Source of the DNA: a plasmid
Sequence record: NZ_CP040393.1
Strand: one strand, 5' to 3'
DNA: 64,000 bases
In this document: piece by piece, positions 1 to 64,000 of the stretch
Layout of the letters: the number at the start of each line of letters is the position of its first letter
How positions within the stretch are numbered: position 1 is the stretch's first letter
Program-made: the position numbers and the translations under genes
The notes under the pieces: model-generated
Seen by the model: only the letters and a program-made list of their open reading frames with translations
The model's database searches: none
What the model was told of the DNA's origin: nothing

Positions 1-534
1 CTGCTCAACGGCGGACCAGGTACTTTTCATCTGAATTTGCGTCATATCGCTCAGGGCTGTCAGCAGGATATTCTGCGCCGGGCGCGTAACATTCATGAGG
101 TAATCGGTGGCTTCCTGTGCCTGGTTAGCCAGCCCGAGCCGTCCGGCCTGCTCCAGCGCAGACAGCGCCGGGCCTTCAGCTGCTGCTATCCGGCTTAATA
201 AATCGCGCTCCTGGGGCGTTGAGTCCGTTTTCATCATTTCACCCAGAGCCCGCCGGTTCTCGACATACAAATCTTTCTGCTTCACGAGGCGTTCCCATTC
301 CGGTTTCATGGCCTGAGCTTCAGTAAGTAGCGCCAGGTTTCGGACTGCTATGCCCATATCACGCAGGCCACCACGCATATCCAGTATCAGCTGATACTTT
401 TTCATTTTAACATTGACGGCGTCATCCATGCCGTCGCTGGCCTTGTTGAGCCCGTTAAGGGCGATACCGGTACAAATCATAAAAAGCAGGATAAGCAGAC
501 CAAACCCTGATGCAAGCCGCGCAGATATTTTCAT
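1..534 (-). CDS. Methyl-accepting chemotaxis protein, N-terminal part (4HB_MCP-type ligand-binding domain); partial, C-terminus lies beyond the window start
   Basis: Reverse-strand translation from the ATG at 534 gives MKISARLASGFGLLILLFMICTGIALNGLNKASDGMDDAVNVKMKKYQLILDMRGGLRD... This is a typical MCP N-terminus (TM1 + four-helix-bundle sensor). It runs open to position 1. Confidence 0.8.
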   Translation of the reverse strand, partial: MKISARLASGFGLLILLFMICTGIALNGLNKASDGMDDAVNVKMKKYQLILDMRGGLRDMGIAVRNLALLTEAQAMKPEWERLVKQKDLYVENRRALGEMMKTDSTPQERDLLSRIAAAEGPALSALEQAGRLGLANQAQEATDYLMNVTRPAQNILLTALSDMTQIQMKSTWSAVEQ

Positions 535-1111
535 ATATATTCTCAATGTGTGAAAAAAATTAATCCATGGTTTCATTTTTGTTATCGGCATGAGCGGGGA
601 AAAATACAGTACCTGTGGTAACTCGCACGCAGGAAGGAGAGGGGACACAGTGTAAACCGACACGTTTTCTTCCTCCGGTGTCAGATAACATGTAAAGCCC
701 CACTGAATTAACGCAAAAGAGCGCTGATGTTCATAAAAAAGAGGGAAACCTGACGCTATTCAGTTGAGAGCGAACTCAGTAATAGCGTAGAGTCCACAGG
801 CGCGTTTCTGGCGTACTTTTTCGGGTGGTTTGTTGCTGTTTTCACCGGGGATGCGTCAGAAATGCGTTCTGCTGCTTTTTGTGGTGCGTACAATTTTGGG
901 GGTTATGGTAATTTTCTGAAGTCATGTCCGCTGTGAGCGAGGAACGGAAATACAGCAAATGATGTAAGTGATTTTCATGATACAGAGGCAGTAATTATGT
1001 CAAACGCATCAATTGACCAACGCTTTTATTGAACTGATACCGCCCGTCAGACGATCCTGCCTGAATATGTGCGCAGGATCGTCTATCAGCATTGGGGAAG
1101 TATATTAGCGA

Positions 1112-1501
1112 CTATCGCGTCTCGTGGTAAACCGCCTCTATGTTGTACCCATCAGGATCAAGGATGAACGCGGCGTAATATCCAGGGTGATAATGGGGCC
1201 TGTAACCCGGCGCACCATTATCTTTTCCACCGGCCTGGAGGGCGACACGGTGGAATGCCTCAACTTCCTCTTTGTTTTTTGCATTGAAGGCAAGATGCAT
1301 CCGGGGTGTGGAGGGAGTGCCCTGTGTTAACCAGAACGCACCACCAGGATCTCGCCCTTCATCGAGTTGGGCGGGACCAAAACCTACCGCCTTGCCCGGA
1401 AATTCAAGCCGGATAATATGACCAAGACTGGCAAGAACACTTGTGTAAAATTGCTTACTGACTTCAAGATTTATGACGTTGAATCCGGTGTGGTCAATCA
1501 T
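1112..1501 (-). CDS. VOC / glyoxalase-bleomycin resistance family protein
   Basis: 129-aa ORF MIDHTGFNVINLEVSKQFYTSVLASLGH...HLAFNAKNKEEVEAFH...GYYAAFILDPDGYNIEAVYHE. This is the typical paired beta-alpha-beta-beta-beta VOC signature. Confidence 0.85.
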   Translation of the reverse strand: MIDHTGFNVINLEVSKQFYTSVLASLGHIIRLEFPGKAVGFGPAQLDEGRDPGGAFWLTQGTPSTPRMHLAFNAKNKEEVEAFHRVALQAGGKDNGAPGYRPHYHPGYYAAFILDPDGYNIEAVYHETR

Positions 1502-1585
1502 GTTTTTACTCCCGTCAGCAAAGAAGAATATTCAGTAAAACATTCAACCATCGGGTGAAGTTTGATTTGGTATAAGAACTGGTGA

Positions 1586-1933
1586 TTGTGTCTGTTCTTT
1601 TCCTGTGTAAAACGATCCTCGCAGAGCCGGTATGTTTGTTCTCTATTGATTCTCGCGCAGATATTTGTATGGTCCGCTTTGGCACTTAGCTGCCATAAGA
1701 CGGTCAAACAACTCAGAGGACATTTCTGTCTCGCGATAAAGGTGCCTTTTCTGCTTTGCGTTGACAGGAGAAGAGGCTATGAAGCTGACACCGAACTCTT
1801 TCATCTGGTGCGTTCTGATAGTGTGTCTCACACTGCTGATATTCACCTGGCTGACGCGAAAATCGCTCTGCGAAATTCGCTACAGAGACGGAAGCAGGGA
1901 GGTGGCCGCTTTGATGGCTTACGAATCCGGTAA
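1586..1933 (+). CDS. mok: mok-like overlapping reading frame of the hok/sok-type (flm-like) locus. The true start is probably downstream of the first ATG.
   Basis: The long ORF overlaps hok in a different frame and ends 4 nt before the hok stop, as in R1 hok/mok and F flmC/flmA. An antisense Sok-like RNA would be expected on the minus strand around 1690-1770. Confidence 0.4.
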
Positions 1934-1937
1934 GTAG
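1779..1937 (+). CDS. hok: Hok/Gef-family membrane toxin (52 aa) of a post-segregational killing locus, flmA/hok-like
   Basis: Translation [52 protein letters not shown] is near-identical in pattern to Hok ([52 protein letters not shown]). Confidence 0.9.
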
Positions 1938-2074
1938 CAACCTGGAGGCGGGGGCAACCCCGCCTTTTCAGGGCTGATGCGTTCTGGCATGGCCGAAAGC
2001 GCCTTTACAAGGGGCTGTCAGTGTCCGCTGGCAGCCCCCTTTTTTTCCGGTGCGATCGCACGCATGAACACCCG

Positions 2075-2990
2075 GAAGGGCTGTTCCCCTCCGGGGAACG
2101 GGGGAAGGGCGGATGCGCCTGCGGCGCGCCCGCTTTACTCCCTTCGCTTTCCCGTCCGCTCCTCATACATCTCCGGCGTCTCCAGTTGCTCGATGGCCAG
2201 CAGAATTCCCGTGTGATGTTCTTCTGTCGCCACCATGATTTGCCAGTAAAGCCGTTTAAGCTGGTACACCAGCTGCGCACGGTCAGTTTCTGCGCCGTTG
2301 CCGGCCAGCATCAGGCAGCACTGGCCCACTATCCGGCAGGTTTCGTCGTAAAACGCTTCTTCTGCATCATCTTCGGTTTCATCTTCTGACATGAGAATGC
2401 TCCCGGTTGTGCGTTTTTTGCTCACAGGCAGCATACATCAGAACACCATAAACACCACAGCTCTGGCCCCCTCCGGCTCCCCGTCCGTTCCGGCCGGGTC
2501 GTCGAGCCACACTCCGCTAACCCGGCGGCAGGCCGCCGGCTAAGCTCCGCCGAACCCGCGAAAAGATGCGGTTTCGGGCTGTTCGCTAGTGTCTGAGGGC
2601 TGAAGGTCAACGGCCCGCCTGCTGCGACCTGCCGGTCGCGCCGCTGTCACCGCCCCGGCGCAGCCGGGGCTTTAAGGGCGACCCGGCGGTGTGACGCTGC
2701 CGGGTCGGGTGTGTGCATTCTGTCCGTCCGGTGATGTCCATCGCCCCGGTCGTCCCCTGCGGAGGGCTTTTCGTAGCACCGTTCGCCCGGAAAACACCAG
2801 GGTGAAGTGCACGCGCAGGCGCGCCCTGGTCTTTTCCGTTCGCCCGTCGCTACTCTGCCCTTCGCCGCAGAGGAACTCACCGGGGAGATGGATTAACCAT
2901 CACCACAAGGGGAAAAGCAGAATGCACACACACAACGTCAACGTCAAAACCGCCACAGAAGAATCTTCCAGGAAGATGGGGGTTAAAAAC
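2075..2990. repeat. Leading-region direct repeat copy A. GC-rich, full of short dyads. Candidate Frpo/ssi-type single-strand promoter element plus 5' UTR and the first 20 codons of the downstream ORF.
   Basis: 2447-2990 is about 95% identical to 5455-5985. A further block at 2080-2160 matches 5275-5350. Between them copy A carries a unique ~280 bp segment (2160-2440). Confidence 0.7.
2135..2392 (-). CDS. Hypothetical acidic protein (about 85 aa) inside the unique insert of repeat copy A
   Basis: ORF MSEDETEDDAEEAFYDETCRIVGQCC... No recognisable family. It is on the opposite strand to the rest of the leading-region genes, so it may be spurious. Confidence 0.25.
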   Translation of the reverse strand: MSEDETEDDAEEAFYDETCRIVGQCCLMLAGNGAETDRAQLVYQLKRLYWQIMVATEEHHTGILLAIEQLETPEMYEERTGKRRE

Positions 2991-3239
2991 CCGTCACCTT
3001 TACTCATCCTGCTCGCTGAAGGTGAGAAAAACTCACAGGCGGAATGGGACGTCATGGAGTTTGGCTCCCTGGCTGCGCTTAAAGACTATCGCCGGAGCTT
3101 CCCGGAAAAAATGAAGGGGCTTTATCACTACATCGTCAGTGCGGGTGTGGATAAAGACTTTCACCACGTGGAAGTGGTTGCGGCTGACCATTTTAAACAG
3201 TTCGTGCGCCAGATAGCGCGCATGGGGATCACCATTTAA
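2922..3239 (+). CDS. Leading-region protein (105 aa), unknown function. First gene downstream of repeat A; shares its N-terminal 20 aa with 5917..6231.
   Basis: ATG at 2922 with an AAGGGGA RBS. MHTHNVNVKTATEESSRKMG VKNPSPLLILLAEGEKNSQAEWDVMEFGSLAALKDY... The long upstream extension of the tracked ORF (2691) is an artefact of the stop-free GC-rich repeat. Confidence 0.6.
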   Translation: MHTHNVNVKTATEESSRKMGVKNPSPLLILLAEGEKNSQAEWDVMEFGSLAALKDYRRSFPEKMKGLYHYIVSAGVDKDFHHVEVVAADHFKQFVRQIARMGITI

Positions 3240-3313
3240 CACGGTGCCGCCCTTCCGGGCGGCTGATTTAACACCCCTGCGGCGGTTATCTGCCGCCACA
3301 GCCTAAAGGAAAA

Positions 3314-3805
3314 ATGACCATGACTACATACACCGCCACCGACGCAGAACAGGCGTTCATTGCCGACGATCCTCTGGTGTTTGTGAACACCACCACCGGC
3401 AAACAACTCAGCTATGCCATCGCCATTACTGGCATTGATGAGCCTGTTTCTTTCAGCAGTTTTGAAACGCTCAGCCAGTTGCAACAGCGCACCCCTGAAC
3501 TGGCACTGATGCCAGAATCAGCCGCACAGGCGCTGCGTCCCACACCGCACCACCTGCCGTGGACGGAAATCACGGCTCAACGGTTCAGCGAACTGGCCGC
3601 CAGCGCCTGCCCGTTGCAGATCGGGCAGGGAGTCGGCGGGTGTGAAGCGTTTATGACTCCGGCAGCGGTCGCCGGGAACGTGGCACATTATTGCGCGAAG
3701 TATGAGGGGCGTTTTTTCGAGTGCCGGGATGATGCCTCGCTGAACACCCGCATGATCCTGGCGGGTATCCGCAGCGGCTTCTTTAGCGGCAATAAGGCCG
3801 CTTAA
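3314..3805 (+). CDS. Leading-region protein of unknown function (163 aa); paralogue of 3879..4346
   Basis: Shares LPW(T/E)EIT(A/G)(Q/E)R(F/Y)S(E/D) and a C-terminal GRFFECRD motif with the next ORF. Same strand as hok and the Frpo-like repeats. Confidence 0.6.
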   Translation: MTMTTYTATDAEQAFIADDPLVFVNTTTGKQLSYAIAITGIDEPVSFSSFETLSQLQQRTPELALMPESAAQALRPTPHHLPWTEITAQRFSELAASACPLQIGQGVGGCEAFMTPAAVAGNVAHYCAKYEGRFFECRDDASLNTRMILAGIRSGFFSGNKAA

Positions 3806-3878
3806 GACAGTACAGGGCTGAAAAGCCCTGAAAACTTAACCCGGCGGCATCACGCCGCCTTATGCAGGAGAAATACCG

Positions 3879-4346
3879 ATGTCACCACTTGAAGAAGCAC
3901 TCCGTCCGACCGAAATGGCTTTTTTTCAGGTCTCCCGTTCACGTATATGGGATTACGCCGTGTTATCCGGCGGGGAATGGCGCTCAAAATTCGGCGGTAA
4001 AACGCTGGCGCAGATGCGCGAGGACATGCCCGATATGGAGCTTATCGCCACCGCCGAAGCGGTACAACGCCAGAACGAGGGGCACCGGCTGCCCTGGGAG
4101 GAAATCACCGGAGAGCGTTACAGCGATCAGCTGGAGATGTTGCCGCCAGTGCACTGGCGCACGTGGGGAAGTTGTGAATCCTTCAAGTCACCGGAACGCT
4201 ATTCCGCAGACGTAACCCGCATTTTTGCGCAGTTCCGGGGGCGCTTCTTTGAGTGCCGCGATCTCGTCACCCTGACGCCGCAGGAGATTTATGAAAGCAT
4301 CCTGAGCGCCTTTTTTGCCGGGGATTCGGTAAATTCCGGGCAGTAA
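3879..4346 (+). CDS. Leading-region protein of unknown function (155 aa); paralogue of 3314..3805
   Basis: MSPLEEALRPTEMAFFQVSRSRIWDYAVLSGGEWRSKFGGKTLAQMRED...LPWEEITGERYSDQ...FRGRFFECRDLVTL. GGAG RBS upstream. Confidence 0.6.
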   Translation: MSPLEEALRPTEMAFFQVSRSRIWDYAVLSGGEWRSKFGGKTLAQMREDMPDMELIATAEAVQRQNEGHRLPWEEITGERYSDQLEMLPPVHWRTWGSCESFKSPERYSADVTRIFAQFRGRFFECRDLVTLTPQEIYESILSAFFAGDSVNSGQ

Positions 4347-4428
4347 AAAAGCAGGGCAAAGCCCTGCTTAATCACGGATGGCACGGACCAGGTGCCGTCC
4401 TTATCAAAACAGATGGAGGATGAATTCC

Positions 4429-4629
4429 ATGATAGTTGACCCGCAGACTGTCGCACAGGCGACGGCGTTTGTAAATGCCATCCGGGCAGGAAAGCCCGCC
4501 CGTATTCCGGCAATGTCGTTCAGCCGCTGGCAGGAGTTTATGGCGGCGGTCGATGCCAGAACAGGCTACGCCCGTGAGGCTGATGCAGGGCTGGGGGGCA
4601 GTGTTTACCCGGCGCTGGGGCTGGCATAA
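4429..4629 (+). CDS. Small leading-region protein (66 aa), unknown function
   Basis: ATG at 4429 preceded by GGAGG at a 9-nt spacing. MIVDPQTVAQATAFVNAIRAGKPARIPAMSFSRWQEFMAAVDARTGYAREADAGLGGSVYPALGLA. Confidence 0.5.
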   Translation: MIVDPQTVAQATAFVNAIRAGKPARIPAMSFSRWQEFMAAVDARTGYAREADAGLGGSVYPALGLA

Positions 4630-4674
4630 CGGAGGCTGGCCGCCCTGGCGGGCGGCCTTTTAAATGAGGTCAGT

Positions 4675-4917
4675 ATGAATACAGAACCGATGCGTCATAG
4701 TCCCGATCCCCGCCGGTGGTGCCGCGAGGTAATAGTCTCCTTCCGTCAGCATCTTGCCGCCGGAGTGAATGAAGCAGAGTACAACGTGGCCTGTGATGAG
4801 CAGGCCTGCCATCACTATGACGAAACACCCTCCACCATCTTCCGCCTTCGCCTGGTCTGCGGCGGATTTGTGGCAGGCTTCATGCGGTCAGTGCGGCGCA
4901 GGGGTGGTCAGGCATGA
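4675..4917 (+). CDS. Small leading-region protein (80 aa), unknown
   Basis: ORF MNTEPMRHSPDPRRWCREVIVSFRQHLAAGVNEAEYNVACDEQACHHYDETPSTIFRLRLVCGG... Its stop overlaps the start of the next ORF (ATGA). Confidence 0.45.
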   Translation: MNTEPMRHSPDPRRWCREVIVSFRQHLAAGVNEAEYNVACDEQACHHYDETPSTIFRLRLVCGGFVAGFMRSVRRRGGQA

Positions 4918-5240
4918 AAGCACACAAAACACCGGACACGATCCCCGTAATGGCGTTGCAGGACATTGCCGCGCTGCTGCCTGTGCACGAATTCCCGGTC
5001 CGGCTCTCCAGCCGGTCGCAGTGCGCGGCACTGGCTGCGGAAGCGCTGTGGCTGTTTGCGCAGCGTACCGGGCTTTCGCAGGAGGGTGAAACGCTTGATA
5101 CGCTGCTGGTCGATTTTCTGGCAGATGTGCTGCACCTTTGCCGCCATGCCGGGATCACAGCAAACATGGCAGACGACATGGCGCAGCTGATGGCCATCGC
5201 AGAGATGCACCACGAATCGGATGACTATCCGGACGACTGA
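4914..5240 (+). CDS. Small acidic leading-region protein (108 aa), unknown
   Basis: ORF MKAHKTPDTIPVMALQDIAALLPVHEFPVRLSSRSQCAALAAEALWLFAQRTGLSQEGETLDTLLVDFLADVLHLCRHAGI...ESDDYPDD. Translationally coupled to the previous ORF. Confidence 0.5.
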   Translation: MKAHKTPDTIPVMALQDIAALLPVHEFPVRLSSRSQCAALAAEALWLFAQRTGLSQEGETLDTLLVDFLADVLHLCRHAGITANMADDMAQLMAIAEMHHESDDYPDD

Positions 5241-5269
5241 TGCCCGCGCCCTGAACGGCAAATGCCGGA

Positions 5270-5985
5270 AAGGGCGCTCCCCTCCGGGGAGCAGGGCAGG
5301 ACGGAGGCGCCTGCGGCGCGCCCGCTTTTCCCCCTCCGCCTTCGCTTACCCTGCCGCCTGGTATTGTGGCCATTCTTCATCCTGCCGATATGACTGCTGT
5401 TCAGGGGGGGCCGCTGGTTCTGGTTACCGGTGATATTCACTGACAACAGCCGGAACATGGCCCCCTTCGGCTCCCCGTCCGTTCCGTCCGGGTCGTCGAG
5501 CCACACTCCGCTAAGCGGCCGCGAAGCGCCCGCCAGGCTCCGCCGAACCCGCGAAAAGATGCGGTTCCGGGCCTGACGGCTAGCGTCTGATGGCTGAAGG
5601 TCAACGGCCCGCTTGCTGCGACCGTGCCGGTCGCGCCGCTGTCACCGCCCCGGCGCAGCCGGGGCTTTAAGGGCGACCCGGCGGTGTGACGTTGCCGGGT
5701 CGGGTGTGTGCATTCTGTCCGTCCGGCGATGTCCATCGCCCCGGACGTCCCCTGCGGAGGGCTTTTCGTAGCACCGTTCGCCCGGAAAACACCAGGGTGA
5801 AGTGCACGCGCAGGCGCGCCCTGGTCTTTTCCGTTCGCCCGTCGCTACTTTGCCCTTCGCCGCAGAGGAACTCACCGGGGAGATGGATTAACCATCACCA
5901 CAAGGGGAAAAGCAGAATGCACACACACAACGTCAACGTCAAAACCGCCACAGAAGAATCTTCCAGGAAGATGGGTGAAAAAGAC
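5270..5985. repeat. Leading-region direct repeat copy B (Frpo/ssi-like), including the first 20 codons of 5917..6231
   Basis: See copy A. The same dyad-rich GC-rich sequence, about 95% identical across roughly 540 bp. Confidence 0.7.
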
Positions 5986-6231
5986 ACGCCCCTGACTGAC
6001 GAGCAGATCATCGAAACTTTTAACTGGGTTTTCGCCGTAACGGCTGACATGCCTGAGGCACATTGCCAGGACTTCATACCACCCGCAGGCGCGGAAGAAA
6101 TCGACGTATTTTTCGACGATGTTCCGGATTACTACACCATCTGGATTTTAAATAAATGGCCGGTTGCTGCGGCCATGCCCCTCGATTCTGTATTTCGTTT
6201 TTTACCTGACTCATTATTTTTGAGGAGATGA
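5917..6231 (+). CDS. Leading-region protein (104 aa), unknown. N-terminal 20 aa are identical to 2922..3239, then diverges.
   Basis: MHTHNVNVKTATEESSRKMG EKDTPLTDEQIIETFNWVFAVTADMPEAHCQDFIPPAGAEEIDVFFDDVPDYYTIWILNKWPVAAAMPL... Its stop overlaps the start of the next gene. Confidence 0.6.
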   Translation: MHTHNVNVKTATEESSRKMGEKDTPLTDEQIIETFNWVFAVTADMPEAHCQDFIPPAGAEEIDVFFDDVPDYYTIWILNKWPVAAAMPLDSVFRFLPDSLFLRR

Positions 6232-7055
6232 CTATGATTCGTTTATCCACCCGTTATGCCGCACCGACTTTTATGCGTAATACCCGCCCGCTGACCAATG
6301 ATGAGCTTTTGCGCGTTGTTCCCAGCGCGTTTTCTGTTGAAAAACACGAGTCACGCTCAGAGCGTTACACTTATATTCCGACCATTACACTACTGGATAA
6401 ATTACGGAATGAGGGGTTCCAGCCCTTTTATGCGAGCCAGTCCCGCGTGCGTGACCCTGAACGCCGTGAATATACCAAACACATGATCCGCCTGCGTCGC
6501 GGTAATAACATGAGCGGGACAGAAGTTCCGGAAATTGTTTTGCTGAACAGCCACGATGGCAGCAGCAGCTATAAAATGATCCCCGGTATTTTCCGTCAGG
6601 TCTGTACTAATGGACTGGTGTGCTGGAAATCGTTTGGGGAAATAAATGTCCCGCACAAAGGGGATATTGTTTCGCAGGTTATCGAAGGCGCTTATGAAGT
6701 GCTTGGCGTGTTCGATAAAGTTACAGACAACATGGAACAGATGAAAAGTATCCAGCTGAACAGCCCGGAACGGCAGCTGCTCGGACAGATGGCACTGGAT
6801 TATAAATATGGTGAAGGAAAAGCGCCGGTGACGGCTGAGAAAATTATCCAACCGCGCGCATGGTATGACAGGGAAACAGATTTGTGGACATCATTTAATA
6901 TTGTACAGGAGAATCTGGTCAAAGGCGGGATCTCCGGGCGAACCGCAAAAGGAAAAAGAACCACCACGCGACCAGTGACCGGCATCGATGGCGACATCAA
7001 ACTTAATCAGGCACTCTGGAAAATGGCGGAAGAGTTTGCAAAACTTAAAAGCTGA
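6228..7055 (+). CDS. Conserved plasmid leading-region protein (about 273 aa), DUF932-like. Alternative start at 6234.
   Basis: 275-aa ORF MTMIRLSTRYAAPTFMRNTRPLTNDELLRVVPSAFSVEKHESRSERYTYIPTITLLDKLRNEGFQPFYASQSRVRDPERREYTKHMIRLRR... The size and position (just before orf169/oriT) match the ~273-aa leading-region ORF of F-like plasmids. The family assignment is from memory. Confidence 0.5.
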   Translation: MTMIRLSTRYAAPTFMRNTRPLTNDELLRVVPSAFSVEKHESRSERYTYIPTITLLDKLRNEGFQPFYASQSRVRDPERREYTKHMIRLRRGNNMSGTEVPEIVLLNSHDGSSSYKMIPGIFRQVCTNGLVCWKSFGEINVPHKGDIVSQVIEGAYEVLGVFDKVTDNMEQMKSIQLNSPERQLLGQMALDYKYGEGKAPVTAEKIIQPRAWYDRETDLWTSFNIVQENLVKGGISGRTAKGKRTTTRPVTGIDGDIKLNQALWKMAEEFAKLKS

Positions 7056-7087
7056 ATAAAAAACCCGGTTCGCCGGGTTTTTTATTT

Positions 7088-7654
7088 TTAATCCTGCACT
7101 GGCAAAGGGGAAGTGTCTCTTTTCGCCAGCTCATCTTTTTTCTGTAAAGCAGAACGCTGCTCAAGAATATCCCTCCTTGCCAGCAAAACACGGTAAATGT
7201 TCTTCACCGATTGTGCGTAGGAACGCCTCTGGGCGATCAGCTTTTTCGCCGGGCCTGTATTATACATTCCGACGCTGTCCCAGTTTTTCCCGTATGACCT
7301 GAAGTTATGTGCTAATACCCATGCGCCCGTATAAACACAAATACACGGATCATTGAGCAAATCTGATCGCGTAATATTAAATTCACGCAACTTCCCGTAA
7401 TGCGAGCTGTTGACCTGCATTCCGCAGACATCTTCAGATCCGTTTCTGTTGGCTTTATTTATCGCCCCTGGCTGTAAGCGGCTTTCCTTAATCGATATTG
7501 ACATGAGCAACAGGGGATCAATGCCATAATCATAGCCAGCTTTATCAAAACACATTTGAGGTGCTGCACTGCATGACATTGTCATGCTGAGCAGAAGATA
7601 CAGCAGTTTATTCATTTTCTGTGCCTTTGCAGTATACGCAACGGTAGTGACCAT
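7088..7654 (-). CDS. Lytic transglycosylase, SLT-domain (orf169 / gene X / P19 family). The likely true start is at the signal peptide MNKLLYLLL (about 7615).
   Basis: ...CFDKAGYDYGIDPLLLMSISIKESRLQPGAINKANRNGSEDVCGMQVNSSH...DPCICVYTGAWVL... matches F orf169 ([50 protein letters not shown]...TDPCMNIYTGAYYL). Confidence 0.85.
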   Translation of the reverse strand: MVTTVAYTAKAQKMNKLLYLLLSMTMSCSAAPQMCFDKAGYDYGIDPLLLMSISIKESRLQPGAINKANRNGSEDVCGMQVNSSHYGKLREFNITRSDLLNDPCICVYTGAWVLAHNFRSYGKNWDSVGMYNTGPAKKLIAQRRSYAQSVKNIYRVLLARRDILEQRSALQKKDELAKRDTSPLPVQD

Positions 7655-7699
7655 AGAGCGCTCATTTAAAAAATACCCCCGGCGATCATTTAAATCAAG

Positions 7700-8190
7700 A
7701 ACACCTCTTACAAACGCGCAGAGGGCGCTTCTGTGATGCGTTTCAGCTCGATCCAGAATAACAATCAGATCCTCTTACCCTTTATTTTTTGCCGCTCTTT
7801 ACTGAACATATAAAACATGACACCCCACGCAAGACTTCGTCTTGCAGTTTTTGTTTGTGGAATCAGGTGGTTATTCTGTAAAAATTGTGCCGGTTCTGGA
7901 ATAAAATCAAAAACATCACACAATGCGACACTATATTGTGCGACATATGTGTTACCTGTTAGTGTTGGTTTGTCGCAGGTATATCGTACAGTTGTGGATA
8001 TTCTCTTAAATCAGTAAACTGCATATCACACAGTGTCACACTGTCGCACAAATATCGCACATAACTACTACTGTATAAGCCAGATTTAATACATCCAGCG
8101 TAAAAGCCCACTCCGACCGGGGCCGGGTTTTTGCCACAAAAAACAGCCGGGTAGTGTCGGTTCCGACACCAGTTAAAAACAGGATTTAAT
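7700..8190. promoter_or_regulatory. oriT region. Predicted nic on the minus (transferred) strand at about 7819/7820. The traM promoter and repeated TGCGACA / TGTCGCA motifs lie at 7920-8075.
   Basis: The reverse complement of 7815-7846 is GCAAGAC GAA GTCTTGC GTGGGGTGT|CATG. That is a 7-bp-stem hairpin followed by the F-family nic core (F: TTTGCGTGGGGTGT|GGTGCT). It sits between orf169 and traM as in F. Confidence 0.65.
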
Positions 8191-8586
8191 ATGGGAAGAG
8201 TGGGTATTTACCTGAAGGACAAAATAGAGCGTGAAGTACGTGATATTGTCCAGATGGATTTACAGAATGGTGCCAATCCTTCTGAAGCAAACATATCAGC
8301 AACCTGCAATGAACTTATCAGACTTGGACTTCTGGTCTACAAGAAAAATGACAGCGACGGCAATAACTTTAATCTGGAAGGTTTCCGGCGGGACCTGATT
8401 AAAAAAGTTGCCGGCTCACGCGAGGGAATGATGATTCTTACCGCACTGATTTCGGAAATATACGTTGAACTGAAAGGGGACAAGGCACCGCTGAGCCTTG
8501 AGGATATGATTAATAACAATATTTCCGCGATAAATACCGCTGAGAACATGGCGGAAACACAACACTTTCTGGTCGAAGAACAATAA
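8191..8586 (+). CDS. traM: TraM, oriT-binding relaxosome accessory protein
   Basis: MGRVGIYLKDKIEREVRDIVQMDLQNGANPSEANISATCNELIRLGLLV matches F TraM MAKVNLYISNDAYEKINAIIEKRRQEGAREKDVSFSATASMLLELGLRV. 131 aa; first gene after oriT. Confidence 0.8.
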   Translation: MGRVGIYLKDKIEREVRDIVQMDLQNGANPSEANISATCNELIRLGLLVYKKNDSDGNNFNLEGFRRDLIKKVAGSREGMMILTALISEIYVELKGDKAPLSLEDMINNNISAINTAENMAETQHFLVEEQ

Positions 8587-8625
8587 CCACAGTGGCCGGA
8601 AGCAACACCGGCCACACACTCTCAG

Positions 8626-9300
8626 TTACTCCGGTTTATTCCACGGAAGCGGGACTTCTTCCGCTTCAGCAATTTTCTCCCGCAGATACCACTCAAAAGC
8701 CATACAGAGCACCTTCAGTGCCTGCGCATCTTTATTCTGGTCAAGAATTCGCTCCGTAAAATAACCCAGAGAATTCATCAGCCTTGTCAGCATTTCATCG
8801 TTAAGACTCCGTTTGTGTACCCGCGCCATAATTCTGATTTCGCTCGCGAGATTTTCCGGGATTCGCATACTGTAACCTGACGTTTTACCCGGAATAAGCA
8901 CCCGCTCGCCCTCGCGCCACATCCACGCCATCTCAGAACGCCCGCCCGGATTTACCGGGAGGTGAGGTTTTTCCTTGCCCTCAGAAAATATATCCTCCAG
9001 CCATTCTTCAAATTTTACCGCCAGAGAAATAATTCTTTCCCCTTCCGCCGTCTTAATTACCGGCACATGTGGCTGATAATTCAGGGACATTAACAGGCGC
9101 GCAATAATTTCATCATTAACACTTCGCCCACCTGTTCTGGCGCAAACCCGCAATTCCATTAACAGGTTGTCCGGCGCACGCAGTCGCCATTCCACCGTCT
9201 CGCCCGCAGTGAACTTACGCGGCCGCCCTCGGTGGTCCCACATTTTCTCTTTTACTTTCATCTGGATAGATCCCTGACAACTCAGGCGTTGTACCTGCAT
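8626..9300 (-). CDS. Tandem ribbon-helix-helix (Arc/MetJ-type) DNA-binding protein, divergently transcribed between traM and traA. It sits where traJ/traY would be but on the opposite strand.
   Basis: Two internal repeats: GRPRKFTAGETVEWRLRAPDNLLMELRVCARTGGRSVNDEIIARLLMSL and GERVLIPGKTSGYSMRIPENLASEIRIMARVHKRSLNDEMLTRLMNSL. Both carry the (R/K)S(V/L)N(D/S)E(I/M) Arc-like helix. No plus-strand ORF of 60 aa or more exists between 8586 and 9435. Confidence 0.7.
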   Translation of the reverse strand: MQVQRLSCQGSIQMKVKEKMWDHRGRPRKFTAGETVEWRLRAPDNLLMELRVCARTGGRSVNDEIIARLLMSLNYQPHVPVIKTAEGERIISLAVKFEEWLEDIFSEGKEKPHLPVNPGGRSEMAWMWREGERVLIPGKTSGYSMRIPENLASEIRIMARVHKRSLNDEMLTRLMNSLGYFTERILDQNKDAQALKVLCMAFEWYLREKIAEAEEVPLPWNKPE

Positions 9301-9370
9301 GACCTAGGGTATGTTCTGCCCATACTCAGATAATTCCTAATATTGTTGAAAAGTGTGATGCGTCTCACAG

Positions 9371-9382
9371 TTTTTTTTTTTT
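9371..9382. repeat. T12 homopolymer inside a short hairpin (GTCTCA ... TGAGAC) in the traA promoter region
   Basis: 9364-9395 gtctcacag tttttttttttt agggtcatgagac. Confidence 0.6.
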
Positions 9383-9458
9383 AGGGTCATGAGACACTAA
9401 TGCCCGCGTAAACAACCACTTACGCAATCACCTTTTGTTTACATCCGGAGAAACAAGC

Positions 9459-9812
9459 ATGTTCAAGCAGGACAATGCCCTTAATGTCAGGCAGGGATGG
9501 GCGGTAGCGTCTTTATTTCGCAAAGCCCGTGAATATATTCAGTTTCGGCAGTTTTTAAAAAACGGAGGATTAATTTTAATTTCACTTATGGTCAGTCATT
9601 ATGCGCTGGCCAGCGGGAGCGATTTACTGGCTCCTCAGGATTCCACCGTAACCGGTACATTTGGTCACGGCTCCTCACTTGAAAAATATTTATATTATGC
9701 TGAAATATTTATCGCTGTTTTTTTGTATGTGAAAGCCCGCTCCCCGCTCGTTTTTGTTGGCCTTGTTATGGTTATTATCTTTACCCGCCTGGGTTTCTCT
9801 CTGGCAGGTTAA
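9459..9812 (+). CDS. traA: TraA propilin (F-pilin precursor). The tracked ORF starts at 9435; the likely start is MFKQ at 9459.
   Basis: Long leader followed by ...ISLMVSHYALA|SGSDLLAPQDSTVTGTFGHGSSLEKYLYYAEIFIAVFLYVKARSPLVFVGLVMVIIFTRLGFSLAG. Two hydrophobic segments and an Ala-X-Ala leader-peptidase site as in F TraA. Position is before traL. Confidence 0.75.
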   Translation: MFKQDNALNVRQGWAVASLFRKAREYIQFRQFLKNGGLILISLMVSHYALASGSDLLAPQDSTVTGTFGHGSSLEKYLYYAEIFIAVFLYVKARSPLVFVGLVMVIIFTRLGFSLAG

Positions 9813-10117
9813 TGATGAGCGGGGAAGATGATAAATATTACTTCCCGGAAACGTTAAATCACCAGTCCCGATACTTCGGCCTTCCCCTCGACGAACTCAT
9901 TATTATTGCTCCCCTTACGTTATTAGGTATCGCATTTAATATGTCGACCGCCCTGGGGATAGTTTCGGGTGTGCTCTGGTGGATAGTCAGATATCTGAAA
10001 AAAGGGCAGGGGTCGTACTGGTTACTGAATTTCTGTTACTGGCACCTCCCCACCTTAATTTTCAGGGTGACTTTCAGGTTAATTCCTGAATCCAGTTTCC
10101 GTCACTGGAGGGCGTGA
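9812..10117 (+). CDS. traL: TraL, pilus assembly protein
   Basis: 101-aa membrane protein immediately after traA with an overlapping start; synteny with F traA-traL-traE. Confidence 0.6.
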   Translation: MMSGEDDKYYFPETLNHQSRYFGLPLDELIIIAPLTLLGIAFNMSTALGIVSGVLWWIVRYLKKGQGSYWLLNFCYWHLPTLIFRVTFRLIPESSFRHWRA

Positions 10118-10121
10118 ACGC

Positions 10122-10700
10122 GTGAAATTAGATATCAGGCGCAACCGGGATAAATATCTCCGTTACGCATTCATCGGAATGGCCGCGTACTGCATTGCAG
10201 CCACTCTCGGCAACATACTGAGCGGCTCTCTGGCCTGGCATTTTGCCACCCGCCAGAAAACCATCACCACGCCCATGATTTTCAACCAGCCATTCAGTTC
10301 TGACGCGTCGTCGGCTGACTCTCCAGCCATGACAATGTTCGCACTCTCTTTTCTGTATATGCGGCTTAACGTCAGTCCGGAAAACATCGATGGCCAGCAA
10401 AAATTGCTTCTCGGGTATGTTCCGGCAGAAAGCCGGAACGCACTCAAAAAAGCTCTCGATGTGGAAGCTGACCGGATTAAAAAAGGAGGCATCACCTGGC
10501 GATACGACACACGCGCCCTGCGCATGATTAAACCCGGCGTGATTGACGCCGATGTCGTTCTCCACCCCTCAACCACCAACGGCAATATCACCACCGACCT
10601 GAAGGAGCAGGCCAGAACCTACCAGCTCCGGATGAGTTATGAGAACGGCATTATCAGACTGCTTGATATGACCGAACTCGTGCCGGCCACCACTAACTGA
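10122..10700 (+). CDS. traE: TraE, pilus assembly protein (GTG start)
   Basis: 192 aa with an N-terminal TM. ...TPMIFNQPFSSDASSADSPAMTMFALSFLYMRLNVSPENIDGQQ... matches F TraE TPMAFNAPFAVSQNSADASYLQQMALSFIALRLNVSSETVDASHQ. Confidence 0.75.
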   Translation: MKLDIRRNRDKYLRYAFIGMAAYCIAATLGNILSGSLAWHFATRQKTITTPMIFNQPFSSDASSADSPAMTMFALSFLYMRLNVSPENIDGQQKLLLGYVPAESRNALKKALDVEADRIKKGGITWRYDTRALRMIKPGVIDADVVLHPSTTNGNITTDLKEQARTYQLRMSYENGIIRLLDMTELVPATTN

Positions 10701-10713
10701 ATCAGGACTGCCA

Positions 10714-11454
10714 ATGAAAATACGTTTTTCACCGGCAGCTGCTGCTGTGTTACTGGCAACGGGATTTTTCACGGGCGGCCTCCGGGCCGCCATCATTCCC
10801 GGCGCCACACCGTTTGAGAATGACGCGTCCTTTACCGTCACCCTCAGTAACACCAACCCCAACAAAATCGTCATTGACGGGGAAATGGTGACCAGCATCA
10901 GCGGGCCGCAAGGGGCTTATGACAAGAAACCAACCGATGACGGGGCACTGATTCTGTCGCCCCTGGTTGGACAGAACTTCACTGTATTTATCGAAACCGC
11001 CAGAGGCGCTGCACTGAGCCTGAACGTTCAGCCGAAACCGGGTCCCGGACGCACGCTGCGCTATGTGCCACTGAGCCAGCCGAAAGTTAAAAATGAGGAT
11101 GCGAAAGCCTGGGAAGAAGGCCAGAGCTACGAGAAAACACTCGTCAGTCTGTCACGCAGTATCGCGCAGGGCGACGTCCCGGAGGGATACCAGGATATCC
11201 CGGTGAGCCGCCTGCCGGCTTACGCTCCGGCGGTCACCGTGCAACTGACCCCTGAGCGCCAGCTGGTCGGCACCCACCTGCGCATTGTCCGCTTCCGCAT
11301 GAAAAATCCCGGCGTGGTCACCACGCAGCTGCGCGAGCGTGATTTCTGGCGCAAAGGGGTTTGCGCCGTGATGCTGTCGCAGAATCAGCTGTATGCGAAC
11401 GGGGAAGGGTATGTGTGGGTGGTGTTCTCTACAGACGGAGAACCTCATCCATGA
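10714..11454 (+). CDS. traK: TraK, secretin-like periplasmic pilus assembly protein
   Basis: 246 aa with a signal peptide. Position and size match F TraK (242 aa). Stop overlaps the traB start (ATGA). Confidence 0.7.
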   Translation: MKIRFSPAAAAVLLATGFFTGGLRAAIIPGATPFENDASFTVTLSNTNPNKIVIDGEMVTSISGPQGAYDKKPTDDGALILSPLVGQNFTVFIETARGAALSLNVQPKPGPGRTLRYVPLSQPKVKNEDAKAWEEGQSYEKTLVSLSRSIAQGDVPEGYQDIPVSRLPAYAPAVTVQLTPERQLVGTHLRIVRFRMKNPGVVTTQLRERDFWRKGVCAVMLSQNQLYANGEGYVWVVFSTDGEPHP

Positions 11455-12869
11455 ACATCAACGTGAAAACCCGGCGTACCCAGATTGCCATCCTTGTCGG
11501 CGTACTGATAACGGCCGGCGTGACAGCCGCTGCCGTTATCACCTTCGGTGGCGAAGGTCCTGGTGGCCAGCACAAGCCTAAACAGAACGTACCTGCACCC
11601 AACATGACCGGCGTTATCGGTCCCGCCTTTGACGAGCAGGTACAGCAGTCCGCCATGACCCAGCAGCAGGCTAAGACCTCTGCGCTGGAAGCCAGAGTGG
11701 ACGGGCTGGCGCAGACGATTAAGCAAAACCAGATTGATTTCTCCGCTCAGTTGCAAAAAAAGGACGCCGAGATTCAGCGTCTGAATGACCAACTGACGAA
11801 GCAGCCGGGTGCCACCGGCAGCAACGGACAACCCACCGGGCAGCAGACACCACCTGCTTCTCCGGACGGCACACCACTGCCGGGTCCGGTTGCTGCCGGT
11901 CAGGCCAGACCCCCTCAGTACACTGTCACTCCGGTGAACGGCGCGCCAGCCGCCATTGGCGCAGCCGCAAATCAGGGTGCCGGGTTTTATCCCGGCGGCA
12001 GTGGTAATCGCATGACTGCGGGTATCGACAAAACCACCTTTAACTACGAAAGCCTGAAAAAGAAACCCACTAAGCTGCCCTGGATATCCTCCGGCTCCTT
12101 CTCTGACGCCATCATGATTGAGGGTGCTGACGCCAACGCCAGCGTCACCGGTCAGCAGAACAGCCGGCCTGTGACAATCCGCCTTCAGGGCAAAACCACC
12201 ATGCCAAACAACCGCCAGTTTGACCTGGATGGCTGTTTTATCGTGGGGGAAATCTGGGGTGACATCTCCAGTGAACGCGGCGAAGTACGGACGAAGACTA
12301 TCAGCTGCAACCTGAAAAACGGCAAGGACATCGACATGGAGTTTGAAGGCCATGTCAGCTTCCAGGGCAAGGGTGGCATCAAAGGCACGCCGGTAATGCG
12401 TAACGGCAAAATCATCGGCTATGCCGGCGCGGCCGGGCTGCTCTCCGGCTTCGGTGAGGGTATCAAATCCGCCGCCACTCCGTCTGTGGGACTGGGGGCC
12501 ACCGCGAACGTCAGTGCCGGTGATGTCTTAGGACAGGGATTCGGCGGGGGCGCGAGCAAAGCCGCTGACACGCTGAGCCAGTACTGGATTAAGCGGGCTG
12601 AGCAGTATCACCCCATCATTGATATCGGTGCCGGTAACAAGGTCACCGTGGTGTTCCAGAAGGGCTTTCAGCTCGAAACCCGGCAGGACAGCGAAGAGGA
12701 AAAAGCCAGAGCTGCTGCGCAGAACGCCGGCGAAACAGCGAAAAATGCGGTAACCGGGAACAACACGCCGGTCGCCAGTACCTCCTCAACGTCCTCTGTC
12801 GGCAACATCGATCCGGATGAAGTGCTGCGTCAGGCAAAAGGACTGCAGCTTGGCGACACCATCAACTGA
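11451..12869 (+). CDS. traB: TraB (VirB10-like). ATG at 11451; the tracked ORF 11361 has an unsupported N-terminal extension.
   Basis: MNINVKTRRTQIAILVGVLITAGV...coiled coil...Pro/Gln-rich linker...C-terminal beta domain. 472 aa against F TraB 475 aa; synteny. Confidence 0.85.
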   Translation: MNINVKTRRTQIAILVGVLITAGVTAAAVITFGGEGPGGQHKPKQNVPAPNMTGVIGPAFDEQVQQSAMTQQQAKTSALEARVDGLAQTIKQNQIDFSAQLQKKDAEIQRLNDQLTKQPGATGSNGQPTGQQTPPASPDGTPLPGPVAAGQARPPQYTVTPVNGAPAAIGAAANQGAGFYPGGSGNRMTAGIDKTTFNYESLKKKPTKLPWISSGSFSDAIMIEGADANASVTGQQNSRPVTIRLQGKTTMPNNRQFDLDGCFIVGEIWGDISSERGEVRTKTISCNLKNGKDIDMEFEGHVSFQGKGGIKGTPVMRNGKIIGYAGAAGLLSGFGEGIKSAATPSVGLGATANVSAGDVLGQGFGGGASKAADTLSQYWIKRAEQYHPIIDIGAGNKVTVVFQKGFQLETRQDSEEEKARAAAQNAGETAKNAVTGNNTPVASTSSTSSVGNIDPDEVLRQAKGLQLGDTIN

Positions 12870-12880
12870 GGGGGATAGCG

Positions 12881-13348
12881 GTGAAAAAAGACCGTAACGC
12901 TAAAGTTCTGCGGCAAATACGCAGTGATATTAACCAGTGGCGCGCGGGCGGCTTTCCGCCCGGTAAGCGGTTATTTCTGTTCGTCTGGGGGCTTCCCACT
13001 CTTGGCGGATTCTGGCTGGTGATGAATTCATCAGCGAAACCGGCAGTGTCAGCGCTTATATTCGCGCTTATCTCCGGCGTTGCCCTGATTTTTGCCACAG
13101 TGGTCACTGCGGCCGCCCCAAAAACATGGAGTGAAACCCTGGATAAAAGACTCTCCACATACCAGCCACAGAACCTGGTGGCCTGGAACTATTTACAGAA
13201 AACAGCCAGCAAAAAGGGAAAGCTTGAAGTGCATGACCTGGAGCGCTGGTATGAAAGCGAGGCCATTACCGCCTGCCCTCGGGTGAAAAAACCGCTTCGC
13301 TTTCTGAACCATCGACCGGAGACGAAAGATACGGAGTCACTGAAATGA
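12881..13348 (+). CDS. Inner-membrane protein at the traP position (TraP-like by synteny only), GTG start
   Basis: 155 aa, 2-3 TM helices (LFLFVWGLPTLGGFWLVM..., ALIFALISGVALIFATVVTAAA). No clear sequence match recalled. Confidence 0.4.
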   Translation: MKKDRNAKVLRQIRSDINQWRAGGFPPGKRLFLFVWGLPTLGGFWLVMNSSAKPAVSALIFALISGVALIFATVVTAAAPKTWSETLDKRLSTYQPQNLVAWNYLQKTASKKGKLEVHDLERWYESEAITACPRVKKPLRFLNHRPETKDTESLK

Positions 13349-13551
13349 ACCGTTATGCAACGAACACTCTTGTGCTTATCACGCTGGCTCTGCTCGCTTC
13401 ACTGATGCTAATGGTCAGCGCCGCAAAGGGCGAGGCTCTTCAGACCGGGCTGAACTTACTCAGACCGGTCTGTTTCAGTACTCCAGGCCGGACAGAGGCC
13501 AGATTTTTATCGAACCATTCACCGACCGGGCAAAATCATGCAAATAAATAA
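13345..13551 (+). CDS. Small hydrophobic protein (68 aa) at the trbD position
   Basis: MNRYATNTLVLITLALLASLMLMVSAAKGEA... Overlapping start/stop with its neighbours. Confidence 0.35.
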   Translation: MNRYATNTLVLITLALLASLMLMVSAAKGEALQTGLNLLRPVCFSTPGRTEARFLSNHSPTGQNHANK

Positions 13552-14428
13552 CTATGCAGAAATGACAATGAATATTAGTAAAAAGAGCCTCTTTGTATTA
13601 CTTACAGTTGCAGGACTCATTCTTGCCCTGATAGCTGCCTTTCTTTCAATTTATACCGTAAATGAAGGAGAACGAGGCATTGTGCTTCGGAATGGCAGGG
13701 TGGTGACGGTTGCCGGGCCGGGTATGGGTCTCAAAATACCTTTCATTGAAAGCGTGGAGAAAATTACAGTTCGCAACGAAGCGATGCTTTACAGGGGGCT
13801 GAGTGCATACAGCAGTGACCAGCAACCCGCCCAGATGACCGTTTCTGTTAACTTCCACATCCCGCCTTCTGACGTTGAACGGGTTTATGCGGGATACAAA
13901 ACGGTTGAAGATATGAAAACTCGCCTTATTGCCCGCCAGATACCCACACAGCTTGAAAATGTTTTTGGACAATATACGGCTATCAGTGCAGTACAGAACC
14001 GCACCCGTCTTGTTCTGGATGTCCAGAATGCGCTACGCAAGTCTGTTGATGGTCCGGTAGTTATCGATACCGTCCAGATCGAGAATATCGATTTTTCTGA
14101 TGCTTATGAAAAATCCATCGAAGACCGAATGAAAGCCGAGGTGGCTATTGCGACCCGCAGGCAGAATCTTGAAACGGAAAAGATTCAGGCGCAAATAACG
14201 GTAACCAAGGCACAGGCTACAGCTGACAGCAAACTGGCTGCTGCAAAGGCTGATTCTGAATCTATTCGACTGCGTGGTAGCGCAGAAGCCGAAGCGATCC
14301 GGGCGAAAGGGGAGGCGCTGAAAGATAATCCGTCTCTTGTCAGCCTGACCACCGCCGAACGCTGGGATGGAAAATTACCCGCCTCTATGGTTCCGGGAGG
14401 CAGCGTTCCCTTCATTTCTGTTAAGTAG
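13538..14428 (+). CDS. SPFH / band-7 (HflC/prohibitin-like) membrane protein embedded in the tra operon. Possible start at 13565 (MTMNISKK).
   Basis: N-terminal TM (LFVLLTVAGLILALIAAFLSIY) then TVNEGERGIVLRNGRVV...IPFIE...an AEA-repeat helix...TTAERWDGKLPASMVPGGSVPFISVK. This is the classic SPFH domain plus its C-terminal ERWDG motif. It is not present in the F tra operon. Confidence 0.8.
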   Translation: MQINNYAEMTMNISKKSLFVLLTVAGLILALIAAFLSIYTVNEGERGIVLRNGRVVTVAGPGMGLKIPFIESVEKITVRNEAMLYRGLSAYSSDQQPAQMTVSVNFHIPPSDVERVYAGYKTVEDMKTRLIARQIPTQLENVFGQYTAISAVQNRTRLVLDVQNALRKSVDGPVVIDTVQIENIDFSDAYEKSIEDRMKAEVAIATRRQNLETEKIQAQITVTKAQATADSKLAAAKADSESIRLRGSAEAEAIRAKGEALKDNPSLVSLTTAERWDGKLPASMVPGGSVPFISVK

Positions 14429-14478
14429 TTAAATTCCAGGCAACACCCCCTCAGATATCCTTTTATCCGGAGACATCC

Positions 14479-15066
14479 ATGCGTAAATTACTGGGTGCCG
14501 CACTGCTGTGCGGCGCGCTAACCGGCTGCGCCGGTATGAACTCAGATTTTGACTGTAACGCCACGGCCACCGATAAATGCCTGACCACTGCCGAAGCCAA
14601 TAAACTGGCTGCGCAGGGTAAAAGCATTGACGATATCGGTGCCGAAAAAGACGTAAAAAAGCCTGCGGGTGAAACCCTGCCGGCACTGCGTAACACGGCA
14701 CCGGTTGTAATTCCTTCCCGCCCCGTTTCTGTCGCAGCAACCGGAATCACCCCCAAAGCCATTGCACCGCGTCCGATCGTGGCTTCGCCCACGCCGGTTA
14801 CACCCACCACAACCACGCGCAGCACGCTGACGGGTCAGCCCCTGACTACGCCGATTCAGCCGCTGCCGTATGTCTCTCCGGCCCGTTCCGTCAGTGATGC
14901 CGGGCGCGTGACCGCGCAGCGCATCCCGGATGCCACACAGCGCCTGTGGATTGCGCCGTGGGTGGATACCGATGACAACTTCCATCAGCCGGCTGTCGTC
15001 GAGTTTGTGAAAAACAAATCCCACTGGGATGAAGGTTTTCGCGTCATCGGGGAGGACGGCGAATGA
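14479..15066 (+). CDS. traV: TraV, outer-membrane lipoprotein of the T4SS core
   Basis: MRKLLGAALLCGALTGCAGMNSDFDCNATATDKC... Lipobox LTGC plus the conserved Cys pair. Pro/Thr-rich linker. Position is between traB-region genes and traC. Confidence 0.75.
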   Translation: MRKLLGAALLCGALTGCAGMNSDFDCNATATDKCLTTAEANKLAAQGKSIDDIGAEKDVKKPAGETLPALRNTAPVVIPSRPVSVAATGITPKAIAPRPIVASPTPVTPTTTTRSTLTGQPLTTPIQPLPYVSPARSVSDAGRVTAQRIPDATQRLWIAPWVDTDDNFHQPAVVEFVKNKSHWDEGFRVIGEDGE

Positions 15067-15302
15067 TGAAAGCACAACGTCGCACCGGCGCGAAACGTGA
15101 ACCCCGCAACTGGCAGGGCGGCTGCCGCTTCGCCGATGAGGCTCCGGAGGCGGATTGCTCGGGCCTGCTGGAAGACACGCTGGGCCATCTGCGAAGCAAC
15201 CTGCTGGAAAGTCATATCGCCCAGGACAACATGCACGCACTGCGCCTTGAACTCATCGGTGATATTGCAGCCCGGCTGCAACCCCACGGGAGAATGAAAT
15301 AA
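15063..15302 (+). CDS. Small protein at the traR position (79 aa), unknown. Lacks the DksA/TraR C4 zinc finger.
   Basis: MMKAQRRTGAKREPRNWQGGCRFADEAPEADCSGLLEDTLGHLRSNLLESHIAQDNMHALRLELIGDIAARL. Only two Cys. Start overlaps the traV stop; stop overlaps the traC start. Confidence 0.35.
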   Translation: MMKAQRRTGAKREPRNWQGGCRFADEAPEADCSGLLEDTLGHLRSNLLESHIAQDNMHALRLELIGDIAARLQPHGRMK

Positions 15303-17941
15303 TGTCTGAATTTCTCGACAGTCTTGTGAGTCTCCTTCAGAAAGGGGGCGAGAAAGACGGTGCTGCCACAGCCAGAGCGAACCTGCAGCAGGCCTGGGAT
15401 TATCCTTCCCTGACGGCGGCGCTTCCCTGGCGTTATTACGATGACACCAACGACCTCTTTATCAACAACAGTACGGCCGGTTTTATTCTGGAGGCCGCGC
15501 CGCTGCCCGGAGCCAATGAGCAGGTGGTAGCGGCACTGGATGACATGCTGCGCAAAAAACTACCCCGCAGGACGCCGGTCACCGTGATTATGGTGGCCAG
15601 CAAATGTGTCGGCGAGCGCATTGCGAGAGGGGTCAGTACCGATATGTGGAAAGGCCCGCTGGCCTCCCACCTTAACAGCATAACCCGCGCATTCTGGGAA
15701 AAATCATCCCTTGAGGGAATGGCCAACCGCCGTGAGTACCCGCTCTTTCTTCGCAATTACCGGGTATTCATTGTCTTTGGGAAAAAAGGCCGGTTTACCA
15801 CCCGGTTAATGGACGAACTCAAGCAGATACGCAACACCATCCGCGTGTCGCTGGAAGCCGCCCGGATTGACTCCATCAACACTTCCGCCAGTGATTTCCT
15901 TTCGCTGATGCGTGAGCTGATCAATTACCGTTCCGCTCAGGTTATGCCCGCCAGTGCCGGATGGGACAGCGTGGAAGAGCTGAACCGGCAGGTCGTTGAT
16001 CAGGGGATAGATATCAAGGTCCGGCCTTCACATCTCCGACTGGAACTGCCGGAAAATGTCACGCAAGTGCCGGTCAGCTTTTCGCAGGAGCAGGTGTCAG
16101 GCACCAGGCAGGTCCGCCTTCCCGCGTCGGCCTGCCGTCTGGTGAACATGCAGCTCACCAAAAGTCCCACCCGTTTTGCGCTCTGGCAGGGGGCCGATAA
16201 CCTCCAGAATTTACGTTTCCCCGATCTGGGTATCCCCTGCCCCTTTATGCTCACCTGGACGGTGGAGCTGGAAGAGCAAACCAGAAGCCAGGGTGAAGCG
16301 ATGCGCAAGAACATGGATCTCTCTAAAAAAGCGAATTCCGCTTACGCCCTGCTGTTTCCCGGCATCAAAAAACAGGCCGAAGAATGGCGAAAAATGCAGA
16401 TGGAACTGGGTACCAACGAAGTGGCGTTATGCCGGTTTTATTTCAATCTGACGCTGTTCACACCGGATAACGATCAGGACTCACTCTCCTGTGAACTGGC
16501 CGCCATCAATGTGTTTCGTAAAAACGAACTGGAACTCACCACCATCCAGTATCAGCAGATGCGTAACTGGATGGCCGCGATGCCCTTCATGATGCAGGAG
16601 GGCCTCTGGGCCGATCTGAAAACGACCGGCGCCACTCTGCGCGCGAAAAGCTGGAACGCCACCAATCTGATGCCGGTGGTCGGGGAACGTCACCTTTCCC
16701 GGCGGGGGATGCCGCTGCCCACCTACCGTAACCAGGTCGCCTTTTTTGACATGTTTGGTGAAGAGAACGGCAGCACCAACTTCAATATTGCCGTGACCGG
16801 CACATCCGGGGCAGGGAAATCGTTCTTCACCCAGGGGGTTCTGCGCGACGTGCTGAATGCGGAGGGGTATGCCTGGGTTATCGACATGGGGGACAGCTAC
16901 AAAAACTACTGTAAACAGGCTGGCGGGGTCTATCTCGATGGCGCAGATCTGCGGTTTAACCCGTTTGCCAACGTGGTGGACAGCAAGGTGTCGGGGGAAA
17001 ACATCATGCGGCTGCTGACCGTGCTGGCCAGCCCCCAGGAGCCGCTCGATGCCGTGTGTGAGGCCATTCTGCTGAAAGCGGTGGTCTGGGCGTTTGATCA
17101 GAAAGCACAGAAGGCCCGCATTGACGATGTTCACGCCTATCTTACCAGTGCGGAAGTGAACAGCGCCTTCGAGGACAAACCCACCATCATTTCCCGGCTG
17201 GCCGAGCTGGCACTGTTGCTGGAGCCTTACTGTACGTGGGGACCTTACGGGGAATACTTCAACGCCGACGAGCCAACACTGAATGGCGAAACCCGCTTTG
17301 CGGTGCTGGAGCTGCTCAGCCTCGAGAACAAACCGAAGCTGCTCAGCGCCATCCTGTTTTCGCTCATTCTGGCGATTCAGGAAAAGATGTACCACAGTCC
17401 GCGTAACCTCAAAAAAGTGGCCATCATCGATGAGGCGTGGCGTCTGCTCAGCGGCTCCAACCCGCATGCCGCGAAGTTCATCGAAACCGGTTACCGCACC
17501 GTGCGTCGTCACCGTGGCGGCTTTATCACCATCACACAGGGGATTAAGGACTTTACCGCCAGTAAGGAAGCGGAAGCCGCATGGAACAACAGTTCCACCA
17601 AAATTACGCTTCTGCAGGACGCGAAAGCCTTCAAACAGTACCTGACGGAATATCCCGATCAGTTCTCCGAGATTGAAAAAGAGGTCATCAAATACTTCCA
17701 GCCCGCGCTTGATACCGGCTTCAGTTCGCTGCTGATCACGGCAGGGGAGCGCAGTTCATTCCACCGGCTGTTTGTCGACCCGGTGACGCGGGCCATGTTC
17801 AGCTCACGCGGCGAGGACTTTGCCTTCATGCAGGAGGAGCAGAAGAAGGGGGCCAGTTCAGAAGAGGCGGCTTACCGGCTTGCCAGGGTGAAATACGGGC
17901 CGGAGCTTGCGGCGCTTGAAGAATGGGTGAAAGCAGCATGA
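15302..17941 (+). CDS. traC: TraC, VirB4-family T4SS ATPase
   Basis: 879 aa against F TraC 875 aa. Walker A NIAVTGTSGAGKSFF; Walker B / DEAW (KKVAIIDEAWRLL). Confidence 0.9.
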   Translation: MSEFLDSLVSLLQKGGEKDGAATARANLQQAWDYPSLTAALPWRYYDDTNDLFINNSTAGFILEAAPLPGANEQVVAALDDMLRKKLPRRTPVTVIMVASKCVGERIARGVSTDMWKGPLASHLNSITRAFWEKSSLEGMANRREYPLFLRNYRVFIVFGKKGRFTTRLMDELKQIRNTIRVSLEAARIDSINTSASDFLSLMRELINYRSAQVMPASAGWDSVEELNRQVVDQGIDIKVRPSHLRLELPENVTQVPVSFSQEQVSGTRQVRLPASACRLVNMQLTKSPTRFALWQGADNLQNLRFPDLGIPCPFMLTWTVELEEQTRSQGEAMRKNMDLSKKANSAYALLFPGIKKQAEEWRKMQMELGTNEVALCRFYFNLTLFTPDNDQDSLSCELAAINVFRKNELELTTIQYQQMRNWMAAMPFMMQEGLWADLKTTGATLRAKSWNATNLMPVVGERHLSRRGMPLPTYRNQVAFFDMFGEENGSTNFNIAVTGTSGAGKSFFTQGVLRDVLNAEGYAWVIDMGDSYKNYCKQAGGVYLDGADLRFNPFANVVDSKVSGENIMRLLTVLASPQEPLDAVCEAILLKAVVWAFDQKAQKARIDDVHAYLTSAEVNSAFEDKPTIISRLAELALLLEPYCTWGPYGEYFNADEPTLNGETRFAVLELLSLENKPKLLSAILFSLILAIQEKMYHSPRNLKKVAIIDEAWRLLSGSNPHAAKFIETGYRTVRRHRGGFITITQGIKDFTASKEAEAAWNNSSTKITLLQDAKAFKQYLTEYPDQFSEIEKEVIKYFQPALDTGFSSLLITAGERSSFHRLFVDPVTRAMFSSRGEDFAFMQEEQKKGASSEEAAYRLARVKYGPELAALEEWVKAA

Positions 17942-18354
17942 ATGAACACAACGAAAAACCCGACAGCGGGGATGTTGTACGGGAAGGGGTGTCCCGGCCC
18001 GGCTGGCTGGCGTCGGTCCGCTGGCGGTTAGTGGTCTGTATGCTCGTCTCGCAGATGATCATGACCGGTATCAGCTGGATTGTCCTTAAAGCCGACACAC
18101 CGGAAGTGGTGACCTTCGATATGAAGGGCACGTGGGACATTTTTATGCAGCAGTCGGCACAGCAAAAACTGGATGAGGCAAAGGCGAAAGCACTCGTTAC
18201 AAGGTTCAACCTGGCCATGAGCGACAGCCTGACCGACTGGCAGAAGAAGCATAACGTCATCATTCTGGTGCAGCCTGCAGTCGTCAGCGCGCAGCAGGAC
18301 ATTACCACCGATATCCGCAACGACATTGCAGTGCGGATGCAGGAGGGCAAATGA
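17923..18354 (+). CDS. trbI: TrbI. The likely start is MNEHNEK at 17938, overlapping the traC stop.
   Basis: ...WRLVVCMLVSQMIMTGISWIVLKADTPEVVTFDMKGTWDIFMQQSAQQKLDEAKAKALVTRFNLAMSDSLTDWQKKHNVIILVQPAVVSAQQDITTDIRNDIAVRMQEG matches F TrbI (...VTVAFNMKQTVDAFFDSASQKQLSEAQSKALSARFNTALEASLQAWQQKHHAVILVSPAVVQGAPDITREIQQDIARRM). Confidence 0.85.
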   Translation: MGESSMNEHNEKPDSGDVVREGVSRPGWLASVRWRLVVCMLVSQMIMTGISWIVLKADTPEVVTFDMKGTWDIFMQQSAQQKLDEAKAKALVTRFNLAMSDSLTDWQKKHNVIILVQPAVVSAQQDITTDIRNDIAVRMQEGK

Positions 18355-18986
18355 CGCTATCCCGCAGACTGGTGGCCGTGCTCATCCTGACACTGTCCGC
18401 CAGTGCCGGGGCGAAAGATCTCGGCACCTGGGGGAATGTTTTTGAGCCGGCAGAACAGGACATGCTGGTCTTTATCCGGAACCGCCTGAAATCAATGGAG
18501 CAGAGTGGTGAACTGGATAAACTCAAAAACGAGGCCATTGAGCGCGTTAAACGCAACGCGGTCAGGCCACCCCCGGTGGCGGGTCTGACTCCCGCCCGTC
18601 AGTACCGCACCTTTAGTTTTGACCCCACCTTCACCGTCAACGAAACCATCACCGATATGAAGGGCAACATCATTGCCCGCAAGGGTGACAAGGTGAATCC
18701 GCTCGACCGTGTGCCCTACAGCCAGACGCTGTACTTCATCGACGGCGACAACCGTGATGAAGTGGCATGGATGAAAAAGCAGCTGCCCGGCGCCGGTGAT
18801 TTTAAGGTCATTCTGGTGAAGGGAAACATCAAGGAAACCAGCGATGCGCTTGATGAGCGCATTTATTTCGATCAGGCCGGCGTGCTGACAACGAAGTTTG
18901 GTTTTGAACACACGCCGGTGCGGATCACCCGCGATAACCGGGTACTGAAGGTGGAGGAAATACCCGTTACAGGAGCCAAAAAATGA
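18351..18986 (+). CDS. traW: TraW, pilus assembly protein
   Basis: 211 aa with a signal peptide. AKDLGTWGNVFEPAEQDMLVFIRNRLKSM matches F TraW ADLGTWGKTFEPDERDML. Confidence 0.85.
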   Translation: MTLSRRLVAVLILTLSASAGAKDLGTWGNVFEPAEQDMLVFIRNRLKSMEQSGELDKLKNEAIERVKRNAVRPPPVAGLTPARQYRTFSFDPTFTVNETITDMKGNIIARKGDKVNPLDRVPYSQTLYFIDGDNRDEVAWMKKQLPGAGDFKVILVKGNIKETSDALDERIYFDQAGVLTTKFGFEHTPVRITRDNRVLKVEEIPVTGAKK

Positions 18987-19345
18987 TGCTGCTGATAGTG
19001 TTGACTCTCCTCGTGGCGCTGCTTTCTTCCTGGTGGAGCATTGTCCTGTGCCCGGAAGAAGACCAGACCACAGGATTCTGGTGTGTCTGTTTCACCCTCA
19101 GCTTACAGATAGTGTCAGGCATAGTTTTCCGGGATGCCTGGGAAAAAGAACCCATCATTTTCCTCATGGCTGTTTCTTTTCTTCAGACATTCAATTTTAT
19201 GTCAGTCAGGTTTTCCCGTGCAGTTCGCGAAGGTTATCCCTCTTTCCGGAAGCTTAAACCGGTTATCCCGGCCGCACTTTTTTCCGGGATATTTACCCTG
19301 ACGATGTGGTCTTTTGCGGCGGCAATGGTTAATGGAACTCATTAA
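18983..19345 (+). CDS. Small polytopic membrane protein (120 aa), paralogue of 19493..19870. No F counterpart.
   Basis: MMLLIVLTLLVALLSSWWSIVLCPEED...IIFLMAVSFLQTFNFMSV...PAALFSGIFTLTMWSFAAAMV. Start overlaps the traW stop (ATGA). Confidence 0.55.
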   Translation: MMLLIVLTLLVALLSSWWSIVLCPEEDQTTGFWCVCFTLSLQIVSGIVFRDAWEKEPIIFLMAVSFLQTFNFMSVRFSRAVREGYPSFRKLKPVIPAALFSGIFTLTMWSFAAAMVNGTH

Positions 19346-19354
19346 GACCAGCTA

Positions 19355-19496
19355 TGCGCCTGATGAATGCATCTACTTCGATCAGGCCGGTGTCCTGACC
19401 ACGAAATACGAGTTGGAGCACACCCCGGTGCGTATCACCCGTGACGGGCGTGTCCTTAAGGTAGATGAAATACTTTTACCGGAGGTAGCTAAATGA
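19355..19496 (+). repeat. Diverged duplicate of the traW 3' end (encodes ...DECIYFDQAGVLTTKYELEHTPVRITRDGRVLKVDEILLPEVAK)
   Basis: Compare the traW C-terminus DERIYFDQAGVLTTKFGFEHTPVRITRDNRVLKVEEIPVTGAKK (18861-18986). About 75% nucleotide identity. Each copy is followed by ATGA and a paralogous small membrane-protein gene. Confidence 0.8.
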
Positions 19497-19870
19497 ATAC
19501 GGGTTATATTGCGATAGTTGAAACAGTGTTGTTAATACCGCTGGCGGTATGGGGCGTTGTCAGGCTGTGCAGGAAAGAGGATGCAAAGCTGGCAGTATTT
19601 GCCTCACTGGTTACATTATTTGTCCAGTGCGTTGCCATTTTTATATTTCGGGAATATATCGCTGCAGAACCCATTTTATTTTTCATGGCATTTATGTTTT
19701 GTCAGGCACTCGTTATTTTTCAAATGGAAACGGTGAAAAGGTTGCGGTTGCATTTTCTGTTTTTGCGTTCGCAACCTGTGGTCATCTCTGTCGGTATTAA
19801 CTCTCTCGCATACACCATTCCATGGTGGTTGTTAACGGGTTGTTTACTGAAGCGGTTTAGTGCGATGTAA
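19493..19870 (+). CDS. Small polytopic membrane protein (125 aa), paralogue of 18983..19345
   Basis: MNTGYIAIVETVLLIPLAVWGVVRLCRKEDAKLAVFASLVTLFVQCVAIFIFREYIAAEPILFFMAFMFCQALVIFQM... Same architecture as 18983..19345. Confidence 0.55.
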   Translation: MNTGYIAIVETVLLIPLAVWGVVRLCRKEDAKLAVFASLVTLFVQCVAIFIFREYIAAEPILFFMAFMFCQALVIFQMETVKRLRLHFLFLRSQPVVISVGINSLAYTIPWWLLTGCLLKRFSAM

Positions 19871-20219
19871 TGACGCCAGCAATTGTGCTGCCGAGTGTAT
19901 AAGCAAGGAAAAGCACAAGAAAACAGCCAACCACACCCCAAAGGTAACGAAAATAATTAAAGTGTCTGGAATTTTCGAATGTATTCTCAATAGTTAATAA
20001 GCTTCGGTTTATGATGTTTACGTACCACAAAATAATTAATAAGGAAACAAGGAGTGATATTGCCAGAAATAAACCATCAATAAAGTCCGGAGTGGGTAGT
20101 AACCGTTTTATAGTAATAATGATAAGCGTCATGATGGATGTTGCGGTCAGTGTATCCCGCAGTATATCCCTGAATGCGTCAAGGAAACGGTTATCGCTAA
20201 ATTCAGCCAGTATACGCAT
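19857..20219 (-). CDS. AT-rich membrane protein (120 aa, about 3 TM) on the opposite strand inside the tra operon; unknown
   Basis: MRILAEFSDNRFLDAFRDILRDTLTATSIMTLIIITIKRLLPT...LFLAISLLVSLLIILWYVNII...VVGCFLVLFLAYTLG. Local GC is well below its surroundings. Confidence 0.5.
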   Translation of the reverse strand: MRILAEFSDNRFLDAFRDILRDTLTATSIMTLIIITIKRLLPTPDFIDGLFLAISLLVSLLIILWYVNIINRSLLTIENTFENSRHFNYFRYLWGVVGCFLVLFLAYTLGSTIAGVITSH

Positions 20220-20320
20220 TTAATTAACTCCATTTATTCATCACCCCGACATCGTACCTGTACATCGTTTTTGTGTCGTGTTGAAAATCGAAGCCACTTT
20301 AAAATATTGCAGGAGATAAA

Positions 20321-20581
20321 ATGACAGCGACAGTTATGAGCGCAGCTGATTCATGTTCCCGTAAGGGGAAACCAGTGCGCGTCAGCGGAAATGACCTCAA
20401 AGAAATCTATCCTGAGCTGGACAGCTGGGCCAGCCCACTGGTTACCAAAGCGTTCGTCGGCTGGCAGCGCGCCACCGGGGTGACCGTCGATGAACCGCAG
20501 AAACGTGATGAACGTTTCCCGGCTTTCTTGCTGACGGTGATGCTCGATAAGCACAAGGAGAGCTTACATGAACGTGTATGA
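20321..20581 (+). CDS. Hypothetical protein (86 aa) in the traW-traU insert
   Basis: Clean ORF with native GC content; translationally coupled to the next ORF. Confidence 0.4.
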   Translation: MTATVMSAADSCSRKGKPVRVSGNDLKEIYPELDSWASPLVTKAFVGWQRATGVTVDEPQKRDERFPAFLLTVMLDKHKESLHERV

Positions 20582-21575
20582 GTTTCCCCTGACGAATGCC
20601 TGGCCCTGCACCTTCAATATCATGCTGGGTATGGCTACGCTTCTGATGCTGGTAGGCCTGGTGCTGGAGATAAAGAAGAAGTCAGAGGGCAGCAAAAAAC
20701 CTGAAGCGGAATGGCGCTATGGCATGCCGGTTGATGAACGACCGGGCGGAAAACAGACAGATATGACCACCGCCATGTATCTCTGGCAGCAGAGCGGCAT
20801 CAACTGCACGCTAAGGATGCTGAAAAGTCTGGAAGCTGCACTGAATGAGGCAGGCTATGGTCTGGCCCGCTCAACCGTACCCGCCTGCTATACCATCTCC
20901 CCGGAAGAGATGTTACCCCATCTGCGACGGCAGGTTGTCTGCGCCTTACTGCGTGCCCGTGAAAAGTTCTGGGCACCGGCACAGTCTGAAACCGGAACGG
21001 AGGATCTGGTCAGGCTGGCCATGTCGTCAGGCTTCGGGGACAGGATGCTGGATGACCTGCTGGAGAACCTCCGCAACCTGGGCTGGGTGCTACAGAAAAT
21101 CCGCTCAGACCGGGAGCTTTATGCGTATCCCCTGCAACAGGTGGTGGTGAAAATCACTGGCCGCTATGACGCTTGCCGCGATGACATGCTCCAGTGTCTG
21201 CAGGAAGCGGTCATCCATGCCCTGACCGGTGAAGAAAACACCCTTCCCGAAAACCACGGCACATTCAGGGGAAAAGGCAGCAACATCCGGTATGAGATAA
21301 CCCGTCAGGAACGCCGGTCACCACCGGGTTTCTTCCCCGAACACACCCCGGAGAAACTGCCGTCCGCGCTCACCGATGAGATGCACCGTTTCAATGCCAG
21401 CCTGCGGAACCACATTGTGGTCCTGCTGCAGTGCACCCGAAACTGCACACCCGACATGCTGCCATCGCTGACTGAACGGGTCGCCAGACAACTGACGGAG
21501 GGCCGGAACGAGGGCGTGATGGACGATGACGACACCGGCTATGCCTTCGCCTGCCAGGGCAGGTGTTTCGACTGA
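20568..21575 (+). CDS. Hypothetical protein (335 aa) with an N-terminal TM helix; unknown function
   Basis: MNVYEFPLTNAWPCTFNIMLGMATLLMLVGLVLEIKKKSEG... followed by a large soluble domain with several Cys pairs. No recognisable motif. Confidence 0.5.
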   Translation: MNVYEFPLTNAWPCTFNIMLGMATLLMLVGLVLEIKKKSEGSKKPEAEWRYGMPVDERPGGKQTDMTTAMYLWQQSGINCTLRMLKSLEAALNEAGYGLARSTVPACYTISPEEMLPHLRRQVVCALLRAREKFWAPAQSETGTEDLVRLAMSSGFGDRMLDDLLENLRNLGWVLQKIRSDRELYAYPLQQVVVKITGRYDACRDDMLQCLQEAVIHALTGEENTLPENHGTFRGKGSNIRYEITRQERRSPPGFFPEHTPEKLPSALTDEMHRFNASLRNHIVVLLQCTRNCTPDMLPSLTERVARQLTEGRNEGVMDDDDTGYAFACQGRCFD

Positions 21576-21601
21576 CCGATCACATGATTAAAGGTAGCCC
21601 T

Positions 21602-21805
21602 ATGCAAAAAGTACACGGCGGGGCAGAAACAAAAATGATCTCGTCTGTCAGGCACAATGCGGATTCAGATTCCTGGCTGAACGACATTCTGAGAGATAAC
21701 CCGCTCTACACCACGTCCGTTGTTATCCGTGGCGCACTTCTGGCGCTGCACCGTATGGATAAAGAAACGCGCGCGCAGTTCATCATTGAAGCTGCTGACC
21801 GCTGA
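21602..21805 (+). CDS. Small hypothetical protein (about 68 aa; the tracked ORF starts at 21563)
   Basis: MQKVHGGAETKMISSVRHNADSDSWLNDILRDNPLYTTSVVIRGALLALHRMDKETRAQFIIEAADR. Confidence 0.35.
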   Translation: MQKVHGGAETKMISSVRHNADSDSWLNDILRDNPLYTTSVVIRGALLALHRMDKETRAQFIIEAADR

Positions 21806-21870
21806 GTCCTGACCTGTTAACGCCCTCCTGCCAGCCGGTGGCCGTGGCAATCTTCTTTCCGAGGCAAACT

Positions 21871-22218
21871 ATGAAACATCCTGAATCTGTCGGGCCGCTG
21901 CCGGTCGTCCGTACGATTGATGGTTACTGGTGCCATCCCGCGCTTGACCATTTTTACGCAGGCCGGGAATACGTCCGGCCTTCTGAATACCATGACTGGC
22001 TGGCCAGGCACGGTCTTGAAGAGTCCCTGGTGTACCTTGACGACGACGAGGACTCACCGGCCGCAAGGGAATATGCAGAAAAAGCCGCGTTTACCCGCTG
22101 GCAACCCCCTGTTCCTGACGGGAATGGCTGGTTCATCGGGGCCATCTTCGATGGTGAGGACTATGGCCCCACCTGTATCTGGTTCCGTCAGCGGGAGGTG
22201 TCATGCGTCGCCAACTGA
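21871..22218 (+). CDS. Hypothetical acidic protein (about 116 aa) immediately upstream of traU, which it overlaps
   Basis: MKHPESVGPLPVVRTIDGYWCHPALDHFYAGREYVRPSEYHDWLARHGLEESLVYLDDDEDSPAAREYAEKAAFTRWQPP... Confidence 0.45.
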   Translation: MKHPESVGPLPVVRTIDGYWCHPALDHFYAGREYVRPSEYHDWLARHGLEESLVYLDDDEDSPAAREYAEKAAFTRWQPPVPDGNGWFIGAIFDGEDYGPTCIWFRQREVSCVAN

Positions 22219-23207
22219 GGATACTGTGTTTTTTCATCGGCCTGGTTTTCGCCGGGATGTTGCTGCCGGCATCTCCGGCCGCTGCCAGTGATGCCGGTGA
22301 CGGCCGCTGGGTCAATCCGATATCCGATGTGTGCTGGAAATGCCTGTTCCCCATGACGCTTGGCAGCATCCAGCTTGCCTCCGGGCCTCAACCGGACACA
22401 TCAAACCCGTCCATTCCCCTCCAGATATGCTCCTATGGCGTGCTTTACCGGATTGGACTGGCCATCGGGTACTGGGAGCCTACCGCCATGACGGATGTGA
22501 CGCGGGAGCCGGGCGTGATGGTCAACATGGGCGGGTTCAAAATCGATCTCGGGCGTACCGGTACAGGAACAGCCGGGCAAAGTGACAGGCCGGCAGCGGG
22601 CGCGTTTTATCATGTGCACTGGTACAAGTACCCCCTGATATCCTGGCTCAACATCATGACCAGCATCGGCTGCTTTCAGGGGGGCGATATGGATATCGCC
22701 TATCTGTCCGAAGTTGACCCCCTCTGGAACGACAGTACGCTCTCGATGCTGATTAACCCGGAGGCCGCACTGTTCGGCAACCTTGTCGCCCAGGCGGCCT
22801 GCGCGGCTGATGCCGTATCCAGTTCCGTGGGTTATCCGCTTGCTCCACTTTTCTGGTGTGCCGGCAGCCAGGGTTCCATGTATCCCTTTACGGGGTATAC
22901 CAGCGGCGAATTCTCACCCCTGGAATCCTCCCTGCTGGTCAGTGAGCGTATGGCATTCAAGCTGCACCGGGAAGGACTGGTGATGAACACCGTGGGGGCG
23001 GATTATGCCGTCTGTTACGAATACCCGTCCCCGATCGTTCCCAAAGAACGGTGGCGCTACCAGATGGTGAACATGTATCCCGAAACATCCAATTGCCACG
23101 CTTTCGGTGCCAGTACCCAGACGTGGGGGACACCGCATAACTCCCCTGAATCGAAGAAAAACTTCGGCTGGCTGCTGTGGCGAAAGCGTAACTGCGTTTA
23201 CCTGTGA
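22203..23207 (+). CDS. traU: TraU, pilus assembly / DNA transfer protein
   Basis: 334 aa against F TraU 330 aa. Signal peptide; conserved Cys/Trp-rich pattern (VNPISDVCWKCLFPM...). Confidence 0.9.
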   Translation: MRRQLRILCFFIGLVFAGMLLPASPAAASDAGDGRWVNPISDVCWKCLFPMTLGSIQLASGPQPDTSNPSIPLQICSYGVLYRIGLAIGYWEPTAMTDVTREPGVMVNMGGFKIDLGRTGTGTAGQSDRPAAGAFYHVHWYKYPLISWLNIMTSIGCFQGGDMDIAYLSEVDPLWNDSTLSMLINPEAALFGNLVAQAACAADAVSSSVGYPLAPLFWCAGSQGSMYPFTGYTSGEFSPLESSLLVSERMAFKLHREGLVMNTVGADYAVCYEYPSPIVPKERWRYQMVNMYPETSNCHAFGASTQTWGTPHNSPESKKNFGWLLWRKRNCVYL

Positions 23208-23216
23208 GGTTCCCTG

Positions 23217-23825
23217 ATGAAAAAAATACTCTTCCGGGCGCTGCTGGCCAGCAGCCTGGTAATTTGCCTGTCCGCCGCCGCGAGTGAACAGGCCGGTGTG
23301 TCCGCGAATGATCGGGCCTGGATGAAACAACAGCAGGATGCTTTGCAGGCCTTTAAAGAGAGTCTGAAAGACCCGTCGCTGTCGTTGCCGCCCGCGCAGC
23401 AGGATCGCGTCACCCGCCTGCAGCAGGGGATCGCAAAAGACCAGCCTGATACAGAGAAGAAAACGTTTCCAGCCATCTACTTTGTCAGCCTGGGACTGCC
23501 CCGCGAAGGCCTTCTGCCGATGCTGCAGGACGCGCATCGCTACGGCATACCCGCGACGATTCGCGGGCTTCTTAACAACGATTTGCGGCAGACGGCAAAC
23601 GCCATGTTTCAGCTGACCAAAGAGGATAAAAACATCGGCGTGCAGGTCGACCCGACGTTGTTCACCGATTACCATATCACCGCGATTCCGGCGCTGGTTG
23701 TGAACTGTCCGGGCCATTCCGATGTGATTCGCGGCAGTCTGCCGCTTAAACAGGCGCTGGAAAAAGTGGCCGGGCACGGCGACTGTGCAGCCACCGCGCG
23801 CCGGTTGCTGGAGGCATCCCGATGA
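23217..23825 (+). CDS. trbC: TrbC, periplasmic pilus assembly protein
   Basis: ...IYFVSLGLPREGLLPMLQDAHRYGIPATIRGLLNNDLRQTANAMFQLTKEDKNIGVQVDPTLFTDYHITAIPALVV...GSLPLKQALEKVAGHGDCAATARRLL matches F TrbC (LYFVSFSIPEEGLKRMLGETRHFGIPATLRGMVNNDLKTTAEAV...GDCRQVAHDLL). Confidence 0.9.
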   Translation: MKKILFRALLASSLVICLSAAASEQAGVSANDRAWMKQQQDALQAFKESLKDPSLSLPPAQQDRVTRLQQGIAKDQPDTEKKTFPAIYFVSLGLPREGLLPMLQDAHRYGIPATIRGLLNNDLRQTANAMFQLTKEDKNIGVQVDPTLFTDYHITAIPALVVNCPGHSDVIRGSLPLKQALEKVAGHGDCAATARRLLEASR

Positions 23826-25666
23826 AGCGATTCATTATTCCTGCGGCGCTGCTGTTTGCCGGCGGCGCGCTCGCCGATGCAAACAGTGATGCGTTTAATG
23901 CCGGCGCAGGTTTTGGCAAGGGCAATTCGTCACAGGGCACGTCATCGCTCAGCAATCCCGGCGCAGTGACAGGAAGCATTCCCGGCTATACAAGCAGTCC
24001 GCCCGAAAGTGGCTATTACGGGGGTGTCACCGGGGGAGACGGCGGGCTGAGTGACAAAGGGCAGCAGGCACTACAGAACAACGATGCCGGACAGACTGTT
24101 ATTGATTCCGGGACGAAAAACCCGTCACCGGTTATTGATCCGGATGCACCTTATATCACCATCGGAAAGGGTGCCGAAAGTACCGCCGGCAGCGTTCTGG
24201 ACGGAACCGGTTCGCAGTGCACATCAACAACGGTATCCAAATCGACCTTTGAAAACTACACCTGCGACAGGGATGTGGCGGTGATCCAGACCTGTGGCCG
24301 CACGGCATCCATTACCGGCTCATATCAGGATAATTACACGTATAACACCGTCACTATCGATTCGGATAACCTGGATGTCAGTAGCTATCAGGTCAACTGG
24401 CCCATGCCTGCGGGCACCGTTTACTCCGCGAGCATGACCTACACCTTCAGAAAAGACCAGGTGCACAGTAATGGCCTGCTGTATCTGAATATCACCGCAC
24501 TCGGTCAGTTTATGACCATGTATGACAACGCAGGCTCTTACAATATTCCCGGAGGTCAGACGTTCACGCAGGGCCAGAATCTGACCATTACCTTTGGCAA
24601 CCATGATAATAACAAAGACGTCATCCCGGCGGCATGGACACAGGGAAGGCCTTATCAGATATATCATTTTGTCATCACCATTGTATTTCGTACCGGCACC
24701 CGCGTGTGGGTGCCGCAGACGACCTGGTCAGAAAGCTGCGGTTTTGACAAAACGAAAGCGCTTTCCCGCGCGGGGAGTGTCTGTACGGACCCGGGCGGGA
24801 CAAGGACGATTACGGTGGATGGCAAGCAGTACAGTCAGACCAGCAGCTGCTGGGCGTATACCGATTCGTATGTGACGGCCACCGACTCAAAAGGCAACTG
24901 CGCGTCGCTGATGAGTGACCCGGCCTGCACGCTTTCCGGCCATACCTGTACCACCACAGAATCCGGCGTCTGCACTCACCAGTCGGAAACGTACCAGTGC
25001 CAGAAAACGTATTCCTCCAGTGGTCTGGTCTGCGGGGGCCAGTATTTCTGTAAGACCGGGGACTGCAGCGATACGGACGGTACCGGTGACAGTGGTTTTG
25101 ATACGGCGGTCGCCAAACTTGCGGGTCTTGCCTCTGCGGGGGACGACATTGTTAAAGACCAGGTCAACGTTAAGGCATTTACGGGCCAGGCCATGAGCTG
25201 CCGCAAGGCATTTGCCGGGTTTTCCAACTGCTGCAAGGATTCCGGATGGGGTTCCGATGCCGGGCTGGCCTCCTGTAACAGTGACGAGATGGCGCTGGGT
25301 AAAGCGAAGGCCAAAAAAGTCACGGTCAGTGTGGGTGACCGCTGTGATCACCAGGTCCTCGGTGTGTGCGTCCAGAAAAGTCAGGTGTACTGCGTTTTCG
25401 GTGGAAAACTGGCGCGCATCATTCAGGAGCAGGGGCGTCGTGATCAGCTGGGTGTCAGTTTCGGCAGCGGAGACAGCCCCAACTGCAGCGGTATCACGGT
25501 GCCACAGCTGCAGAGTATCAATTTTGACCTGATCAACTTCTCCGACTTCTACTCTGACCTGATAAACAACCAGAAAATACCGGACTCCGGTGTGATGGTT
25601 CAGCAAATCAAGGACAAAATCGCCGCCCAGGTACAGCAGCAACAGAGCAGCGGAGGGGCAAAATGA
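23822..25666 (+). CDS. traN: TraN, outer-membrane mating-pair stabilisation protein
   Basis: 614 aa against F TraN 602 aa. Signal peptide; Cys-rich C-terminal half (CxxC/CC clusters); synteny. Confidence 0.9.
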   Translation: MKRFIIPAALLFAGGALADANSDAFNAGAGFGKGNSSQGTSSLSNPGAVTGSIPGYTSSPPESGYYGGVTGGDGGLSDKGQQALQNNDAGQTVIDSGTKNPSPVIDPDAPYITIGKGAESTAGSVLDGTGSQCTSTTVSKSTFENYTCDRDVAVIQTCGRTASITGSYQDNYTYNTVTIDSDNLDVSSYQVNWPMPAGTVYSASMTYTFRKDQVHSNGLLYLNITALGQFMTMYDNAGSYNIPGGQTFTQGQNLTITFGNHDNNKDVIPAAWTQGRPYQIYHFVITIVFRTGTRVWVPQTTWSESCGFDKTKALSRAGSVCTDPGGTRTITVDGKQYSQTSSCWAYTDSYVTATDSKGNCASLMSDPACTLSGHTCTTTESGVCTHQSETYQCQKTYSSSGLVCGGQYFCKTGDCSDTDGTGDSGFDTAVAKLAGLASAGDDIVKDQVNVKAFTGQAMSCRKAFAGFSNCCKDSGWGSDAGLASCNSDEMALGKAKAKKVTVSVGDRCDHQVLGVCVQKSQVYCVFGGKLARIIQEQGRRDQLGVSFGSGDSPNCSGITVPQLQSINFDLINFSDFYSDLINNQKIPDSGVMVQQIKDKIAAQVQQQQSSGGAK

Positions 25667-26451
25667 TAAAACGTCTCCTTCCTCTGCTGATGGTGGTTCT
25701 GGCGCTGCCGGCAACCGGCGAGGAAATCATTCCGCCGGCGACACCGTTCACCGGCTGGTCCTGGTACAACGAACCGAAAACGCCCCCGAAACCGGAACCT
25801 GCGCCTTCGCATGATCAGCCTGAAAAACCGGATATTCCGGACTTCAGCAAAATGTCAGCGGTCGAGCAGGCAAAGGTGCTGAAGGCTTACACAAGGGAGG
25901 CGCTTAACCGCGCCATCCTGTACCCGACGCGGGAAAACACAGCGACGTACCTGAAGTGGCAGAAGTTCTGGACTGACCGCAGCTCGATGTTCAGTCAGTC
26001 CTTTGCCGCTGCGCAGCTGACGCACCCGGAACTGGATTACAACCTGGAATACCCGCACTACAACAGCATGGCCCCGCTGGTTCAGACCCGCGACCAGCAA
26101 CAGCGCCAGCAGGCCATTGCAGATCTGGGGCAGCAGTACGGCCTGTTTTACTTCTACCGGGGAAGTGATCCGATTGACACGCAGATGGCCGGGGTGGTGG
26201 CCGATTTTGCGAAAGCAAACCATCTGTCGCTGATCCCGGTCTCGGTTGACGGGCAGGTGGCGACTTCTTTGCCGGATTCCCGTCCGGACACCGGACAGGT
26301 ACAGGCGATGCGGATCACGCATTTCCCGGCGCTGTTCCTCGTTGACCCGCGTAACCGTGATTACCAGCCGCTGGTTTACGGGTTCATGACGCAGGATGAC
26401 CTGGCCAGACGCTTCCTGAACGTATCAACAGGTTTCAAACCTAATTTCTGA
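25663..26451 (+). CDS. traF: TraF, thioredoxin-fold pilus assembly protein
   Basis: C-terminus ...QRLGVKYFPAMMLVDP / here HFPALFLVDPRNRDYQPLVYGFMTQDDLARRFLNVSTGFKPNF against F ...SYGFISQDDLAKQFLNVSEDFKPNF. Confidence 0.9.
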   Translation: MIKRLLPLLMVVLALPATGEEIIPPATPFTGWSWYNEPKTPPKPEPAPSHDQPEKPDIPDFSKMSAVEQAKVLKAYTREALNRAILYPTRENTATYLKWQKFWTDRSSMFSQSFAAAQLTHPELDYNLEYPHYNSMAPLVQTRDQQQRQQAIADLGQQYGLFYFYRGSDPIDTQMAGVVADFAKANHLSLIPVSVDGQVATSLPDSRPDTGQVQAMRITHFPALFLVDPRNRDYQPLVYGFMTQDDLARRFLNVSTGFKPNF

Positions 26452-26459
26452 GGTTCTCC

Positions 26460-26939
26460 ATGAATAATATCGTAACCGGGCGCACCCTGCGCCCGCTTCG
26501 CCGTGCCGTCTTTTTCAGTTTTGTCACCGCGCCGGCACTGGCTCTCTTTTTTATGTTTATTTACCTGACCTTCAATAACTCACTCGCGGGGACGTTTCTG
26601 GACGAAGCCCGTAGTCTGGTTGCCGGCACGCCTGCAGACAAAGTGCGGGTGTGCGCGCCTCCCCTTAACACAGCAGGAGAAGGGCGAGTTACGCCGCCTG
26701 TCCTGAAACCCAGTTGTGAGCCGGTACTGACGGATGCAGCCGACTGGCAACGGTCGGCAGACAGCAGTATCCGGGATGCTTACAAAACTCTGGTCATCCT
26801 TGGCGCGTTCATATGGTGGCTCTGTAATGACATAACCGGATTTGAAGACACTGCGCACTGGCTGAAGGGGAAGGTCATGAAAATTAACGCTGTCCGGCGT
26901 GCAGTTCAGGGCGGGCATGGCAAACAGGATAAGGAATGA
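26460..26939 (+). CDS. Membrane protein (159 aa) at the trbA/traQ position
   Basis: N-terminal TM (VFFSFVTAPALALFFMFIYLTF) and a second TM (LVILGAFIWWLCN). Synteny only. Confidence 0.4.
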   Translation: MNNIVTGRTLRPLRRAVFFSFVTAPALALFFMFIYLTFNNSLAGTFLDEARSLVAGTPADKVRVCAPPLNTAGEGRVTPPVLKPSCEPVLTDAADWQRSADSSIRDAYKTLVILGAFIWWLCNDITGFEDTAHWLKGKVMKINAVRRAVQGGHGKQDKE

Positions 26940-26940
26940 A

Positions 26941-27168
26941 ATGATGAAACCTCTTTCCCTGTCAGAAATTGTCGTCATCTTCTTTGCCGGCATCCTGTTC
27001 AAATGCCTCGGCGATATCACCGGTGTGTACCCCCATCTGTCACAGCTGATGTGCCTGTGGGGGAGCTATCTTCTCATGGCATTCGCGGGTCTGCTTCTCG
27101 CCTGTAACCGTTGGTGGTACTGGCGACACCGCCACGACGTTCCCCCGGAGGCGTCAGATGAAAAGTAG
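26941..27168 (+). CDS. Small membrane protein (about 75 aa; tracked ORF 26899) at the traQ position
   Basis: MMKPLSLSEIVVIFFAGILFKCLG...MCLWGSYLLMAFAGLLLACNRWWYW. Synteny only. Confidence 0.35.
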   Translation: MMKPLSLSEIVVIFFAGILFKCLGDITGVYPHLSQLMCLWGSYLLMAFAGLLLACNRWWYWRHRHDVPPEASDEK

Positions 27169-27757
27169 CGCCCTTTCCGTTCTCCTGCTCCTTTTCCCCC
27201 TGCTGGCCAGTGCCGGCGCGCGGGAAGAAATCGCCGCCATCGATGCCGCCAAAGCCACGCAGTCACAGCCCGTTGCCGGCACAGTGAAACCCGCCACGGC
27301 AACACCGGTGCTGATGCAGCTGCCGGACGGGCGGCGTGCCGATATGGCGGATTATGTGGTGGTGGTCTTCATGCAGTCCCACTGTCAGTACAGTGCGAAG
27401 TTTGACCCCGACCTGAAGCGCTGGGCGGATGAGCATCGTATCCGCGTGTATCCCTACACCCTGGACGGCGGCGGGGATGCATCGTTCCCGGTGCCGCTGA
27501 TACCGCGTAAAACCGACCCGGCATCGCCGCTGGCGGATGAAATCATGACGTTCTTTGGCAACGGTCTGCCAATCGCCACGCCGACGGCCTTTATGGTGAA
27601 TGTCCACACCCTGAAAGCGTACCCGCTGACGCAGGGGGTGATGGATATCACCACACTGGAAAACCGCTACGCCAGCCTGATTCAGGCAGATATGGATCAG
27701 GTCGACCCCCGTTCACTTCCTCCCATGCCGGCGAACGCACAGGTTACGCCGCAGTAA
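27158..27757 (+). CDS. trbB: TrbB, periplasmic thioredoxin-like (DsbC-like) protein. Here the active-site motif is CQYS rather than CxxC.
   Basis: ...RADMADYVVVVFMQSHCQYSAKFDPDLKRWADEHRIRVYPYTLDGGGDASFP...ATPTAFMVNVHTLKAYPLTQG against F TrbB ...WKVVLFMQGHCPYCHQFDPVLKQLAQQYGFSVFSYTLDGQGDTAFP...ATPTTFLVNVNTLEALPLLQG. Confidence 0.85.
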   Translation: MKSSALSVLLLLFPLLASAGAREEIAAIDAAKATQSQPVAGTVKPATATPVLMQLPDGRRADMADYVVVVFMQSHCQYSAKFDPDLKRWADEHRIRVYPYTLDGGGDASFPVPLIPRKTDPASPLADEIMTFFGNGLPIATPTAFMVNVHTLKAYPLTQGVMDITTLENRYASLIQADMDQVDPRSLPPMPANAQVTPQ

Positions 27758-27774
27758 TACAGACGGACTACAGA

Positions 27775-28041
27775 ATGAATACATCCATGTATGCGTTAAC
27801 GCATTCCGGGCGCGCGTGCCTGCTGTTTGCCGTGGCGTTTCTCGCCTCTGCAACTCTCTACGGTCTCTTCGCATTTCGCGTGGTACGCGCGATGAGAGGG
27901 GACGTCATTGTTACCGTTCTCCAGGACTGTCCGGTTCTGGTGCTGGTTTCGTTAAGTGTCGGTTTTATCAGGACCGGCGTGGGGCATTATGCCATCCGGC
28001 AGTGCTTCCGGGGTGAGGGTTTCAGGGAGGAAAAACGATGA
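27775..28041 (+). CDS. Small membrane protein (88 aa) at the trbJ position
   Basis: Two TM helices. Synteny only. Confidence 0.35.
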   Translation: MNTSMYALTHSGRACLLFAVAFLASATLYGLFAFRVVRAMRGDVIVTVLQDCPVLVLVSLSVGFIRTGVGHYAIRQCFRGEGFREEKR

Positions 28042-28442
28042 AAGCAAAAATCCTTAACCGGGTGGAACAGTGTTATGACGCGCTCTGCCTAACCTGGTTA
28101 TCCGTCCGGCAGTACATAAAGAAATGGTGCATTGCCTCCTTTTTCATTCTTGTCGCACTGCTTGTGGCCGATTACGAATATGAAAACTTCGCCTGCCATC
28201 ATTTACAGGCGTATATCACCGGCGACCCCTCACTGACCGGCAGCGAACGCTTTGCACTCAGGGCACTGCTTTTTTACCCGTCTTATTTGTTCAGATCGTT
28301 TATGTGCGGTGCTTACGTGGTTTTCGTCATGACTTTACTCTGCTTCGTATTCTTCTATGGCAGCAGGGAGCGTATGCAGAAACGCACACTGACGGCGCAG
28401 AAATCGAGTACAGACACAACACCGGAGGTGGCTGATGTTTAA
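28038..28442 (+). CDS. Membrane protein (134 aa) at the trbF position
   Basis: Two TM helices. Overlapping starts/stops with its neighbours and traH. Confidence 0.35.
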   Translation: MKAKILNRVEQCYDALCLTWLSVRQYIKKWCIASFFILVALLVADYEYENFACHHLQAYITGDPSLTGSERFALRALLFYPSYLFRSFMCGAYVVFVMTLLCFVFFYGSRERMQKRTLTAQKSSTDTTPEVADV

Positions 28443-29799
28443 ACCCCTCCTGACTGCTGCCCTGGTCTTTATGGCCGGGATGGCCTCACTTCCCGCCCGG
28501 GCGGATGTGAACGGGGATCTGAACGGGTTCTTTGGCAGCCTCGGTTACAGCGGCAACGTGACACAGGCTCAGGCGTGGCAGGGACAGGCCGCCGGATACT
28601 TCACCGGCGGCTCGGTCTACCTGCGCAATCCGGTCAAGAACGTCCAGCTTATCTCGATGCAGGTGCCGTCACTGAATGCCGGTTGTGGCGGTATTGATGC
28701 CTATCTCGGGGCATTTTCCATGATAAACGGCGAGGAAATTCAGCGCTTCGTTAAACAAATCATGAGTAACGCTACCGGATACGCCTTCGATCTTGCCCTG
28801 CAGACAATGGTGCCGGAACTGAAGCAGGCGAAAGACTTCCTGCAGAAGCTGGCCAGTGATGTGAACTCAGCAAACATGAGTTCCTGTCAGGCCGCGCAGG
28901 GCATCATCGGCGGACTGTGGCCGGTAACGCAGGTGTCCCAGCAGAAAATCTGTCAGGACATTGCCGGCGAAAGCAATCTCTTCTCGGACTGGGCAGCGTC
29001 CCGGCAGGGCTGCACCGTTGGCGGCCAGAGCGACAGCGTGACCAGCCGGGCAGGGGACAGCCAGAAAGACCAGGTGCTGAAAAACAAAAACCTCATCTGG
29101 GATGCACTCAGTCGTAACCATCTCTTCGACAGTAACCGGGAGCTGAAGGAGCTGGTCATGAGTACCGTCGGCTCCATCATCTTCAACAATGCCGGGCAGG
29201 TGACCATTCTGACTCCGCTGGTTGATAACCGTGACCTTATCAAGGTGCTGATGCGGGGCGGTTCAGCGAAAGTGTACGGCTGCGATGAGGCAACGCTGTG
29301 CCTTGGTCCGGTGGTGAAGGATGTCACCATCGACGAAGGTAACGGACTGGTCACGCTGGTCAAAAACCTGATGCTGTCCATGCAGTCGAAACTGGTGGAT
29401 GACACCGCGCTGACCGACCAGGAAAAGGGATTCGTAAACACCACCTCCGTGCCAGTGCTCAAGTACCTCACTAACGCCCAGAGCATGGGGCAGAGCGCCA
29501 CCTACCTGATTCAGGTCAGTGACTTCATTGCTCAGGACCTGATGATTCAGTACCTGCAGGAACTGGTCAAACAGGCTTCGCTGTCGATGGCCGGGAAAAA
29601 CTGGCCGGAAGAGGCCGCCTCAAAACTGCGCGATAACGTCATCCATGCCCAGGGGCTTCTGGCCGACATGAAGCTGCAGTCTGCCGCAGACCAGAACGCG
29701 CTGGACGGCATCGACCGCAATATGCAGTACCTGCAGCAGCAGGTATCCACGATTGTTTCCGGCTCATACCAGAGCAACTATCACTGGGGGAATCCCTGA
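28435..29799 (+). CDS. traH: TraH, pilus assembly protein
   Basis: 454 aa against F TraH 458 aa. Signal peptide; conserved ...SLNAGCGGIDAYLGAFS... region. Confidence 0.9.
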   Translation: MFKPLLTAALVFMAGMASLPARADVNGDLNGFFGSLGYSGNVTQAQAWQGQAAGYFTGGSVYLRNPVKNVQLISMQVPSLNAGCGGIDAYLGAFSMINGEEIQRFVKQIMSNATGYAFDLALQTMVPELKQAKDFLQKLASDVNSANMSSCQAAQGIIGGLWPVTQVSQQKICQDIAGESNLFSDWAASRQGCTVGGQSDSVTSRAGDSQKDQVLKNKNLIWDALSRNHLFDSNRELKELVMSTVGSIIFNNAGQVTILTPLVDNRDLIKVLMRGGSAKVYGCDEATLCLGPVVKDVTIDEGNGLVTLVKNLMLSMQSKLVDDTALTDQEKGFVNTTSVPVLKYLTNAQSMGQSATYLIQVSDFIAQDLMIQYLQELVKQASLSMAGKNWPEEAASKLRDNVIHAQGLLADMKLQSAADQNALDGIDRNMQYLQQQVSTIVSGSYQSNYHWGNP

Positions 29800-32700
29800 T
29801 GCTTGAAGTCTATACCATATACGGCGGCGGGATGTGGAAATCGGCCTTTGACGCCGTTGTCGGCATCCTCGGTACCAGCACCTGGGGGACGCTGCTGCGC
29901 ATTGTCAGTACCTTCTCCGTGCTGGGTATCGTGGCGTCGTTTGTCAAAAGCCGCAATCCGATGGTGTTTATACAGTGGCTGGCGATGTTTACGCTGATAA
30001 CCTCCGTCCTCATCGTCCCCAAAAGGTCAGTGCAGATTATCGACATCACGGATCCGGCAACGGTCTGGGTGACCGATAACGTCCCGGTGGGGCTGGCCGG
30101 GATGGCCTCCCTGTCGACCAGTATCGGTTTTCATGTGGCACAGCTCTATGACTACATGATTGCGCGCCCGGACTCGGTGACCTACACCAAAACCGGAATG
30201 CTGTTTGGCTCCGGGATTGTGGCGGAAAGCAGTGACATGCAGACGCAGAACCCGGAGCTGGCGCAGATGCTGCCGGATTATGTCCGAAAACTGCGTGATT
30301 GGCGACATTCTGCTGAACCCACAAGTACACGGTGAACCAGCTGCTCAACACCACCGACCCGCTGGGGCTGATCACCAGTAACCCCAGCCCGTTGCGCGGC
30401 ATTTTCAAAACGACCAGTGACACGCGTGAATTTCTGACCTGCCAGCAGGCGGCCGCGCAAATCCAGACGCTGGCGGGGCAGGATGCGCAGGTCAGCAGCC
30501 CGACATTTGCCTGGCTGACACAGAAAATCTTCGGCAACCGCCTGAACGGCGCCACGCTGCTGGCCAACTCAATGGGCGAAAGCTATGGCTTTTTCTATGC
30601 CGGTGGAATGAGTGCCGCGCAGATCATGAAAAACAAACGTGACCAACAGCGCGATACAGCAGGGCATCCGGGGCTTTGCTGCCCGGTCTTCTGACCACGG
30701 CCAACCTGCTGAACCTCGCGACCGAGAACGCGGCCACCAAGCAACGTATCAGCTGGGCGGCAGGCAGCACGCTGGCCACCCGGCAACTGCCGTTCCTGCA
30801 GTCCCTGATGATGCTGATTCTGGTCTGTCTGTTCCCGCTGGTCATCGCGCTTGCGGCGGCCAACCACTCCATCTTTGGCCTGAACACGCTGAAGATTTAT
30901 ATCTGCGGGTTCCTTTACTTCCAGATGTGGCCGGTGATGTTTGCCATCCTGAACTATGCCGCCACGTTCTGGCTGCAGACAAAAACAGGGGGGACACCCC
31001 TTGTGCTGTCCAACAAGGATACGGTGGCGCTGCAGCATTCGGATGTGGCTAATCTGGCCGGTTACTGCGCCATGTCGATTCCGGTGCTGTCCTTTTTCCT
31101 GACCAAAGGTGCGGCGGCAATCGGCTCTCAGGTGGCCGGCAGCGTGATGAGTTCGATGGCATTCGGCTCAGCCGGCGTGGCCTCCACCACGGCCGACGGC
31201 AACTGGTCGTTTAACAACATGTCGATGGATAACGTCAACCAGAACAAGATGGACACCAACCTGATGCAGCGGCAGGGCCAGCAGACCTGGCAGGCGGATA
31301 ATGGCTCGAGTCATACGGTCACGGCGAGCGGCCAGAATGTCATAGATGGCTCCGGCGCGATGTCGAACTTGCCGGTGAACATGCGCCTCAGTCAGCTGGC
31401 CAGCAGTGGATTCCAGGAGCAGGCCCGGTTGTCGCAGGTGCAGGCGCAATCCTCGCTGGATGGCTATAACCACAGTGTCACCAGTGGCTGGTCTCAGCTG
31501 CAACAGGTCGCCAGCCAGAGCGGCAGTACCGACAGCCTGAATCAGGGTTCGGATAACAGCCAGACACTGAATGCTTCACGCGGTGCCACTATGATGATGT
31601 CTGCTGCCGAGAGCTATGCGAAAGCGAACAACATTTCGACACAGGAAGCTTATAACGAGCTTTTAAATAAATCTGTTGAAGGAAGTGCCAATGCAGGTAC
31701 AAGTTTCAAAATTAATTCAGGTGATCAAGCGCTTGGTAAAGTTGGTAAATGGGTTACCGGTGCAAGTGTTGAAGGTCATGCGGGGCTTGAAGTAAAAGGC
31801 ACCACAGGTAGTTCACATGGTACTCAAGATACGCATTCAGGCTCGAACGATATGCGGCATGATAAAAATAGCCAAATGGTTAATGATTTCAAACAAGGTA
31901 TGGATATGGTGACCAGCAGCCGCATCAGCGACTCCGCCAGCCATTCCGATAGTGCCGGAACCAGCAAAGTTCAGCAGTTTGCTGCCACGCTTAATGATGC
32001 GCAGAGCCAGTACCATCAGTTCACTACCAGTTCCACCAACAGCAATGAATTCAGCCGCATGGCCACACTCGCTCAGAATGAGAGTGCCAGCCTTGATACG
32101 AATTACACCCAGGAGTTTGTGGACTGGGCATCCAACAAGTACGGGGATAAAGCTCAGGCTATGCTGACCAGCGCTCCCACAGCACGCGAGGCAGCAATGG
32201 AGTTTGTTAACGAGCGTCTCAAACCTGAAATCATGGGGGATTATCAGCAGGGGCGCGCCGACCTGAAAGGTGGCAGTGAACATGCCGCGTTCAGTGGTGA
32301 GCATACTGTTAATCAGTCAGTGAGCCATATTTCGGGACAACAGGATAATAACGGGACAATGACTCACTCCACTCAAAACCATCACAAACAGACGAATGGT
32401 GAGACCAGTTATTCAACCTCACTTTCTCAGAGTAATCATGCTGATGAGAGTCCTGCAGTACATAATCTCAGGGGGAACCGGGTACCGGGAGATGATATGC
32501 AGAATGACTTCAGGGAAAACCAGAATCGCCTGCAGGGGCAGAGTTTCGGCGAACAAAGCGATGTTCCAAGGAGGGTTGCAGAAGAAAGATCTGCTAACGA
32601 GCAAAATATCAACAAATCTGCTGGGGAAATTGAGCAAAATCGATCCACTGTTCAGGCATCCAGTGATATATTAAAAGGAGAACATTCGAACGCTCAGGGG

Positions 32701-32814
32701 AAATTTGCAGAAGGTTATGAAACCGAAAAAGGGCATCAAAAACTAATCCCCCAAAAAGCTGATGAAGAAGATGTTAACAAAAGGCTTAACGATATGCGCA
32801 AGCGTCAAGGCTAA
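29799..32814 (+). pseudogene. traG: traG (mating-pair stabilisation / pilus assembly) split across four frames by four +1 frameshifts at about 30287-30290, 30318-30320, 30629-30633 and 30684-30690
   Basis: Pieces 29799..30335 (frame 3), 30289..30318 (frame 1: NCVIGDILLN matches F NCVMGDIYLN), 30320..about 30628 (frame 2: HKYTVNQLL...SPLRG... matches F HKYTLEDLM...SPLRG), about 30630..30686 (frame 3: NVTNSAIQQGIRGFAAR matches F NVTMNALKEGITSNAAR) and 30688..32814 (frame 1: LLTTANLLNLATENAATKQR... matches F LVSLATTSSMEKQR...) together match F TraG end to end. Confidence 0.8.
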
Positions 32815-33398
32815 TGGAGATAAACATGTTGGTCACTCAGGCTGATGTAAATAACGATCTTCGTATGTTGATTCAGAATATCGAAGACGATAGCAAGCCC
32901 TTAGTTAACCCCAAAAGTGCCTTAAAAATTAGTATGGTTTGGCCATTAAGTTGTGTGCTTTGCTATGTGGTTGCAATGCTATTTATTGCACTAAAATTCG
33001 AGCCATACATTGATCATTTTGATAATCAAGTGACTGTTTTAAAGGAATATGGTTTTGTTTTCATTTTTGGGGGTATGAGTATTCTCTTTTCGTTATTCAT
33101 TGGTGCTGCCCTTTATGGTCCAGCGCTTGCATACCTTACATTAAGTAAAGAAGTCAGAGAAAGTTCCATCATAATTAGCCAGCTTAAAAAACTGGTGATA
33201 AAACTTGGACGCTTCTTCTTTCTTTCTAATTTGGGCTTGGCGATTATATCTCTTTGGATTCCTGAGCTTCTTGTCGCTGCCCCTTTTCTCATTATGTTCT
33301 CTTTCCTGATTATGCAAGGCATAGTGAGTGCTGAAGCTACTCGTTATGGAGTTGCACCGGTTATTGGAAAACTGACAAAGCTTGCGAAGAAAATTTAA
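32814..33398 (+). CDS. traS: TraS-like inner-membrane entry-exclusion protein (position-based)
   Basis: 194 aa, very hydrophobic, markedly AT-rich compared with its neighbours (typical of the hypervariable traS). Lies between traG and traT. Confidence 0.5.
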   Translation: MEINMLVTQADVNNDLRMLIQNIEDDSKPLVNPKSALKISMVWPLSCVLCYVVAMLFIALKFEPYIDHFDNQVTVLKEYGFVFIFGGMSILFSLFIGAALYGPALAYLTLSKEVRESSIIISQLKKLVIKLGRFFFLSNLGLAIISLWIPELLVAAPFLIMFSFLIMQGIVSAEATRYGVAPVIGKLTKLAKKI

Positions 33399-33532
33399 TT
33401 TTAAAGAAAAGTCATCGGCAATCGATGACTTTTCATTTTTCACAACATATCACCGAACTAAATTTAACATTCTATATCTGAATTGTTGAACCCTCCCCCC
33501 AAACTATCCGTATTTAAAATAAGGAAATATGA

Positions 33533-34243
33533 ATGAAACTGAATAAAATTGCAGTTTACGGCCTCGCTTTGTCTTTATTTACCATCACTGGCTGCGGAGC
33601 AATGAGTACCGCTGTGAAAAAGCGTAATCTCGACGTTAAAACACAGATGAGCGAAACCATCTGGCTGGAGCCGGCATCAGACAAAACGGTATTCGTTCAG
33701 GTACGAAATACCTCTGATAAAGATATGTCCGGACTGCAGTCGCAAATTGCTTCGGAATTAACCGCGAAAGGTTATCGCGTGACGTCTTCGCCTGATGCCG
33801 CATATTTCTGGGTGCAGGCGAATGTCCTTAAGGCGGACAAGATGGATTTGCGTCAGACTCAGGGCTTCCTCAGCTCCGGCTATGAGGGGGGTGCCACCGC
33901 TGCTGCGCTGGGAGCCGGTATCACCGCCTACAACTCCAGCTCTGCCGGCGCGACACTGGGTGTGGGGCTGGCCGCCGACGCAATGGTGGAGGACGTGAAC
34001 TACACGATGGTGACCGATCTGCAGATTTCCGGGCGCAGCAAAGCCACCGTCACGACCGATAATGTCGCCGCGCTCAGGCAGGGGACTTCCGGCATGAAGG
34101 TCCAGACCAGCACAGAGCAGGGCAACCGCACGAAATACCAGACCCGTGTGGTATCCAGCGCCAACAAGGTGAACCTCAAATTCGACGAGGCGAAACCTGT
34201 TCTGGAAGCCCAGCTGGCCAAATCCATCGCCGGTATCATGTAA
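33533..34243 (+). CDS. traT: TraT, surface-exclusion outer-membrane lipoprotein
   Basis: ...[52 protein letters not shown]... is near-identical to F TraT ([50 protein letters not shown]). Confidence 0.95.
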
Positions 34244-34643
34244 TTCCCCCGTCCTGTCCGGGCATTCTGCCCTGATTCTCTGATATTAACGCCCTTCCGG
34301 CTCTGTTTTCCTGTCGCGCAGCTGCGCTGTCGGGTGCATTGCTGTATCCGGAAGGGCTTGGGCACCGGGCGTACCTGCATACACAGGCATCCGTGGAAAT
34401 TTCGCTTCCTCACCGGACATCGCCTGCGCCGATATCCGGATTGCGGCGAGCGCTGCGGGGTTTAAAGAGCACGGACAGAGGCTTCACCACAGACGGTTAC
34501 GCACCGCAGGGAGGCCGTCTCTGTAAGACCTTACGCCTTTCGAAAAGACAGCCACGCCGTTAACGGCGGTGAGTTTATTCCCTTTTCCATCAACACCACA
34601 CCGCAGACACGCCCTGCGGTGTGATGACGGCCGGACACTATCT

Positions 34644-37217
34644 ATGAGCTTTAAAGGAAAAAATCTTACTCAGGGCGGTCAGATGACCGCCTATCGCTGG
34701 CGCATGTTCATTCAGGTCAACAACTGGATTGGGTTCTGGATACTTGTCCTGTTTGTCATTATCGCGGGCGCTTTATTCCTGTCCTTCACGTCGCAGGAGA
34801 TGATCGATAACGGCAGCTGGTACTGGTTTGCCCGTCTCAATGAAAGCTTTATCGACCTGATGCCCGCCGGCAAGGGAAAGTTTTACGACATTCATTACTA
34901 CTATGCGGCGACTGATACCACCCTGACACTGAAAATGACGCTGCGGCAGATGCTGACGGACCCGTACATGCAGTTTATGGGGGAGCAACTCGCCGGCCAT
35001 TTACAGTCTTCCGCACTGGTTGCTGGCGGGATAAGTGTGGCCGCGTTCCTTGCGGTGGGATGGTACGTCGCCCGGATTGGTAAGCGGGAAAGTGAGGACG
35101 AATTTATCTCCGGCATGCAGCTGACGGACAAACCCGCCGAAGTGAATAAGCTGCTGCGTAAAAACGGTGAAATGTCGGATCTGCGCGTGGGTGACCTGCA
35201 TATGGTCAAAAACGCCGAGGTGATGAATTTCCTGATCCACGGCACCATCGGTGTGGGTAAATCCACCCTCATCCGCTGGCTGCTGGATTACATCCGTAAG
35301 CGTGGCGATCGCGCCATCATCTACGACTCCGGCTGTACGTTCACGGAAACCCACTACGACCCGAAAACCGATTTCATCCTGAACCCGCATGACGAGCGCT
35401 GTGCCAACTGGCAGCTGTGGGATGAATGCGTGGATGTGGTTGACTATGAGAACTTTGCCGCAAGCCTTATCCCGGTCGAAGGCGAGTCAGACCCCTTCTG
35501 GGTGTCCAGTTCCCGGACCATCGCCGCTGACCTGGCTATCCGCATGTCAGCTGACCCTGATCGCAGCATCGAGAAGTTCCTGAAAACGCTGCTGTCGCTC
35601 AGTATGCAGAACCTGCGCGAGTATCTGGCCAATACACCCTCTGCAAACCTCGTTGAAGAGAAAATCGAGAAGACGGCCATCTCCATCCGTTCTGTGGTCA
35701 CCAACTACGCCAAATCCCTGCGCTTTCTGCAGGGGCTGGACGATGGCACCCGGCCAAAATTCACCATCCGTAACTGGATGACCAGCGGGCAGTACAGCAA
35801 CAGCTGGTTGTTTATTTCAGCCCAGGCGCGTCACCGTAAAAGTGTCCGCTCGCTGATTTCCATGTGGCTCTCGATGGCCACACTCTTCCTGCAGAGTATG
35901 GGGGAAAACCCCGACCGCCGCGTGTGGTTCATCATCGATGAAAAACCCGGTCTGCAGCGGATACCTGAGTTTACAGAGACGCTGGCTGAAGGGCGTAAAT
36001 TCGGCGGCTGTTTTGTCATCGGTATCCAGAACATGCCGCAGCTTATCAACGTCTATGGTCGCGAGCTGGCCAAATCCATCTTCGATCTGCTGAACACCCG
36101 CATGTACGGGCGCTCCCCCAGTGCGGAAGTCGCGAAGATAGTGGAAGAGGAACTGGGCAAACAGCGGCGCAAAGAGGCGAAAGAGCAGAACAGTTACGGG
36201 ATGGACGCCGTGCGTGATGGCGTGTCGCTGGGCAAGGATAAGGTCCATGAGCCGGTGGTGGACTACGAAGATGTCATGAAGCTGCCGAACCTGAAATTTT
36301 ATGTCCGGTTGCCCGGTGAATACCCGGTGGTGGTCCTGCCGCTTAAGTACCGTCGGTTAAGGAAACTGAATCCGGGGCTGATAGAGCGGAATATCCGGGA
36401 TGCGCTCAGTCCGGAACTGGAAAAAGTGATCCGGGAGAACGAGCGTGCCGCTGCGATGGCAGGGATGCGTTTTCCGACCGGTGATGATGAGCCGGTAGAA
36501 GGAAACACTGCAACGTCAGAAGAGAAACCGGCAGAACCGGCAGCGAAAACCACCTCTGAGGCGGGCGCGCACACCGCAAAACAGCAACCTGCGGCCAGCA
36601 GGACAGCCACTGAACGTACCGCTTCGTCGGGTGAATCCACCCCGGCGCCGGAGACCGTCACCCCGGTTTGGCAGCCGGTCCGTCAGCCAGAGAAGCCCCG
36701 GCCCGAAACGGAACGCAGCAATGTCGTGCCGTTACGCACTGCCGGCGCAAATCTGCCGCAAACGCCCCCTGTGGAGCCGGCAATATCAGCAGTCAGACAG
36801 CCCCCGGAACCGCCGGTTACGACCGCACGCACCCCGGAAGATGCAATGAGCCTGCTCAGTAAAGTCACCGGTAAATCACGGCCACAGGACGCCACCACAC
36901 CGGCCGGCGCGCTCGATTTGCTTAACCGCGCGCGTCTGAAACCGGCCACTGCCACGACAGAGGATGCGCAGAACGCTGAGGCCGGTGGAGAGGCACAGGA
37001 ACTGGCGATGAATGTCACCCAGCTGGCCGATGGCGGGCTGGAGCTGACCACGGCCGGCCACGCTCCCTCCCCGGAACAGAAGGCGAAAGACGATAACGCT
37101 GCCAACCGGCGTATGGCGCGGGAAGAGGAGAACATTATCCGCCACCGCCATCACGACGATCCGGGCTATGACCAGGCCGATTTTGAGCGCTATGACGACG
37201 GAGAACCCGAATTATGA
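34644..37217 (+). CDS. traD: TraD, type IV coupling protein, with an extended Pro/Thr/Ala/Glu-rich C-terminal region and an acidic tail. The tracked ORF starts at 34569; the start is set by the F match.
   Basis: MSFKGKNLTQGGQMTAYRWRMFIQV matches F [25 protein letters not shown]. Walker A LIHGTIGVGKST. ...VWFIIDEKPGL...EGRKFGGCFVIGIQNM. C-terminus ...DQADFERYDDGEPEL. Confidence 0.9.
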   Translation: MSFKGKNLTQGGQMTAYRWRMFIQVNNWIGFWILVLFVIIAGALFLSFTSQEMIDNGSWYWFARLNESFIDLMPAGKGKFYDIHYYYAATDTTLTLKMTLRQMLTDPYMQFMGEQLAGHLQSSALVAGGISVAAFLAVGWYVARIGKRESEDEFISGMQLTDKPAEVNKLLRKNGEMSDLRVGDLHMVKNAEVMNFLIHGTIGVGKSTLIRWLLDYIRKRGDRAIIYDSGCTFTETHYDPKTDFILNPHDERCANWQLWDECVDVVDYENFAASLIPVEGESDPFWVSSSRTIAADLAIRMSADPDRSIEKFLKTLLSLSMQNLREYLANTPSANLVEEKIEKTAISIRSVVTNYAKSLRFLQGLDDGTRPKFTIRNWMTSGQYSNSWLFISAQARHRKSVRSLISMWLSMATLFLQSMGENPDRRVWFIIDEKPGLQRIPEFTETLAEGRKFGGCFVIGIQNMPQLINVYGRELAKSIFDLLNTRMYGRSPSAEVAKIVEEELGKQRRKEAKEQNSYGMDAVRDGVSLGKDKVHEPVVDYEDVMKLPNLKFYVRLPGEYPVVVLPLKYRRLRKLNPGLIERNIRDALSPELEKVIRENERAAAMAGMRFPTGDDEPVEGNTATSEEKPAEPAAKTTSEAGAHTAKQQPAASRTATERTASSGESTPAPETVTPVWQPVRQPEKPRPETERSNVVPLRTAGANLPQTPPVEPAISAVRQPPEPPVTTARTPEDAMSLLSKVTGKSRPQDATTPAGALDLLNRARLKPATATTEDAQNAEAGGEAQELAMNVTQLADGGLELTTAGHAPSPEQKAKDDNAANRRMAREEENIIRHRHHDDPGYDQADFERYDDGEPEL

Positions 37218-40200
37218 TGTCACCCGCACCGATTGTGTCCGCCGGCGAGGCGGCGGGCTATTACAGCAACAAGGATAACTATTACTTTCTCGGCCAGCTG
37301 GAAAGCGAGTGGCTGGGCGAGGGCGCGGGCCGGCTGGGTCTGGAAGGTAAAGTCCGCAGCGACCAGCTGACGGCGGTACTCGAAGGACGTCTGCCGGACG
37401 GATCCCGTCTGGGAAAGGAAATTAACGGCAACCACACCCACCGGCCGGGGCATGACCTGACCTTCTCCGCCCCGAAGAGTGTCTCCATCCTGGCCCTGAT
37501 TGGCGGGGATAAAGCCCTGCTGGAAGCCCATCAGCATGCCGTCCGGGTTGCCGCCGGTTACGTGGAGAAACTCATTTCTGCCCGTGAGACGGTCGACGGC
37601 AAAACCTCCATCGTCCACACCGGCAAAATGGTCGCCGCGCTCTACACGCACGACACGTCCCGCAATCTCGATCCGCAACTGCACACCCATATGCTGGTTG
37701 CCAACATGACGGAGCTGAACGGTAAATGGAAAGCACTGGCTACCGATACCATTCACAATGCCGGTTTCATCGAGACGGTCATGAAGATGCAGGTGACGCT
37801 GGGGAAACTGTACCGCAGGGCGCTGCGCGAGCGTGTGGAAGAACTGGGGCACTCAGTGGAGGAAGTGGGGCCGCACGGCATGTGGGAAATCAGCGGCGTA
37901 CCGTCAGAGGTCCGCGAGGAGTATTCCTCACGCGGTCGCGAAGTCCGGGGCGCGGTTGGAGCCGAAGCCACGCTGAAAAGCCTGGATATCGCGGCCAAAA
38001 ACACCCGGAAGGCGAAAGTCGACCCCTCCCGACTGCGCCTGATGGAGCGCTGGCAGACCCAGATGAAAGAGAAGGGATGGGACATGAAAGCCTATCAGGA
38101 GAGCGTGGTGCCCCGGACAGCGCCCGGCGGCAGTTCTGCACATCGCGCCCCTGAGCCGTCAGCCCCGCAAAAAACAATGGCCGGAAGCGACATGCCGGCA
38201 GCGCCGGAGCAGACGAAAGGGAAAGCACGTGACGACGCGCCCGCGCAGACCCGCTCCGGGGCGGAGGAAAAAACGGTCTCCCCCGTGACACCCTCACCCC
38301 GCACGGACGTGATTCAGCGCCGGGATGCAACGGTGCAGGAGGAGGCCGGGGCACGTCCTGAACCGGAGCCACGCGGCGGGAAAGAGGCGGAGCAGAAAAC
38401 AGCAGACAGTGACGGGAAAACACAGGCTGACCGGGCATTGTCTGACAACCAGCCTGACAGGGACGACGCCAGGCCGGAACCTGTGCCGGCTGAAAACCCG
38501 GTGATAACCGTGGCCGGTTCACCTGACGTCGCGCGCGAACAGGCGGAGCCGTCTGAACCGGCACAGCCCGGCGTGACGGAAAAGGCGGGCAGTCCGGTCA
38601 CGCATGCCGGCGTGGCCCCACTGTCGACGGGGAGCGGGCCTGCAGGAACACCGTCAGGCAGTCAGCCGGGCGGGCAAACGGCACCGGCCGGGGTTGCCTC
38701 TGTGGCCGCTGCGCCGGCGGAAGTGACAGATGCCGTCCGTATGGCCGTCTCACAGCTGAGCGACAGCAAAACCCGCTTCACCTGGGGGGAACTGCTTCTG
38801 AGTACGGCGGAATTCAGCGACAAAATCCCCCCGGTTTCTGAAATGAAAGCCGCGCTGGACGGGGCGCTGCGTGAAGGCGTTATCGTGCCGCTGGATGCGG
38901 AAAAAGGGGTCTTCACATCGCGTATCCATCTGCTGGATGAACTGTCCATTCAGGCGCTGAGCCGGGAGCATCTCAGTGAAACCCGCGTCGTCAGCTTTCA
39001 GCGTCCCGCACAGTATGCGCCGGCGGCGCTGGAGGGGGTGGAAAAGGATGCGCTTGTCCTGATGAATGCCCCGAAAGGTGTGGCGGGAATACGGGAACTG
39101 ACGGAACAGCTTGCCGGCATTTCGGCGTCACATGGCCGGGAGGTGCAGGTGCTGGCCAGCTCAGCCGAACGCGCCGTGTCCCTCGCAAAATCGGACACCC
39201 TGCGGGAACACATCATGGGTCGCCAGCAGGTGCTGAGCGGGGATTTTCAGCTGCGGCCGCAGAGCACCCTGATTGTCGAGGGGGCTGAGCGGCTGAGCCT
39301 CAAGGAAACGCTGGTCCTGCTCGGTGAAGCACGGGACAAAAGCGCGCAGCTGGTTTTTCTCGACAGCGCGGGCCGCCAGGCGAACGGGAACGCCATGTCC
39401 GTGCTGGAGTCTGCTGGCGTGGTGCGCAGCCGGCGGGCTGAACCGTCGCCGGGACTGGAAGCGGAAGTGGTCAGCATCCGGGACAAGCGCGACCGCTACA
39501 GCGCCCTGGCTGACCGCTTTGCTGAGCTGAGTGCCGGGACAGAGCCGGTAACCGCCATTGTGGTCGGACAGCGTGAACAGAAGCACCTGACCGGACTTAT
39601 CCGCGATGCGCTGCAGAATGCCGGTCAGCTTGAACGTGACGGTGTCACGGTGGAGGCGCGCACGCCGGTCTGGCTGGACAGCAAAACCCGCCGGATGAGT
39701 GGTTCCTACCGCGCCGGACAGGTTCTGGAAGACCGCACTGAGCGCGAAACGCGGCATTTCGTGATTGACCGGGTGCATGAGGACACGCGGGTTTTGTCCC
39801 TGATTGACAGTGACGGGGTGCTGGTCCGCATGAAAATTGCCGATCTGACCGCAGACTGGCGACTCTACCAGCGCGAGCATCTGCCTGTCGCCGCCGGTGA
39901 CAGACTGATTGCGCTGGCAGCGGATCGCGATGCGGGTCTGAAATCAAAAGACCGGCTTACCGTCACGCAGGCCGCTCAGGAAGGGATAACGGTGGAGCGG
40001 GACGGCAAAGTGCTGACCCTGCCGGCAGACAGGCCACTCTATCTCACCCACGGGTATGTTGCGGGACCCGGCAACCGCGACAATGACAGCGGTGTGGTGC
40101 TGGCCGCGCTGAACTCCCGCGATATCACCGCGCAGACCATGAATTCCCTGGCGCAGTCAGGACACCGCGCCGAAATCTTCACGGCAGAGCCGGAAGACAA

Positions 40201-42994
40201 GGCGGAAGCACGCCTGCAGCGTATGCGGACAGAGAATTCCCCCGTGCAGCTGGTCCGCAAACTCAGTGGCCGGGACCAGCTGGACAGTGCCCTGACGACC
40301 CTGCACGACAGTGTGAAAACGGACGTCACGGTGGCCGTTGAGCGCGCCATCGCGGACCAGCAGTCGGTGACGTTCGACGCGTTACATCTGGCAGAGCGGG
40401 CCGCTGAGTTTTATCCCGATATCGCCGGGGTTGACCGGGAAATCAGTCATATGGTCAAAAAGGGTGACCTCATCCGTGTGCCTGGTCAGGCGACGCCCTT
40501 ACTGGTTGCCCGAGCGACCTGGGAAATGGAAAAAGCCATCATCCGTGTCATCACGGAAGGGAAAAATACCCGGGAGCCGCTGATGGACAAAGTTGACCCT
40601 GCGCTGCTTGCCGGTCTGACGTCCGGGCAGAAAGGATCCGCGCTGCTGGTACTGGGTTCCCGTGACCAGTTCACGGGGATTCAGGGCTATGCGGGGGTGG
40701 GTAAAACCACCCAGGTCAGCGCGGTAAAAGCGGCCATCGATACCCTGCCTGCGTCTGACCGGCCGCTGCTTTACGGACTGGCACCCACCCACCAGGCTGT
40801 CAGGGAGCTGAGGGATGTCGGGCTGGAGGCGCAGACCCTGAAATCCTGGCTGGTTGAGCACGAGCAGATGGTCGCGGCCGGCGAGAAACCTGACTACCGC
40901 AACAGGGTGTTTCTTATCGATGAATCCTCGATGCTGGGTAACCAGGATACAGCGGCCGCCTATCTGGCCATCCAGGCCGGCGGCGGGCGGGGCGTTTCAA
41001 TGGGCGACACCGACCAGTTTGAGGCGATTGAATCCGGTGCGCCGTTCCGGCTGGCCCAGGAGCGCAGCCCGATGGATGTGGCCATCATGAAACAGATTGT
41101 CCGCCAGAAGGAGGTCAATCTGCGGGACGCGGTGCACGACATCATTGATAACCGCATCGATGCCGCGCTGCAGCGTCTGGAGAAACAGCCGGCGGACAAT
41201 GTGGAACGCCTTGACCCGTCCTGGAAAGCGCCCGCATCAGGCCTGGCGGAGTCTGCCGACCCGGTTGCCGCCATTGTCGATGACTGGATAAGCCGCACGC
41301 CGGCGGCGCGCGAAAGGACGCTGGTCATCGCGCAGCTGAACGAGGACAGGGAGAGCATCAATAACGGCATTTATGCCGCGCTGGAGGCACGCGGTGAGCT
41401 GGGGAGCGAGAAAATCAGGGTGCCGGTGCTGGAGAAAATCCGGCACACCCGCCATGAGTTCAACAAACTCCAGGCGTGGCAGCCCGGTATGGTGGTGAAG
41501 CGGGGCGATGCCTATCAGGATGTGGTGGCCGTGGATAAAAACGGCTCGCTGATCTCCGTCAGAAACGAGAGCGGCAGGCTCGCCTGGTACTCCCCGCGAG
41601 AACTGCTGACCGGGGATGTGGAGCTCTTTAACCGCCGCGAGCGGGAGCTGAGCGCCGGCACCGTGGTGCGCTTTACCGCCACCGACCGCAACAGAGGGCA
41701 GAATGCCAACCAGAAATTTACGGTTGAGCAGGTCCGGCCGGACGGGGAAGTGGTGCTGAAAGGCCGGGACGGACAGAAAACCATTAACCCGGCAGACGTG
41801 CGCTCCGAGCAGCATATTGATTATGCCTGGGCAATCACCGGCTACGGTTCACAGGGGGCCGGTGAGGACGCCGTTATTTCCCTGGAGGGGACAAAAGGCG
41901 GGCGGGCATACATGGCCACCCGGCGCGCGTTCTATATCTCTGTCTCCCGTGCCAAAAAACACGTTCAGGTCTATACCGACGGTCTGGAGAAATGGGTGAA
42001 GGCCATCAAAAGGCAGGAGTTTGATTTCAAAACGGCGCATGATGCCCTGACGCCGGAGACAGAGCGCCGGCAGGCGAAGGTCATCTGGGCGATGGGGCAG
42101 CCGGTCGGGAAAACCGCAATCGGGCGGGCATGGGCAAAACACGAGGCGCTGGGCAGTCACAGCCTGACCGCCCGCGTTATTCCGTCCACGAAACGCTTTC
42201 CGGAGCCGTCGCTGGCGCTACCATTGTACGATAACAACGGGAAAAGTGCCGGTCTGGCGCTGGTTTCGCTGGTAAACGGCGACAACGGACGTCTGAGGCG
42301 GGGTGCCATGCGCATGGTGGCCACGCAGGGTGCCAGCGGCGCGGTTGTGCAGCGAAGCCGCAGCGGTAACACCCGTGTGGTCAGTACGGTCGACGCCGCG
42401 CTGAAGGCGGTCCGGGAGCACCCGGAGGACGGGGTGGTCTGGCAGACCGGCGCGGAGAAACCCTCTCCCTGGATGATTAAGGTGAGCCGGGGCACCGAGA
42501 GTGCAGAGGAACAGAAAAGGGCACTGTCGGTACCGGGCGAATCAGAAATCAGGGTGCCGGATTTGAAAGCGGACACCACCAGTGATGAACCGGAAAAACG
42601 GGCTGTTCAACAGGTCGTAAGGGAAACGCAGGATATCCGGGATACTGAAGCGCTGATGGCGAAACGTGTTCCTGATGCAGACCTTCAGGGAGAGAAACCA
42701 GGCACCCTGTCTGGCGTCAAACCAGACGGGAATATTCTGGGTGAAATCATTGACGAGAGACTGCAGCGGCAACAGGAAAGAGATAATGTTGTCAGCAGGA
42801 TACCTGCGCCGTCAGACCTGCAGATGGCCAGAGAAGCAGCCGAACACGCGGTATCAGCGCGCGTGGCGAATGAAATTGCTGAGCGGGGACAGCAGCAGGA
42901 GGTACGCATTCCGGGCGACACAGTGGAGAAAGGACGCACTGTTGAGCATCAGGAACCTGCGCATACCCGCACCATACAACAAAAAGAACGTTAA
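37214..42994 (+). CDS. traI: TraI relaxase-helicase (MOB-F), 1926 aa, with a ~200-aa low-complexity insertion after the relaxase domain
   Basis: MMSPAPIVSAGEAAGYYSNKDNYY matches F MMSIAQVRSAGSAGNYYTDKDNYY. HxH motif HTHMLVANM. Helicase Walker A GYAGVGKTTQ. Insert at aa 296-505 (QESVVPRTAPGG...AAPAEV). Confidence 0.95.
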   Translation: MMSPAPIVSAGEAAGYYSNKDNYYFLGQLESEWLGEGAGRLGLEGKVRSDQLTAVLEGRLPDGSRLGKEINGNHTHRPGHDLTFSAPKSVSILALIGGDKALLEAHQHAVRVAAGYVEKLISARETVDGKTSIVHTGKMVAALYTHDTSRNLDPQLHTHMLVANMTELNGKWKALATDTIHNAGFIETVMKMQVTLGKLYRRALRERVEELGHSVEEVGPHGMWEISGVPSEVREEYSSRGREVRGAVGAEATLKSLDIAAKNTRKAKVDPSRLRLMERWQTQMKEKGWDMKAYQESVVPRTAPGGSSAHRAPEPSAPQKTMAGSDMPAAPEQTKGKARDDAPAQTRSGAEEKTVSPVTPSPRTDVIQRRDATVQEEAGARPEPEPRGGKEAEQKTADSDGKTQADRALSDNQPDRDDARPEPVPAENPVITVAGSPDVAREQAEPSEPAQPGVTEKAGSPVTHAGVAPLSTGSGPAGTPSGSQPGGQTAPAGVASVAAAPAEVTDAVRMAVSQLSDSKTRFTWGELLLSTAEFSDKIPPVSEMKAALDGALREGVIVPLDAEKGVFTSRIHLLDELSIQALSREHLSETRVVSFQRPAQYAPAALEGVEKDALVLMNAPKGVAGIRELTEQLAGISASHGREVQVLASSAERAVSLAKSDTLREHIMGRQQVLSGDFQLRPQSTLIVEGAERLSLKETLVLLGEARDKSAQLVFLDSAGRQANGNAMSVLESAGVVRSRRAEPSPGLEAEVVSIRDKRDRYSALADRFAELSAGTEPVTAIVVGQREQKHLTGLIRDALQNAGQLERDGVTVEARTPVWLDSKTRRMSGSYRAGQVLEDRTERETRHFVIDRVHEDTRVLSLIDSDGVLVRMKIADLTADWRLYQREHLPVAAGDRLIALAADRDAGLKSKDRLTVTQAAQEGITVERDGKVLTLPADRPLYLTHGYVAGPGNRDNDSGVVLAALNSRDITAQTMNSLAQSGHRAEIFTAEPEDKAEARLQRMRTENSPVQLVRKLSGRDQLDSALTTLHDSVKTDVTVAVERAIADQQSVTFDALHLAERAAEFYPDIAGVDREISHMVKKGDLIRVPGQATPLLVARATWEMEKAIIRVITEGKNTREPLMDKVDPALLAGLTSGQKGSALLVLGSRDQFTGIQGYAGVGKTTQVSAVKAAIDTLPASDRPLLYGLAPTHQAVRELRDVGLEAQTLKSWLVEHEQMVAAGEKPDYRNRVFLIDESSMLGNQDTAAAYLAIQAGGGRGVSMGDTDQFEAIESGAPFRLAQERSPMDVAIMKQIVRQKEVNLRDAVHDIIDNRIDAALQRLEKQPADNVERLDPSWKAPASGLAESADPVAAIVDDWISRTPAARERTLVIAQLNEDRESINNGIYAALEARGELGSEKIRVPVLEKIRHTRHEFNKLQAWQPGMVVKRGDAYQDVVAVDKNGSLISVRNESGRLAWYSPRELLTGDVELFNRRERELSAGTVVRFTATDRNRGQNANQKFTVEQVRPDGEVVLKGRDGQKTINPADVRSEQHIDYAWAITGYGSQGAGEDAVISLEGTKGGRAYMATRRAFYISVSRAKKHVQVYTDGLEKWVKAIKRQEFDFKTAHDALTPETERRQAKVIWAMGQPVGKTAIGRAWAKHEALGSHSLTARVIPSTKRFPEPSLALPLYDNNGKSAGLALVSLVNGDNGRLRRGAMRMVATQGASGAVVQRSRSGNTRVVSTVDAALKAVREHPEDGVVWQTGAEKPSPWMIKVSRGTESAEEQKRALSVPGESEIRVPDLKADTTSDEPEKRAVQQVVRETQDIRDTEALMAKRVPDADLQGEKPGTLSGVKPDGNILGEIIDERLQRQQERDNVVSRIPAPSDLQMAREAAEHAVSARVANEIAERGQQQEVRIPGDTVEKGRTVEHQEPAHTRTIQQKER

Positions 42995-43009
42995 TCAGAG
43001 AGCACAGGC

Positions 43010-43792
43010 ATGAAACTGAACAAAGTAGTATCTTTATTAGTTACAACATACACATTTGCATTTTTAACCCCCCTCCATGCAGCCCCAGCGCCGGTATTCA
43101 CGCCGGAACAGGAAGCGCAAATCGGCAAAATAGCCGCCGATTATCTGGTCCAGCACCCTGAGATTCTGGTGGAGGTCAGCCAGAAACTGCAGCAGCAACA
43201 GCAGGAGCGCCAGCAGATGGCGCTGACTGCCAGGGTCATGGATAACCAGGCGGCGCTGCTGCAGGATGCGGACACGCCGTCGGTCGGCCCGGGGAAGGCA
43301 AAAGTCGCGGTCATCGAGTTCTTTGACTACCAGTGCATTTACTGCAGCCGGCTGGCGCCGGGCCTGGAGCAGGTCATGAAATCCCGCCCGGATGTGCGTT
43401 TCATCTTCAAAGAGTGGCCGATTTTTGCGTCAAAATGGGAAGCCTCTTCCACGGCCGCCCAGCGCGGTATCGATGTCTGGAAACAGAAAGGCGCTGAAGG
43501 ATACCTGAAATACCACAACGGTATCTATCACACTGGCCATAACGAAGGGGAACTGACCACGGCGGATATTGAATCGGCGGCCAGAGCGGCTGGCGTGACG
43601 GAGCTGAAACCCGTCGATTATACGGCAGTGCTGGAAAAAAATGATGCGCTGGCGCAGACGCTGGGGCTGAGCGGGACACCCGGTCTGATTGTGATGCCGG
43701 CACAGAACGCGACACCGAAAAACATCACGGTATTTGCCGGGCTGGCATCACCACAGCAGATCCTTTCCGCGATACAAAAAGCACAGAACTGA
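43010..43792 (+). CDS. Periplasmic thioredoxin-fold disulfide oxidoreductase (DsbA/DsbG-like, CIYC active site)
   Basis: Signal peptide; ...KVAVIEFFDYQCIYCSRLAP...IFKEWPIF... Sits where traX lies in F. Confidence 0.8.
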   Translation: MKLNKVVSLLVTTYTFAFLTPLHAAPAPVFTPEQEAQIGKIAADYLVQHPEILVEVSQKLQQQQQERQQMALTARVMDNQAALLQDADTPSVGPGKAKVAVIEFFDYQCIYCSRLAPGLEQVMKSRPDVRFIFKEWPIFASKWEASSTAAQRGIDVWKQKGAEGYLKYHNGIYHTGHNEGELTTADIESAARAAGVTELKPVDYTAVLEKNDALAQTLGLSGTPGLIVMPAQNATPKNITVFAGLASPQQILSAIQKAQN

Positions 43793-44379
43793 ACGCGCCC
43801 GGTCCCGCCGGGCTTGTCCAACCCGGATAACGCAGGTTAAATCCCTGCCTTTTCCGGGTTCCAGTGTTTAGTTCTGATGTCCCTGATGAAACTTGTGCTA
43901 CCGACCGGCGTCGTGCCGGTCGCTGACAGCAAATGTCAGCATATTCCGCACGTACTGACTTTCTGCAAATTTTCAGATCCTCCCGCCTTTTCCGCGATCC
44001 TTTCTACTGGAAAACTCAACGCCAATTGAGTAGACTCGTTTCGTCGTGGAAAGCCTGTGGTGAGGCCTTTTCGCAGATACATTTTTGAATTATGACTTAT
44101 CTCAAATCAGTACGCTGACTGATTCCGAAGTCTTGTGGTGAGACGGAAGATATCAGGAGATATGCCAGATTCACGCTTCACGCCTGTACATGCGAGCGGG
44201 CGGGAAAGTTATGGAATACAGGGATGGGGCGTATCCGTAAAACGTCCGGGAGAAGGTGACGGCAGATTTGCCGGAGCCGGAATGCAAAAACCCCCCGAAA
44301 TCTGTTAAGCAACTTGGCGGAAGCATCAGAAATCAGGGGGTCCAAAAGCAGGCGCAGCGCCTGTGAAGGATTATAACGC

Positions 44380-44433
44380 ATGCATTATATAAAACAACAC
44401 CCGGCCGCCATAAGAAAAGGCCGGCGTGAATGA
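44380..44433 (+). CDS. tap-like leader peptide (17 aa) translationally coupled to repA
   Basis: ATG CAT TAT ATA AAA ... CGT GAA TGA. Its stop (44431-33) lies just downstream of the repA GTG start (44426). The hairpin CCGGCC-N12-GGCCGG (44401-44424) covers the repA start region, as in IncFII repA control. Confidence 0.4.
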   Translation: MHYIKQHPAAIRKGRRE

Positions 44434-45334
44434 CAATATAAAATCGCGCGACGATCGTCGCCACCGTGGTACTCATTCCACGGCCTGCAAATGCCCTGCG
44501 CCGGAATACATTCGCCCGGCACATTACAAAGCGCTCAGCAAAGAGCACGGTCGCGCGCTGCGCAACCTGATTGTCCGGGATAAAACCACCGGCGAGTGGG
44601 TGATTCGCCGTCGCGTGTCTGCCGATCCTCTCTTCACTTTCCTCCGCCCATCTGCCGGCCGCAAACGGGCTTTTCGTTATCTGCGCCGGCAGCTGCTCGA
44701 TGCGCTGTTTATTCTCTTCATCAACAAGGTCGATCTGGCCACGGATATAGTGACCATCAACATCACCCGTCTGGCTGAGGAATTAAGCCCGAAAGATGCT
44801 GACGGTAACATCATCCCCGGACAGGCTGTCACGGTCACCCGCGTTTCTCGCCTGGTGACTGAACTGGCGCGCTTTGGCTTCATTTATGCGCCTGAGGCTG
44901 AATGGGATATGGTCAATAACTGCCGTTTTCCCAAACATGTCATCATCACCGAGGCCGGATGGCGGCTGACGGGAATTGATACGGATAAACTGCGGGCAGA
45001 ACAGGCTGAACGTCTGGCGGCCATCGAAGACGGGATCCTTGCGCCCGGAGAAACTCTCTCCCTGAAGGCAGCCCGCAGCCGCTGGTATGAACGCTGCCGG
45101 CACCAGACCATCCTGACGCGCAGAACCCGCGCCATTGAAGGCAGGCAGCGCAGAAAGCTGGCTGAACTGCCCTTCGATGAGCGCAAGCGCCAGATTTCCG
45201 AAGGACTGATGCGCAGCCTGAAAGGCGATGTGGGGCACATGACGTCCCGCCAGTTCGAGAAAATGGTCTGGGCACAGCTTTACCAGCTTGAACTGGTGAA
45301 CCTCGAGCCACCGGGAACACCTCCCCCTCACTAG
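44426..45334 (+). CDS. repA: IncFII(RepFIIA)-family replication initiator RepA1-like (GTG start)
   Basis: 302 aa. ...RKRAFRYLRRQLLDALFILFINKVDLATDIVTINITRLAEELSPKD...VTVTRVSRLVTELARFGFIYAPEAEWDMVNNCRFPKHVIITEAGWRLTGIDTDKLRAE... parallels R100 RepA1 (...RRRAIDALLQGLCFHYDPLANRVQCSITTLAIECGLATES...ITRATRALTFLSELGLITYQTEYDPLIGCYIPTDITFTSALFAALDVSEDAV). Arg/Lys-rich C-terminus. Confidence 0.65.
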   Translation: MNDNIKSRDDRRHRGTHSTACKCPAPEYIRPAHYKALSKEHGRALRNLIVRDKTTGEWVIRRRVSADPLFTFLRPSAGRKRAFRYLRRQLLDALFILFINKVDLATDIVTINITRLAEELSPKDADGNIIPGQAVTVTRVSRLVTELARFGFIYAPEAEWDMVNNCRFPKHVIITEAGWRLTGIDTDKLRAEQAERLAAIEDGILAPGETLSLKAARSRWYERCRHQTILTRRTRAIEGRQRRKLAELPFDERKRQISEGLMRSLKGDVGHMTSRQFEKMVWAQLYQLELVNLEPPGTPPPH

Positions 45335-45379
45335 GAAGCCGTTTTTTTAACCATCCGCTTTACTGCGGAGGTTTTCGCA

Positions 45380-45660
45380 CGTCTGTCATAAAGTACTGGT
45401 TAAAATTGAATCAATGCACCGCCAGTCCCGCCACTGCGTGTGGCTGAAAATGGCCACAGAGGTTGTCGTATCCGTTCTTTCCACACTTATCCGCAAACGG
45501 ACAAACCCGGTTATCAGCAACCTGCCTGAAATAACGCGCAAAATAATCAGGACTTCGTCCTTACTTATATTCATAAGAGATCAACCTTATTCACTGGATA
45601 AAAACGGTGGATAACGGGGAAAACGAGAAGAGGCCTTCGCTTACAGCAGCCTGACGGCTG
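45380..45660. promoter_or_regulatory. Candidate replication origin (oriV) downstream of repA. AT-rich with DnaA-box-like 9-mers.
   Basis: TTATCCGCA at 45488-45496 and GGTGGATAA at 45617-45625 (reverse complement TTATCCACC), against the consensus TTATCCACA. Local AT-richness. This is the position of oriR in IncFII replicons. Confidence 0.45.
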
Positions 45661-46208
45661 CGCCGCTCAGAAATATTGCTTCCCCCCACCGCCAGCGGCG
45701 GGTCCCCTTCGCGCTGAAACCCAACGACAGAGTCGCCATTCAGCCCTGAAAAGCCGCGCCGCCCCGGGCCGGAGGCCCGGAACAGTGCCGCTTTTAAAGA
45801 GGATGATGTAACTAAGGTTTGCGTCGCGGTAACTCCAGTCGCTGAAAGACCTGCGTGACACGCTCGTAAGCGCCCTTCGGGACGCTAACGCGGAGATACG
45901 CCCCGTCTTCGGCAAAGCCTCGACGTGACCACTCCGGCCGCGCACATAACATTCTGCGTCGCTGATAACGGGTTATGGTCTGGCAGGGATGAGGGGTTAA
46001 TAGCCACAGGCTATCATGTTGCCGGCTTCGCCGGGTCACGGCGCCATTAACGCCCAGCGTTATATTCACCTTCATCCGGCGCCTTTATGCCGCTGTGCGG
46101 CATGCAGTGAGCCTGTTCGCACAGCTCACCGGCTCTAAAAAGGTCATTAGGTTGTCAATTTTCCGATCGGGAATATGATGTAAGGAGACAACCATCCGAG
46201 GAGAAAAA

Positions 46209-47012
46209 ATGGACACACTCCTGTTCCCCGGCCAGAACCAGAGCGTCTGGGCGGCCACAATGATTAACCTTGAGGCCCGCCAGCTCGTTAATACGGCCAA
46301 TACCGTGGCCGCCATGCATCTGCATGACGGACTTTCGAGAATTCAGTTCGTCGACGAAATCAGGTCAGTCATCATGAGCCAGTTTGAAGCGGCACGGCGC
46401 GCGAAAACGGATGATGAGTGTATGGCCTGCATAAAAGCGCTGCGGGCAGAAAACCACAGTCTGCTTGAACAATCCCGCGCACTGAAAACGGGCTATGCAA
46501 AGCTCTATGCCGAGGTAAAGATTGTCCGGGAAGATAATAAAATCATCGGCTACATTATTTCGGCCGTTGACGTGGTTGTTGCCGGCATGGCCATTTTTGG
46601 CGGCATTGTCATGATGTCGTCCATGAATCCACTGGGTGTGGTGGCCGGGGCTGTTATTGTCGTGAACGGTTTTAACACCATCTCACGTGAGGCTGCGCGT
46701 ACCTTCCTCGGGGACAGGCAGACAGAAGGGATGTTTGCGGATGGATCGATGGAGGTGGCCGAATTTCTTGGATTCAGCCGTCAGCAGGGGCTGGGTGCCT
46801 ACAAAGCAGTCACGCTTTTCAGTGAAGTATACGGCGCATATGGTCTGCGTCTTAAGCCTGAAGCCCAACGGCTCTGGTACTGGACCCGGCCCGATTTTTT
46901 CCGGAAAGTATCCGGCACTCCGCGCCCGGTCATGGCCTTAAAAATTGCAGGCTGGGGCATTAATGCAAAAGTGGCGCTCGATTTATTGTCTATCGATCCT
47001 GGCGGGAAATAG
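46209..47012 (+). CDS. Hypothetical protein (267 aa) with an N-terminal coiled coil and a central ~45-aa hydrophobic hairpin
   Basis: ...LEQSRALKTGYAKLYAEVKIVRED... then IIGYIISAVDVVVAGMAIFGGIVMMSSMNPLGVVAGAVIVVNGF... Its end overlaps a convergent small TM-protein gene. Confidence 0.6.
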   Translation: MDTLLFPGQNQSVWAATMINLEARQLVNTANTVAAMHLHDGLSRIQFVDEIRSVIMSQFEAARRAKTDDECMACIKALRAENHSLLEQSRALKTGYAKLYAEVKIVREDNKIIGYIISAVDVVVAGMAIFGGIVMMSSMNPLGVVAGAVIVVNGFNTISREAARTFLGDRQTEGMFADGSMEVAEFLGFSRQQGLGAYKAVTLFSEVYGAYGLRLKPEAQRLWYWTRPDFFRKVSGTPRPVMALKIAGWGINAKVALDLLSIDPGGK

Positions 47013-47313
47013 TTCTCTGTAAACGGCTGGCTTTTCTGCCCAGAGCGGGCGGAAACGTGGCCCAGGCAATGACCAGCACAATGACAGCGCTTACTCCGCC
47101 TGAAATGATATGCGTCCGGTTGCCACTGATGATTGCTGCTGACATAACCGGAAGAAGGGCGACGGTTACCCATACTGAAACCCGGAAACGACGGGAAAGT
47201 GCGGCAATCAGCTCATCCAACGTTCCTCCTCCCTGCAGCCTGCCGTGCAGATTTTCAACGTCACGTTCACTGAAACCGGCATTCCGTAAGTCTTTGTCGT
47301 TGATGCTCATCAT
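46990..47313 (-). CDS. Small two-TM membrane protein (107 aa), convergent with 46209..47012 and overlapping it
   Basis: MMSINDKDLRNAGFSERDVENLHGRLQGGGTLDELIAALSRRFRVSVWVTVALLPVMSAAIISGNRTHIISGGVSAVIVLVIAWATF... Confidence 0.55.
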   Translation of the reverse strand: MMSINDKDLRNAGFSERDVENLHGRLQGGGTLDELIAALSRRFRVSVWVTVALLPVMSAAIISGNRTHIISGGVSAVIVLVIAWATFPPALGRKASRLQRTISRQDR

Positions 47314-47338
47314 GTTCTCCCTTTTCCCGCCAAAGTAT

Positions 47339-47376
47339 ATACAGAGTTGACGCTCAACGGTACGGTTTCAGAACCG
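47339..47376. repeat. Degenerate Tn3-family IR-like sequence; direct copy of the one at 56530-56567
   Basis: GTTGACGCTCAACGGTACGGTTTCAG against GTTTGATGCTCAACGGAACGGTTTCAC. Core identity 20/22. Confidence 0.5.
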
Positions 47377-47406
47377 GGCTGTGCCCGGGAATATACTTCT
47401 GGCCAG

Positions 47407-48189
47407 TCAGTTCTGAAGGTACAGTCTCACCAGGCCGAAAACGATTAGATGAATGATGTAGGCCAGGTAAAAGAACGATGCCGGAATGAAGCGGTGTTCC
47501 GTTCCCGCTGCGGGTGAGGTCGCCATACTGACCGCCGCAGCCGGCAGCAGTACCGTGGGCAGAATGGCCAGTACAACGACGGTGACCGGTATTTCCTGAA
47601 TATGCTGACTGTTCAGGGCCATCAGCGCGATGAAAGCGGCGGCTCCGGCCGTGAGTCTGTACCGGAATGACGTGTGATGCAGGAAGATGGCCAGTGACAG
47701 CGCCAGTACAAGCCCCGGCACTCCGTAGCTTGCGATAGACAGTGGCCACGCCATCAGGGCAAGCAACAATACGCCGCCCGTCATGCCTGCCAGGCGGTAG
47801 CGGTGATGCCAGGCCAGCAGCTGCGTCGCGCCGGCGAAGACAAACAGAATGTTGAGGGCGTACCACGGGTCGTGTCCCCGGAATGCCAGACTGAATGCCG
47901 GCTGGGTGACGATCGCCCATAACCACATCCGGTTTGCCCTGATCTGCAGACGTTCCGGCCTGAGCATCACATTGCGTGCCCATATCAGCACGAACAGCGG
48001 AAACGCCATTCTCCCCAGCGCATAGAGTTCCGGTCGGGGCTGTGTCAGCAACAGGGTGTTGACGTGGTCCGCGAGCATGGCAACCAGCGCCGTCAGTTTT
48101 AGCCGGTCGGCGGCTCCCGGACTGATGGTCAGCCAGTGGTTTATTCTGGACATCAGTCCGTTCATCGTTACGCTGAGAAACTGTGTCAT
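47407..48189 (-). CDS. traX: TraX, F-pilin N-acetyltransferase (membrane). Inverted and displaced relative to traI.
   Basis: ...LKLTALVAMLADHVNTLLLTQP...GRMAFPLFVLIWARNV...WAIVTQPAFSLAF...NILFVFAGATQLLAWH matches F TraX (IKTVALVLMVLDHINLIFQLKQ...GRGAFPLFALVWGLNL...NILFAFAVAAQVLTWC). The overlapping 327-aa frame 47354..48337 is a shadow ORF. Confidence 0.85.
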   Translation of the reverse strand: MTQFLSVTMNGLMSRINHWLTISPGAADRLKLTALVAMLADHVNTLLLTQPRPELYALGRMAFPLFVLIWARNVMLRPERLQIRANRMWLWAIVTQPAFSLAFRGHDPWYALNILFVFAGATQLLAWHHRYRLAGMTGGVLLLALMAWPLSIASYGVPGLVLALSLAIFLHHTSFRYRLTAGAAAFIALMALNSQHIQEIPVTVVVLAILPTVLLPAAAVSMATSPAAGTEHRFIPASFFYLAYIIHLIVFGLVRLYLQN

Positions 48190-48576
48190 TTATGTCCTTT
48201 TCAGTCCGGCACGCTCGTAAAATATAATCCTGTACCCATTGCCAGAAAACCCGGCCGCTGTAAGGCGGCACACTGACACCGGCTTTCTGCAAGATCTTTC
48301 TCGCCACGGATTCTGTTTTATCCCGGATAATTAACATTGCAGAATTTTTATCTTTATTGGGGTCAGTTTGGATATCGGAAATTATTGTACGTTAAGGGGG
48401 GGCTTGGCCTTTTGAAACACCGATGATTTCAGGCCGCACTGCCAGGATTTTAAAGTGGGACTATGTCACACTGACATAGTAGTAAATAGCTAATGGATCA
48501 TTTTACTCCGTTGATGGCAACTATTTCGGATTCAGCTATGTTAAATTGTTCTGCTAGTTGAGCCTGTAACCAACTG

Positions 48577-49296
48577 TTATTTTGCCCCTGATGTCTCTGT
48601 AGATTTGATTTTTTCGATCGCAATAATATTGTCTGACATCGCTTCATTGAGCACTTCAACTGCCGTGCTGGCATCGCGATTCTTTATCGACATATAGACC
48701 TTGATATGGGCTTCCACACTTTCAAGGGTAATACCCAGCGTACGGTTAAGCTCTTCAAGATAGTAGTAATAGATGTCTTTAATCGAGCTCATCACGTTGT
48801 AGAACACGCTGTTGTGTGATGCCCTGACAATCGCCAGATGGAACTCGTAGTCCGCTTCCGAGTATTTTTTATAATCGCCTTTGTGGATCAACATGTTGTT
48901 CAGTGCTTCTTCGAGCTGGCGAATGTCATCATCGGTAGCATGTGTGACGGCGAGCTCCACGCATTTGAACTCCACAGTCTGACGAAAAATCATCATATCG
49001 TGAAACTCTTCGCGGCTGAGGTGCATGATTGGACGAGGATCGTTACTCAACATCTGTGGGATGAAGTTTTCGCTCACGTAGCTGCCGCTACCCTGACGTG
49101 TCACCACAATCCCCAGGTCACGAAAACGCTGCACCGCGCTACGAACGCTGACCCGGCTGACGTTAAATGAGGTGGTCAGCTCGGCTTCTGAGGGCAAACG
49201 GCTACCCGGAGCCCAACTGCCATCCAGCAATTTTCCGCTTATCTGATCATAAACTTCATTTACAACATTCTGTTTTTGAATGGATTTTATGCTCAA
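48577..49296 (-). CDS. GntR-family transcriptional regulator (FadR/FCD subfamily)
   Basis: N-terminal wHTH ...LPSEAELTTSFNVSRVSVRSAVQRFRDLGIVVTRQGSGSYV, then an all-helical FCD domain. Confidence 0.9.
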   Translation of the reverse strand: MSIKSIQKQNVVNEVYDQISGKLLDGSWAPGSRLPSEAELTTSFNVSRVSVRSAVQRFRDLGIVVTRQGSGSYVSENFIPQMLSNDPRPIMHLSREEFHDMMIFRQTVEFKCVELAVTHATDDDIRQLEEALNNMLIHKGDYKKYSEADYEFHLAIVRASHNSVFYNVMSSIKDIYYYYLEELNRTLGITLESVEAHIKVYMSIKNRDASTAVEVLNEAMSDNIIAIEKIKSTETSGAK

Positions 49297-49386
49297 GATG
49301 GGTATCCGTTAAGATGTCGCTGAAGTGATTTATTGTATAACAATTCACTTTTAAGAACAAAGCGCCCGGTCGGGCGCTTCTCACCG

Positions 49387-50430
49387 TTAATCGAAACGAA
49401 TTAGTACCTTAGCTGAGACATTTTTGTCTGTGGCGGTAATCAACGCGTCTTCAATTTGCTGGGGTGGGAACTCGGCGCTGATAAGCGGGCGAGGATCGAC
49501 GCGCCCATCTTCCAGCCAGCGTACCGCGGTGATGAACTCACCGATAAAGCGGAATGAGCCAACCCAGTTAAGCTCTTTAACCAGCATAGGCGACACCGGC
49601 CAGCTTACCGGGCTGGCCCCCATACCTACCTGGACGATAGTGCCGGCAGGGCGGGTGAAATCGACGGTGGATGCCACGGCAATCGGTGCGCCTGAGGCCT
49701 CAAACACGACGTCAAAGTAGCCTTTATGCTGCTGATAATGGGTAACCTGTTCTTCATCGCGCGGATCCATCACCACCGTGGCCCCCATCTGGCGTGCCAG
49801 TTCCAGACAGCGCGGGCTGAGATCGGACGCCACCAGTTCAGATGCCCCGGCACTGCGCGCCGCCGCGAGGATCAGGCAACCAATGGGGCCAGCACCAATC
49901 ACGAGAACGCGTTTGCCGGTCAACGGGCCCGCCTTTTTTACCGCATGAATGGCGACTGCCAGGGGTTCCGAAAAGGCCATCACGTTTGCTGGCACGCGAC
50001 TATCGTAAGGAATGCATTGCTCCGGTTTCACCACCACGTATTCAGAAAAGCCGCCATTCACGTGAGGATTGAACTGTGCGCTTCCCATAAAGCGCATGGA
50101 GCCGCACAGGTTTTGATGGCCGGAAAGGCACATCTCGCATTGATTACAGGGGCAGGAAGGGTTTACCGCCACAGTTTGTCCCACTTTTAGTTCGCTGCCT
50201 GCGGGCACTTTGTTAACCACGCCGACAAACTCATGGCCAATCACCATAGGATGTTTGAGGACAGACATCCCCGCGCGGCCATGCTGATAGTAGTGAATAT
50301 CAGAGCCACAGATACCGCCGCAGGCGACCTTCACAACGACATCATATTCACCGTGCTCGATTTCACGTGATTCAAAGCGTACGTCTTTTTCCGCATGGGC
50401 CAGACAAGCGTTACAGGTTATTTTTTCCAT
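49387..50430 (-). CDS. Zn-dependent medium-chain alcohol/polyol dehydrogenase (L-idonate 5-dehydrogenase / sorbitol dehydrogenase-like)
   Basis: MEKITCNACLAHAEKDVRFE... GICGSDIHYY, GHEFVGVV, structural-Zn Cys cluster CPCNQCEMC, Rossmann motif VLVIGAGPIG. Confidence 0.9.
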   Translation of the reverse strand: MEKITCNACLAHAEKDVRFESREIEHGEYDVVVKVACGGICGSDIHYYQHGRAGMSVLKHPMVIGHEFVGVVNKVPAGSELKVGQTVAVNPSCPCNQCEMCLSGHQNLCGSMRFMGSAQFNPHVNGGFSEYVVVKPEQCIPYDSRVPANVMAFSEPLAVAIHAVKKAGPLTGKRVLVIGAGPIGCLILAAARSAGASELVASDLSPRCLELARQMGATVVMDPRDEEQVTHYQQHKGYFDVVFEASGAPIAVASTVDFTRPAGTIVQVGMGASPVSWPVSPMLVKELNWVGSFRFIGEFITAVRWLEDGRVDPRPLISAEFPPQQIEDALITATDKNVSAKVLIRFD

Positions 50431-50446
50431 TTTGATGATGACCTCG

Positions 50447-51808
50447 TTATTTATTGGCAGTTGCCGGATTAATGGCATTCTTATCCACGGTGTTGGCATT
50501 CTTTTTTTCAGGCAAGATCACTTCAATTTTGCCCACGAGGAAGATGTAGGCTAATAAGCCCAGTCCGGCAACGCCTGCGATATACCACATGGCATACTGG
50601 AAGTTTTGCGTGCGCTGGAGAATAACCCCAATAACAATTGGACTAACGATCCCTGAAAGATTACCGCAAATATTTAAAAATCCGCCCATGGTGCCGAGGA
50701 AATTACGGGGGATCACATCGCTCCAGACCACCCAACCCAGGTTTGAAAAAGCGTTAGCAAAGAACGCAACAGACAAAATGACTATCGCAATTACCGGCTG
50801 GTTTTCAAAGAAGTTCACCATTCCAATAATCATAGTGACGCACAGGCCTGCCATCACCGGTAATTTTCTCGCCAGCGTGCGGGATTTGCCTTTTTTCAGA
50901 AGCATGTCGCTTAGCGTACCGCCACAGAGCACCCCAAGCATCGCCATAATATAGGGAAGCATGGCACCTATCCCAGCTTTGGAAATAGAGAGATGCAGCC
51001 CTTTTTCCAGGTAAACAATAAACCAGGTCAGGAAGAAATAGAGCGTAGACGAGCAGGCAAACTGGGTGATGAACAGACCCCAAATCGTTTTTTTACTGAG
51101 GAAGAATTTAATATCTTGCCAGCTGATTTTCTCGCTAACTGCAGACTGGTTGGCTGAGCCATAGCCACCACCCGCTTTGATGTAATCCAGCTCTGCCTGG
51201 TTCACAGCGGTGCTGTGCTGTGGATCGCGGTAATACATAAGCCAGTAGATGCCAAACAGAATCCCGACGCCACCGGACAGATAAAACGACATTTCCCAAC
51301 CGTAGTTAGCCACAATAAAAGCGAGGGCTGGGGTCAGCAGGGCGAGACCAAGATATTGCGCGCTGGAATAAATTGCGGTCGCACGCGCACGTTCATGATC
51401 CGGGAACCAGGTGGCGATTATTTTTGTGTTAGACGGAAAGGATGGCGCTTCGGCCACGCCAATTAATGCGCGGCAGGCCAGAAGCATTGCAAATGAAGCG
51501 GTTGCAGTCGCGAATAAATGGTGTGAGGCGAACCCCATCATAAAGGTAAAAATACTCCACAGAATAATCGCCCCACCGTAAAGAATACGTGACCCGATGC
51601 GATCAAGGACATAGCCGACAGGAATTTGACTGGCAGCGTAGGCCCAGGTAAACATGGAGAAAAGCAAACCCAGTTGTGTTGGCGTCAGACTGAAATCATT
51701 CTGGATATTCGAACCAGCAACGGCAAGATTGGCGCGATCCATATAATTAATTGCAGTCACAATAAACAGCAATGTGAGAATAAAGAGTCGTTGTCTTGAA
51801 GCCTTCAT
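50447..51808 (-). CDS. MFS transporter, anion:cation symporter family (D-galactonate/hexuronate/glucarate transporter-like)
   Basis: MKASRQRLFILTLLFIVTAINYMDRANLAVAG... 12 TM. Typical ACS-family N-terminus. Confidence 0.9.
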   Translation of the reverse strand: MKASRQRLFILTLLFIVTAINYMDRANLAVAGSNIQNDFSLTPTQLGLLFSMFTWAYAASQIPVGYVLDRIGSRILYGGAIILWSIFTFMMGFASHHLFATATASFAMLLACRALIGVAEAPSFPSNTKIIATWFPDHERARATAIYSSAQYLGLALLTPALAFIVANYGWEMSFYLSGGVGILFGIYWLMYYRDPQHSTAVNQAELDYIKAGGGYGSANQSAVSEKISWQDIKFFLSKKTIWGLFITQFACSSTLYFFLTWFIVYLEKGLHLSISKAGIGAMLPYIMAMLGVLCGGTLSDMLLKKGKSRTLARKLPVMAGLCVTMIIGMVNFFENQPVIAIVILSVAFFANAFSNLGWVVWSDVIPRNFLGTMGGFLNICGNLSGIVSPIVIGVILQRTQNFQYAMWYIAGVAGLGLLAYIFLVGKIEVILPEKKNANTVDKNAINPATANK

Positions 51809-51891
51809 AATAATACCTGTGTTATATCGGCATGCCGTCGGGTGAACACATACCGTCAATTTTAAAGGCGAGCAGGTAGAGTACGGACGGC

Positions 51892-52659
51892 TTATAACAC
51901 GGCGAGCCAGCCACCATCGACGTAGATAATTTGCCCGTTGATATAATCCGATGCTTTGGATGATAAGAAGACTGCGGTGCCGATGAGCTCATCCGGACGA
52001 CCCCAGCGCTGAGAGGGGTTGCTGCTTTTCACCCAGGCGTCGAACTGTTTGTCTTCGATAAGCGCGGTGTTCATATCCGTCAGAATGTAGCCCGGCCCAA
52101 TAGCGTTGGTCTGGATATTAAACTGTGCCCATTCTGCGGCCATCGAACAGGTGAGCATTTTGATGCCGCCTTTTGCCGCCGTGTACGGGGCAACCGTCGG
52201 GCGTGCGGCCTGGCTGGTGAGCGAGCCGATATTAATGATTTTACCGCCGCTGTTGCGGGCCATCATCCGTTTTGCCGCCGCGCGGGAGACCAGAAACGCG
52301 CTGGTCAGGTTGGTGTCGATCACCTTCTGCCAGTTTTCCAGCTCCAGCTCGACCATCGGTTTGCGGTACTGAATACCGGCATTATTGATCAGGATATCAA
52401 CATTGATCCCTTGTGCATCAAGTTTGCTAAAAGCCGCCTCAATTGCCTGTTCATCGGTGACGTCGAAAGCCACACCCTGTGCGTCGTAACCTTTGCTGAT
52501 CAGCGTATCCACTGATTCGGCCAGCAGCGTGTCGCGGATATCATTCAGAATGACCCGTGCGCCCGCAGCGGCAAGGCCCTCTGCGTAGGCAAAGCCCAGT
52601 CCGCGCGCAGAGCCCGTTACCAGTGCCGTTTTCCCCGTTAAATCAAATAAAGCGGTCAT
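51892..52659 (-). CDS. SDR-family oxidoreductase (gluconate 5-dehydrogenase / 2-deoxy-D-gluconate 3-dehydrogenase-like)
   Basis: TALVTGSARGLGFAYAEGLAAAGARV; NNAGI; catalytic S...YxxxK (YTAAKGG). Confidence 0.9.
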   Translation of the reverse strand: MTALFDLTGKTALVTGSARGLGFAYAEGLAAAGARVILNDIRDTLLAESVDTLISKGYDAQGVAFDVTDEQAIEAAFSKLDAQGINVDILINNAGIQYRKPMVELELENWQKVIDTNLTSAFLVSRAAAKRMMARNSGGKIINIGSLTSQAARPTVAPYTAAKGGIKMLTCSMAAEWAQFNIQTNAIGPGYILTDMNTALIEDKQFDAWVKSSNPSQRWGRPDELIGTAVFLSSKASDYINGQIIYVDGGWLAVL

Positions 52660-52992
52660 GTTGTTTCCTCATTTATTTAATATGTATGACGACTGTCATA
52701 TTTAAGATTGAATTTTCGCTCTGATAAAATCAACAACTCGCCCATTAATTTGCAATGAGGATCACAAACATTCCCGCTATGACGACCATAAAAATCCATT
52801 TAATGAATTGAATTATAGGTATATATTGAATTTTTATTGAACGTAATTTGATCGCTGTCACAGAATGGGTTTCGAAACGTTCCTCTGCAAAAGAAGCGTG
52901 ATATAACAACATCAACTTGTAGGACAACTTACAATTTGTACATCGTGTCATCCACAAAGATATGACATGCGGTAAATTCGCTGAGTTAAGGA

Positions 52993-54252
52993 GTGAAAGT
53001 GAGTAACCTGAAAATCACCAACGTGAAAACGATTCTGACAGCACCTGGCGGCATTGATTTGGCGGTCGTAAAGGTCGAGACCAATGAGCCGGGGCTGTAT
53101 GGTCTGGGATGTGCAACATTTACCCAGCGTATCTTCGCGGTAAAAAGCGCGATCGATGAGTACATGGCGCCTTTTCTGATTGGCAAAGATCCGACGCGTA
53201 TTGAGGATATCTGGCAATCAGGCGCGGTGAGCGGCTACTGGCGTAATGGCCCGATCATGAACAATGCGTTGTCCGGCGTAGACATGGCCCTGTGGGATAT
53301 CAAAGGTAAGCTGGCGGGTATGCCGGTTTATGACCTGCTGGGCGGCAAATGTCGTGATGGGATCCCACTGTACTGCCACACCGACGGCGGCGATGAAGTT
53401 GAAGTGGAAGATAACATTCGCGCCAGAATGGAAGAGGGCTACCAGTACGTTCGCTGCCAGATGGGCATGTACGGCGGCGCGGGGACCGATGATCTCAAAC
53501 TGATCGCCACGCACCTGGCGCGGGCAAAGAACATCCAGCCGAAGCGTTCGCCGCGCAGCAAAACGCCCGGTATCTACTTTGATCCGGACGCCTATGCCAA
53601 AAGCGTCCCGCGTCTGTTCGACCACCTGCGTAACAAGCTCGGCTTTGGCATCGAATTTATTCATGATGTGCATGAGCGTGTGACCCCGGTGACCGCCATT
53701 AACCTGGCCAAAACGCTCGAACAGTATCAGCTGTTTTATCTTGAAGACCCGGTGGCACCGGAAAACATTGACTGGCTGAAAATGCTGCGCCAGCAGTCTT
53801 CCACGCCGATATCCATGGGTGAGCTGTTTGTGAATGTGAATGAATGGAAGCCGCTCATCGACAACAAGCTCATAGACTACATTCGCTGCCACGTGAGCAC
53901 CATCGGAGGTATTACGCCGGCGAAGAAACTTGCTGTCTACAGCGAACTGAACGGTGTGCGCACCGCGTGGCACGGGCCGGGCGACATTTCCCCGGTCGGG
54001 GTCTGCGCTAACATGCATCTGGATTTGAGTTCACCGAACTTTGGCATTCAGGAATACACGCCAATGAACGACGCGTTGCGTGATGTCTTCCCGGGCTGTC
54101 CGGAGATTGACCACGGTTACGCCTATCTGAACGATAAGCCGGGCCTGGGTATTGACATTGATGAAGCCAAAGCGGCGAAATATCCGTGCGAGGGGGGGAT
54201 CCCGTCCTGGACAATGGCGCGCACTCCGGACGGTACGGCCTCAAGACCATAA
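52993..54252 (+). CDS. Enolase-superfamily sugar-acid dehydratase (D-mannonate / D-galactonate dehydratase family). Possible start at GTG 52999.
   Basis: MKVSNLKITNVKTILTAPGGIDLAVVKVETNEPGLYGLGCATFTQR...DMALWDIKGK... then metal-ligand acidic residues in a TIM barrel. 419 aa. Confidence 0.85.
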   Translation: MKVSNLKITNVKTILTAPGGIDLAVVKVETNEPGLYGLGCATFTQRIFAVKSAIDEYMAPFLIGKDPTRIEDIWQSGAVSGYWRNGPIMNNALSGVDMALWDIKGKLAGMPVYDLLGGKCRDGIPLYCHTDGGDEVEVEDNIRARMEEGYQYVRCQMGMYGGAGTDDLKLIATHLARAKNIQPKRSPRSKTPGIYFDPDAYAKSVPRLFDHLRNKLGFGIEFIHDVHERVTPVTAINLAKTLEQYQLFYLEDPVAPENIDWLKMLRQQSSTPISMGELFVNVNEWKPLIDNKLIDYIRCHVSTIGGITPAKKLAVYSELNGVRTAWHGPGDISPVGVCANMHLDLSSPNFGIQEYTPMNDALRDVFPGCPEIDHGYAYLNDKPGLGIDIDEAKAAKYPCEGGIPSWTMARTPDGTASRP

Positions 54253-54349
54253 GCAATGAAGGCCCGGTTTGCATCTGCCGGGTCTTATTCCCGACGTCCA
54301 GATGGACTCCGTTTGAGAAACGGAAATTATTGTATATTGAGGCTGATTT

Positions 54350-54991
54350 TTAATCAGTGGCCACTTCTTTGTAAAGAGCCTGAATGCGGCATATCTGGGA
54401 GGGACTGTACCCTGTCGCGTCTGCCGTTTCCCGGATACTCAGCTTCTTAATCTGGCGGTAGTACAGGACTTTCTGATGCCGTTCCTGATCGGCCTGTTTT
54501 CCCCGGTATTTTCCCAGCGTATGGGCCCGCTCAATCCCCTGTTTTTGCCGCTGACGGCGACTCAGCCAGTCTTTATGCGACATTGCGGCCATCAGGTCGA
54601 TAAGCATGTTATTGATGGCAGTTATTACTGCTCGGGTAACAGGATCTGCCCCCGAAGGATCCTTCTCTGACAAAGCCTGCCATGAGGTTGGCACATCAAG
54701 GCTGACAATCCGCAGTTCGTGTTGTTCTATCTGTTTTTTCAGCGTCATCCAGTCGCTGTTACTCAGACGGGTCAGGCGGTCTATCTGCTCGACCAGCAAA
54801 ATATCATTGCGGTGGCTGTCTATCAGTAAGCGTCCCAGTTCCGGGCGGTCAAGTTTTGTACCGCTGATGTTCTCCCGGTAGTAACTGGCTATTTTGTACC
54901 CCCGTTCCTGAATAAACTGCTCCAGCATCTCTTTTGCCCGATCGGCGAACTGATCTTCCGTCGATGCCCTTAAATAAGCTCTGATGAACAT
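54350..54991 (-). CDS. tnpR: Serine recombinase (Tn3-family resolvase TnpR)
   Basis: MFIRAYLRASTEDQ... (catalytic Ser motif), C-terminal HTH ...SIRETADATGYSPSQICRI. Divergent from tnpA. Confidence 0.85.
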   Translation of the reverse strand: MFIRAYLRASTEDQFADRAKEMLEQFIQERGYKIASYYRENISGTKLDRPELGRLLIDSHRNDILLVEQIDRLTRLSNSDWMTLKKQIEQHELRIVSLDVPTSWQALSEKDPSGADPVTRAVITAINNMLIDLMAAMSHKDWLSRRQRQKQGIERAHTLGKYRGKQADQERHQKVLYYRQIKKLSIRETADATGYSPSQICRIQALYKEVATD

Positions 54992-55158
54992 TTTTTCACC
55001 GCGTTATCGCATTTAGGTTATTGCATTTATTCTATCGCATATAGGTTATGTCATTCGTTGTGTGACGTCACGTTTTGGTTATGGCGTCAGGGTGTACCCT
55101 TATGCGATAAGCATTTTTGTTAAAAATACCCCACCGAATAATTTATGAGGGAAACTAT
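54992..55158. promoter_or_regulatory. Probable res site and divergent tnpR/tnpA promoters
   Basis: Intergenic position between the divergent tnpR and tnpA of a Tn3-family module. Confidence 0.5.
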
Positions 55159-56529
55159 ATGGCAAGGAGGCAGATTCTTTCTCTGCCGGAAAGAGAATCA
55201 TTACTGGCATTACCGGACGATGAGTTAACGCTGACACGAATGGCGTATTTTAGTGAGCATGATCTGGCGCTTATCAGTGCTCACCGTAAACCCGCCAGCC
55301 GTTTTGGTTTTGCCGTCCTTCTTTGCTATCTGAAAAATGTCGGCTTTGCACCGGATAAAAAAATCCCACCTTCTGATGCTCTGCTGAAGCATATCGCCAG
55401 CAGGCTAAAACTTATCGGGAATCTCTGGCCTGCTTACCTTTCCGGCAGGGAAACCACGCGACGCGAACATTTAACCGAACTGTACCGCTATCTTGGAGTA
55501 AAAGCGTTCACCGGCAAAATACAGCAGGACTGTATTACACACCTGCTGCCGATGGCGACGCGCACCGATAAAGGTATTCTCCTGGGCGAAGAACTGCTGG
55601 TCTGGCTCCGGAAGAACAACGTGATAATCCCCGCGATTGATGTCGTGGAGCGTACCTGTGCGGAGGCCATGGCTGGCGGCGGTAAAATCGTATTTCAGAC
55701 CCTGAATGCCCCGTTAACTCCGGCTCACAGGGATGCCCTGGATCGTCTACTTGATTCCTCAGATAATCAGTCTTCCAGGCTGACATGGCTTCTGCAACCG
55801 CCGGGTAAAATCAATGGTAAGAACGTGCTGCAACACCTTGATCGGCTCAGTAGCATTGAATCGCTGGCATTACCTGAAGGTATAGATCGTACCATTCACC
55901 AGAACCGGTTGCTGAAACTGGCGCGGGAAGGCCGAAAGATGAGTAGCCGGGATTTGACCCGATTTTCAGCAGCCCGGCGTCATGCGATCCTGGTGTGCGT
56001 GCTGGAAGAAGCCAGAGCCACACTGACAGATGAAGTGATTGAGCTGCATGAACGCATGCTGAACAGCCTGTTCAGCAAAGCCAAAAGAACACAGGCTGAG
56101 CGCCTTCAACAGACCGGCAAGCTGATCCAGTCAAAACTGAGGCAGTACATCGATGTCGGCCAGGCTCTGTCTGAAGCCCGTGATTCCGGTGGCGATCCAT
56201 GGCTCGCAATAGAAAACATACTGCCATGGCCTCAATTTGTCGCCAGTCTGGAGGAAACACGCCATCTCGCCAGGAAAAATAATTTTGATCCGCTGCATAT
56301 TATTACTGAGAAATACAGCACATTACGGAAATATGCCCCGCGCATGTTGTCCGCTTTACAGTTAGTCGCCACCCCGGCAGCGCAACCTCTGGCTGATGCG
56401 CTGGTTGTGATCAAGGATATGTACCGGAAGCAGTCACGTAAAGTTCCGGCGACAGCGCCGCTTGAGTTTGTCCCTGAAAGCTGGCGCAAAGTGGTGATTA
56501 CACCTGCGGGTATTGACCGGCAGTACTAG
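55159..56529 (+). pseudogene. tnpA: Tn3-family transposase TnpA, N-terminal 456 aa only (a full TnpA is about 1000 aa); truncated at 56529
   Basis: MARRQILSLPERESLLALPDDELTLTRMAYFSEHDLALISAHRKPASRFGFAVLLCYLKNVGF... This is the DUF4158 N-terminal domain of Tn3-family TnpA. The ORF stops immediately before a GGGG-initiated IR-like 38-mer. Confidence 0.85.
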
Positions 56530-56567
56530 GGGTTTGATGCTCAACGGAACGGTTTCACACGCTAAGA
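56530..56567 (+). repeat. Tn3-family 38-bp inverted-repeat variant (GGGGTTTGATGCTCAACGGAACGGTTTCACACGCTAAG), outer end at 56530. Pairs with the IR at 56662-56699 to bound a 170-bp TIME-like mini element.
   Basis: Compare Tn1000 GGGGTTTGAGGGCCAATGGAACGAAAACGTACGTTAAG and Tn21 ...ACGCTAAG. Confidence 0.6.
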
Positions 56568-56661
56568 GCTTTTTGTCCGATAAATCAGAATATTATGGAC
56601 AGTGAAAAATGCGCCTAAAGCGGCGTACTTTTAATCGATTTTTCAGACGACCTTTCTCACC

Positions 56662-56699
56662 TAACGTGAGTTTTCGTTCCACTGAGCGTCAGCCCCCGT
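56662..56699 (-). repeat. Tn3-family terminal inverted repeat (outer end at 56699)
   Basis: Plus strand CCTAACGTGAGTTTTCGTTCCACTGAGCGTCAGCCCCC. The Tn3 IR reverse complement is CTTAACGTGAGTTTTCGTTCCACTGAGCGTCAGACCCC (36/38). Confidence 0.85.
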
Positions 56700-56953
56700 T
56701 TCCACGGGCACGCCCACGGCTTAACACCCATTTCCAGCGCCTCGATGATGCTGTCTGTCACGGTCTGGTAGATATCGGGTCTGGCTTTGGAAAATTTCGT
56801 TTTTGAGGAGCCTGACTGCTCCAGCGGGGATACGCTGGTCGCCGGTGCGGATTTAGGAGCGGTTGTCCGGGTATGCAGGTTCATAGTCATGGTGGTTTCT
56901 CCGTCAGTGTGAATTTCGTCTTCGTATCGCCTGACGGTTCGCTTTTCCGACAT
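56700..56953 (-). pseudogene. ardC: ardC-like antirestriction / ssDNA-binding protein, N-terminal fragment truncated by the Tn3-family IR
   Basis: MSEKRTVRRYED...KARPDIYQTVTDSIIEALEMGVKPWACPWKRG matches the ArdC_N (DUF1738) motif LYQKVTD.IIAALE.G..PW. The ORF reads straight into the IR at 56699. Confidence 0.55.
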
Positions 56954-57251
56954 CGTTCCGGCCAGCAAGGGCGCTGAATGCGTGCCATTTACCCTTGTGG
57001 GACGGGTTGTGTTGGTAAACGATTACCGGAAGCTGATTCGAAAGAGAAAGGAGCACAGGAGAAAATGACGGCAGGCATTCCCGGACTTACCGCCCCTTAA
57101 GCAGCACTGGTGAAATTATTTCTGGTACAGATTAACGCCGCGCATCGGCAAAATGATGCCTCTAATTTCCATATATTGCTCAGCTTCCTACTGCTTGTTT
57201 GTTCTCTGTTAGAATAGGCGGATTACGTTATTCTGGTTTCGAGGTTTATTC

Positions 57252-57794
57252 GTGAACATTGATGAAGTAGCCAAGTGGCGTCCTTTTACGGATCCAGAGG
57301 GCAACATATGGGATTTGTCATTTCTTGACGCACATGAGGTTACTTATACTCATTGTTCTCCCGGTAAACCTGACATCGTGTACAAGTTTATTGTGTCTTA
57401 CTCGTTTCATTGTTTTTGTAAGGATTACCCGGAGCAGACTGAGGAAGAAAAATCGGCATTGATGTATAACGCAGGGAAAGACAAGAGACCATTTTGTAAG
57501 ACTCGATATGCTCTTGCTAGGGACAGGCTGCGAGCAATCATTGAAGAATTGGGTAACGCAAAGGTTATCCATGCTGGCTATGGTAGCTATGCTGTTGTAG
57601 AGATTACGGTAAATGAAGGTGAAAGTGAGTTCTACTTCGTGCCCTTTAAGGTTTATCGTGAGCGTAAAAAGCTGCGTCTTCATGTTACCAGTGCTTATCC
57701 TGTCAGCGAACGACCGTCAGGTAAACCGGTTAGCTTTTTCAAGATCGCCCACAATCTTTTACGTGGGAAACCATTACCTAAACCCCAGATGTAA
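57252..57794 (+). CDS. AT-rich orphan protein (180 aa), unknown function (GTG start)
   Basis: MNIDEVAKWRPFTDPEGNIWDLSFLDAHEVTYTHCSPGKPDIVYKFIVSYSFHCFCKDYPEQTEEEK... Low GC compared with the backbone. Confidence 0.45.
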   Translation: MNIDEVAKWRPFTDPEGNIWDLSFLDAHEVTYTHCSPGKPDIVYKFIVSYSFHCFCKDYPEQTEEEKSALMYNAGKDKRPFCKTRYALARDRLRAIIEELGNAKVIHAGYGSYAVVEITVNEGESEFYFVPFKVYRERKKLRLHVTSAYPVSERPSGKPVSFFKIAHNLLRGKPLPKPQM

Positions 57795-58325
57795 CAAAGC
57801 CCGCTTTGTAGCGGGCTTCGCCAGAATTTCTTCTGGTATTCAGAACACCTTTACCGGGCTTGGCCTCGACCAACATTGCTGCTGGTAGTGGGATGTCTGG
57901 TATCACCAGTCTGCTGCATCCTTAAAACAATTGTAGGTAGTGTGATGTAGATTTGCAACCACAATGTGTGGTTGCACCTATATACTAACTTTTCTCGATC
58001 TCCCCACAATCCCTTTCTGTATCGGGATTTCTGGAAATAGCCGACTAAAGAAACCTATAACCTAACTGCTATTCTGCGGTTCATGATGTTAGACGGATTT
58101 CCCCACCATATCGAAACCGGGTATGCCGAAAAAACGGGAAAATTTCACGGTAAAGGCTCCGATTTAACATATAACACCTTAACCGCACCGGCCCTGTGTA
58201 TTGCTGCATGCTTCACAGCTTTTACCTGACAACCTACCTAAAGTAAAAAATGGCATTAGGTTAGTGACTGGCTCTCCATTATGAGGGAGTCATACTCTGG
58301 GATTACAACACAAGGAACACAATAT

Positions 58326-58487
58326 ATGGCAAATTACTGGTCCGGCCAGAAATGTCCTGAAACAGGCACCTATGGTCAGTATCATGATACGAATAACGCT
58401 TACGCAGGCTCTGAACACGATCGTCACGTTAAAAAAGACGACAATTTCCCCCCCAGCCTGAATAACTATCACTTTAAAAAGAAATAA
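58326..58487 (+). CDS. Small hypothetical protein (53 aa)
   Basis: MANYWSGQKCPETGTYGQYHDTNNAYAGSEHDRHVKKDDNFPPSLNNYHFKKK, with an AAGGAACA RBS. Family not recognised. Confidence 0.3.
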   Translation: MANYWSGQKCPETGTYGQYHDTNNAYAGSEHDRHVKKDDNFPPSLNNYHFKKK

Positions 58488-58564
58488 CCAACGTCCTATC
58501 TATGGGGCGAAAGCCCCATTTTCAGTTCAGACAGTCCAACCTTCCATCTTGTATTTGGGGTTTG

Positions 58565-58606
58565 GGGTTTGGGGTTTGGGGTTTGGGGTTTGGGGTTTGG
58601 GGAGCA
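58565..58606. repeat. (TTTGGGG)6 perfect tandem heptamer; G-quadruplex-capable, ciliate-telomere-like simple repeat
   Basis: tatttggggtttggggtttggggtttggggtttggggtttggggag. Intergenic. Confidence 0.95.
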
Positions 58607-58773
58607 ACAGTGTGAAAAACCACGCTAAGGAACTAACAGTCTGAAATATCATGACTTATGAGACTGCGTTTTTGAGGCTAAAAAGTAGTTCCATATATCG
58701 TTTTTTGATTGTTTGAGACTGGACCGTATCAGAATCGATTTTTGATACCGCTTAACGTGGTTTTTTTACATCA

Positions 58774-59040
58774 TTGGCCGTCAACCCCCGATACCGGATG
58801 CCAGCTGAAAGCACTTTCCGGAAAGGCATATTTCAGCGCAAACGCAATCTGTTCTTTGGTATAACGGGTCTTTTTCATGGCGATGTACCTCCCGGCGAGC
58901 TTGAAGAAAGACCGGAGACTTTAGTTTAGACTGGCACTGTTTTCAGGGAGGAGATCAAACGAAGCTGTATTCTTCCCTGATCCTGTCATTCAGTTTATCC
59001 GGAGGGCAGTTAGCCGGTAAAAACCACGCCCTCCGGTTCA
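58774..59040 (-). mobile_element. IS3-family (IS407-group-like) insertion-sequence remnant: putative IRL (TGAACCGGAGGGC...) plus the first 16 codons of orfA, then truncated
   Basis: Minus-strand ORF from 58878: MKKTRYTKEQIAFALK matches the IS3-family OrfA N-terminus (MKKTRYTEEQIAFALKQAE...). It then diverges and stops after 35 codons. TGAACC on the minus strand at 59040-59035 sits about 160 nt upstream, directly abutting the MCP stop. Confidence 0.4.
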
Positions 59041-59052
59041 CAATAAAGCAGC

Positions 59053-61005
59053 TTAGCGCGCGGCAAAGAACGCCAGCGCCGCCTCCAGATTCCTGGCCTG
59101 TTCTTCGAGTGACATGGCCGCTGCGGAAATCTGTTGCACCAGTGAGGCATTTTGCTGGGTGGCGCTGTCCATCTGATTCACCGCCTCGCTCACCTGACTC
59201 ACGCCTTTCGTCTGCTCATCCAGTGCCTGCACAATCTCGGCAATGACCAGATGCACGCTGGATACCGATTCGATGATTTGCTTCATCATCGCCCCGGTCT
59301 CATTCACCAGCGCCACACCTTTACTGACGCGCCCGGACGACTCCGCAATCAGTGCCGAAATCTCCCTGGCCGCGCTGGCGCTGCGCTGTGCAAGGTTACG
59401 TACTTCACCCGCCACCACCGCAAAACCTCTGCCCTGTTCGCCAGCCCGGGCGGCTTCGACCGCCGCGTTCAGCGCCAGAATATTGGTCTGGAAAGCAATG
59501 CTGTCGATGATACTGTTGATATCGCCAATCTTGATGGCGCTCTCATCAATCTTGCCGATGATATCCACCACCTCATTCACCAGCGCTTCGCCCTGCCCGG
59601 CAATCTGCGCTGCGTTCTGTGTCAGCGATGTCGCCTTGTGCGCGTTCCCGGCGTTGTTTTTTACGGTCACGGAAATCTGTTCCATGCTCGCTGCGGTCTG
59701 CACAATCGCCGCTGCCTGCTCCTCGGTTCGCGAGGCCAGATCGAGGTTTCCGGCCGCAATTTCGCTGCTGCCGGAGCGCACGGAACTACTGGCATCACTG
59801 ATGCTACCGACGATGCGCCGGAGTTGCTCCTGCATGGTATGCAGGGCATAGAAAATGCTGCTGTTATCGCCCGCGCGTACCGGGATCTCATTACTCAAAT
59901 CCCCCTGCGCCACGGACAGCGCTATCTCTGACGCCTCTGTCGGCTCCCCCCCCACCGGACGTGCAACCTTACGGGTGAACACCAGCGCCACCACCACACT
60001 GACAATAATAATGCTCAGGATCATCAGGATGATGGCGTTACGCAGGTAGTGCCAGGCTTCGGCCATCACCACACTCACCGGGGTCACAATCGCCAGCTTC
60101 CACGGCGTCCGACTGTTACCAATCTCGATGGTACGCCAGGTAATAAACGCCGGCTCTTTTAATATCTTATCGTCTGCGCGAATCACCGCTTTCCCGCCGA
60201 TGGTCCCCGTCCAGGGTTTACCCGCTGCGGCCTTATCCGGACTGGAAACCACTTTATTGTCTGCCGAGAGCAATACCGCGTAACCCGTTCCTTCCCACGG
60301 CTTTATCGCGCCAGTCATTTTTTGCAGCGTTTCCAGCGAGAAATCCGATGTAACCGAGCCCTGAAACTTACCGTCGCGAATAATCGGTGCCGCGATGGAG
60401 GTCAGCATCACATCCACGCCGTTATAGGGGTAGATATACGGCTCGAGAATGACCTCTGTCTGGCGCTGACGCGGCAGCAGGTAGTAATCGCCGCTACCCG
60501 GTGTTTCATAATCCACCAGGTTATGCAGCGCCGGATGGCCGCTGTTATCGCGATCAACATAGCGTGCATAACGGCCAGCCGGATCCTGATCTGCTTTTCC
60601 CGCGAATTCCGCGTCCTTGCCATCGAATGCATTTGCCTCAAAAGCCAGTGACATCGACAGAAAATCAGGATGATGATGCAGATAATCACTCAGCAACTGG
60701 TCCAGTCCGCGCCGGTCAGCGAGCCCCGCCTGGTGCAACGCCCAGGCGCTGTTACCCAAATCACGGGCGGCGTTCAGCGCCGAGTCCAGCTGTTGCTGAA
60801 TACGTAATGATTCAGTGAGCGCTATTTGCTGCAGATGTTTCCTGGCGACGGCGTCCTGCTGGCCCATTGATTGCCAGAGCAGCAGACCGATGGTGACCAG
60901 GAACCCGGCAGTGATGGTGACAAAAATAGATACCAGCATTAGCGTTCTGGCTTTTACTTTTTTCCCGGCAGATTTCATTGCGCCCATATTCTTCTCCGAC
61001 ATCAC
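59053..61005 (-). CDS. Methyl-accepting chemotaxis protein with a periplasmic dCache-type sensor
   Basis: 650 aa. TM1, Cache-like periplasmic domain, TM2, HAMP, MCP signalling domain (...[24 protein letters not shown]... with a conserved methylation/hairpin region). Confidence 0.9.
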
Positions 61006-62364
61006 GTAACACAGGGTGGGTATGTCATATATCGACCTGTGTACAGGTGGATTTAGATTAAATTTTGTTTACACCGGAAAGTGAGAGTGGCGGGCACAGT
61101 TTATACCATAAAATCAATGATATAGATCATACATATAAACCGTCATCATGGCGTTGACGATACGGCCTTCCAGCTGGAATTGTTCTACAACATGGCCCTG
61201 CGTCACAGTCATCTCGGTGGCGTCAGTCCGGAGGCCTTTGAACAGGCCCCGTCGTGAGGACAGGATGTCTACGGTTGTGGGAGCAGTCCACCTGCAGCAG
61301 GCAGGCACTTCCGTCCTGGCCCAGGCCAACCAGGTCCCGCTGACAATGCTTTCGCTGCTGCGCTGATATCCATCACGTCCTTCATGGCGGGAATTCCGGA
61401 GAGAGGCCCGTCCGGGTAACCGGCGGGTCCGGGGTTCGGTTCAGAATCTCAGTTTGTAAAGAAAATAGTTAAATACTTTCCTGAGAATCAGACATTATAA
61501 ATATTTTCAAAGCTCAGGACAGGGCGGTTACGTTATTTTATGCGGAACGGCTTCAACGGGCGGGCGGTAAAAATTTTTCACCGGTTCAGTACAGACTAAA
61601 AAATCACTTTTATACGAAACCTCTGCCTTAATGTCTGAAAATGGTTGTGGGTTTATAATAATTAACTTAACGCCTGCGCCTGTTTTCAAGTCTTTTTGAA
61701 TTGACAAGTTTATAATGCCTGCAGAATGAAAAGATTATCAATACTATCAGCACCAGTATTGCAAGCAGATAAAACAGAGTCATAGCTGGTTAGCCATCAG
61801 GTTGTATTATCGCGAATAATACTTTTCATGTCGGGACAAGTCCAGTCACCCTGTTATAAATAGGAGTCGCCTCAGTAATCGCTGTTCGCTGTATTTATCA
61901 TTTTTGCTGGCAGAAAAAATGGTTACTAATTACTGGTCTTCCCACCATTGCATTTAAAACCAATTATCCCGGGGTATACAAAACGTTTACTGCACCCGCT
62001 TTCCTTCTGACCAATTCCTCCCTCCATGAGGACGTCCACCTGTCCGGCCTGCTGCTCTCTCTACGATCATCCCGGCACCACCTGCGGGAATAAATGAATC
62101 CGCACCGGTATTATGGCCTGCCCGCTCATTTTGTAAGCACACACGTTTTAGTTCCACGCACTTTTTGAGATTTCCGGAGTTTCAGTCATCAGCCGGTACC
62201 GGTAATGACCAACGTTTCTTACAATAACAGCGAACAGTTGCAAGGTAGGACAAAGATAAAAGCCTGCTGAAGACGGGCAACGTCTGCCTGACGGGAACTA
62301 ACGTGACCAGAGGCAGAACGCTGGCGGTGGTGGTGATTACTAATCAGGCGGCTCCAGAAGAAAC

Positions 62365-63495
62365 TTAAGCGGGTGACCTCCCTCCATCGTCGGTGTTATC
62401 CATTTCCTGAGATCTGAGACGTTTGCTTTCGTATAATCTGTCATCCGCAGCGCGCAGAAGCGCATCTAAATCCGCAGAAGAAGTACACGAGCTCGCCGAT
62501 CCAATGCTGCAACTGAGGTGCACCGTTGCGCAAGATAACTCGAATGGCAGCCGCAAATTTTCATTTAGTAGCTCTCTCAGCAATTCTGATTCATCTTCAT
62601 CATGAAGAATCTTTTGTAACACGACAAACTCATCACCACCAATTCTGGCGACAGTTGTCCCTTCCGGCACTATTCTGTTAATACGATTTGCCACGGTAAT
62701 AAGCACCTCATCGCCTGTGGCGTGGCCATACCTGTCGTTGACGCCCTTAAAACCATCAAGGTCAAGGCAATGAATGGTAATTTTTCCAGCGGTGAACAGG
62801 ATGTGACGAAACGCTTCTCTTAAGCCTAGCCGGTTTGCCAGACCGGTCAGCGGGTCGTTACGCGCGAGTCTCTCCATATCCAGACGCAGGCTGATATTAC
62901 GTACCGAATTGCGGTGTATATAAATCACACTATGGATACCGCCTGATAAGAACAAGAGGAAGATGACCGCGACAATACGTTGGGAAACGCTTCCCACCGC
63001 GTATGAGCAAATAATGGTGGGCACGGCGGCAATAATCATGGCAGTACTGGCAATCAATGGCCGCGGAGCTAATCGCGTGGAAACCCCGGCGCAGTATCCA
63101 AATAAAAGTGCGGTTGCCAGTAAATGCAACTCAGAAAAGGTAGACAGAAACATTAATGACGCTAACCCGCCCACAGAGGATGATACCACTGTGGTCATGG
63201 TAATATGCGCCAGTTCCCAGTGTCTCGACTCACCTAATCCAGGAAGTTCATCAAAACTGTTCCTGCGTAGTTGCAGTAATATAACGAATACTTTACCAAC
63301 GGACCCACCCCCTCCCATAATTGTCAGAAACAATAAAGTATCAATATTCCGGAGCGAAAAAGCATAAGCCCCTATAAGAACAATGGTCATTCCCATTATA
63401 CTTGTCGGAATCAGGGTGCGGGAAAGCTCGGCAACTAACGCTCTGTAGACATCTGGGGGATCCTTGCGGAAAAATCTCACATACATTTCTTTCAA
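62365..63495 (-). CDS. Diguanylate cyclase: membrane sensor domain (7-8 TM) + GGDEF
   Basis: ...GLANRLGLREAFR...HCLDLDGFKGVNDRYGHATGDEVL...ARIGGDEFVVLQ... Confidence 0.85.
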   Translation of the reverse strand: MKEMYVRFFRKDPPDVYRALVAELSRTLIPTSIMGMTIVLIGAYAFSLRNIDTLLFLTIMGGGGSVGKVFVILLQLRRNSFDELPGLGESRHWELAHITMTTVVSSSVGGLASLMFLSTFSELHLLATALLFGYCAGVSTRLAPRPLIASTAMIIAAVPTIICSYAVGSVSQRIVAVIFLLFLSGGIHSVIYIHRNSVRNISLRLDMERLARNDPLTGLANRLGLREAFRHILFTAGKITIHCLDLDGFKGVNDRYGHATGDEVLITVANRINRIVPEGTTVARIGGDEFVVLQKILHDEDESELLRELLNENLRLPFELSCATVHLSCSIGSASSCTSSADLDALLRAADDRLYESKRLRSQEMDNTDDGGRSPA

Positions 63496-63679
63496 TCACC
63501 ATATCAGTCCGTTATACGTCCGATGTTAACTGGGTTATGAGCGGTAAATCCAGAATTACGCTCCAGAACAGAAAACGATTATCCAGGACAGATATAAGCA
63601 AGGTGATACCCTGAATAATATCATCAGAATGTTCGACAAAAATCATTATGCTATTATGCCATGGTCAGCCACACCCGAT

Positions 63680-63895
63680 TTACTGTAGCGACAGACATTC
63701 GGATTGATTTCTGTGATCTTCTATCACCCTGGCAACGTAATTCATCTGAACGTCGGCTGTGTGCCAAATACGGATATTATCCAGATTTCTGCCGAGCCCC
63801 ACATGCCGGTTTATGCCGGTTAGGATTTTCCTCATTTTCCGGAAATCATGAACTAAGACCTCGAAAATTGCCAGGAAATGGCCCCTGTTTAACAT
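63680..63895 (-). CDS. Hypothetical protein (71 aa), possibly a gene fragment
   Basis: ORF only; no recognisable motif. Confidence 0.2.
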   Translation of the reverse strand: MLNRGHFLAIFEVLVHDFRKMRKILTGINRHVGLGRNLDNIRIWHTADVQMNYVARVIEDHRNQSECLSLQ

Positions 63896-63913
63896 ATAAC
63901 CCCTTCAGTGCCT

Positions 63914-64000
63914 TAACGACACCGCCAGTAATAATCCATGACGATAATTACCAGGATGATACCGGCGACCCCTGCAACCCCTGCGATGAATTCACTCATG
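63914..64000 (-). CDS. Very small hydrophobic protein (28 aa) starting at the window edge
   Basis: MSEFIAGVAGVAGIILVIIVMDYYWRCR. A single TM. Speculative. Confidence 0.2.

Follow-up and report, generated by a model that had tools for sequence, protein, structure and literature searches.

The stretch of 64,000 nucleotides analysed here (the window) raises the question why the leading region of a plasmid carries two GC-rich direct repeats, each of which continues into an ORF with the same first 20 codons. The preliminary description had read them as candidate single-strand promoters of the Frpo/ssi type. Since both homology and hairpin structure point in this direction, we consider it probable that the two repeats are paralogous leading-region elements of this type (class 1, 'ssp1'), which would act as promoters on single-stranded DNA as in F and ColIb-P9. 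Frpo hairpins are known to start transcription of the earliest plasmid genes before the complementary strand is made. A Frpo-type repeat next to oriT is what one expects in an F-like plasmid; what is unusual is that the element has no -35 region and brings its own start codon together with about 19 codons.

According to a repeat search, MAFFT and a global alignment, copy A extends from 2464 to 2982 and copy B from 5458 to 5977. The repeat pair is real, its similarity being far beyond chance: 497 of 522 aligned columns are shared (95.2% identity), in agreement with the approximately 95% given before, but the contiguous unit is about 0.52 kb long and not about 0.9 kb as first described. The gene-proximal 353 nt are 98.6% identical (five differences) and the distal 166 nt 88.2%. 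The GC-richness noted earlier (65.9% in the repeats, 54.1% in the whole window) and a second shared block further upstream were both recovered. The parts outside the main hairpin are:

2087-2160, no strand assigned: upstream shared block A, 74 bp, 76% identical to 5279-5352
5279-5352, no strand assigned: upstream shared block B, 74 bp, counterpart of 2087-2160
2464-2684, minus strand: distal module A, short GC hairpins in series on the transferred strand, 88% identical to B
5458-5679, minus strand: distal module B, counterpart of distal module A
2963-2977 (5958-5972 in copy B), no strand assigned: palindrome ATCTTCCAGGAAGAT at the 3' edge of the repeat

The 74-bp block of copy A comprises two short GC hairpins and is homologous, by visual comparison, to DNA downstream of hok in the F plasmid (L001, around 13280-13345). 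Its folds in the window do not differ significantly from shuffles (z between -0.8 and -1.7); the homologue in F folds better than shuffles (z = -6.2). Approximately 300 bp of non-repeated DNA separate the block from the main repeat in copy A, and a minus-strand DUF2767-like ORF (2135-2434) lies between the two. The distal module is present in more than 5000 plasmid records, and Frpo*4 and Frpo*5 carry it in their tails as well. For 31 of the 35 relatives, its fold is better in the transferred-strand sense than in the complementary sense. Since the module precedes the hairpin in the mRNA sense, it is outside any transcript that a hairpin promoter would produce. The palindrome marks the junction beyond which the downstream proteins diverge, and is kept in many relatives, though not in all.

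The order of features in the window is hok, repeat A, a ygeA-like operon, repeat B, an ORF, DUF932, SLT, nic (at about 7820) and traM, which is the layout of the F leading region. The strand of transfer follows from one site:

7812-7830, minus strand: F-type nic GCGTGGGGTGT/CATGTTTT between SLT and traM, with three mismatches to the nic of F

Only 0.02 matches of this quality to the F nic sequence are expected by chance. Because this nic lies on the minus strand (7830-7812), the minus strand enters the recipient first and is therefore the template for both plus-strand genes, as had been proposed. Copy B is about 1.9 kb and copy A about 4.9 kb away from nic. A tblastn search with F proteins detected no homologues of ssb, psiB, psiA, the ParB-like protein, ardB or the methylase in the 64-kb window, so the stated absence of ssb and psiB holds for this range. 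A promoter scan gave no match to a double-strand promoter of the sigma-70 type within 1900-6300.

Both copies form the long imperfect hairpin that had been anticipated for the transferred strand:

2685-2954, minus strand: hairpin A, 270 nt, -89.4 kcal/mol, apex loop 2816-2821
5680-5949, minus strand: hairpin B, 270 nt, -88.3 kcal/mol, apex loop 5811-5816

These folds are better than those of shuffled sequences (z = -7.2 for A and -6.2 for B). In an alignment of the hairpin from 30 relatives, 95.3% of the cells are paired and 14 pairs show compensatory changes, compared to 8.1±1.6 in shuffles (none of 500 reached this number) and 1-6 in slid controls. In each of 35 relatives, the fold of the transferred-strand sense exceeds that of the mRNA sense in stability, the gap averaging 14.5 kcal/mol under DNA parameters and 21.4 kcal/mol under RNA parameters. 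The hairpin pairs further contain 123 G·T cells versus 19 A·C cells, a count that leans to the transferred strand, as the structure was predicted from the transferred-strand alignment; the per-strand energy comparison is free of this lean. Most relatives were gathered by an exact 18-mer from the leader, and the invariance of this 18-mer is therefore partly given by construction.

The relationship to known elements was assessed with a profile of the repeat family that was built without F sequences. It matches Frpo2 (87.0 bits, E 3e-25) and Frpo1 (86.2 bits) of F over almost the entire length of these elements, and F ssiD (41 bits) and ColIb Frpo3 (18 bits) with lower scores, and it finds nothing at the other single-strand promoters of F or elsewhere in the F leading region. 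Within the window it recognizes only the two copies, apart from two weak matches of about 30 bits on the opposite strand, which fall within these copies. The similarity to Frpo/ssi elements that the first interpretation implied is thus seen with the profile but not by direct BLAST of the repeats against F ssiD and ColIb Frpo1-3 (E ≥ 0.17); against the F leading region, BLAST gives matches at the Frpo flanks only. Among published candidates, Frpo*5 (BLAST E 2e-26, profile 329 bits) and Frpo*7 (E 6e-20, 237 bits) are clearly matched (sequences from PMC11541004, supplement 4). In related plasmids the homologous element is found upstream of a ParB-psiB-psiA operon, a neighbourhood of the kind suggested at the outset.

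Homology to the F elements is supported by the profile together with short collinear blocks, including GCGGTTTTGACGTT and GCGCGACCGGNACGGTCGC. Frpo1 (ssiD) and Frpo2 of F (ssp1a/ssp1b; Masai & Arai 1997; Couturier et al. 2023, PMC9849209) resemble the window repeats in leading-region position and strand, in being two copies a few kb apart, and in their long imperfect hairpin with an identical 13-nt bulge motif. Frpo1 has the same hairpin architecture and occupies the place of copy B, with nic about 2 kb away and the ygeA/DUF932 genes downstream. In contrast, the F hairpins are longer (approximately 320 nt versus 270 nt), their distal module is of another type, and the F element stops before the RBS and ATG of the gene, whereas here the ATG and 19-20 codons are inside the repeat. 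The frame homologous to the leader has no start codon in F. The genes behind the repeats are arranged as follows:

2908-2981, plus strand: translation start A, RBS AAGGGG at 2908-2913, ATG at 2922, 20-codon leader MHTHNVNVKTATEESSRKMG at 2922-2981
5903-5976, plus strand: translation start B, RBS AAGGGG at 5903-5908, ATG at 5917, shared leader
2922-3239, plus strand: ORF A, homologue of YgeA (F orf95) with the leader, first gene of the repeat A operon
3314-3805, 3879-4346, 4378-4629 and 4914-5240: remaining ORFs of the repeat A operon
5917-6231, plus strand: ORF B, leader plus an unrelated 85-residue body

As originally reported, each copy ends in an RBS and an ORF with the common leader, beyond which the two proteins have no likeness. 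The first 20 codons are identical because the repeated unit runs through the translation start. RBS, ATG and codons 1-11 are paired within the hairpin base, and a gene behind a copy is therefore expressed as an in-frame fusion. At codon 2, a His/Asn change is matched by a change in the opposite arm (column 33:305, GC 18 / UA 9). The idea that the leader belongs to the functional unit gains from this position in the hairpin base and from its family-wide occurrence: in at least 12 enterobacterial genera, the leader (MxTxNVNVKTA…) continues in frame into proteins of no fewer than five unrelated families, the unit including the leader DNA segment is present in 1,329 plasmids, and in 40 of 42 cases the frame is kept through to the gene behind the leader. 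ORF A is 46% identical to F YgeA (tblastn, E 1e-25) and belongs to no Pfam or NCBIfam family. When the leader-bearing ORFs were clustered, ORF A fell into cluster 1 and the body of ORF B into a family of 14 members. The DUF932 gene (6228-7055, a ygeB homologue) begins before ORF B ends.

The part of the hairpin that would be decisive for promoter activity is its apex and the region directly below:

2800-2812, minus strand: conserved motif GTGCACTTCACCC with the unpaired bulge TGCACTTCA, on the 3' (non-template) arm below the apex stem
5795-5807, minus strand: the counterpart -10-like bulge motif of copy B, matching that of copy A

F Frpo1 and relatives carry the exact 13-mer GTGCAYTTCACCC on this same strand, and the bulge motif is conserved in A2 and A6. 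The bulge hexamers fit T[GAT][CT]A[TC]T, and we presume that TGCACTTCA serves as a pre-melted -10 element (TGCACT), a hexamer without the A at position 2. In F and ColIb, the apex is an A/T-rich palindrome (…GCAAAAAGTTTTGC…), which we take to be the UP and -35 region; our placement of -35 and -10 in F draws on inspection of the sequence. Here, the apex is a 4-5-bp GC stem (GCGC-loop-GCGC) that lacks an A/T-rich -35 region, and only the -10-like bulge is retained. No -35-like hexamer was found 16-18 nt from the bulge in the short-apex form. From the promoter boxes first envisaged, the -10-like one is thus present and a -35 or UP element is not.

It is possible, although in our view unlikely, that the repeats are attenuated or re-purposed relatives of Frpo, in which the loss of the -35/UP apex abolished or much weakened the promoter, so that the hairpin is mainly a priming site or a barrier and the genes are expressed by other means. 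Besides the short GC apex, the GC content of 66% is in the range of the F roadblock promoter ssp2 (68.6%; PMC13478746), a stem-loop promoter reported to act as a barrier to complementary-strand synthesis (bioRxiv 10.64898/2026.01.09.698686), and the distal module outside the hairpin transcript is also biased to the transferred strand. However, short-apex forms retain the -10-like bulge and occur unchanged in Kosakonia, Phytobacter and one metagenome-assembled genome, and further short-apex forms exist in Yersinia, Serratia, Cedecea and Enterobacter. Moreover, the scanned range offers no alternative double-strand promoter, and RBS, ATG and in-frame fusions are kept directly behind the element.

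The strand bias would look the same whether the fold belongs to single-stranded DNA or to an RNA of that sense, and a minus-strand gene for a structured antisense RNA could therefore produce it. We regard this as very improbable: the weak TTGACG-17-CATTCT arrangement that lies within the leader codons on the minus strand fails the promoter scan, Rfam gives no match, the element always keeps its orientation relative to the transferred strand and to a downstream ORF, and single-strand promoter activity has been demonstrated for the F homologues (PMC9849209). About as improbable is a structured 5' leader of the plus-strand mRNA, i.e. a cis-regulatory RNA served by a conventional promoter further upstream. 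The element does lie directly upstream of the ORFs with RBS and ATG in the hairpin base, and the fold of the plus strand, too, is superior to that of shuffled sequences (z = -5.3), but the mRNA-sense fold is the weaker one in every relative compared, the wobble pairs favour the other strand, and neither an upstream promoter match nor an Rfam family was found. We give least credence to a recent segmental duplication or selfish repeat without own function, with the shared codons as by-product of one illegitimate recombination, since the unit is widespread with compensatory changes and a conserved frame, even though the proximal 353 nt are nearly identical and two copies of one plasmid resemble each other no less than copies at matching positions in different plasmids (98.5% versus 97.3%).

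How the Frpo/ssi-type elements might work in this plasmid we infer from the F homologues. During conjugation, the minus strand would enter the recipient 5'-first from nic, and first copy B and then copy A would snap back into their hairpins. The unpaired bulge on the non-template arm just below the apex would mimic a pre-opened -10 element, at which the host RNA polymerase might be recruited even without a -35 or UP element and would copy the 5' arm rightwards in window coordinates. The mRNA would start near 2826-2835 and 5821-5830, respectively, a position reasoned from the bulge and not computed. It would include the RBS, the ATG and the leader of 19-20 codons and continue into the ygeA-like operon (A) or into ORF B and DUF932 (B). 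Synthesis of the complementary strand would remove the hairpin and switch the promoter off, and the transcript may also prime this synthesis.

The elements ssi1-3 ('Frpo1-3') of ColIb-P9 (Bates et al. 1999; Nasim et al. 2004), whose pESBL equivalents belong to class 1 (PMC12672017), are likewise dispersed repeats (approximately 330 bp) upstream of leading-region operons, and the corresponding site of their hairpin has a mispaired stretch resembling a -10 box (T[AG][CT]ATC…CCCCTGGAC). Unlike the window repeats, they have no embedded start codon; their arms are not recognisably similar, and Frpo3 alone is matched, weakly. Class 2 and 3 promoters, with ssp2 upstream of ardB/klcA and ssp3 upstream of an M.EcoGIX-type methylase (PMC12672017, bioRxiv 10.64898/2026.01.09.698686), are also long GC-rich hairpins on the transferred strand of leading regions, but neither profile nor BLAST against F detected any similarity to them.

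Among published candidates (Samuel et al. 2024, PMC11541004), Frpo*5 and Frpo*7 from Salmonella enterica have both arms of the hairpin as well as the distal module in common with the repeats of the window. Frpo*5-7 were listed there as untested candidates of low certainty; they differ by a long A/T-rich apex, and their published sequences end at the start codon, so that the leader fusion is outside their description. Frpo'5/6 from an insect metagenome (PMC11541004) have, as here, a short GC apex beside an GTGCCATTTACCC bulge. Some relatives (L013, L048a, L087 and L006) have an apex that by eye resembles that of the insect-metagenome candidate Frpo'4, on the same scaffold.

The two GC-rich direct repeats near nic, copy A and copy B, are the same in 497 of 522 aligned columns (95.2%), in agreement with the approximately 95% of the preliminary description. 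The contiguous unit measures only about 0.52 kb, so that the 0.9 kb assumed there is too large, and the second common block exists as a separate element of 74 bp (2087-2160 and 5279-5352, 76% identity). Approximately 300 bp of unrelated DNA, containing a minus-strand DUF2767-like ORF, lie between this block and the main repeat of copy A. The block does not fold better than shuffles at either place in the window. Conservation is uneven along the main unit, with 98.6% identity between the copies in the gene-side 353 nt versus 88.2% in the distal 166 nt, and the GC content of the repeats is 65.9% compared to 54.1% window-wide. Each repeat ends, as proposed, in a ribosome-binding site and an ATG (2922 and 5917), and the two ORFs have MHTHNVNVKTATEESSRKMG in common, after which they are fully unlike. 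In the window as well as in many of the relatives, the palindrome ATCTTCC(N)GGAAGAT (2963-2977 and 5958-5972) is the exact end of the conserved unit. Its centre varies by 1 nt in length among the relatives, and this is always offset downstream, which keeps the ORF open. In the window, it is overlapped by a second palindrome, GAAGAATCTTC, and alternative small hairpins would therefore be possible.

The gene layout of the window is that of the F leading region, with the following features.

Features of the leading region (window coordinates, strand where applicable)
1761-1937: hok, 93% identity to F Hok over 41 aligned residues
Between hok and copy A: 74-bp block, with a second one before copy B
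2464-2982: copy A, direct repeat
2685-2954, minus strand: hairpin A, 270 nt, imperfect, -89.4 kcal/mol
2922-3239, plus strand: ORF A, YgeA/orf95 homologue (46% identity, E 1e-25)
Between ORF A and the second 74-bp block: four or five small ORFs
5458-5977: copy B, direct repeat
5680-5949, minus strand: hairpin B, 270 nt, imperfect, -88.3 kcal/mol
5917-6231, plus strand: ORF B, directly behind copy B
6228-7055, plus strand: DUF932/YgeB homologue (67% identity)
7088-7654, minus strand: SLT
7830-7812, minus strand: F-type nic region GCGTGGGGTGT|CATGTTTT, within the 536-bp gap between SLT and traM
8191: traM

The nic-like site has three mismatches to the F sequence, all of them 3' of the predicted cut. 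Since this F-type sequence lies on the minus strand, the minus strand is the transferred one. Entry begins with its 5' end and proceeds to lower coordinates, and the plus-strand genes between 2922 and 7055, which read towards nic, have it as their template, exactly as had been claimed. The repeats thus show the position typical of class 1 single-stranded-DNA promoters (Frpo/ssi, 'ssp1'), i.e. in a leading region whose transferred strand is the template of the downstream genes, and copy B, approximately 1.9 kb from nic, occupies the place of Frpo1 in F. Equally typical of class 1 is the occurrence of several dispersed copies, each heading a leading-region operon. The window has two copies, and the Kosakonia and Enterobacter mori relatives have three each, one of which precedes ParB-psiB-psiA; the repeat is therefore indeed found upstream of psiB genes in related plasmids. 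The reported absence of ssb and psiB could be verified, as a search of the 64-kb window revealed no homologue of ssb, psiB, psiA, ParB-like proteins, ardB or methylase. In pKS2022 of Kosakonia sacchari, the closest relative, psiB and psiA lie directly upstream of hok. Where relatives have these two genes before hok, positions 1-1760 of the window hold unrelated DNA, including a minus-strand glyoxalase/VOC-like ORF (1112-1501), and the leading region seems to have been cut back or replaced there.

The long hairpin predicted for the transferred strand exists in both copies, which fold far better than shuffles (z -7.2 and -6.2). A single 270-nt structure, long, stable and imperfect as in class 1 elements, was obtained once the first codons were included in the fold. 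Relatives were gathered from seven plasmids and by a scan of species-representative genomes for an 18-mer of the leader, i.e. of the codons shared by ORF A and ORF B. Genuine matches come from Enterobacter, Kosakonia, Phytobacter, Rahnella, Mixta, Pantoea, Erwinia, Yersinia, Leclercia, Citrobacter, Lelliottia, Serratia, Hafnia, Cedecea and Klebsiella. Matches in Vibrio, Clostridia, archaea and other unrelated organisms are due to chance, and loci from Hafnia psychrotolerans (L015), Erwinia (L055) and Vibrio (L034) were left out, being unrelated on alignment. RNAalifold recovered the hairpin on 30 relatives, in which 95.3% of the cells are paired. There are 14 compensatory pairs, compared to 8.1±1.6 in shuffles (none of 500 as high) and one to six in slid controls.

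As references for homology, we used F ssiD, F ssiE and ColIb Frpo1-3 from the set of Samuel et al. 2024 (PMC11541004, supplement 4). Pairwise BLAST of the minus strand against these gave nothing significant (E ≥ 0.17), and a BLAST search of the complete F leading region yielded a 29-nt match in the flanks of Frpo1 and Frpo2 but nothing more. The Salmonella elements Frpo*5 (E 2e-26) and Frpo*7 (E 6e-20), low-certainty candidates in the same paper (PMC11541004), match in both arms but not in the apex. Since direct BLAST to the F and ColIb references was not significant, a family profile was required, and the nhmmer profile was built with no F sequence among its members. It finds F Frpo2 with 87.0 bits (E 3e-25, positions 8112-8623 of plasmid F, L001) and Frpo1 with 86.2 bits (13494-14011), both matches covering profile positions 7-495, so that the proposed similarity to F Frpo holds. 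F ssiD scores 41 bits and ColIb Frpo3 18 bits, and the F leading region beyond Frpo1 and Frpo2 contains no profile match. In the window, the profile detects the two copies and two weak opposite-strand matches (approximately 30 bits) within these same copies. F Frpo1 has the same type of fold as the window repeats, but is longer. Neither profile nor BLAST on the F leading region revealed similarity to elements of class 2 or 3 (ssp2, ssp3; upstream of ardB/klcA or a methylase in F). No covariance model of Rfam 15 reached the gathering threshold in 2000-6000, or E ≤ 5 within the repeats. Homology to F Frpo and ColIb ssi is supported by the profile, and the repeats belong with the class 1 elements, whose start sites have been mapped in pESBL (PMC12672017). 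Profile, hairpin and position together support the original Frpo/ssi reading as to family and architecture.

Just below the apex stem of the hairpin, the 3' arm carries an unpaired bulge, TGCACTTCA, inside a conserved 13-mer, GTGCAYTTCACCC, which is also present in the relatives and is identical, and likewise on the transferred strand, in F Frpo1. Across the relatives, the hexamers read T[GAT][CT]A[TC]T, a degenerate -10. We infer that this motif is the -10 element, and it would then lie in a bulged part of the stem, as in class 1. Of the promoter-like boxes expected on the transferred strand, only this putative -10 was found; no -35 could be recognised in the short apex. The upper stem of the window copies consists of four to five GC pairs and a loop (GCGC-loop-GCGC), and neither an A/T tract nor, at 16-18 nt from the bulge, a hexamer resembling TTGACA is present. 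In contrast, an A/T-rich palindrome (…GCAAAAAGTTTTGC…) stands above the bulge in F, in ColIb, in the Salmonella candidates and in the relative from Enterobacter mori. In our reading, this palindrome may supply an UP-like stretch and, close to the loop, a weak -35, whose placement in F is uncertain. Because the -35 and the A/T-rich UP-like element of a class 1 upper stem are missing, we count the repeat as a variant of Frpo and not as a typical member.

The same GCGC-loop-GCGC apex is shared by Kosakonia, Phytobacter and a single metagenome-assembled genome. Yersinia, Serratia, Cedecea and Enterobacter have short apices of other kinds, and in a small number of relatives the scaffold bears a long, GC-rich apex of a different type. 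The apex varies as a module, while the scaffold remains constant. The long GC-rich apex (…CCGCAGGCCGCAGCGCAAGCGAGCC…GCGAACGGG(C/T)GAGGA…) is present at L013, L048 (5551-6093), L087 and L006 (13537-13832 and 18733-19028), where arms, ribosome-binding site and leader are the same as in the other relatives. By eye, it resembles the candidate Frpo'4 from an insect metagenome (Samuel et al.), which suggests an exchange of apex modules between promoter types.

The choice of plasmid genes expressed during the first minutes after entry by conjugation depends on single-strand promoters, and many of these genes are anti-defence genes. To our knowledge, few such promoters have been tested so far, every one of them with a -35/-10 hairpin. 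This makes a variant that keeps the bulged -10 and misses the -35 a test of the minimal needs of such a promoter: if it is active, a bulged -10 without -35 or UP duplex would be enough. The main rival explanation, less probable but serious, starts from the same loss, which would leave a weak promoter and an element whose chief role is in priming or in blocking replication, the latter as in the description of ssp2 (bioRxiv 10.64898/2026.01.09.698686).

Regarding the strand on which the element acts, separate folds of the two senses were computed for every relative. In 35 of 35 relatives, the sense of the transferred strand was the more stable one, with a mean advantage of 14.5 kcal/mol (DNA parameters) or 21.4 kcal/mol (RNA parameters), and these folds contain more G·T pairs in that sense. 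The 45 long-range pairs comprise 1159 Watson-Crick, 123 G·T, 19 A·C and 49 other cells; the count of G·T versus A·C favours the strand used for structure prediction, a lean of which the energy comparison is free. The distal 200 nt are biased to the transferred strand as well (31 of 35 relatives). An excess of G·T over A·C together with the energy difference per strand can serve as a simple computational signature of DNA elements that act as a single strand. The bias fits a fold used by the transferred strand while single or, in a formal sense, by an RNA of the same polarity. The latter would require an antisense RNA gene on the minus strand, which is disfavoured, since there is no promoter for it and the orientation is tied to nic; a minus-strand TTGACG-17-CATTCT seen by eye fails the criteria of the sigma-70 scan. 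A structured mRNA leader of the plus strand is disfavoured by the bias itself, which points to the opposite sense in all 35 relatives.

The second peculiarity of the element is its embedded start codon. The base of the hairpin comprises the ribosome-binding site, the ATG and codons 1-11, and where codon 2 differs (His or Asn), the opposite arm changes with it (GC 18, UA 9). Of 42 loci, 40 have the leader M(H/N)T(H/R/Q)NVNVKTA… joined in frame to an ORF with 49 residues or more, and the downstream parts of the proteins fall into at least five unrelated multi-member families and five singletons (42 loci). Members from Klebsiella, Cedecea and Yersinia hibernica, which had been gathered independently of the 18-mer, have the same leader, and the leader ATGs are the annotated starts in RefSeq. 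A 146-bp segment of arm and leader is found at 1,789 places in 1,329 of 72,556 PLSDB plasmids, mostly of Klebsiella, Enterobacter, Citrobacter and Serratia, and a one-off duplication is disfavoured by this family-wide distribution of the unit. A literature search found no mention of an 'NVNVKTA' leader, and the leader-bearing proteins match no Pfam or NCBIfam family. That many small 'hypothetical proteins' of leading regions have a common N-terminus despite being unrelated is explained by the embedded start and leader, which also suggest a route by which gene cassettes could be shuffled there without losing expression.

In F, in contrast, the stretch homologous to the leader is non-coding, its frame (…QNVKTAAPETQKMMGAEN…) being open without a start codon before 'KMMG'. 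At Frpo1 (13940-14035 of F), a short ATGATG-initiated frame stops at a TGA that shares bases with the start codon of ygeA (ATGA), so that translation of the two could be coupled, whereas at Frpo2 (8550-8646) the frame leads into ssb in frame. Because nucleotides are conserved where the leader stretch is untranslated, the main constraint appears to be on the DNA, and the shared peptide would be a by-product of genes starting within the element. It is a tentative and rather less probable idea that the element is a portable expression cassette, whose leader (MxTxNVNVKTA…, 16-19 residues) is functional in its own right. Three non-exclusive functions might be considered for such a leader. It may be a recombination-safe joint, at which copies are exchanged or converted and genes captured with the frame never broken. 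It may act as a double lock, if the start is buried in read-through mRNA from the double-stranded plasmid and free in hairpin-initiated transcripts. Finally, it could be an N-terminal tag, either a translation enhancer or one common to many early-entry proteins.

Judging from the F homologues, the incoming minus strand would fold into the hairpin, and its bulge would serve as a pre-opened -10. The host polymerase would then copy the 5' arm rightwards from an estimated start near 2826-2835 or 5821-5830, giving an mRNA that lacks the upstream arm and leaves ribosome-binding site and ATG free, until complementary-strand synthesis would remove hairpin and promoter. A sigma-70 scan for double-strand promoters in 1900-6300 found no match (1.3 expected), which fits silence of the genes once the plasmid is double-stranded. 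The element is a routine feature of leading regions, and its moderate interest derives from the missing -35 and the embedded, widely fused leader.

In the case of the window, copies within a plasmid are 98.5% alike, compared to 97.3% for positional counterparts between plasmids. The three copies of E. mori are 90-95% alike, yet only approximately 67% like those of the window. These values point to exchange between copies within a plasmid, which should not break the downstream ORFs, since both copies end at the same in-frame junction, the palindrome at 2963-2977 and 5958-5972. A recombination event joining copy A to copy B would remove 2983-5977 and spare the toxin-antitoxin locus, because hok lies outside the two repeats, unlike in F, where it lies between them. 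This hok/sok-type locus (1600-2040), just upstream of copy A, has terminator-like hairpins at approximately 1940-1975 and 2011-2038 after the Hok ORF.

Pfam and NCBIfam searches of the ORFs identified only DUF932, SLT, TraM and a weak DUF2767 match. The last concerns the minus-strand ORF at 2135-2434 between the 74-bp block and copy A (99 residues, Pfam E 0.001), whose counterparts in the relatives from Kosakonia and Phytobacter bear the annotation DUF2767 protein. Since it is encoded on the transferred strand itself, it is not expressible before complementary-strand synthesis. The ORFs 3314-3805 and 3879-4346 (163 and 155 residues) are adjacent paralogues with a common 45-nt block (3547 and 4082) and similar C-terminal motifs, and neither matches a Pfam or NCBIfam family. 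They are candidate early-entry genes, possibly with an anti-defence role; the Kosakonia relative has just one of the pair. Elsewhere in the window, two Rfam families exceed the gathering threshold: sroH RNA (57796-57950, minus strand, 111 bits) and PK-repBA (44289-44412, plus strand, 94.8 bits), the pseudoknot controlling the IncFII/IncB-type repBA replicon, just upstream of the ORF 44426-45334.

Follow-up and report, generated by a model that had tools for sequence, protein, structure and literature searches.

The F-type conjugation gene traG, whose product acts in mating-pair stabilisation and pilus assembly, is represented by TraG of the F plasmid (NF010295/PRK13735, PF07916), which we take to be 938 aa long. 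The traG gene of CP040393, the 118,312-bp plasmid of Kosakonia radicincitans DSM 107547, resembles it in the end-to-end match of its repaired protein, in the presence of the TraG_N domain and in the order of the surrounding tra genes, but four single-nucleotide insertions divide its open reading frame (ORF) into three pieces, and the repaired protein, with 1003 aa, is longer than that of F. A gene broken in this way recalls the decayed tra regions of non-conjugative F-like plasmids, in which a key transfer gene is likewise unreadable as deposited. Such regions, however, carry deletions, IS insertions, stop codons and many substitutions over several genes, whereas here about 50 genes are intact and traG differs from its sister copy by the four inserted bases only. 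The locus also recalls the false frameshifted pseudogenes of long-read assemblies; the mimicry of pseudogenes by long-read indel errors is a recognised problem (PMC12007338). Here the likeness lies in single-nucleotide indels in a conserved gene that are missing from near-identical short-read assemblies, and in the PacBio RSII/HGAP3 origin of the record. False pseudogene errors are usually scattered and fall in longer homopolymers, whereas those in traG form one tight cluster in short runs of an Illumina-polished assembly, which speaks for a cause confined to that spot, for instance a contig end, junction or dip in coverage.

The analysis covered a 64,000-nt stretch of this plasmid, referred to here as the window, and the features of the traG region given below all lie on its + strand. 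The gene (29799–32814) stands at its place in the F-type MPF_F order traH-traG-(traS position)-traT-traD-traI. It is preceded by an intact traH (28435–29799, 454 aa), whose stop overlaps the traG start, and followed by a 190-aa ORF at the traS position (32826–33398, no family hit) and by an intact traT (33533–34243, 236 aa). Its homologues are annotated as traG, and in CP040393 it is not one uninterrupted ORF, being read instead as five frame segments in three ORF pieces. The N-terminal piece of 178 aa (29799–30335) begins with 162 native TraG residues and ends in 16 that are out of frame, the middle piece of 120 aa (30332–30694) holds native residues about 174–279, and the C-terminal piece of 712 aa, with a TTG start (30676–32814), carries native TraG from about aa 300 to 1003. 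When pENT01 TraG was compared with the window by tblastn, homology ran through frames 3, (1), 2, 3 and 1, the same path that an earlier note on this DNA had described.

Alignment of 30150–30800 with the traG genes of plasmids pBDA62-3, pENT01 and pKS2022 (about 90–92% identity) revealed exactly four 1-nt insertions, all inside 412 bp, and no further length difference separates this part of the gene from six independent intact comparators. The first insertion, an extra C at 30284–30285 in codon 163 (GTCCGAAAAC where the intact form is GTCGAAAAC), moves the reading frame by +1. The second turns CC into CCC at 30318–30320 (codon 174), the third turns AA into AAA at 30635–30637 (codon 280, AAAAACAACG to AAAAACAAACG), and the fourth turns C into CC at 30695–30696 (codon 300, CTGACACGG to CTGACCACGG). 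The earlier note, which had reported four clustered +1 shifts in about 400 bp, was right as to their number and clustering and had correctly placed one of them in the CCC at 30318–30320, but its other switch points have to be moved. The AAAA at 30287–30290 is unchanged everywhere, the extra C forming a CC at 30284–30285 upstream of GAAAAC; the third change is not in the AAAAA at 30629–30633 but in the As that come after AAAAAC, at 30635–30637; and the fourth falls at 30695–30696 rather than at 30684–30690. Its assignment of three sites to homopolymer runs holds for site 2 and fails for the AAAA and AAAAA sites.

Deletion of bases 30285, 30320, 30637 and 30696 gives a traG ORF of 3012 nt and 1003 aa. 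The repaired protein scored 1271.6 bits against NF010295, the TraG equivalog (cutoff 600), over profile positions 1–921 of 922, and the PF07916 TraG_N domain spans its aa 3–453; in the unrepaired window the same domain was split between the 178-aa fragment (profile 1–166) and the 712-aa fragment (profile 302–459). Apart from the four 1-nt insertions, the traG of CP040393 is a normal F-type traG. Self-BLAST of the gene and tblastn of TraG, whose matches were confined to the traG locus, found no repeat and no second traG copy within the window by which misassembly or gene conversion might be explained.

The 3′ part of traG and the ORF that follows it show a variation of another kind. TraG is 95–96% identical to its pENT01 counterpart in the N-terminal part and 82% in the C-terminal part, and GC content goes down to 35–43% in 31600–33500, which takes in the 3′ part of traG and the ORF at 32826–33398. 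The pENT01 counterpart of this 190-aa ORF found no match in the window. To judge from the sequence, these features suggest the pattern expected of a co-varying TraG/TraS-type entry-exclusion pair.

All four insertions are missing from six of six independent comparators with an intact gene, namely plasmids pBDA62-3, pENT01 and pKS2022, two Logan assemblies and one JGI metagenome contig (94% identity, intact at all four sites); the plasmids and the metagenome contig are the more distant of these relatives (90–94% identity). The Logan assemblies, SRR19200047 and SRR19200050, are short-read sister assemblies that were located by exact look-up of TraH. In both, traG is a single 1003-aa gene, and the DNA of the repaired traG is 100% identical to that of a Logan short-read assembly. 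Across 34.3 kb (window 5946–40243) the only indels relative to the Logan contigs are the four traG insertions, while the substitutions relative to SRR19200047 and SRR19200050 number 6 in 5946–7765, 0 in 7766–34783 (27.0 kb) and 130 in 34784–40243. The Logan and metagenome sequences were obtained from strains or samples other than DSM 107547, and so they reveal the ancestral sequence and not that of this strain itself.

Further searches were made for carriers of the insertions, using a pattern that would match sites 1 and 2 with or without the extra base. Among GTDB species representatives there was no match, and in JGI metagenomes only one relative was found, intact and of 94% identity. By exact-protein look-up the 178-aa truncated product is absent from all public assemblies. 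The TraI, TraD and DsbA-like proteins specific to the strain, looked up likewise, occur in the GenBank record alone or nowhere, and none of the four look-ups yielded a second assembly of DSM 107547. Once the four bases are removed, traG bears no signs of relaxed selection in the form of extra substitutions, stops or deletions.

The comparison with the Logan contigs also exposes a sharp recombination boundary near the 5′ end of traD, where 0 substitutions in 27 kb give way to 130 in 5.5 kb running into traI; on this comparison, the window and SRR19200047/50 have backbones that are otherwise identical but between which traD-traI was exchanged. The SRR19200050 contig breaks within traG (window 30945–31182), a few hundred bases downstream of the insertions, whereas SRR19200047 is continuous there, and the break may reflect a strain mixture or low coverage.

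The rest of the window was examined with 57 proteins of pENT01 and an E. coli IncF plasmid. About 50 matched proteins read in a single frame at essentially full length, the exceptions being traG and a Tn3-family transposase, and a whole-window DNA comparison with pENT01 found no other uncompensated 1–2 nt indels in well-aligned coding sequence. As the earlier note had stated for the large tra genes, traI (1926 aa), traC (879 aa), traN, traH and the 712-aa C-terminal ORF of traG are all intact. A generally error-rich assembly was rejected as an explanation because there is no other indel in 34.3 kb and the other genes are intact. No second cluster of errors turned up in the window, which leaves the record without an independent sign of low quality at any other place.

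The window has several further features. In the leading region there is a direct repeat (2464–2929 and 5458–5924, spacing about 2995 bp), with 300 nt at 99% and 75 nt at 87% identity, each copy lying just 5′ of, and reaching into the start of, an ORF of about 181 aa, and 2087–2160 pairs with 5279–5352 as a weaker repeat. Within the tra operon, a Band_7/SPFH (prohibitin-like) gene lies between traB and traV (13538–14428), a position held in pENT01 by unrelated small ORFs. The 3′ end of traW (18837–18963) is duplicated about 510 bp downstream (19347–19473, 78% identity), the second copy corresponding to TraW aa 162–204. TraN (traN, 23822–25666) is 60% identical to pENT01 TraN, whereas the flanking genes are 73–95% identical, which suggests that the allele of this mating-pair stabilisation adhesin has been replaced. 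The traI relaxase (37214–42994) has 1926 aa as against 1875 aa in pENT01, or about 51 extra residues.

Beyond the transfer region, the match of the Tn3-family transposase (55117–56541) ends at aa 461 of 995, and the gene is truncated rather than frameshifted. It adjoins both a sugar-acid module (48577–54252; GntR, idnD, MFS, SDR and enolase-like genes) and a recombinase gene (54350–54991), and this whole region has about 94% DNA identity with E. coli IncF plasmids. Cargo on the − strand (59053–61005 and 62365–63495) includes genes for a dCache methyl-accepting chemotaxis protein and a GGDEF diguanylate cyclase; the former has about 75% DNA identity with Cronobacter plasmid genes.

Relative to the intact gene, traG shows 4 insertions, 0 deletions and 0 substitutions. 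Each inserted base is a copy of its neighbour, and the runs before insertion were of 1, 2, 2 and 1 nt, whereas all ten runs of at least 4 nt in 30250–30750 are unaltered. The insertions fall as two close pairs (spacing 35 and 59 nt) in a stretch of 58–64% GC, and their net shift is +4, with no mutual compensation. Were four events scattered uniformly, they would be confined to 412 bp or less with a probability of 1.9e-5 over 27 kb and 5e-7 over 64 kb. Chance is far from accounting for such a cluster, and the earlier note was right in judging a uniform error process unlikely. As the insertions lie in runs of 1–2 nt and longer runs are spared, the pattern is unlike that of replication slippage or homopolymer miscalling, and with the long runs intact, both homopolymer slippage in vivo and errors of the 454, Ion or nanopore type were rejected. 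Single-base indels of natural origin tend to be deletions and to occur in long runs, while the errors of raw or single-pass PacBio reads are mainly single-base insertions, often repeating the adjacent base ('cognate extra'). By analogy with this general error profile, the type of change seen in traG would fit the PacBio platform.

The history of the record is pertinent in this respect. K. radicincitans DSM 107547 is a blood isolate whose assembly was made with HGAP3 from one PacBio RSII SMRT cell, followed by circularisation of the replicons, trimming of redundant contig ends and rotation of the plasmid to parA (PMC7005327). Correction used Nextera XT/NextSeq reads, bwa 0.6.2 and VarScan, with a minimum coverage of 10 and a minimum variant frequency of 0.8, and the authors state a PacBio coverage of 110x, with Illumina correction and a concordance of QV60 (PMC7005327). 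The ends of HGAP contigs are of low quality, and circularised contigs keep small indels and need polishing (PMC4699355). A non-uniform error process is therefore on hand, in RSII/HGAP3 contigs with trimmed ends that were polished under strict Illumina thresholds. The window was recognised as this plasmid by exact matches to its proteins (TraC QEM94306, TraH QEM94324, relaxase QEM94328, RepA QEM94330). Only three accession numbers lie between those of TraH and the relaxase, where four genes stand, and from this numbering we infer that traG is probably without a protein entry and flagged as a pseudogene in the record.

We consider it likely that the four extra bases of traG are residual consensus errors in the deposited sequence and not mutations of the plasmid. 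What favours this reading is the combination of insertions unique to CP040393, no accompanying decay, clustering, the type of error and the history of the record. The errors would stem from a stretch of about 400 bp of poor long-read consensus, most plausibly where a contig had once ended or been joined into a circle, or where coverage was thin, and poor PacBio consensus may give rise to single-base insertions that repeat a neighbouring base, as in traG. The short-read step could have left them in place where one read spans both gaps of a close pair, as would most short reads that reach either of the two errors. By default, bwa aln allows one gap opening, so reads over paired errors would align poorly and the deletion calls could miss the 80% threshold. 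Another possibility is low Nextera coverage, as these libraries tend to under-cover stretches of high GC and this one has 58–64%. In either case the deletion calls would stay below the 80% or the 10x threshold. Against this reading, QV60 concordance, 110x coverage and Illumina correction should remove most indels, and survivors would need a special local cause of the kind that we infer here.

The earlier note had set a genuine pseudogene against a localised artefact. The artefact is favoured, and the other alternative, in which traG is a genuine and very recent pseudogene in DSM 107547 and the plasmid lacks pili and mating-pair stabilisation and is transfer-defective unless helped, now appears unlikely. 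In its favour, the loss of conjugation genes is common on F-like plasmids, and the comparators are other strains that stand 130 substitutions apart in traD-traI. The record itself also appears, from its accession numbering, to treat the gene as a pseudogene, and the bases stand in a deposited sequence that was Illumina-corrected to QV60 (PMC7005327). Yet 0 substitutions in 27 kb separate the segment from the sister plasmid, as against four indels in 412 bp. That absence of substitutions makes the split from the Logan plasmid too recent for even one natural indel in 412 bp: at about 1e-4 substitutions per site or fewer, the natural indels expected there are well under 0.01. The first knockout would, moreover, leave no selection for three adjacent frameshifts, and the shifts do not compensate one another. 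All four changes are insertions in runs of 1–2 nt, with runs of 4–5 nt spared, the opposite of what natural indels favour; the disruption occurs in no other assembly; and about 50 other genes give no second sign of decay.

The same bases could be real in a different manner, having arisen together in DSM 107547 as a local burst of insertions over about 400 nt of traG that silenced conjugation in this blood isolate and spared the remainder of the plasmid, and to this we give little credence. That one mutational event produced all four, for example through error-prone repair synthesis over about 400 nt (a 'mutation shower'), seems very improbable. Tight clustering is what an event confined to one patch would lead one to expect, but the history of the record favours an artefact here too. 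We know of no polymerase or repair pathway that gives only +1 insertions without substitutions. Pol IV makes mainly −1 frameshifts and mutation showers consist mostly of substitutions, both signatures differing from the +1-only pattern. Finally, it is scarcely conceivable that programmed ribosomal frameshifting or transcriptional slippage lets traG be read through the shifts, since the continuity of homology through the frames is all that speaks for it, while four successive shifts would be needed, the sites are runs of 2–3 nt with no slippery heptamer, and all homologues, including the sister gene that is otherwise identical in DNA, are single-frame, with shift sites not conserved; on these sequence grounds programmed frameshifting, which the earlier note had already thought implausible, is excluded.

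The four-frameshift traG is real as the text of a record but is most likely no biological feature. If it is an artefact, the result serves chiefly as a warning about data quality: traG would be listed in CP040393 as a pseudogene by mistake, and the case would show that indel errors lying close together can outlast the polishing of a PacBio assembly with short reads. Were the insertions real, self-transfer of the plasmid would be lost and the +1 cluster would be an odd mutational signature. Should the bases be residual consensus errors, as we suggest, the real plasmid would have an intact traG and a complete transfer region, and mobility scoring from the record could miscall a probably conjugative F-type plasmid of clinical Kosakonia as transfer-defective.

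Follow-up and report, generated by a model that had tools for sequence, protein, structure and literature searches.

IS101, a 209-bp Tn3-derived miniature element (TIME) of pSC101 (Ishizaki and Ohtsubo, 1985; sequence from PMC13367494, Table S2), has a functional res site, and gamma-delta mobilises it (PMC13367494). TIMEs have been reported within Tn3-family transposase genes and, after rearrangement, without direct repeats (Szuplewska et al., 2014, PMC4133298; Gomi and Yano, 2026, PMC13367494). A further TIME, the 256-bp MITESen1, is known from ISfinder, and Table S2 of PMC13367494 gives its sequence. The pChiA/pChiOTDR "sugar pathway" region was described in pChi7122-2 of avian-pathogenic E. 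coli in a paper whose main text uses the term Tn3 zero times (Mellata et al., 2012, PMC3251573).

The stretch analysed here, hereafter the window, comprises 64,000 nt of plasmid record NZ_CP040393.1, and the segment in question lies at 47,339-56,699. The host plasmid is Kosakonia-type and F-like, and the region is an ordinary mosaic of mobile elements. An original prediction, made from the sequence, had read the segment as a single unit bracketed by Tn3-family inverted repeats (IRs), with an inverted traX among its cargo. Its recognition of a Tn3-family transposition footprint and of a TIME stood the comparison with related plasmids; its left boundary, traX as cargo and the inversion did not. 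The region is probably best explained by three separate things, namely the plasmid backbone, a cargo transposon and a miniature element, joined by the route discussed below.

Plasmid backbone and cargo transposon

The features of the left part are the following:

37214-42994: traI
46990-47313, minus: 107-aa ORF of the DUF4225 module
47347-47370, plus: IR-like core TTGACGCTCAACGGTACGGTTTCA, 24 nt resembling the TIME left IR, not a transposon end
47407-48189, minus: traX (pilin acetylase family; NCBIfam TraX_Ftype, E = 4e-37, under the curated cut-off), outside the transposon
48354-48358: TTATT, presumed 5-bp target of the cargo transposon, from the empty site in relatives
48359-56528: cargo transposon, a Tn3-family unit transposon
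48359-48396, plus: true left IR of the cargo transposon, 38 bp, GGGGTCAGTTTGGATATCGGAAATTATTGTACGTTAAG, single exact match in the window
48577-49296, minus: GntR/FadR-family regulator (pChiR homologue)
49387-50499, minus: L-idonate 5-dehydrogenase (pChiD homologue; NF007375, 572 bits with the cut-off at 469)
50447-51859, minus: MFS transporter, hexonate/galactonate type (pChiT homologue; TIGR00893, E = 4e-106)
51892-52659, minus: SDR oxidoreductase, gluconate 5-dehydrogenase-like (pChiO homologue)
52993-54252, plus: enolase-superfamily sugar-acid dehydratase, ManD / D-galactonate dehydratase family (pChiA homologue)
54350-54991, minus: tnpR, serine resolvase of the cargo transposon (Pfam Resolvase, E = 2e-21; 27% identity to Tn3 TnpR)
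54992-55158: tnpR-tnpA intergenic region, presumed res site, from repeated TTATCGCAT(T/A)TAGGTTAT motifs
55159-56529, plus: truncated tnpA, codons 1-456 of 995

As originally noted, traX lies on the minus strand and apart from traI, with dsbA-like and repA genes between the two. The order traI-dsbA-repA-DUF4225-traX(minus) recurs in pENT01, and its repA-DUF4225-traX(minus) portion in pKS2022 and in Cronobacter pCrono589-2; none of the three carries a transposon there. With pENT01 and pKS2022, homology covers traX and ends at 48357/48358, right at the transposon IR; the empty site of both plasmids maps exactly between 48358 and 48359 and reads, in pKS2022, TCTTTATT followed by TGACAG. Because these plasmids share the gene order without any transposon, traX is part of the backbone and nothing has been inverted. 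The comparison with insert-free relatives, which had been suggested as a check, thus reconstructed the traX junction together with the empty site, and it bears out neither traX as transposon cargo nor its displacement. Inversion by the resident resolvase is in any case implausible, as its own res and TnpR are unrelated to the Tn3-type res in the TIME. The layout traI-dsbA-repA-DUF4225 module-traX(minus) is the usual one in a Kosakonia/Cronobacter lineage of F-like plasmids. Backbone sequence past the empty site was not found within the 64-kb window.

The cargo transposon, with its MITESen1-type IRs, inserted just beyond traX, directly after TCTTTATT. Its left IR at 48359-48396, which the original prediction had missed, shows the GGGG...ACGYTAAG form perfectly and is 1 nt off the right IR of the pChi7122-2 copy. 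From 48359 to 56528, the window is collinear, in one piece and at 94% identity, with an element present in pChi7122-2 and four other E. coli plasmids. The pChi7122-2 copy is intact: it encodes a TnpA of 995 aa, has both 38-bp IRs and is flanked by a TTCCA duplication. The mobile unit, now dead, is therefore the one that starts at 48359, and not a 9-kb segment bracketed by the sequence at 47339, whereas traX is the plasmid's own. The 38-mer formerly placed at 47339-47376 does contain an IR-like core in the same orientation as the IR at 56529, with one mismatch to the TIME-family consensus left IR and two to the window's own TIME copy; this core measures only 24 nt, however, the register was off by 3 nt, and the IR termini are missing (neither a GGGG tip nor an ACGYTAAG inner end). 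It sits upstream of the 107-aa ORF in the variable DUF4225 module (46036-47421), and Cronobacter plasmids keep the motif, more weakly, at the same place. Inspection of the 5-bp flanks at 47339/56697 revealed no target duplication. Shuffled sequence gave 0 hits for any of the IRs tested, so that the IR matches are not at chance level.

The passengers are five genes, pChiA and pChiOTDR, with a predicted L-idonate/hexonate-like pathway. The genes tnpR and tnpA are divergent, and together with the adjacent putative res the serine resolvase presumably forms a resolution module; a 17-nt stretch in 54992-55158 is identical to part of MITESen1. The premature end of tnpA, at 456 of 995 aa, was confirmed: the remnant is 96% identical to residues 1-456 of pChi7122-2 TnpA and covers profile positions 2-438 of 954 of NF033527, scoring 367 bits where the cut-off is 500. 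To Tn3 TnpA, the resident TnpA is 23% identical. There is no trace of the C-terminal, catalytic half of tnpA anywhere in the 64-kb window, which therefore holds a remnant and not a functional member of the Tn3 family. The right IR of the cargo transposon is likewise absent from the 64-kb window.

The miniature element and its two junctions

To the right of the tnpA remnant, the following features are found:

56529-56697, plus: IS101-like miniature element (TIME), 169 bp, non-coding, with two Tn3-family IRs
56529-56566: left IR of the TIME, GGGGTTTGATGCTCAACGGAACGGTTTCACACGCTAAG
56574-56601: res site I of the TIME
about 56621-56649: fused remnant of res sites II/III, with a 38-bp deletion near 56630
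56660-56697: right IR of the TIME, inverted, Tn3-type
56698-56890, minus: ardC remnant, N-terminal 64 codons of ~320 (Pfam ArdcN)
58592-58788, plus: second Tn3-type miniature element, 197 bp, unrelated to the TIME

The non-coding Tn3-derived element of about 170 bp proposed for this position is genuine, and both of its IRs are present; the well-formed one directly after tnpA starts at 56529, however, and not at 56530, and the inverted Tn3-type one occupies 56660-56697 instead of 56662-56699. Both fit GGGG-N26-ACGYTAAG with at most one mismatch, and identity to the Tn3 IR amounts to 36 of 38 positions for the right IR and, in the window copy, to 28 of 38 for the left IR. A search for further copies showed that the element belongs to a family of ~207 bp, found in at least 446 PLSDB plasmid records (counted at ≥80% coverage) and in differing contexts in plasmids of E. 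coli, Serratia and Klebsiella. Full-length copies measure 206-207 bp, and two other copies carry 5-bp duplications, GTATC and GCTTA. No target duplication surrounds the window copy (56529/56697), which is flanked by TACTA and GTTTC. Because duplications flank other copies and not this one, the family can be regarded as mobile and the window copy as rearranged. Full-length copies run collinearly with IS101 as well as with sites I, II and III of the Tn3 res. In the window copy, 38 bp are missing between two TTAATCG repeats; site I is kept, the greater part of site II is gone together with the left half of III, and the res site is probably non-functional. A Tn3-type tnpA, cognate to the TIME, was not detected in the 64-kb window. 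The MITE table of PMC13367494 (Table S2) contains no name for the family, which is abundant yet left unmarked by annotation pipelines.

As had been proposed, the TIME marks the point at which both tnpA and ardC are truncated. In pChi7122-2, tnpA reads CAGTACTA followed by TGAATTTTG, and in the window CAGTACTA followed by GGGGTTTGA; the G of the tnpA stop codon TAG is the first base of the adjoining left IR. On the other side, the ardC-like gene is cut at the right IR with 64 N-terminal codons left, and DNA homology to intact ardC genes begins at 56697 with 84-88% identity. The 3' part of ardC is absent from the 64-kb window (tblastn among the searches). As the ardC fragment extends over only ~420 bp and is followed by unrelated mosaic DNA, ardC is a remnant in any case. 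The second miniature element (58592-58788), which the original prediction had missed, lies in the same mosaic, and its left IR tip is expanded to (TTTGGGG)x7 at 58554-58602.

Origin of the junction

Tn3-family transposition is replicative. The TIME is non-autonomous and would need a transposase of the Tn3/Tn2/gamma-delta type, supplied in trans, which probably joined the left end of the TIME to TACTA inside the tnpA of the cargo transposon. This event was not a simple resolved insertion, since the 5-bp flanks of the TIME differ and an ardC fragment lies on its other side; without a target duplication, the junction thus appears to record a TIME-mediated rearrangement. Indeed, both break points coincide with the IR tips to the nucleotide, as transposase strand transfer would give. 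The rearrangement could have been a cointegrate between two molecules (replicon fusion) that has stayed unresolved, and a window res without the greater part of site II and one half of site III would fit this route. Alternatively, intramolecular transposition might have removed all the DNA from tnpA codon 456 to ardC codon 64. The intramolecular route should be disfavoured by Tn3-type target immunity, and no comparable argument bears on the cointegrate route; the 38-bp res deletion could, however, postdate the rearrangement. The PLSDB records yielded no intermediate, such as the TIME inserted simply in tnpA or in ardC. By either route, the cargo transposon has lost the catalytic half of its transposase and its right IR and is now immobile, with the sugar-acid genes fixed in the plasmid.

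Exactly this tnpA position also borders on no fewer than three different Tn3-subgroup elements in other plasmids. IR tips at the TACTA site are seen in four cases, i.e., the window TIME, the pMO17_54 cargo transposon, Tn2 in IncX1 plasmids, and a gamma-delta-like element in a Salmonella salamae plasmid, and the tnpA side is therefore the target. The position between ACCGGCAGTACTA and TGAATTTTG in tnpA of the MITESen1-type transposon lineage might be a nucleotide-precise hot spot for Tn3-subgroup elements, used in at least three independent events, which we put forward as a tentative but serious suggestion. If true, one transposon clade would time and again inactivate another at one defined site, in many cases with unresolved rearrangements as the result. 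The TACTA junction, if confirmed, would offer a ready substrate for work on how Tn3-subgroup transposases choose their targets.

Two independent TIME insertions in direct orientation, at TACTA in tnpA and at GTTTC in ardC, with the interval then deleted by RecA- or resolvase-dependent recombination, would predict an identical end sequence, equally without duplication and with breaks at the IR tips, and cases of the same TIME occurring twice in a replicon are on record (PMC13367494). However, no plasmid record in PLSDB carries the TIME simply inserted in tnpA or in ardC, a repeat of 169-207 bp is a poor substrate for homologous recombination, and the present copy is without the accessory res sites that a resolvase needs. 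Two insertions into one replicon are also disfavoured by the well-established target immunity of Tn3-type elements, and this course of events appears improbable.

An assembly artefact, in which at least two TIME copies in the genome caused the 5' part of tnpA to be wrongly joined to the 5' part of ardC via the repeat, is less credible still; the truncations would then be unreal, and a link between the TIME and TACTATGAATTTTG in the reads would fit. Mismatched flanks across a 169-bp repeat do have the look of a collapsed repeat, and the neighbourhood is repeat-rich (second miniature element, several fragments), but the 64 kb contain neither another copy of the TIME nor the 3' half of tnpA nor the 3' part of ardC, and finished plasmids show similar one-sided junctions at the same tnpA site. 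It is very unlikely that a simple insertion in tnpA was followed by an unrelated deletion, through illegitimate recombination or an IS, that ended by chance at the TIME right IR: the surroundings are indeed a mosaic of short fragments, but the end point is the IR tip to the nucleotide, which is hardly expected of a random deletion, and the junction is without any IS end. Finally, a composite unit 47339-56699 with Tn3-type IR-like ends, its traX cargo displaced by IR- or resolvase-mediated inversion, is already contradicted and can be set aside, because the core at 47347-47370, however truly it resembles the similarly oriented TIME left IR, belongs to a motif (47342) without GGGG or TAAG in a DUF4225 module kept in Cronobacter plasmids, the complete 38-bp IR at 48359 coincides with the start of homology to the intact transposon, transposon-free plasmids have traX and its surroundings as backbone that ends exactly at 48358, the gene order is common to pENT01, pKS2022 and pCrono589-2, target duplications are missing, and neither the resolvase nor the res of the cargo transposon is related to the res within the TIME.

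Comparison with known systems

The window TIME, a copy that seems to have brought about either the fusion of replicons or a deletion, has IS101 among its closest known counterparts. The family and IS101 are of near-equal length (206-207 bp in full copies), have no ORF, carry Tn3-subgroup IRs and can be aligned end to end in the order IR, res site I, site II, site III, IR; the 5-bp duplications at other copies of the family are a further point of agreement. They differ in sequence: full-length copies are 70-75% identical to IS101 overall, and the window copy, in which a 38-bp deletion fuses sites II and III, 57%. The IRs of the family also differ from those of IS101: the inner part of the left one, GGTTTCACACG, is distinctive, and the right one is near the Tn3 IR (2-5 mismatches). 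With Tn3/Tn2 (the blaTEM transposons), the window TIME shares a right IR with 2/38 differences and a res region that aligns with Tn3 res sites I-III; unlike them, it has no tnpA, tnpR or bla, and its left IR is 10/38 off the Tn3 IR. It resembles the TIME class in being short, non-autonomous, plasmid-borne and present in many copies with Tn3-family IRs, but it is unlike the described cases in that it belongs to no resistance-gene composite and caps a truncated catabolic transposon.

For the cargo transposon, the IRs of MITESen1 match the left IR at 36/38 and 34/38 positions, in addition to the stretch shared in the tnpR-tnpA intergenic region. MITESen1, itself absent from the window, is a miniature derivative, whereas the window holds a disabled autonomous-type relative. 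The pChi7122-2 region has the same five passengers in the same order, at 94% DNA identity and with the same adjoining tnpR/tnpA; there the element is complete, whereas the window copy is a diverged, truncated allele in a Kosakonia-type plasmid. The pChiA/pChiOTDR sugar-acid operon thus travels as a passenger of a Tn3-family transposon and has reached plant-associated Kosakonia-type plasmids.

Extent of the cargo transposon and the place of traX

Mobile elements of known kinds make up the mosaic described here: a Tn3-family catabolic transposon that has been truncated, and an IS101-like miniature element (TIME). The left boundary is corrected, and traX was not inverted. The original prediction, a 9-kb cargo segment at 47339–56699 that is bracketed by Tn3-type inverted repeats (IRs) and includes traX, is partly confirmed as an observation and partly supported in its interpretation.

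Features from traI to the right end of the window (strand where assigned)
37214–42994, plus: traI
43010–43792: DsbA-like gene
44426–45334: repA, IncFII-type
46209–47012, plus: DUF4225 gene
46990–47313, minus: 107-aa ORF, membrane-like, overlapping the DUF4225 gene
47407–48189, minus: traX
48577–54252: genes for a GntR-family regulator, L-idonate 5-dehydrogenase, MFS transporter, SDR oxidoreductase and enolase-superfamily dehydratase
54350–54991, minus: serine resolvase gene (tnpR), separated from tnpA by a 167-bp intergenic region
55159–56529: Tn3-family tnpA, ending after 456 codons
56529–56566 and 56660–56697: two Tn3-type IRs, mutually inverted, directly after tnpA
56698–56890, minus: ardC remnant, first 64 codons
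57172–58080: ‘stationary phase growth adaptation protein’ patch, 86–88% identical to small plasmids of 2.4–5.8 kb
59053–61005: Cache-domain methyl-accepting chemotaxis protein, ~75% identical to Cronobacter plasmids
62365–63495: GGDEF-domain protein

The cargo transposon starts with a perfect 38-bp Tn3-family IR at 48359–48396 (GGGGTCAGTTTGGATATCGGAAATTATTGTACGTTAAG), which was found by a generic as well as a specific IR search and had not been predicted. The IR pair that had been predicted after tnpA exists, one to two bases off the proposed coordinates; in shuffled sequence, searches with such IR patterns match 0 to 0.5 times. The interval 48359–56528 forms a single collinear alignment (94% identity) with pChi7122-2 and a further four plasmids of E. 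coli. The pChi7122-2 copy is intact, with all five passenger genes of the window, tnpR and a 995-aa TnpA; it has two 38-bp IRs, with one to two differences from the window IR, and is flanked by a 5-bp duplication, TTCCA. Its passengers form the pChiA/pChiOTDR operon, which was described from pChi7122-2 as an ‘L-idonic-acid-like pathway’ (PMC3251573); the term Tn3 does not occur in the main text of that paper.

The nearest relatives of the backbone are Kosakonia plasmids (87–92% identity over the tra-rep region). Alignments with pENT01 and pKS2022 run through traX and end at 48357/48358, against the IR. Their uninterrupted sequence, TCTTTAT(T/C) followed directly by TGACAG, is an empty site; the cargo transposon went in after TTATT. 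Within the 64-kb window, neither its right IR, nor the 3′ half of tnpA, nor the backbone expected beyond the empty site is found, and no protein on record is an exact match to the 456-aa fragment of TnpA. With one IR left and the catalytic transposase domain gone, the cargo transposon cannot move.

The earlier placement of the left boundary at an IR-like motif at 47339, with traX as inverted cargo, does not hold. The gene order in pENT01 is traI–dsbA–repA–DUF4225 module–traX (minus), and pKS2022 and Cronobacter sakazakii pCrono589-2 share the part from repA to traX (minus), in each case with no transposon at that place. traX belongs to the plasmid backbone, and the broken F order traI–traX–finO is a trait of the lineage, not the result of a Tn3-type inversion. 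As to the motif, 24 nt alone (47347–47370) resemble the left IR of the TIME, with one mismatch to the TIME-family consensus and two to the window copy; this core has no GGGG tip and no TAAG inner end, and it is not matched to 56697 by any duplication. It is contained in a 1.4-kb variable cassette (46036–47421) consisting of the DUF4225 gene and the overlapping 107-aa ORF; homology is lost at 46035 and 47422, at the edges of the cassette. In comparison with pENT01 and pKS2022, the cassette is inverted and has been exchanged for a diverged allele. It has the same orientation (~75% identity) in the Cronobacter plasmids pCrono589-2 and pA84-2, where the core recurs, in a weaker form, at the corresponding position upstream of the 107-aa ORF. 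So close a resemblance is not expected by chance, so the core may be what remains of a very old IR; it does not form an end of the present cargo segment. A promoter/terminator scan of 47200–47450 returned one weak promoter-like site, outside the core.

The junction of tnpA, TIME and ardC

At the break in tnpA, ...GACCGGCAGTACTA is followed by TGAATTTTGTG in the intact gene and by GGGGTTTGATG in the window, and homology to ardC begins at 56697/56698, the right IR tip of the TIME, so that both breaks lie exactly at IR tips. The 5-bp flanks of the TIME are unequal, TACTA on the tnpA side and GTTTC on the ardC side. This combination marks strand transfer by a transposase that did not end as a simple, resolved insertion. 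The predicted footprint of Tn3-family transposition is supported, and the TIME marks the point at which tnpA and ardC are cut short.

Beyond the right IR of the TIME, the DNA (56698–64000) is a patchwork, and Kosakonia plasmids are absent among its 20 best-covering PLSDB matches. Its first patch is a 420-bp ardC fragment, 84–88% identical to intact ardC genes of ~40-kb plasmids; the 3′ part of ardC is absent from the 64-kb window. TnpA and TnpR of the cargo transposon share only 23% and 27% identity with their Tn3 counterparts, and its res motifs bear no relation to the TIME's, which argues that the TIME was moved by another, Tn3-subgroup transposase; the 64-kb window does not encode one.

Two routes to this junction can be envisaged. 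In one, the TIME would form an intermolecular cointegrate that was never resolved, with ardC as the donor-side flank and a reciprocal junction that would read ardC 3′ ...GTTTC – TIME – TACTATGAATTTTG... tnpA 3′ – right IR – TTATT – TGACAGTGCGG. In the other, intramolecular replicative transposition would delete the interval. We lean towards the cointegrate route, which is favored by the defective res site of the TIME and the foreign mosaic DNA to its right. Synthetic reciprocal-junction queries of PLSDB turned up neither a tnpA nor an ardC with a simple insertion of the TIME; of two scans of genome contigs for the ardC/TIME and tnpA/TIME junctions, one gave no match and the other a single chance match. 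Less likely sources of the junction would be recombination between two TIME copies and a repeat-induced assembly join.

The generic IR scan also returned an unrelated 197-bp Tn3-type miniature element within the patchwork (58592–58788). Its IRs resemble the transposon IR of pMO17_54, it contains a palindromic res-site-I-like sequence, and its left tip has grown to seven perfect TTTGGGG repeats (58554–58602). Full-length relatives, at least 12 of them, are carried by plasmids from environmental Enterobacterales (Enterobacter soli, Rahnella, Erwinia, Serratia, Pantoea, Yersinia); a Rahnella copy has an ATATG duplication, the window copy none. Its right IR adjoins a remnant of ~30 codons (58789–58881, minus) starting MKKTRYTKEQIAFALKYA..., presumably the N-terminus of an IS3-family OrfA.

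A recurrent junction in the tnpA lineage

The first synthetic reciprocal-junction query of PLSDB brought to light that one nucleotide position of tnpA, between ...CAGTACTA and TGAATTTTG, adjoins four Tn3-subgroup IR tips, each of them different.

IR tips joined to the same tnpA position (L numbers denote stretches from other plasmids)
56524–56529: IR tip of the window TIME
L014/L015:9001–9060, IncX1 plasmids: bla-end IR of Tn2
L017:9139–9190: IR GGGGTTTGAGGGCCATTGATG... of the cargo transposon in pMO17_54
L018:6001–6060 (= L019:855), S. salamae CP053317.1: gamma-delta/IS101-like IR

The window included, a single nucleotide of a 3-kb gene has been the site of at least three independent events; both tnpA halves around one element were seen in none of the four cases. 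The 3.9-kb gamma-delta/IS101-like element of S. salamae (L019:855–4723) has identical terminal IRs (GGGGTCTGAAGCCCAACCGTACG...) and the flanks TAGTA and GTATA, hence no duplication; one flank holds the 3′ half of a tnpA from the same lineage; no 5′ half is found within 16 kb. It is another unresolved rearrangement like that of the window. In pFAM21845_2, Tn3 occupies another site of the same tnpA gene. An unusually IR-like sequence, which would have explained a hot spot, is not seen in the TACTA region: by a simple Smith-Waterman score against five IRs, it ranks mid-range among tnpA windows. A 150-nt probe for broken versus intact tnpA in PLSDB matched mostly distant Tn3-family sequences. The recurrent TACTA junction is the sole feature that might repay more work.

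The TIME, IS101 and MITESen1

As had been proposed, the 169-bp element is a true TIME: it has matches in at least 446 PLSDB plasmids (coverage 80% or more), full-length copies of the family measure 206–207 bp, and perfect 5-bp duplications flank two of the four full-length copies examined (GTATC in E. coli pE94-5, GCTTA in a Serratia marcescens plasmid). The interior of the family aligns with Tn3 res sites I, II and III. The window copy has lost 38 bp between two TTAATCG repeats, which takes most of site II and the left half of site III. Since Tn3/gamma-delta resolvases require accessory res sites, we infer that the res site of the window TIME would be unable to support resolution.

The family aligns end to end, at 70–75% identity, with IS101 (sequence from Table S2 of Gomi and Yano, 2026; PMC13367494). 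IS101 is the one TIME whose res site functions experimentally, and gamma-delta functions mobilize and resolve it (PMC13367494). The IRs are unlike those of IS101, which explains why a search of pSC101 for a TIME-family IR found none; compared with the Tn3 IR, the right IR of the window copy has 2 mismatches and the left IR 10. For another miniature element, MITESen1, no resemblance to res sites that are well characterized was reported (PMC13367494). Its IRs match the left IR of the cargo transposon at 36/38 and 34/38 positions, and the 17-mer ATAACCTAAATGCGATA inside it recurs without a mismatch as a repeat of the cargo transposon's tnpR–tnpA intergenic region (55005–55049), the presumed res site. 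The cargo transposon lineage is therefore the likely parent and mobilizer of MITESen1, which probably arose from this lineage and has retained some of its res site.
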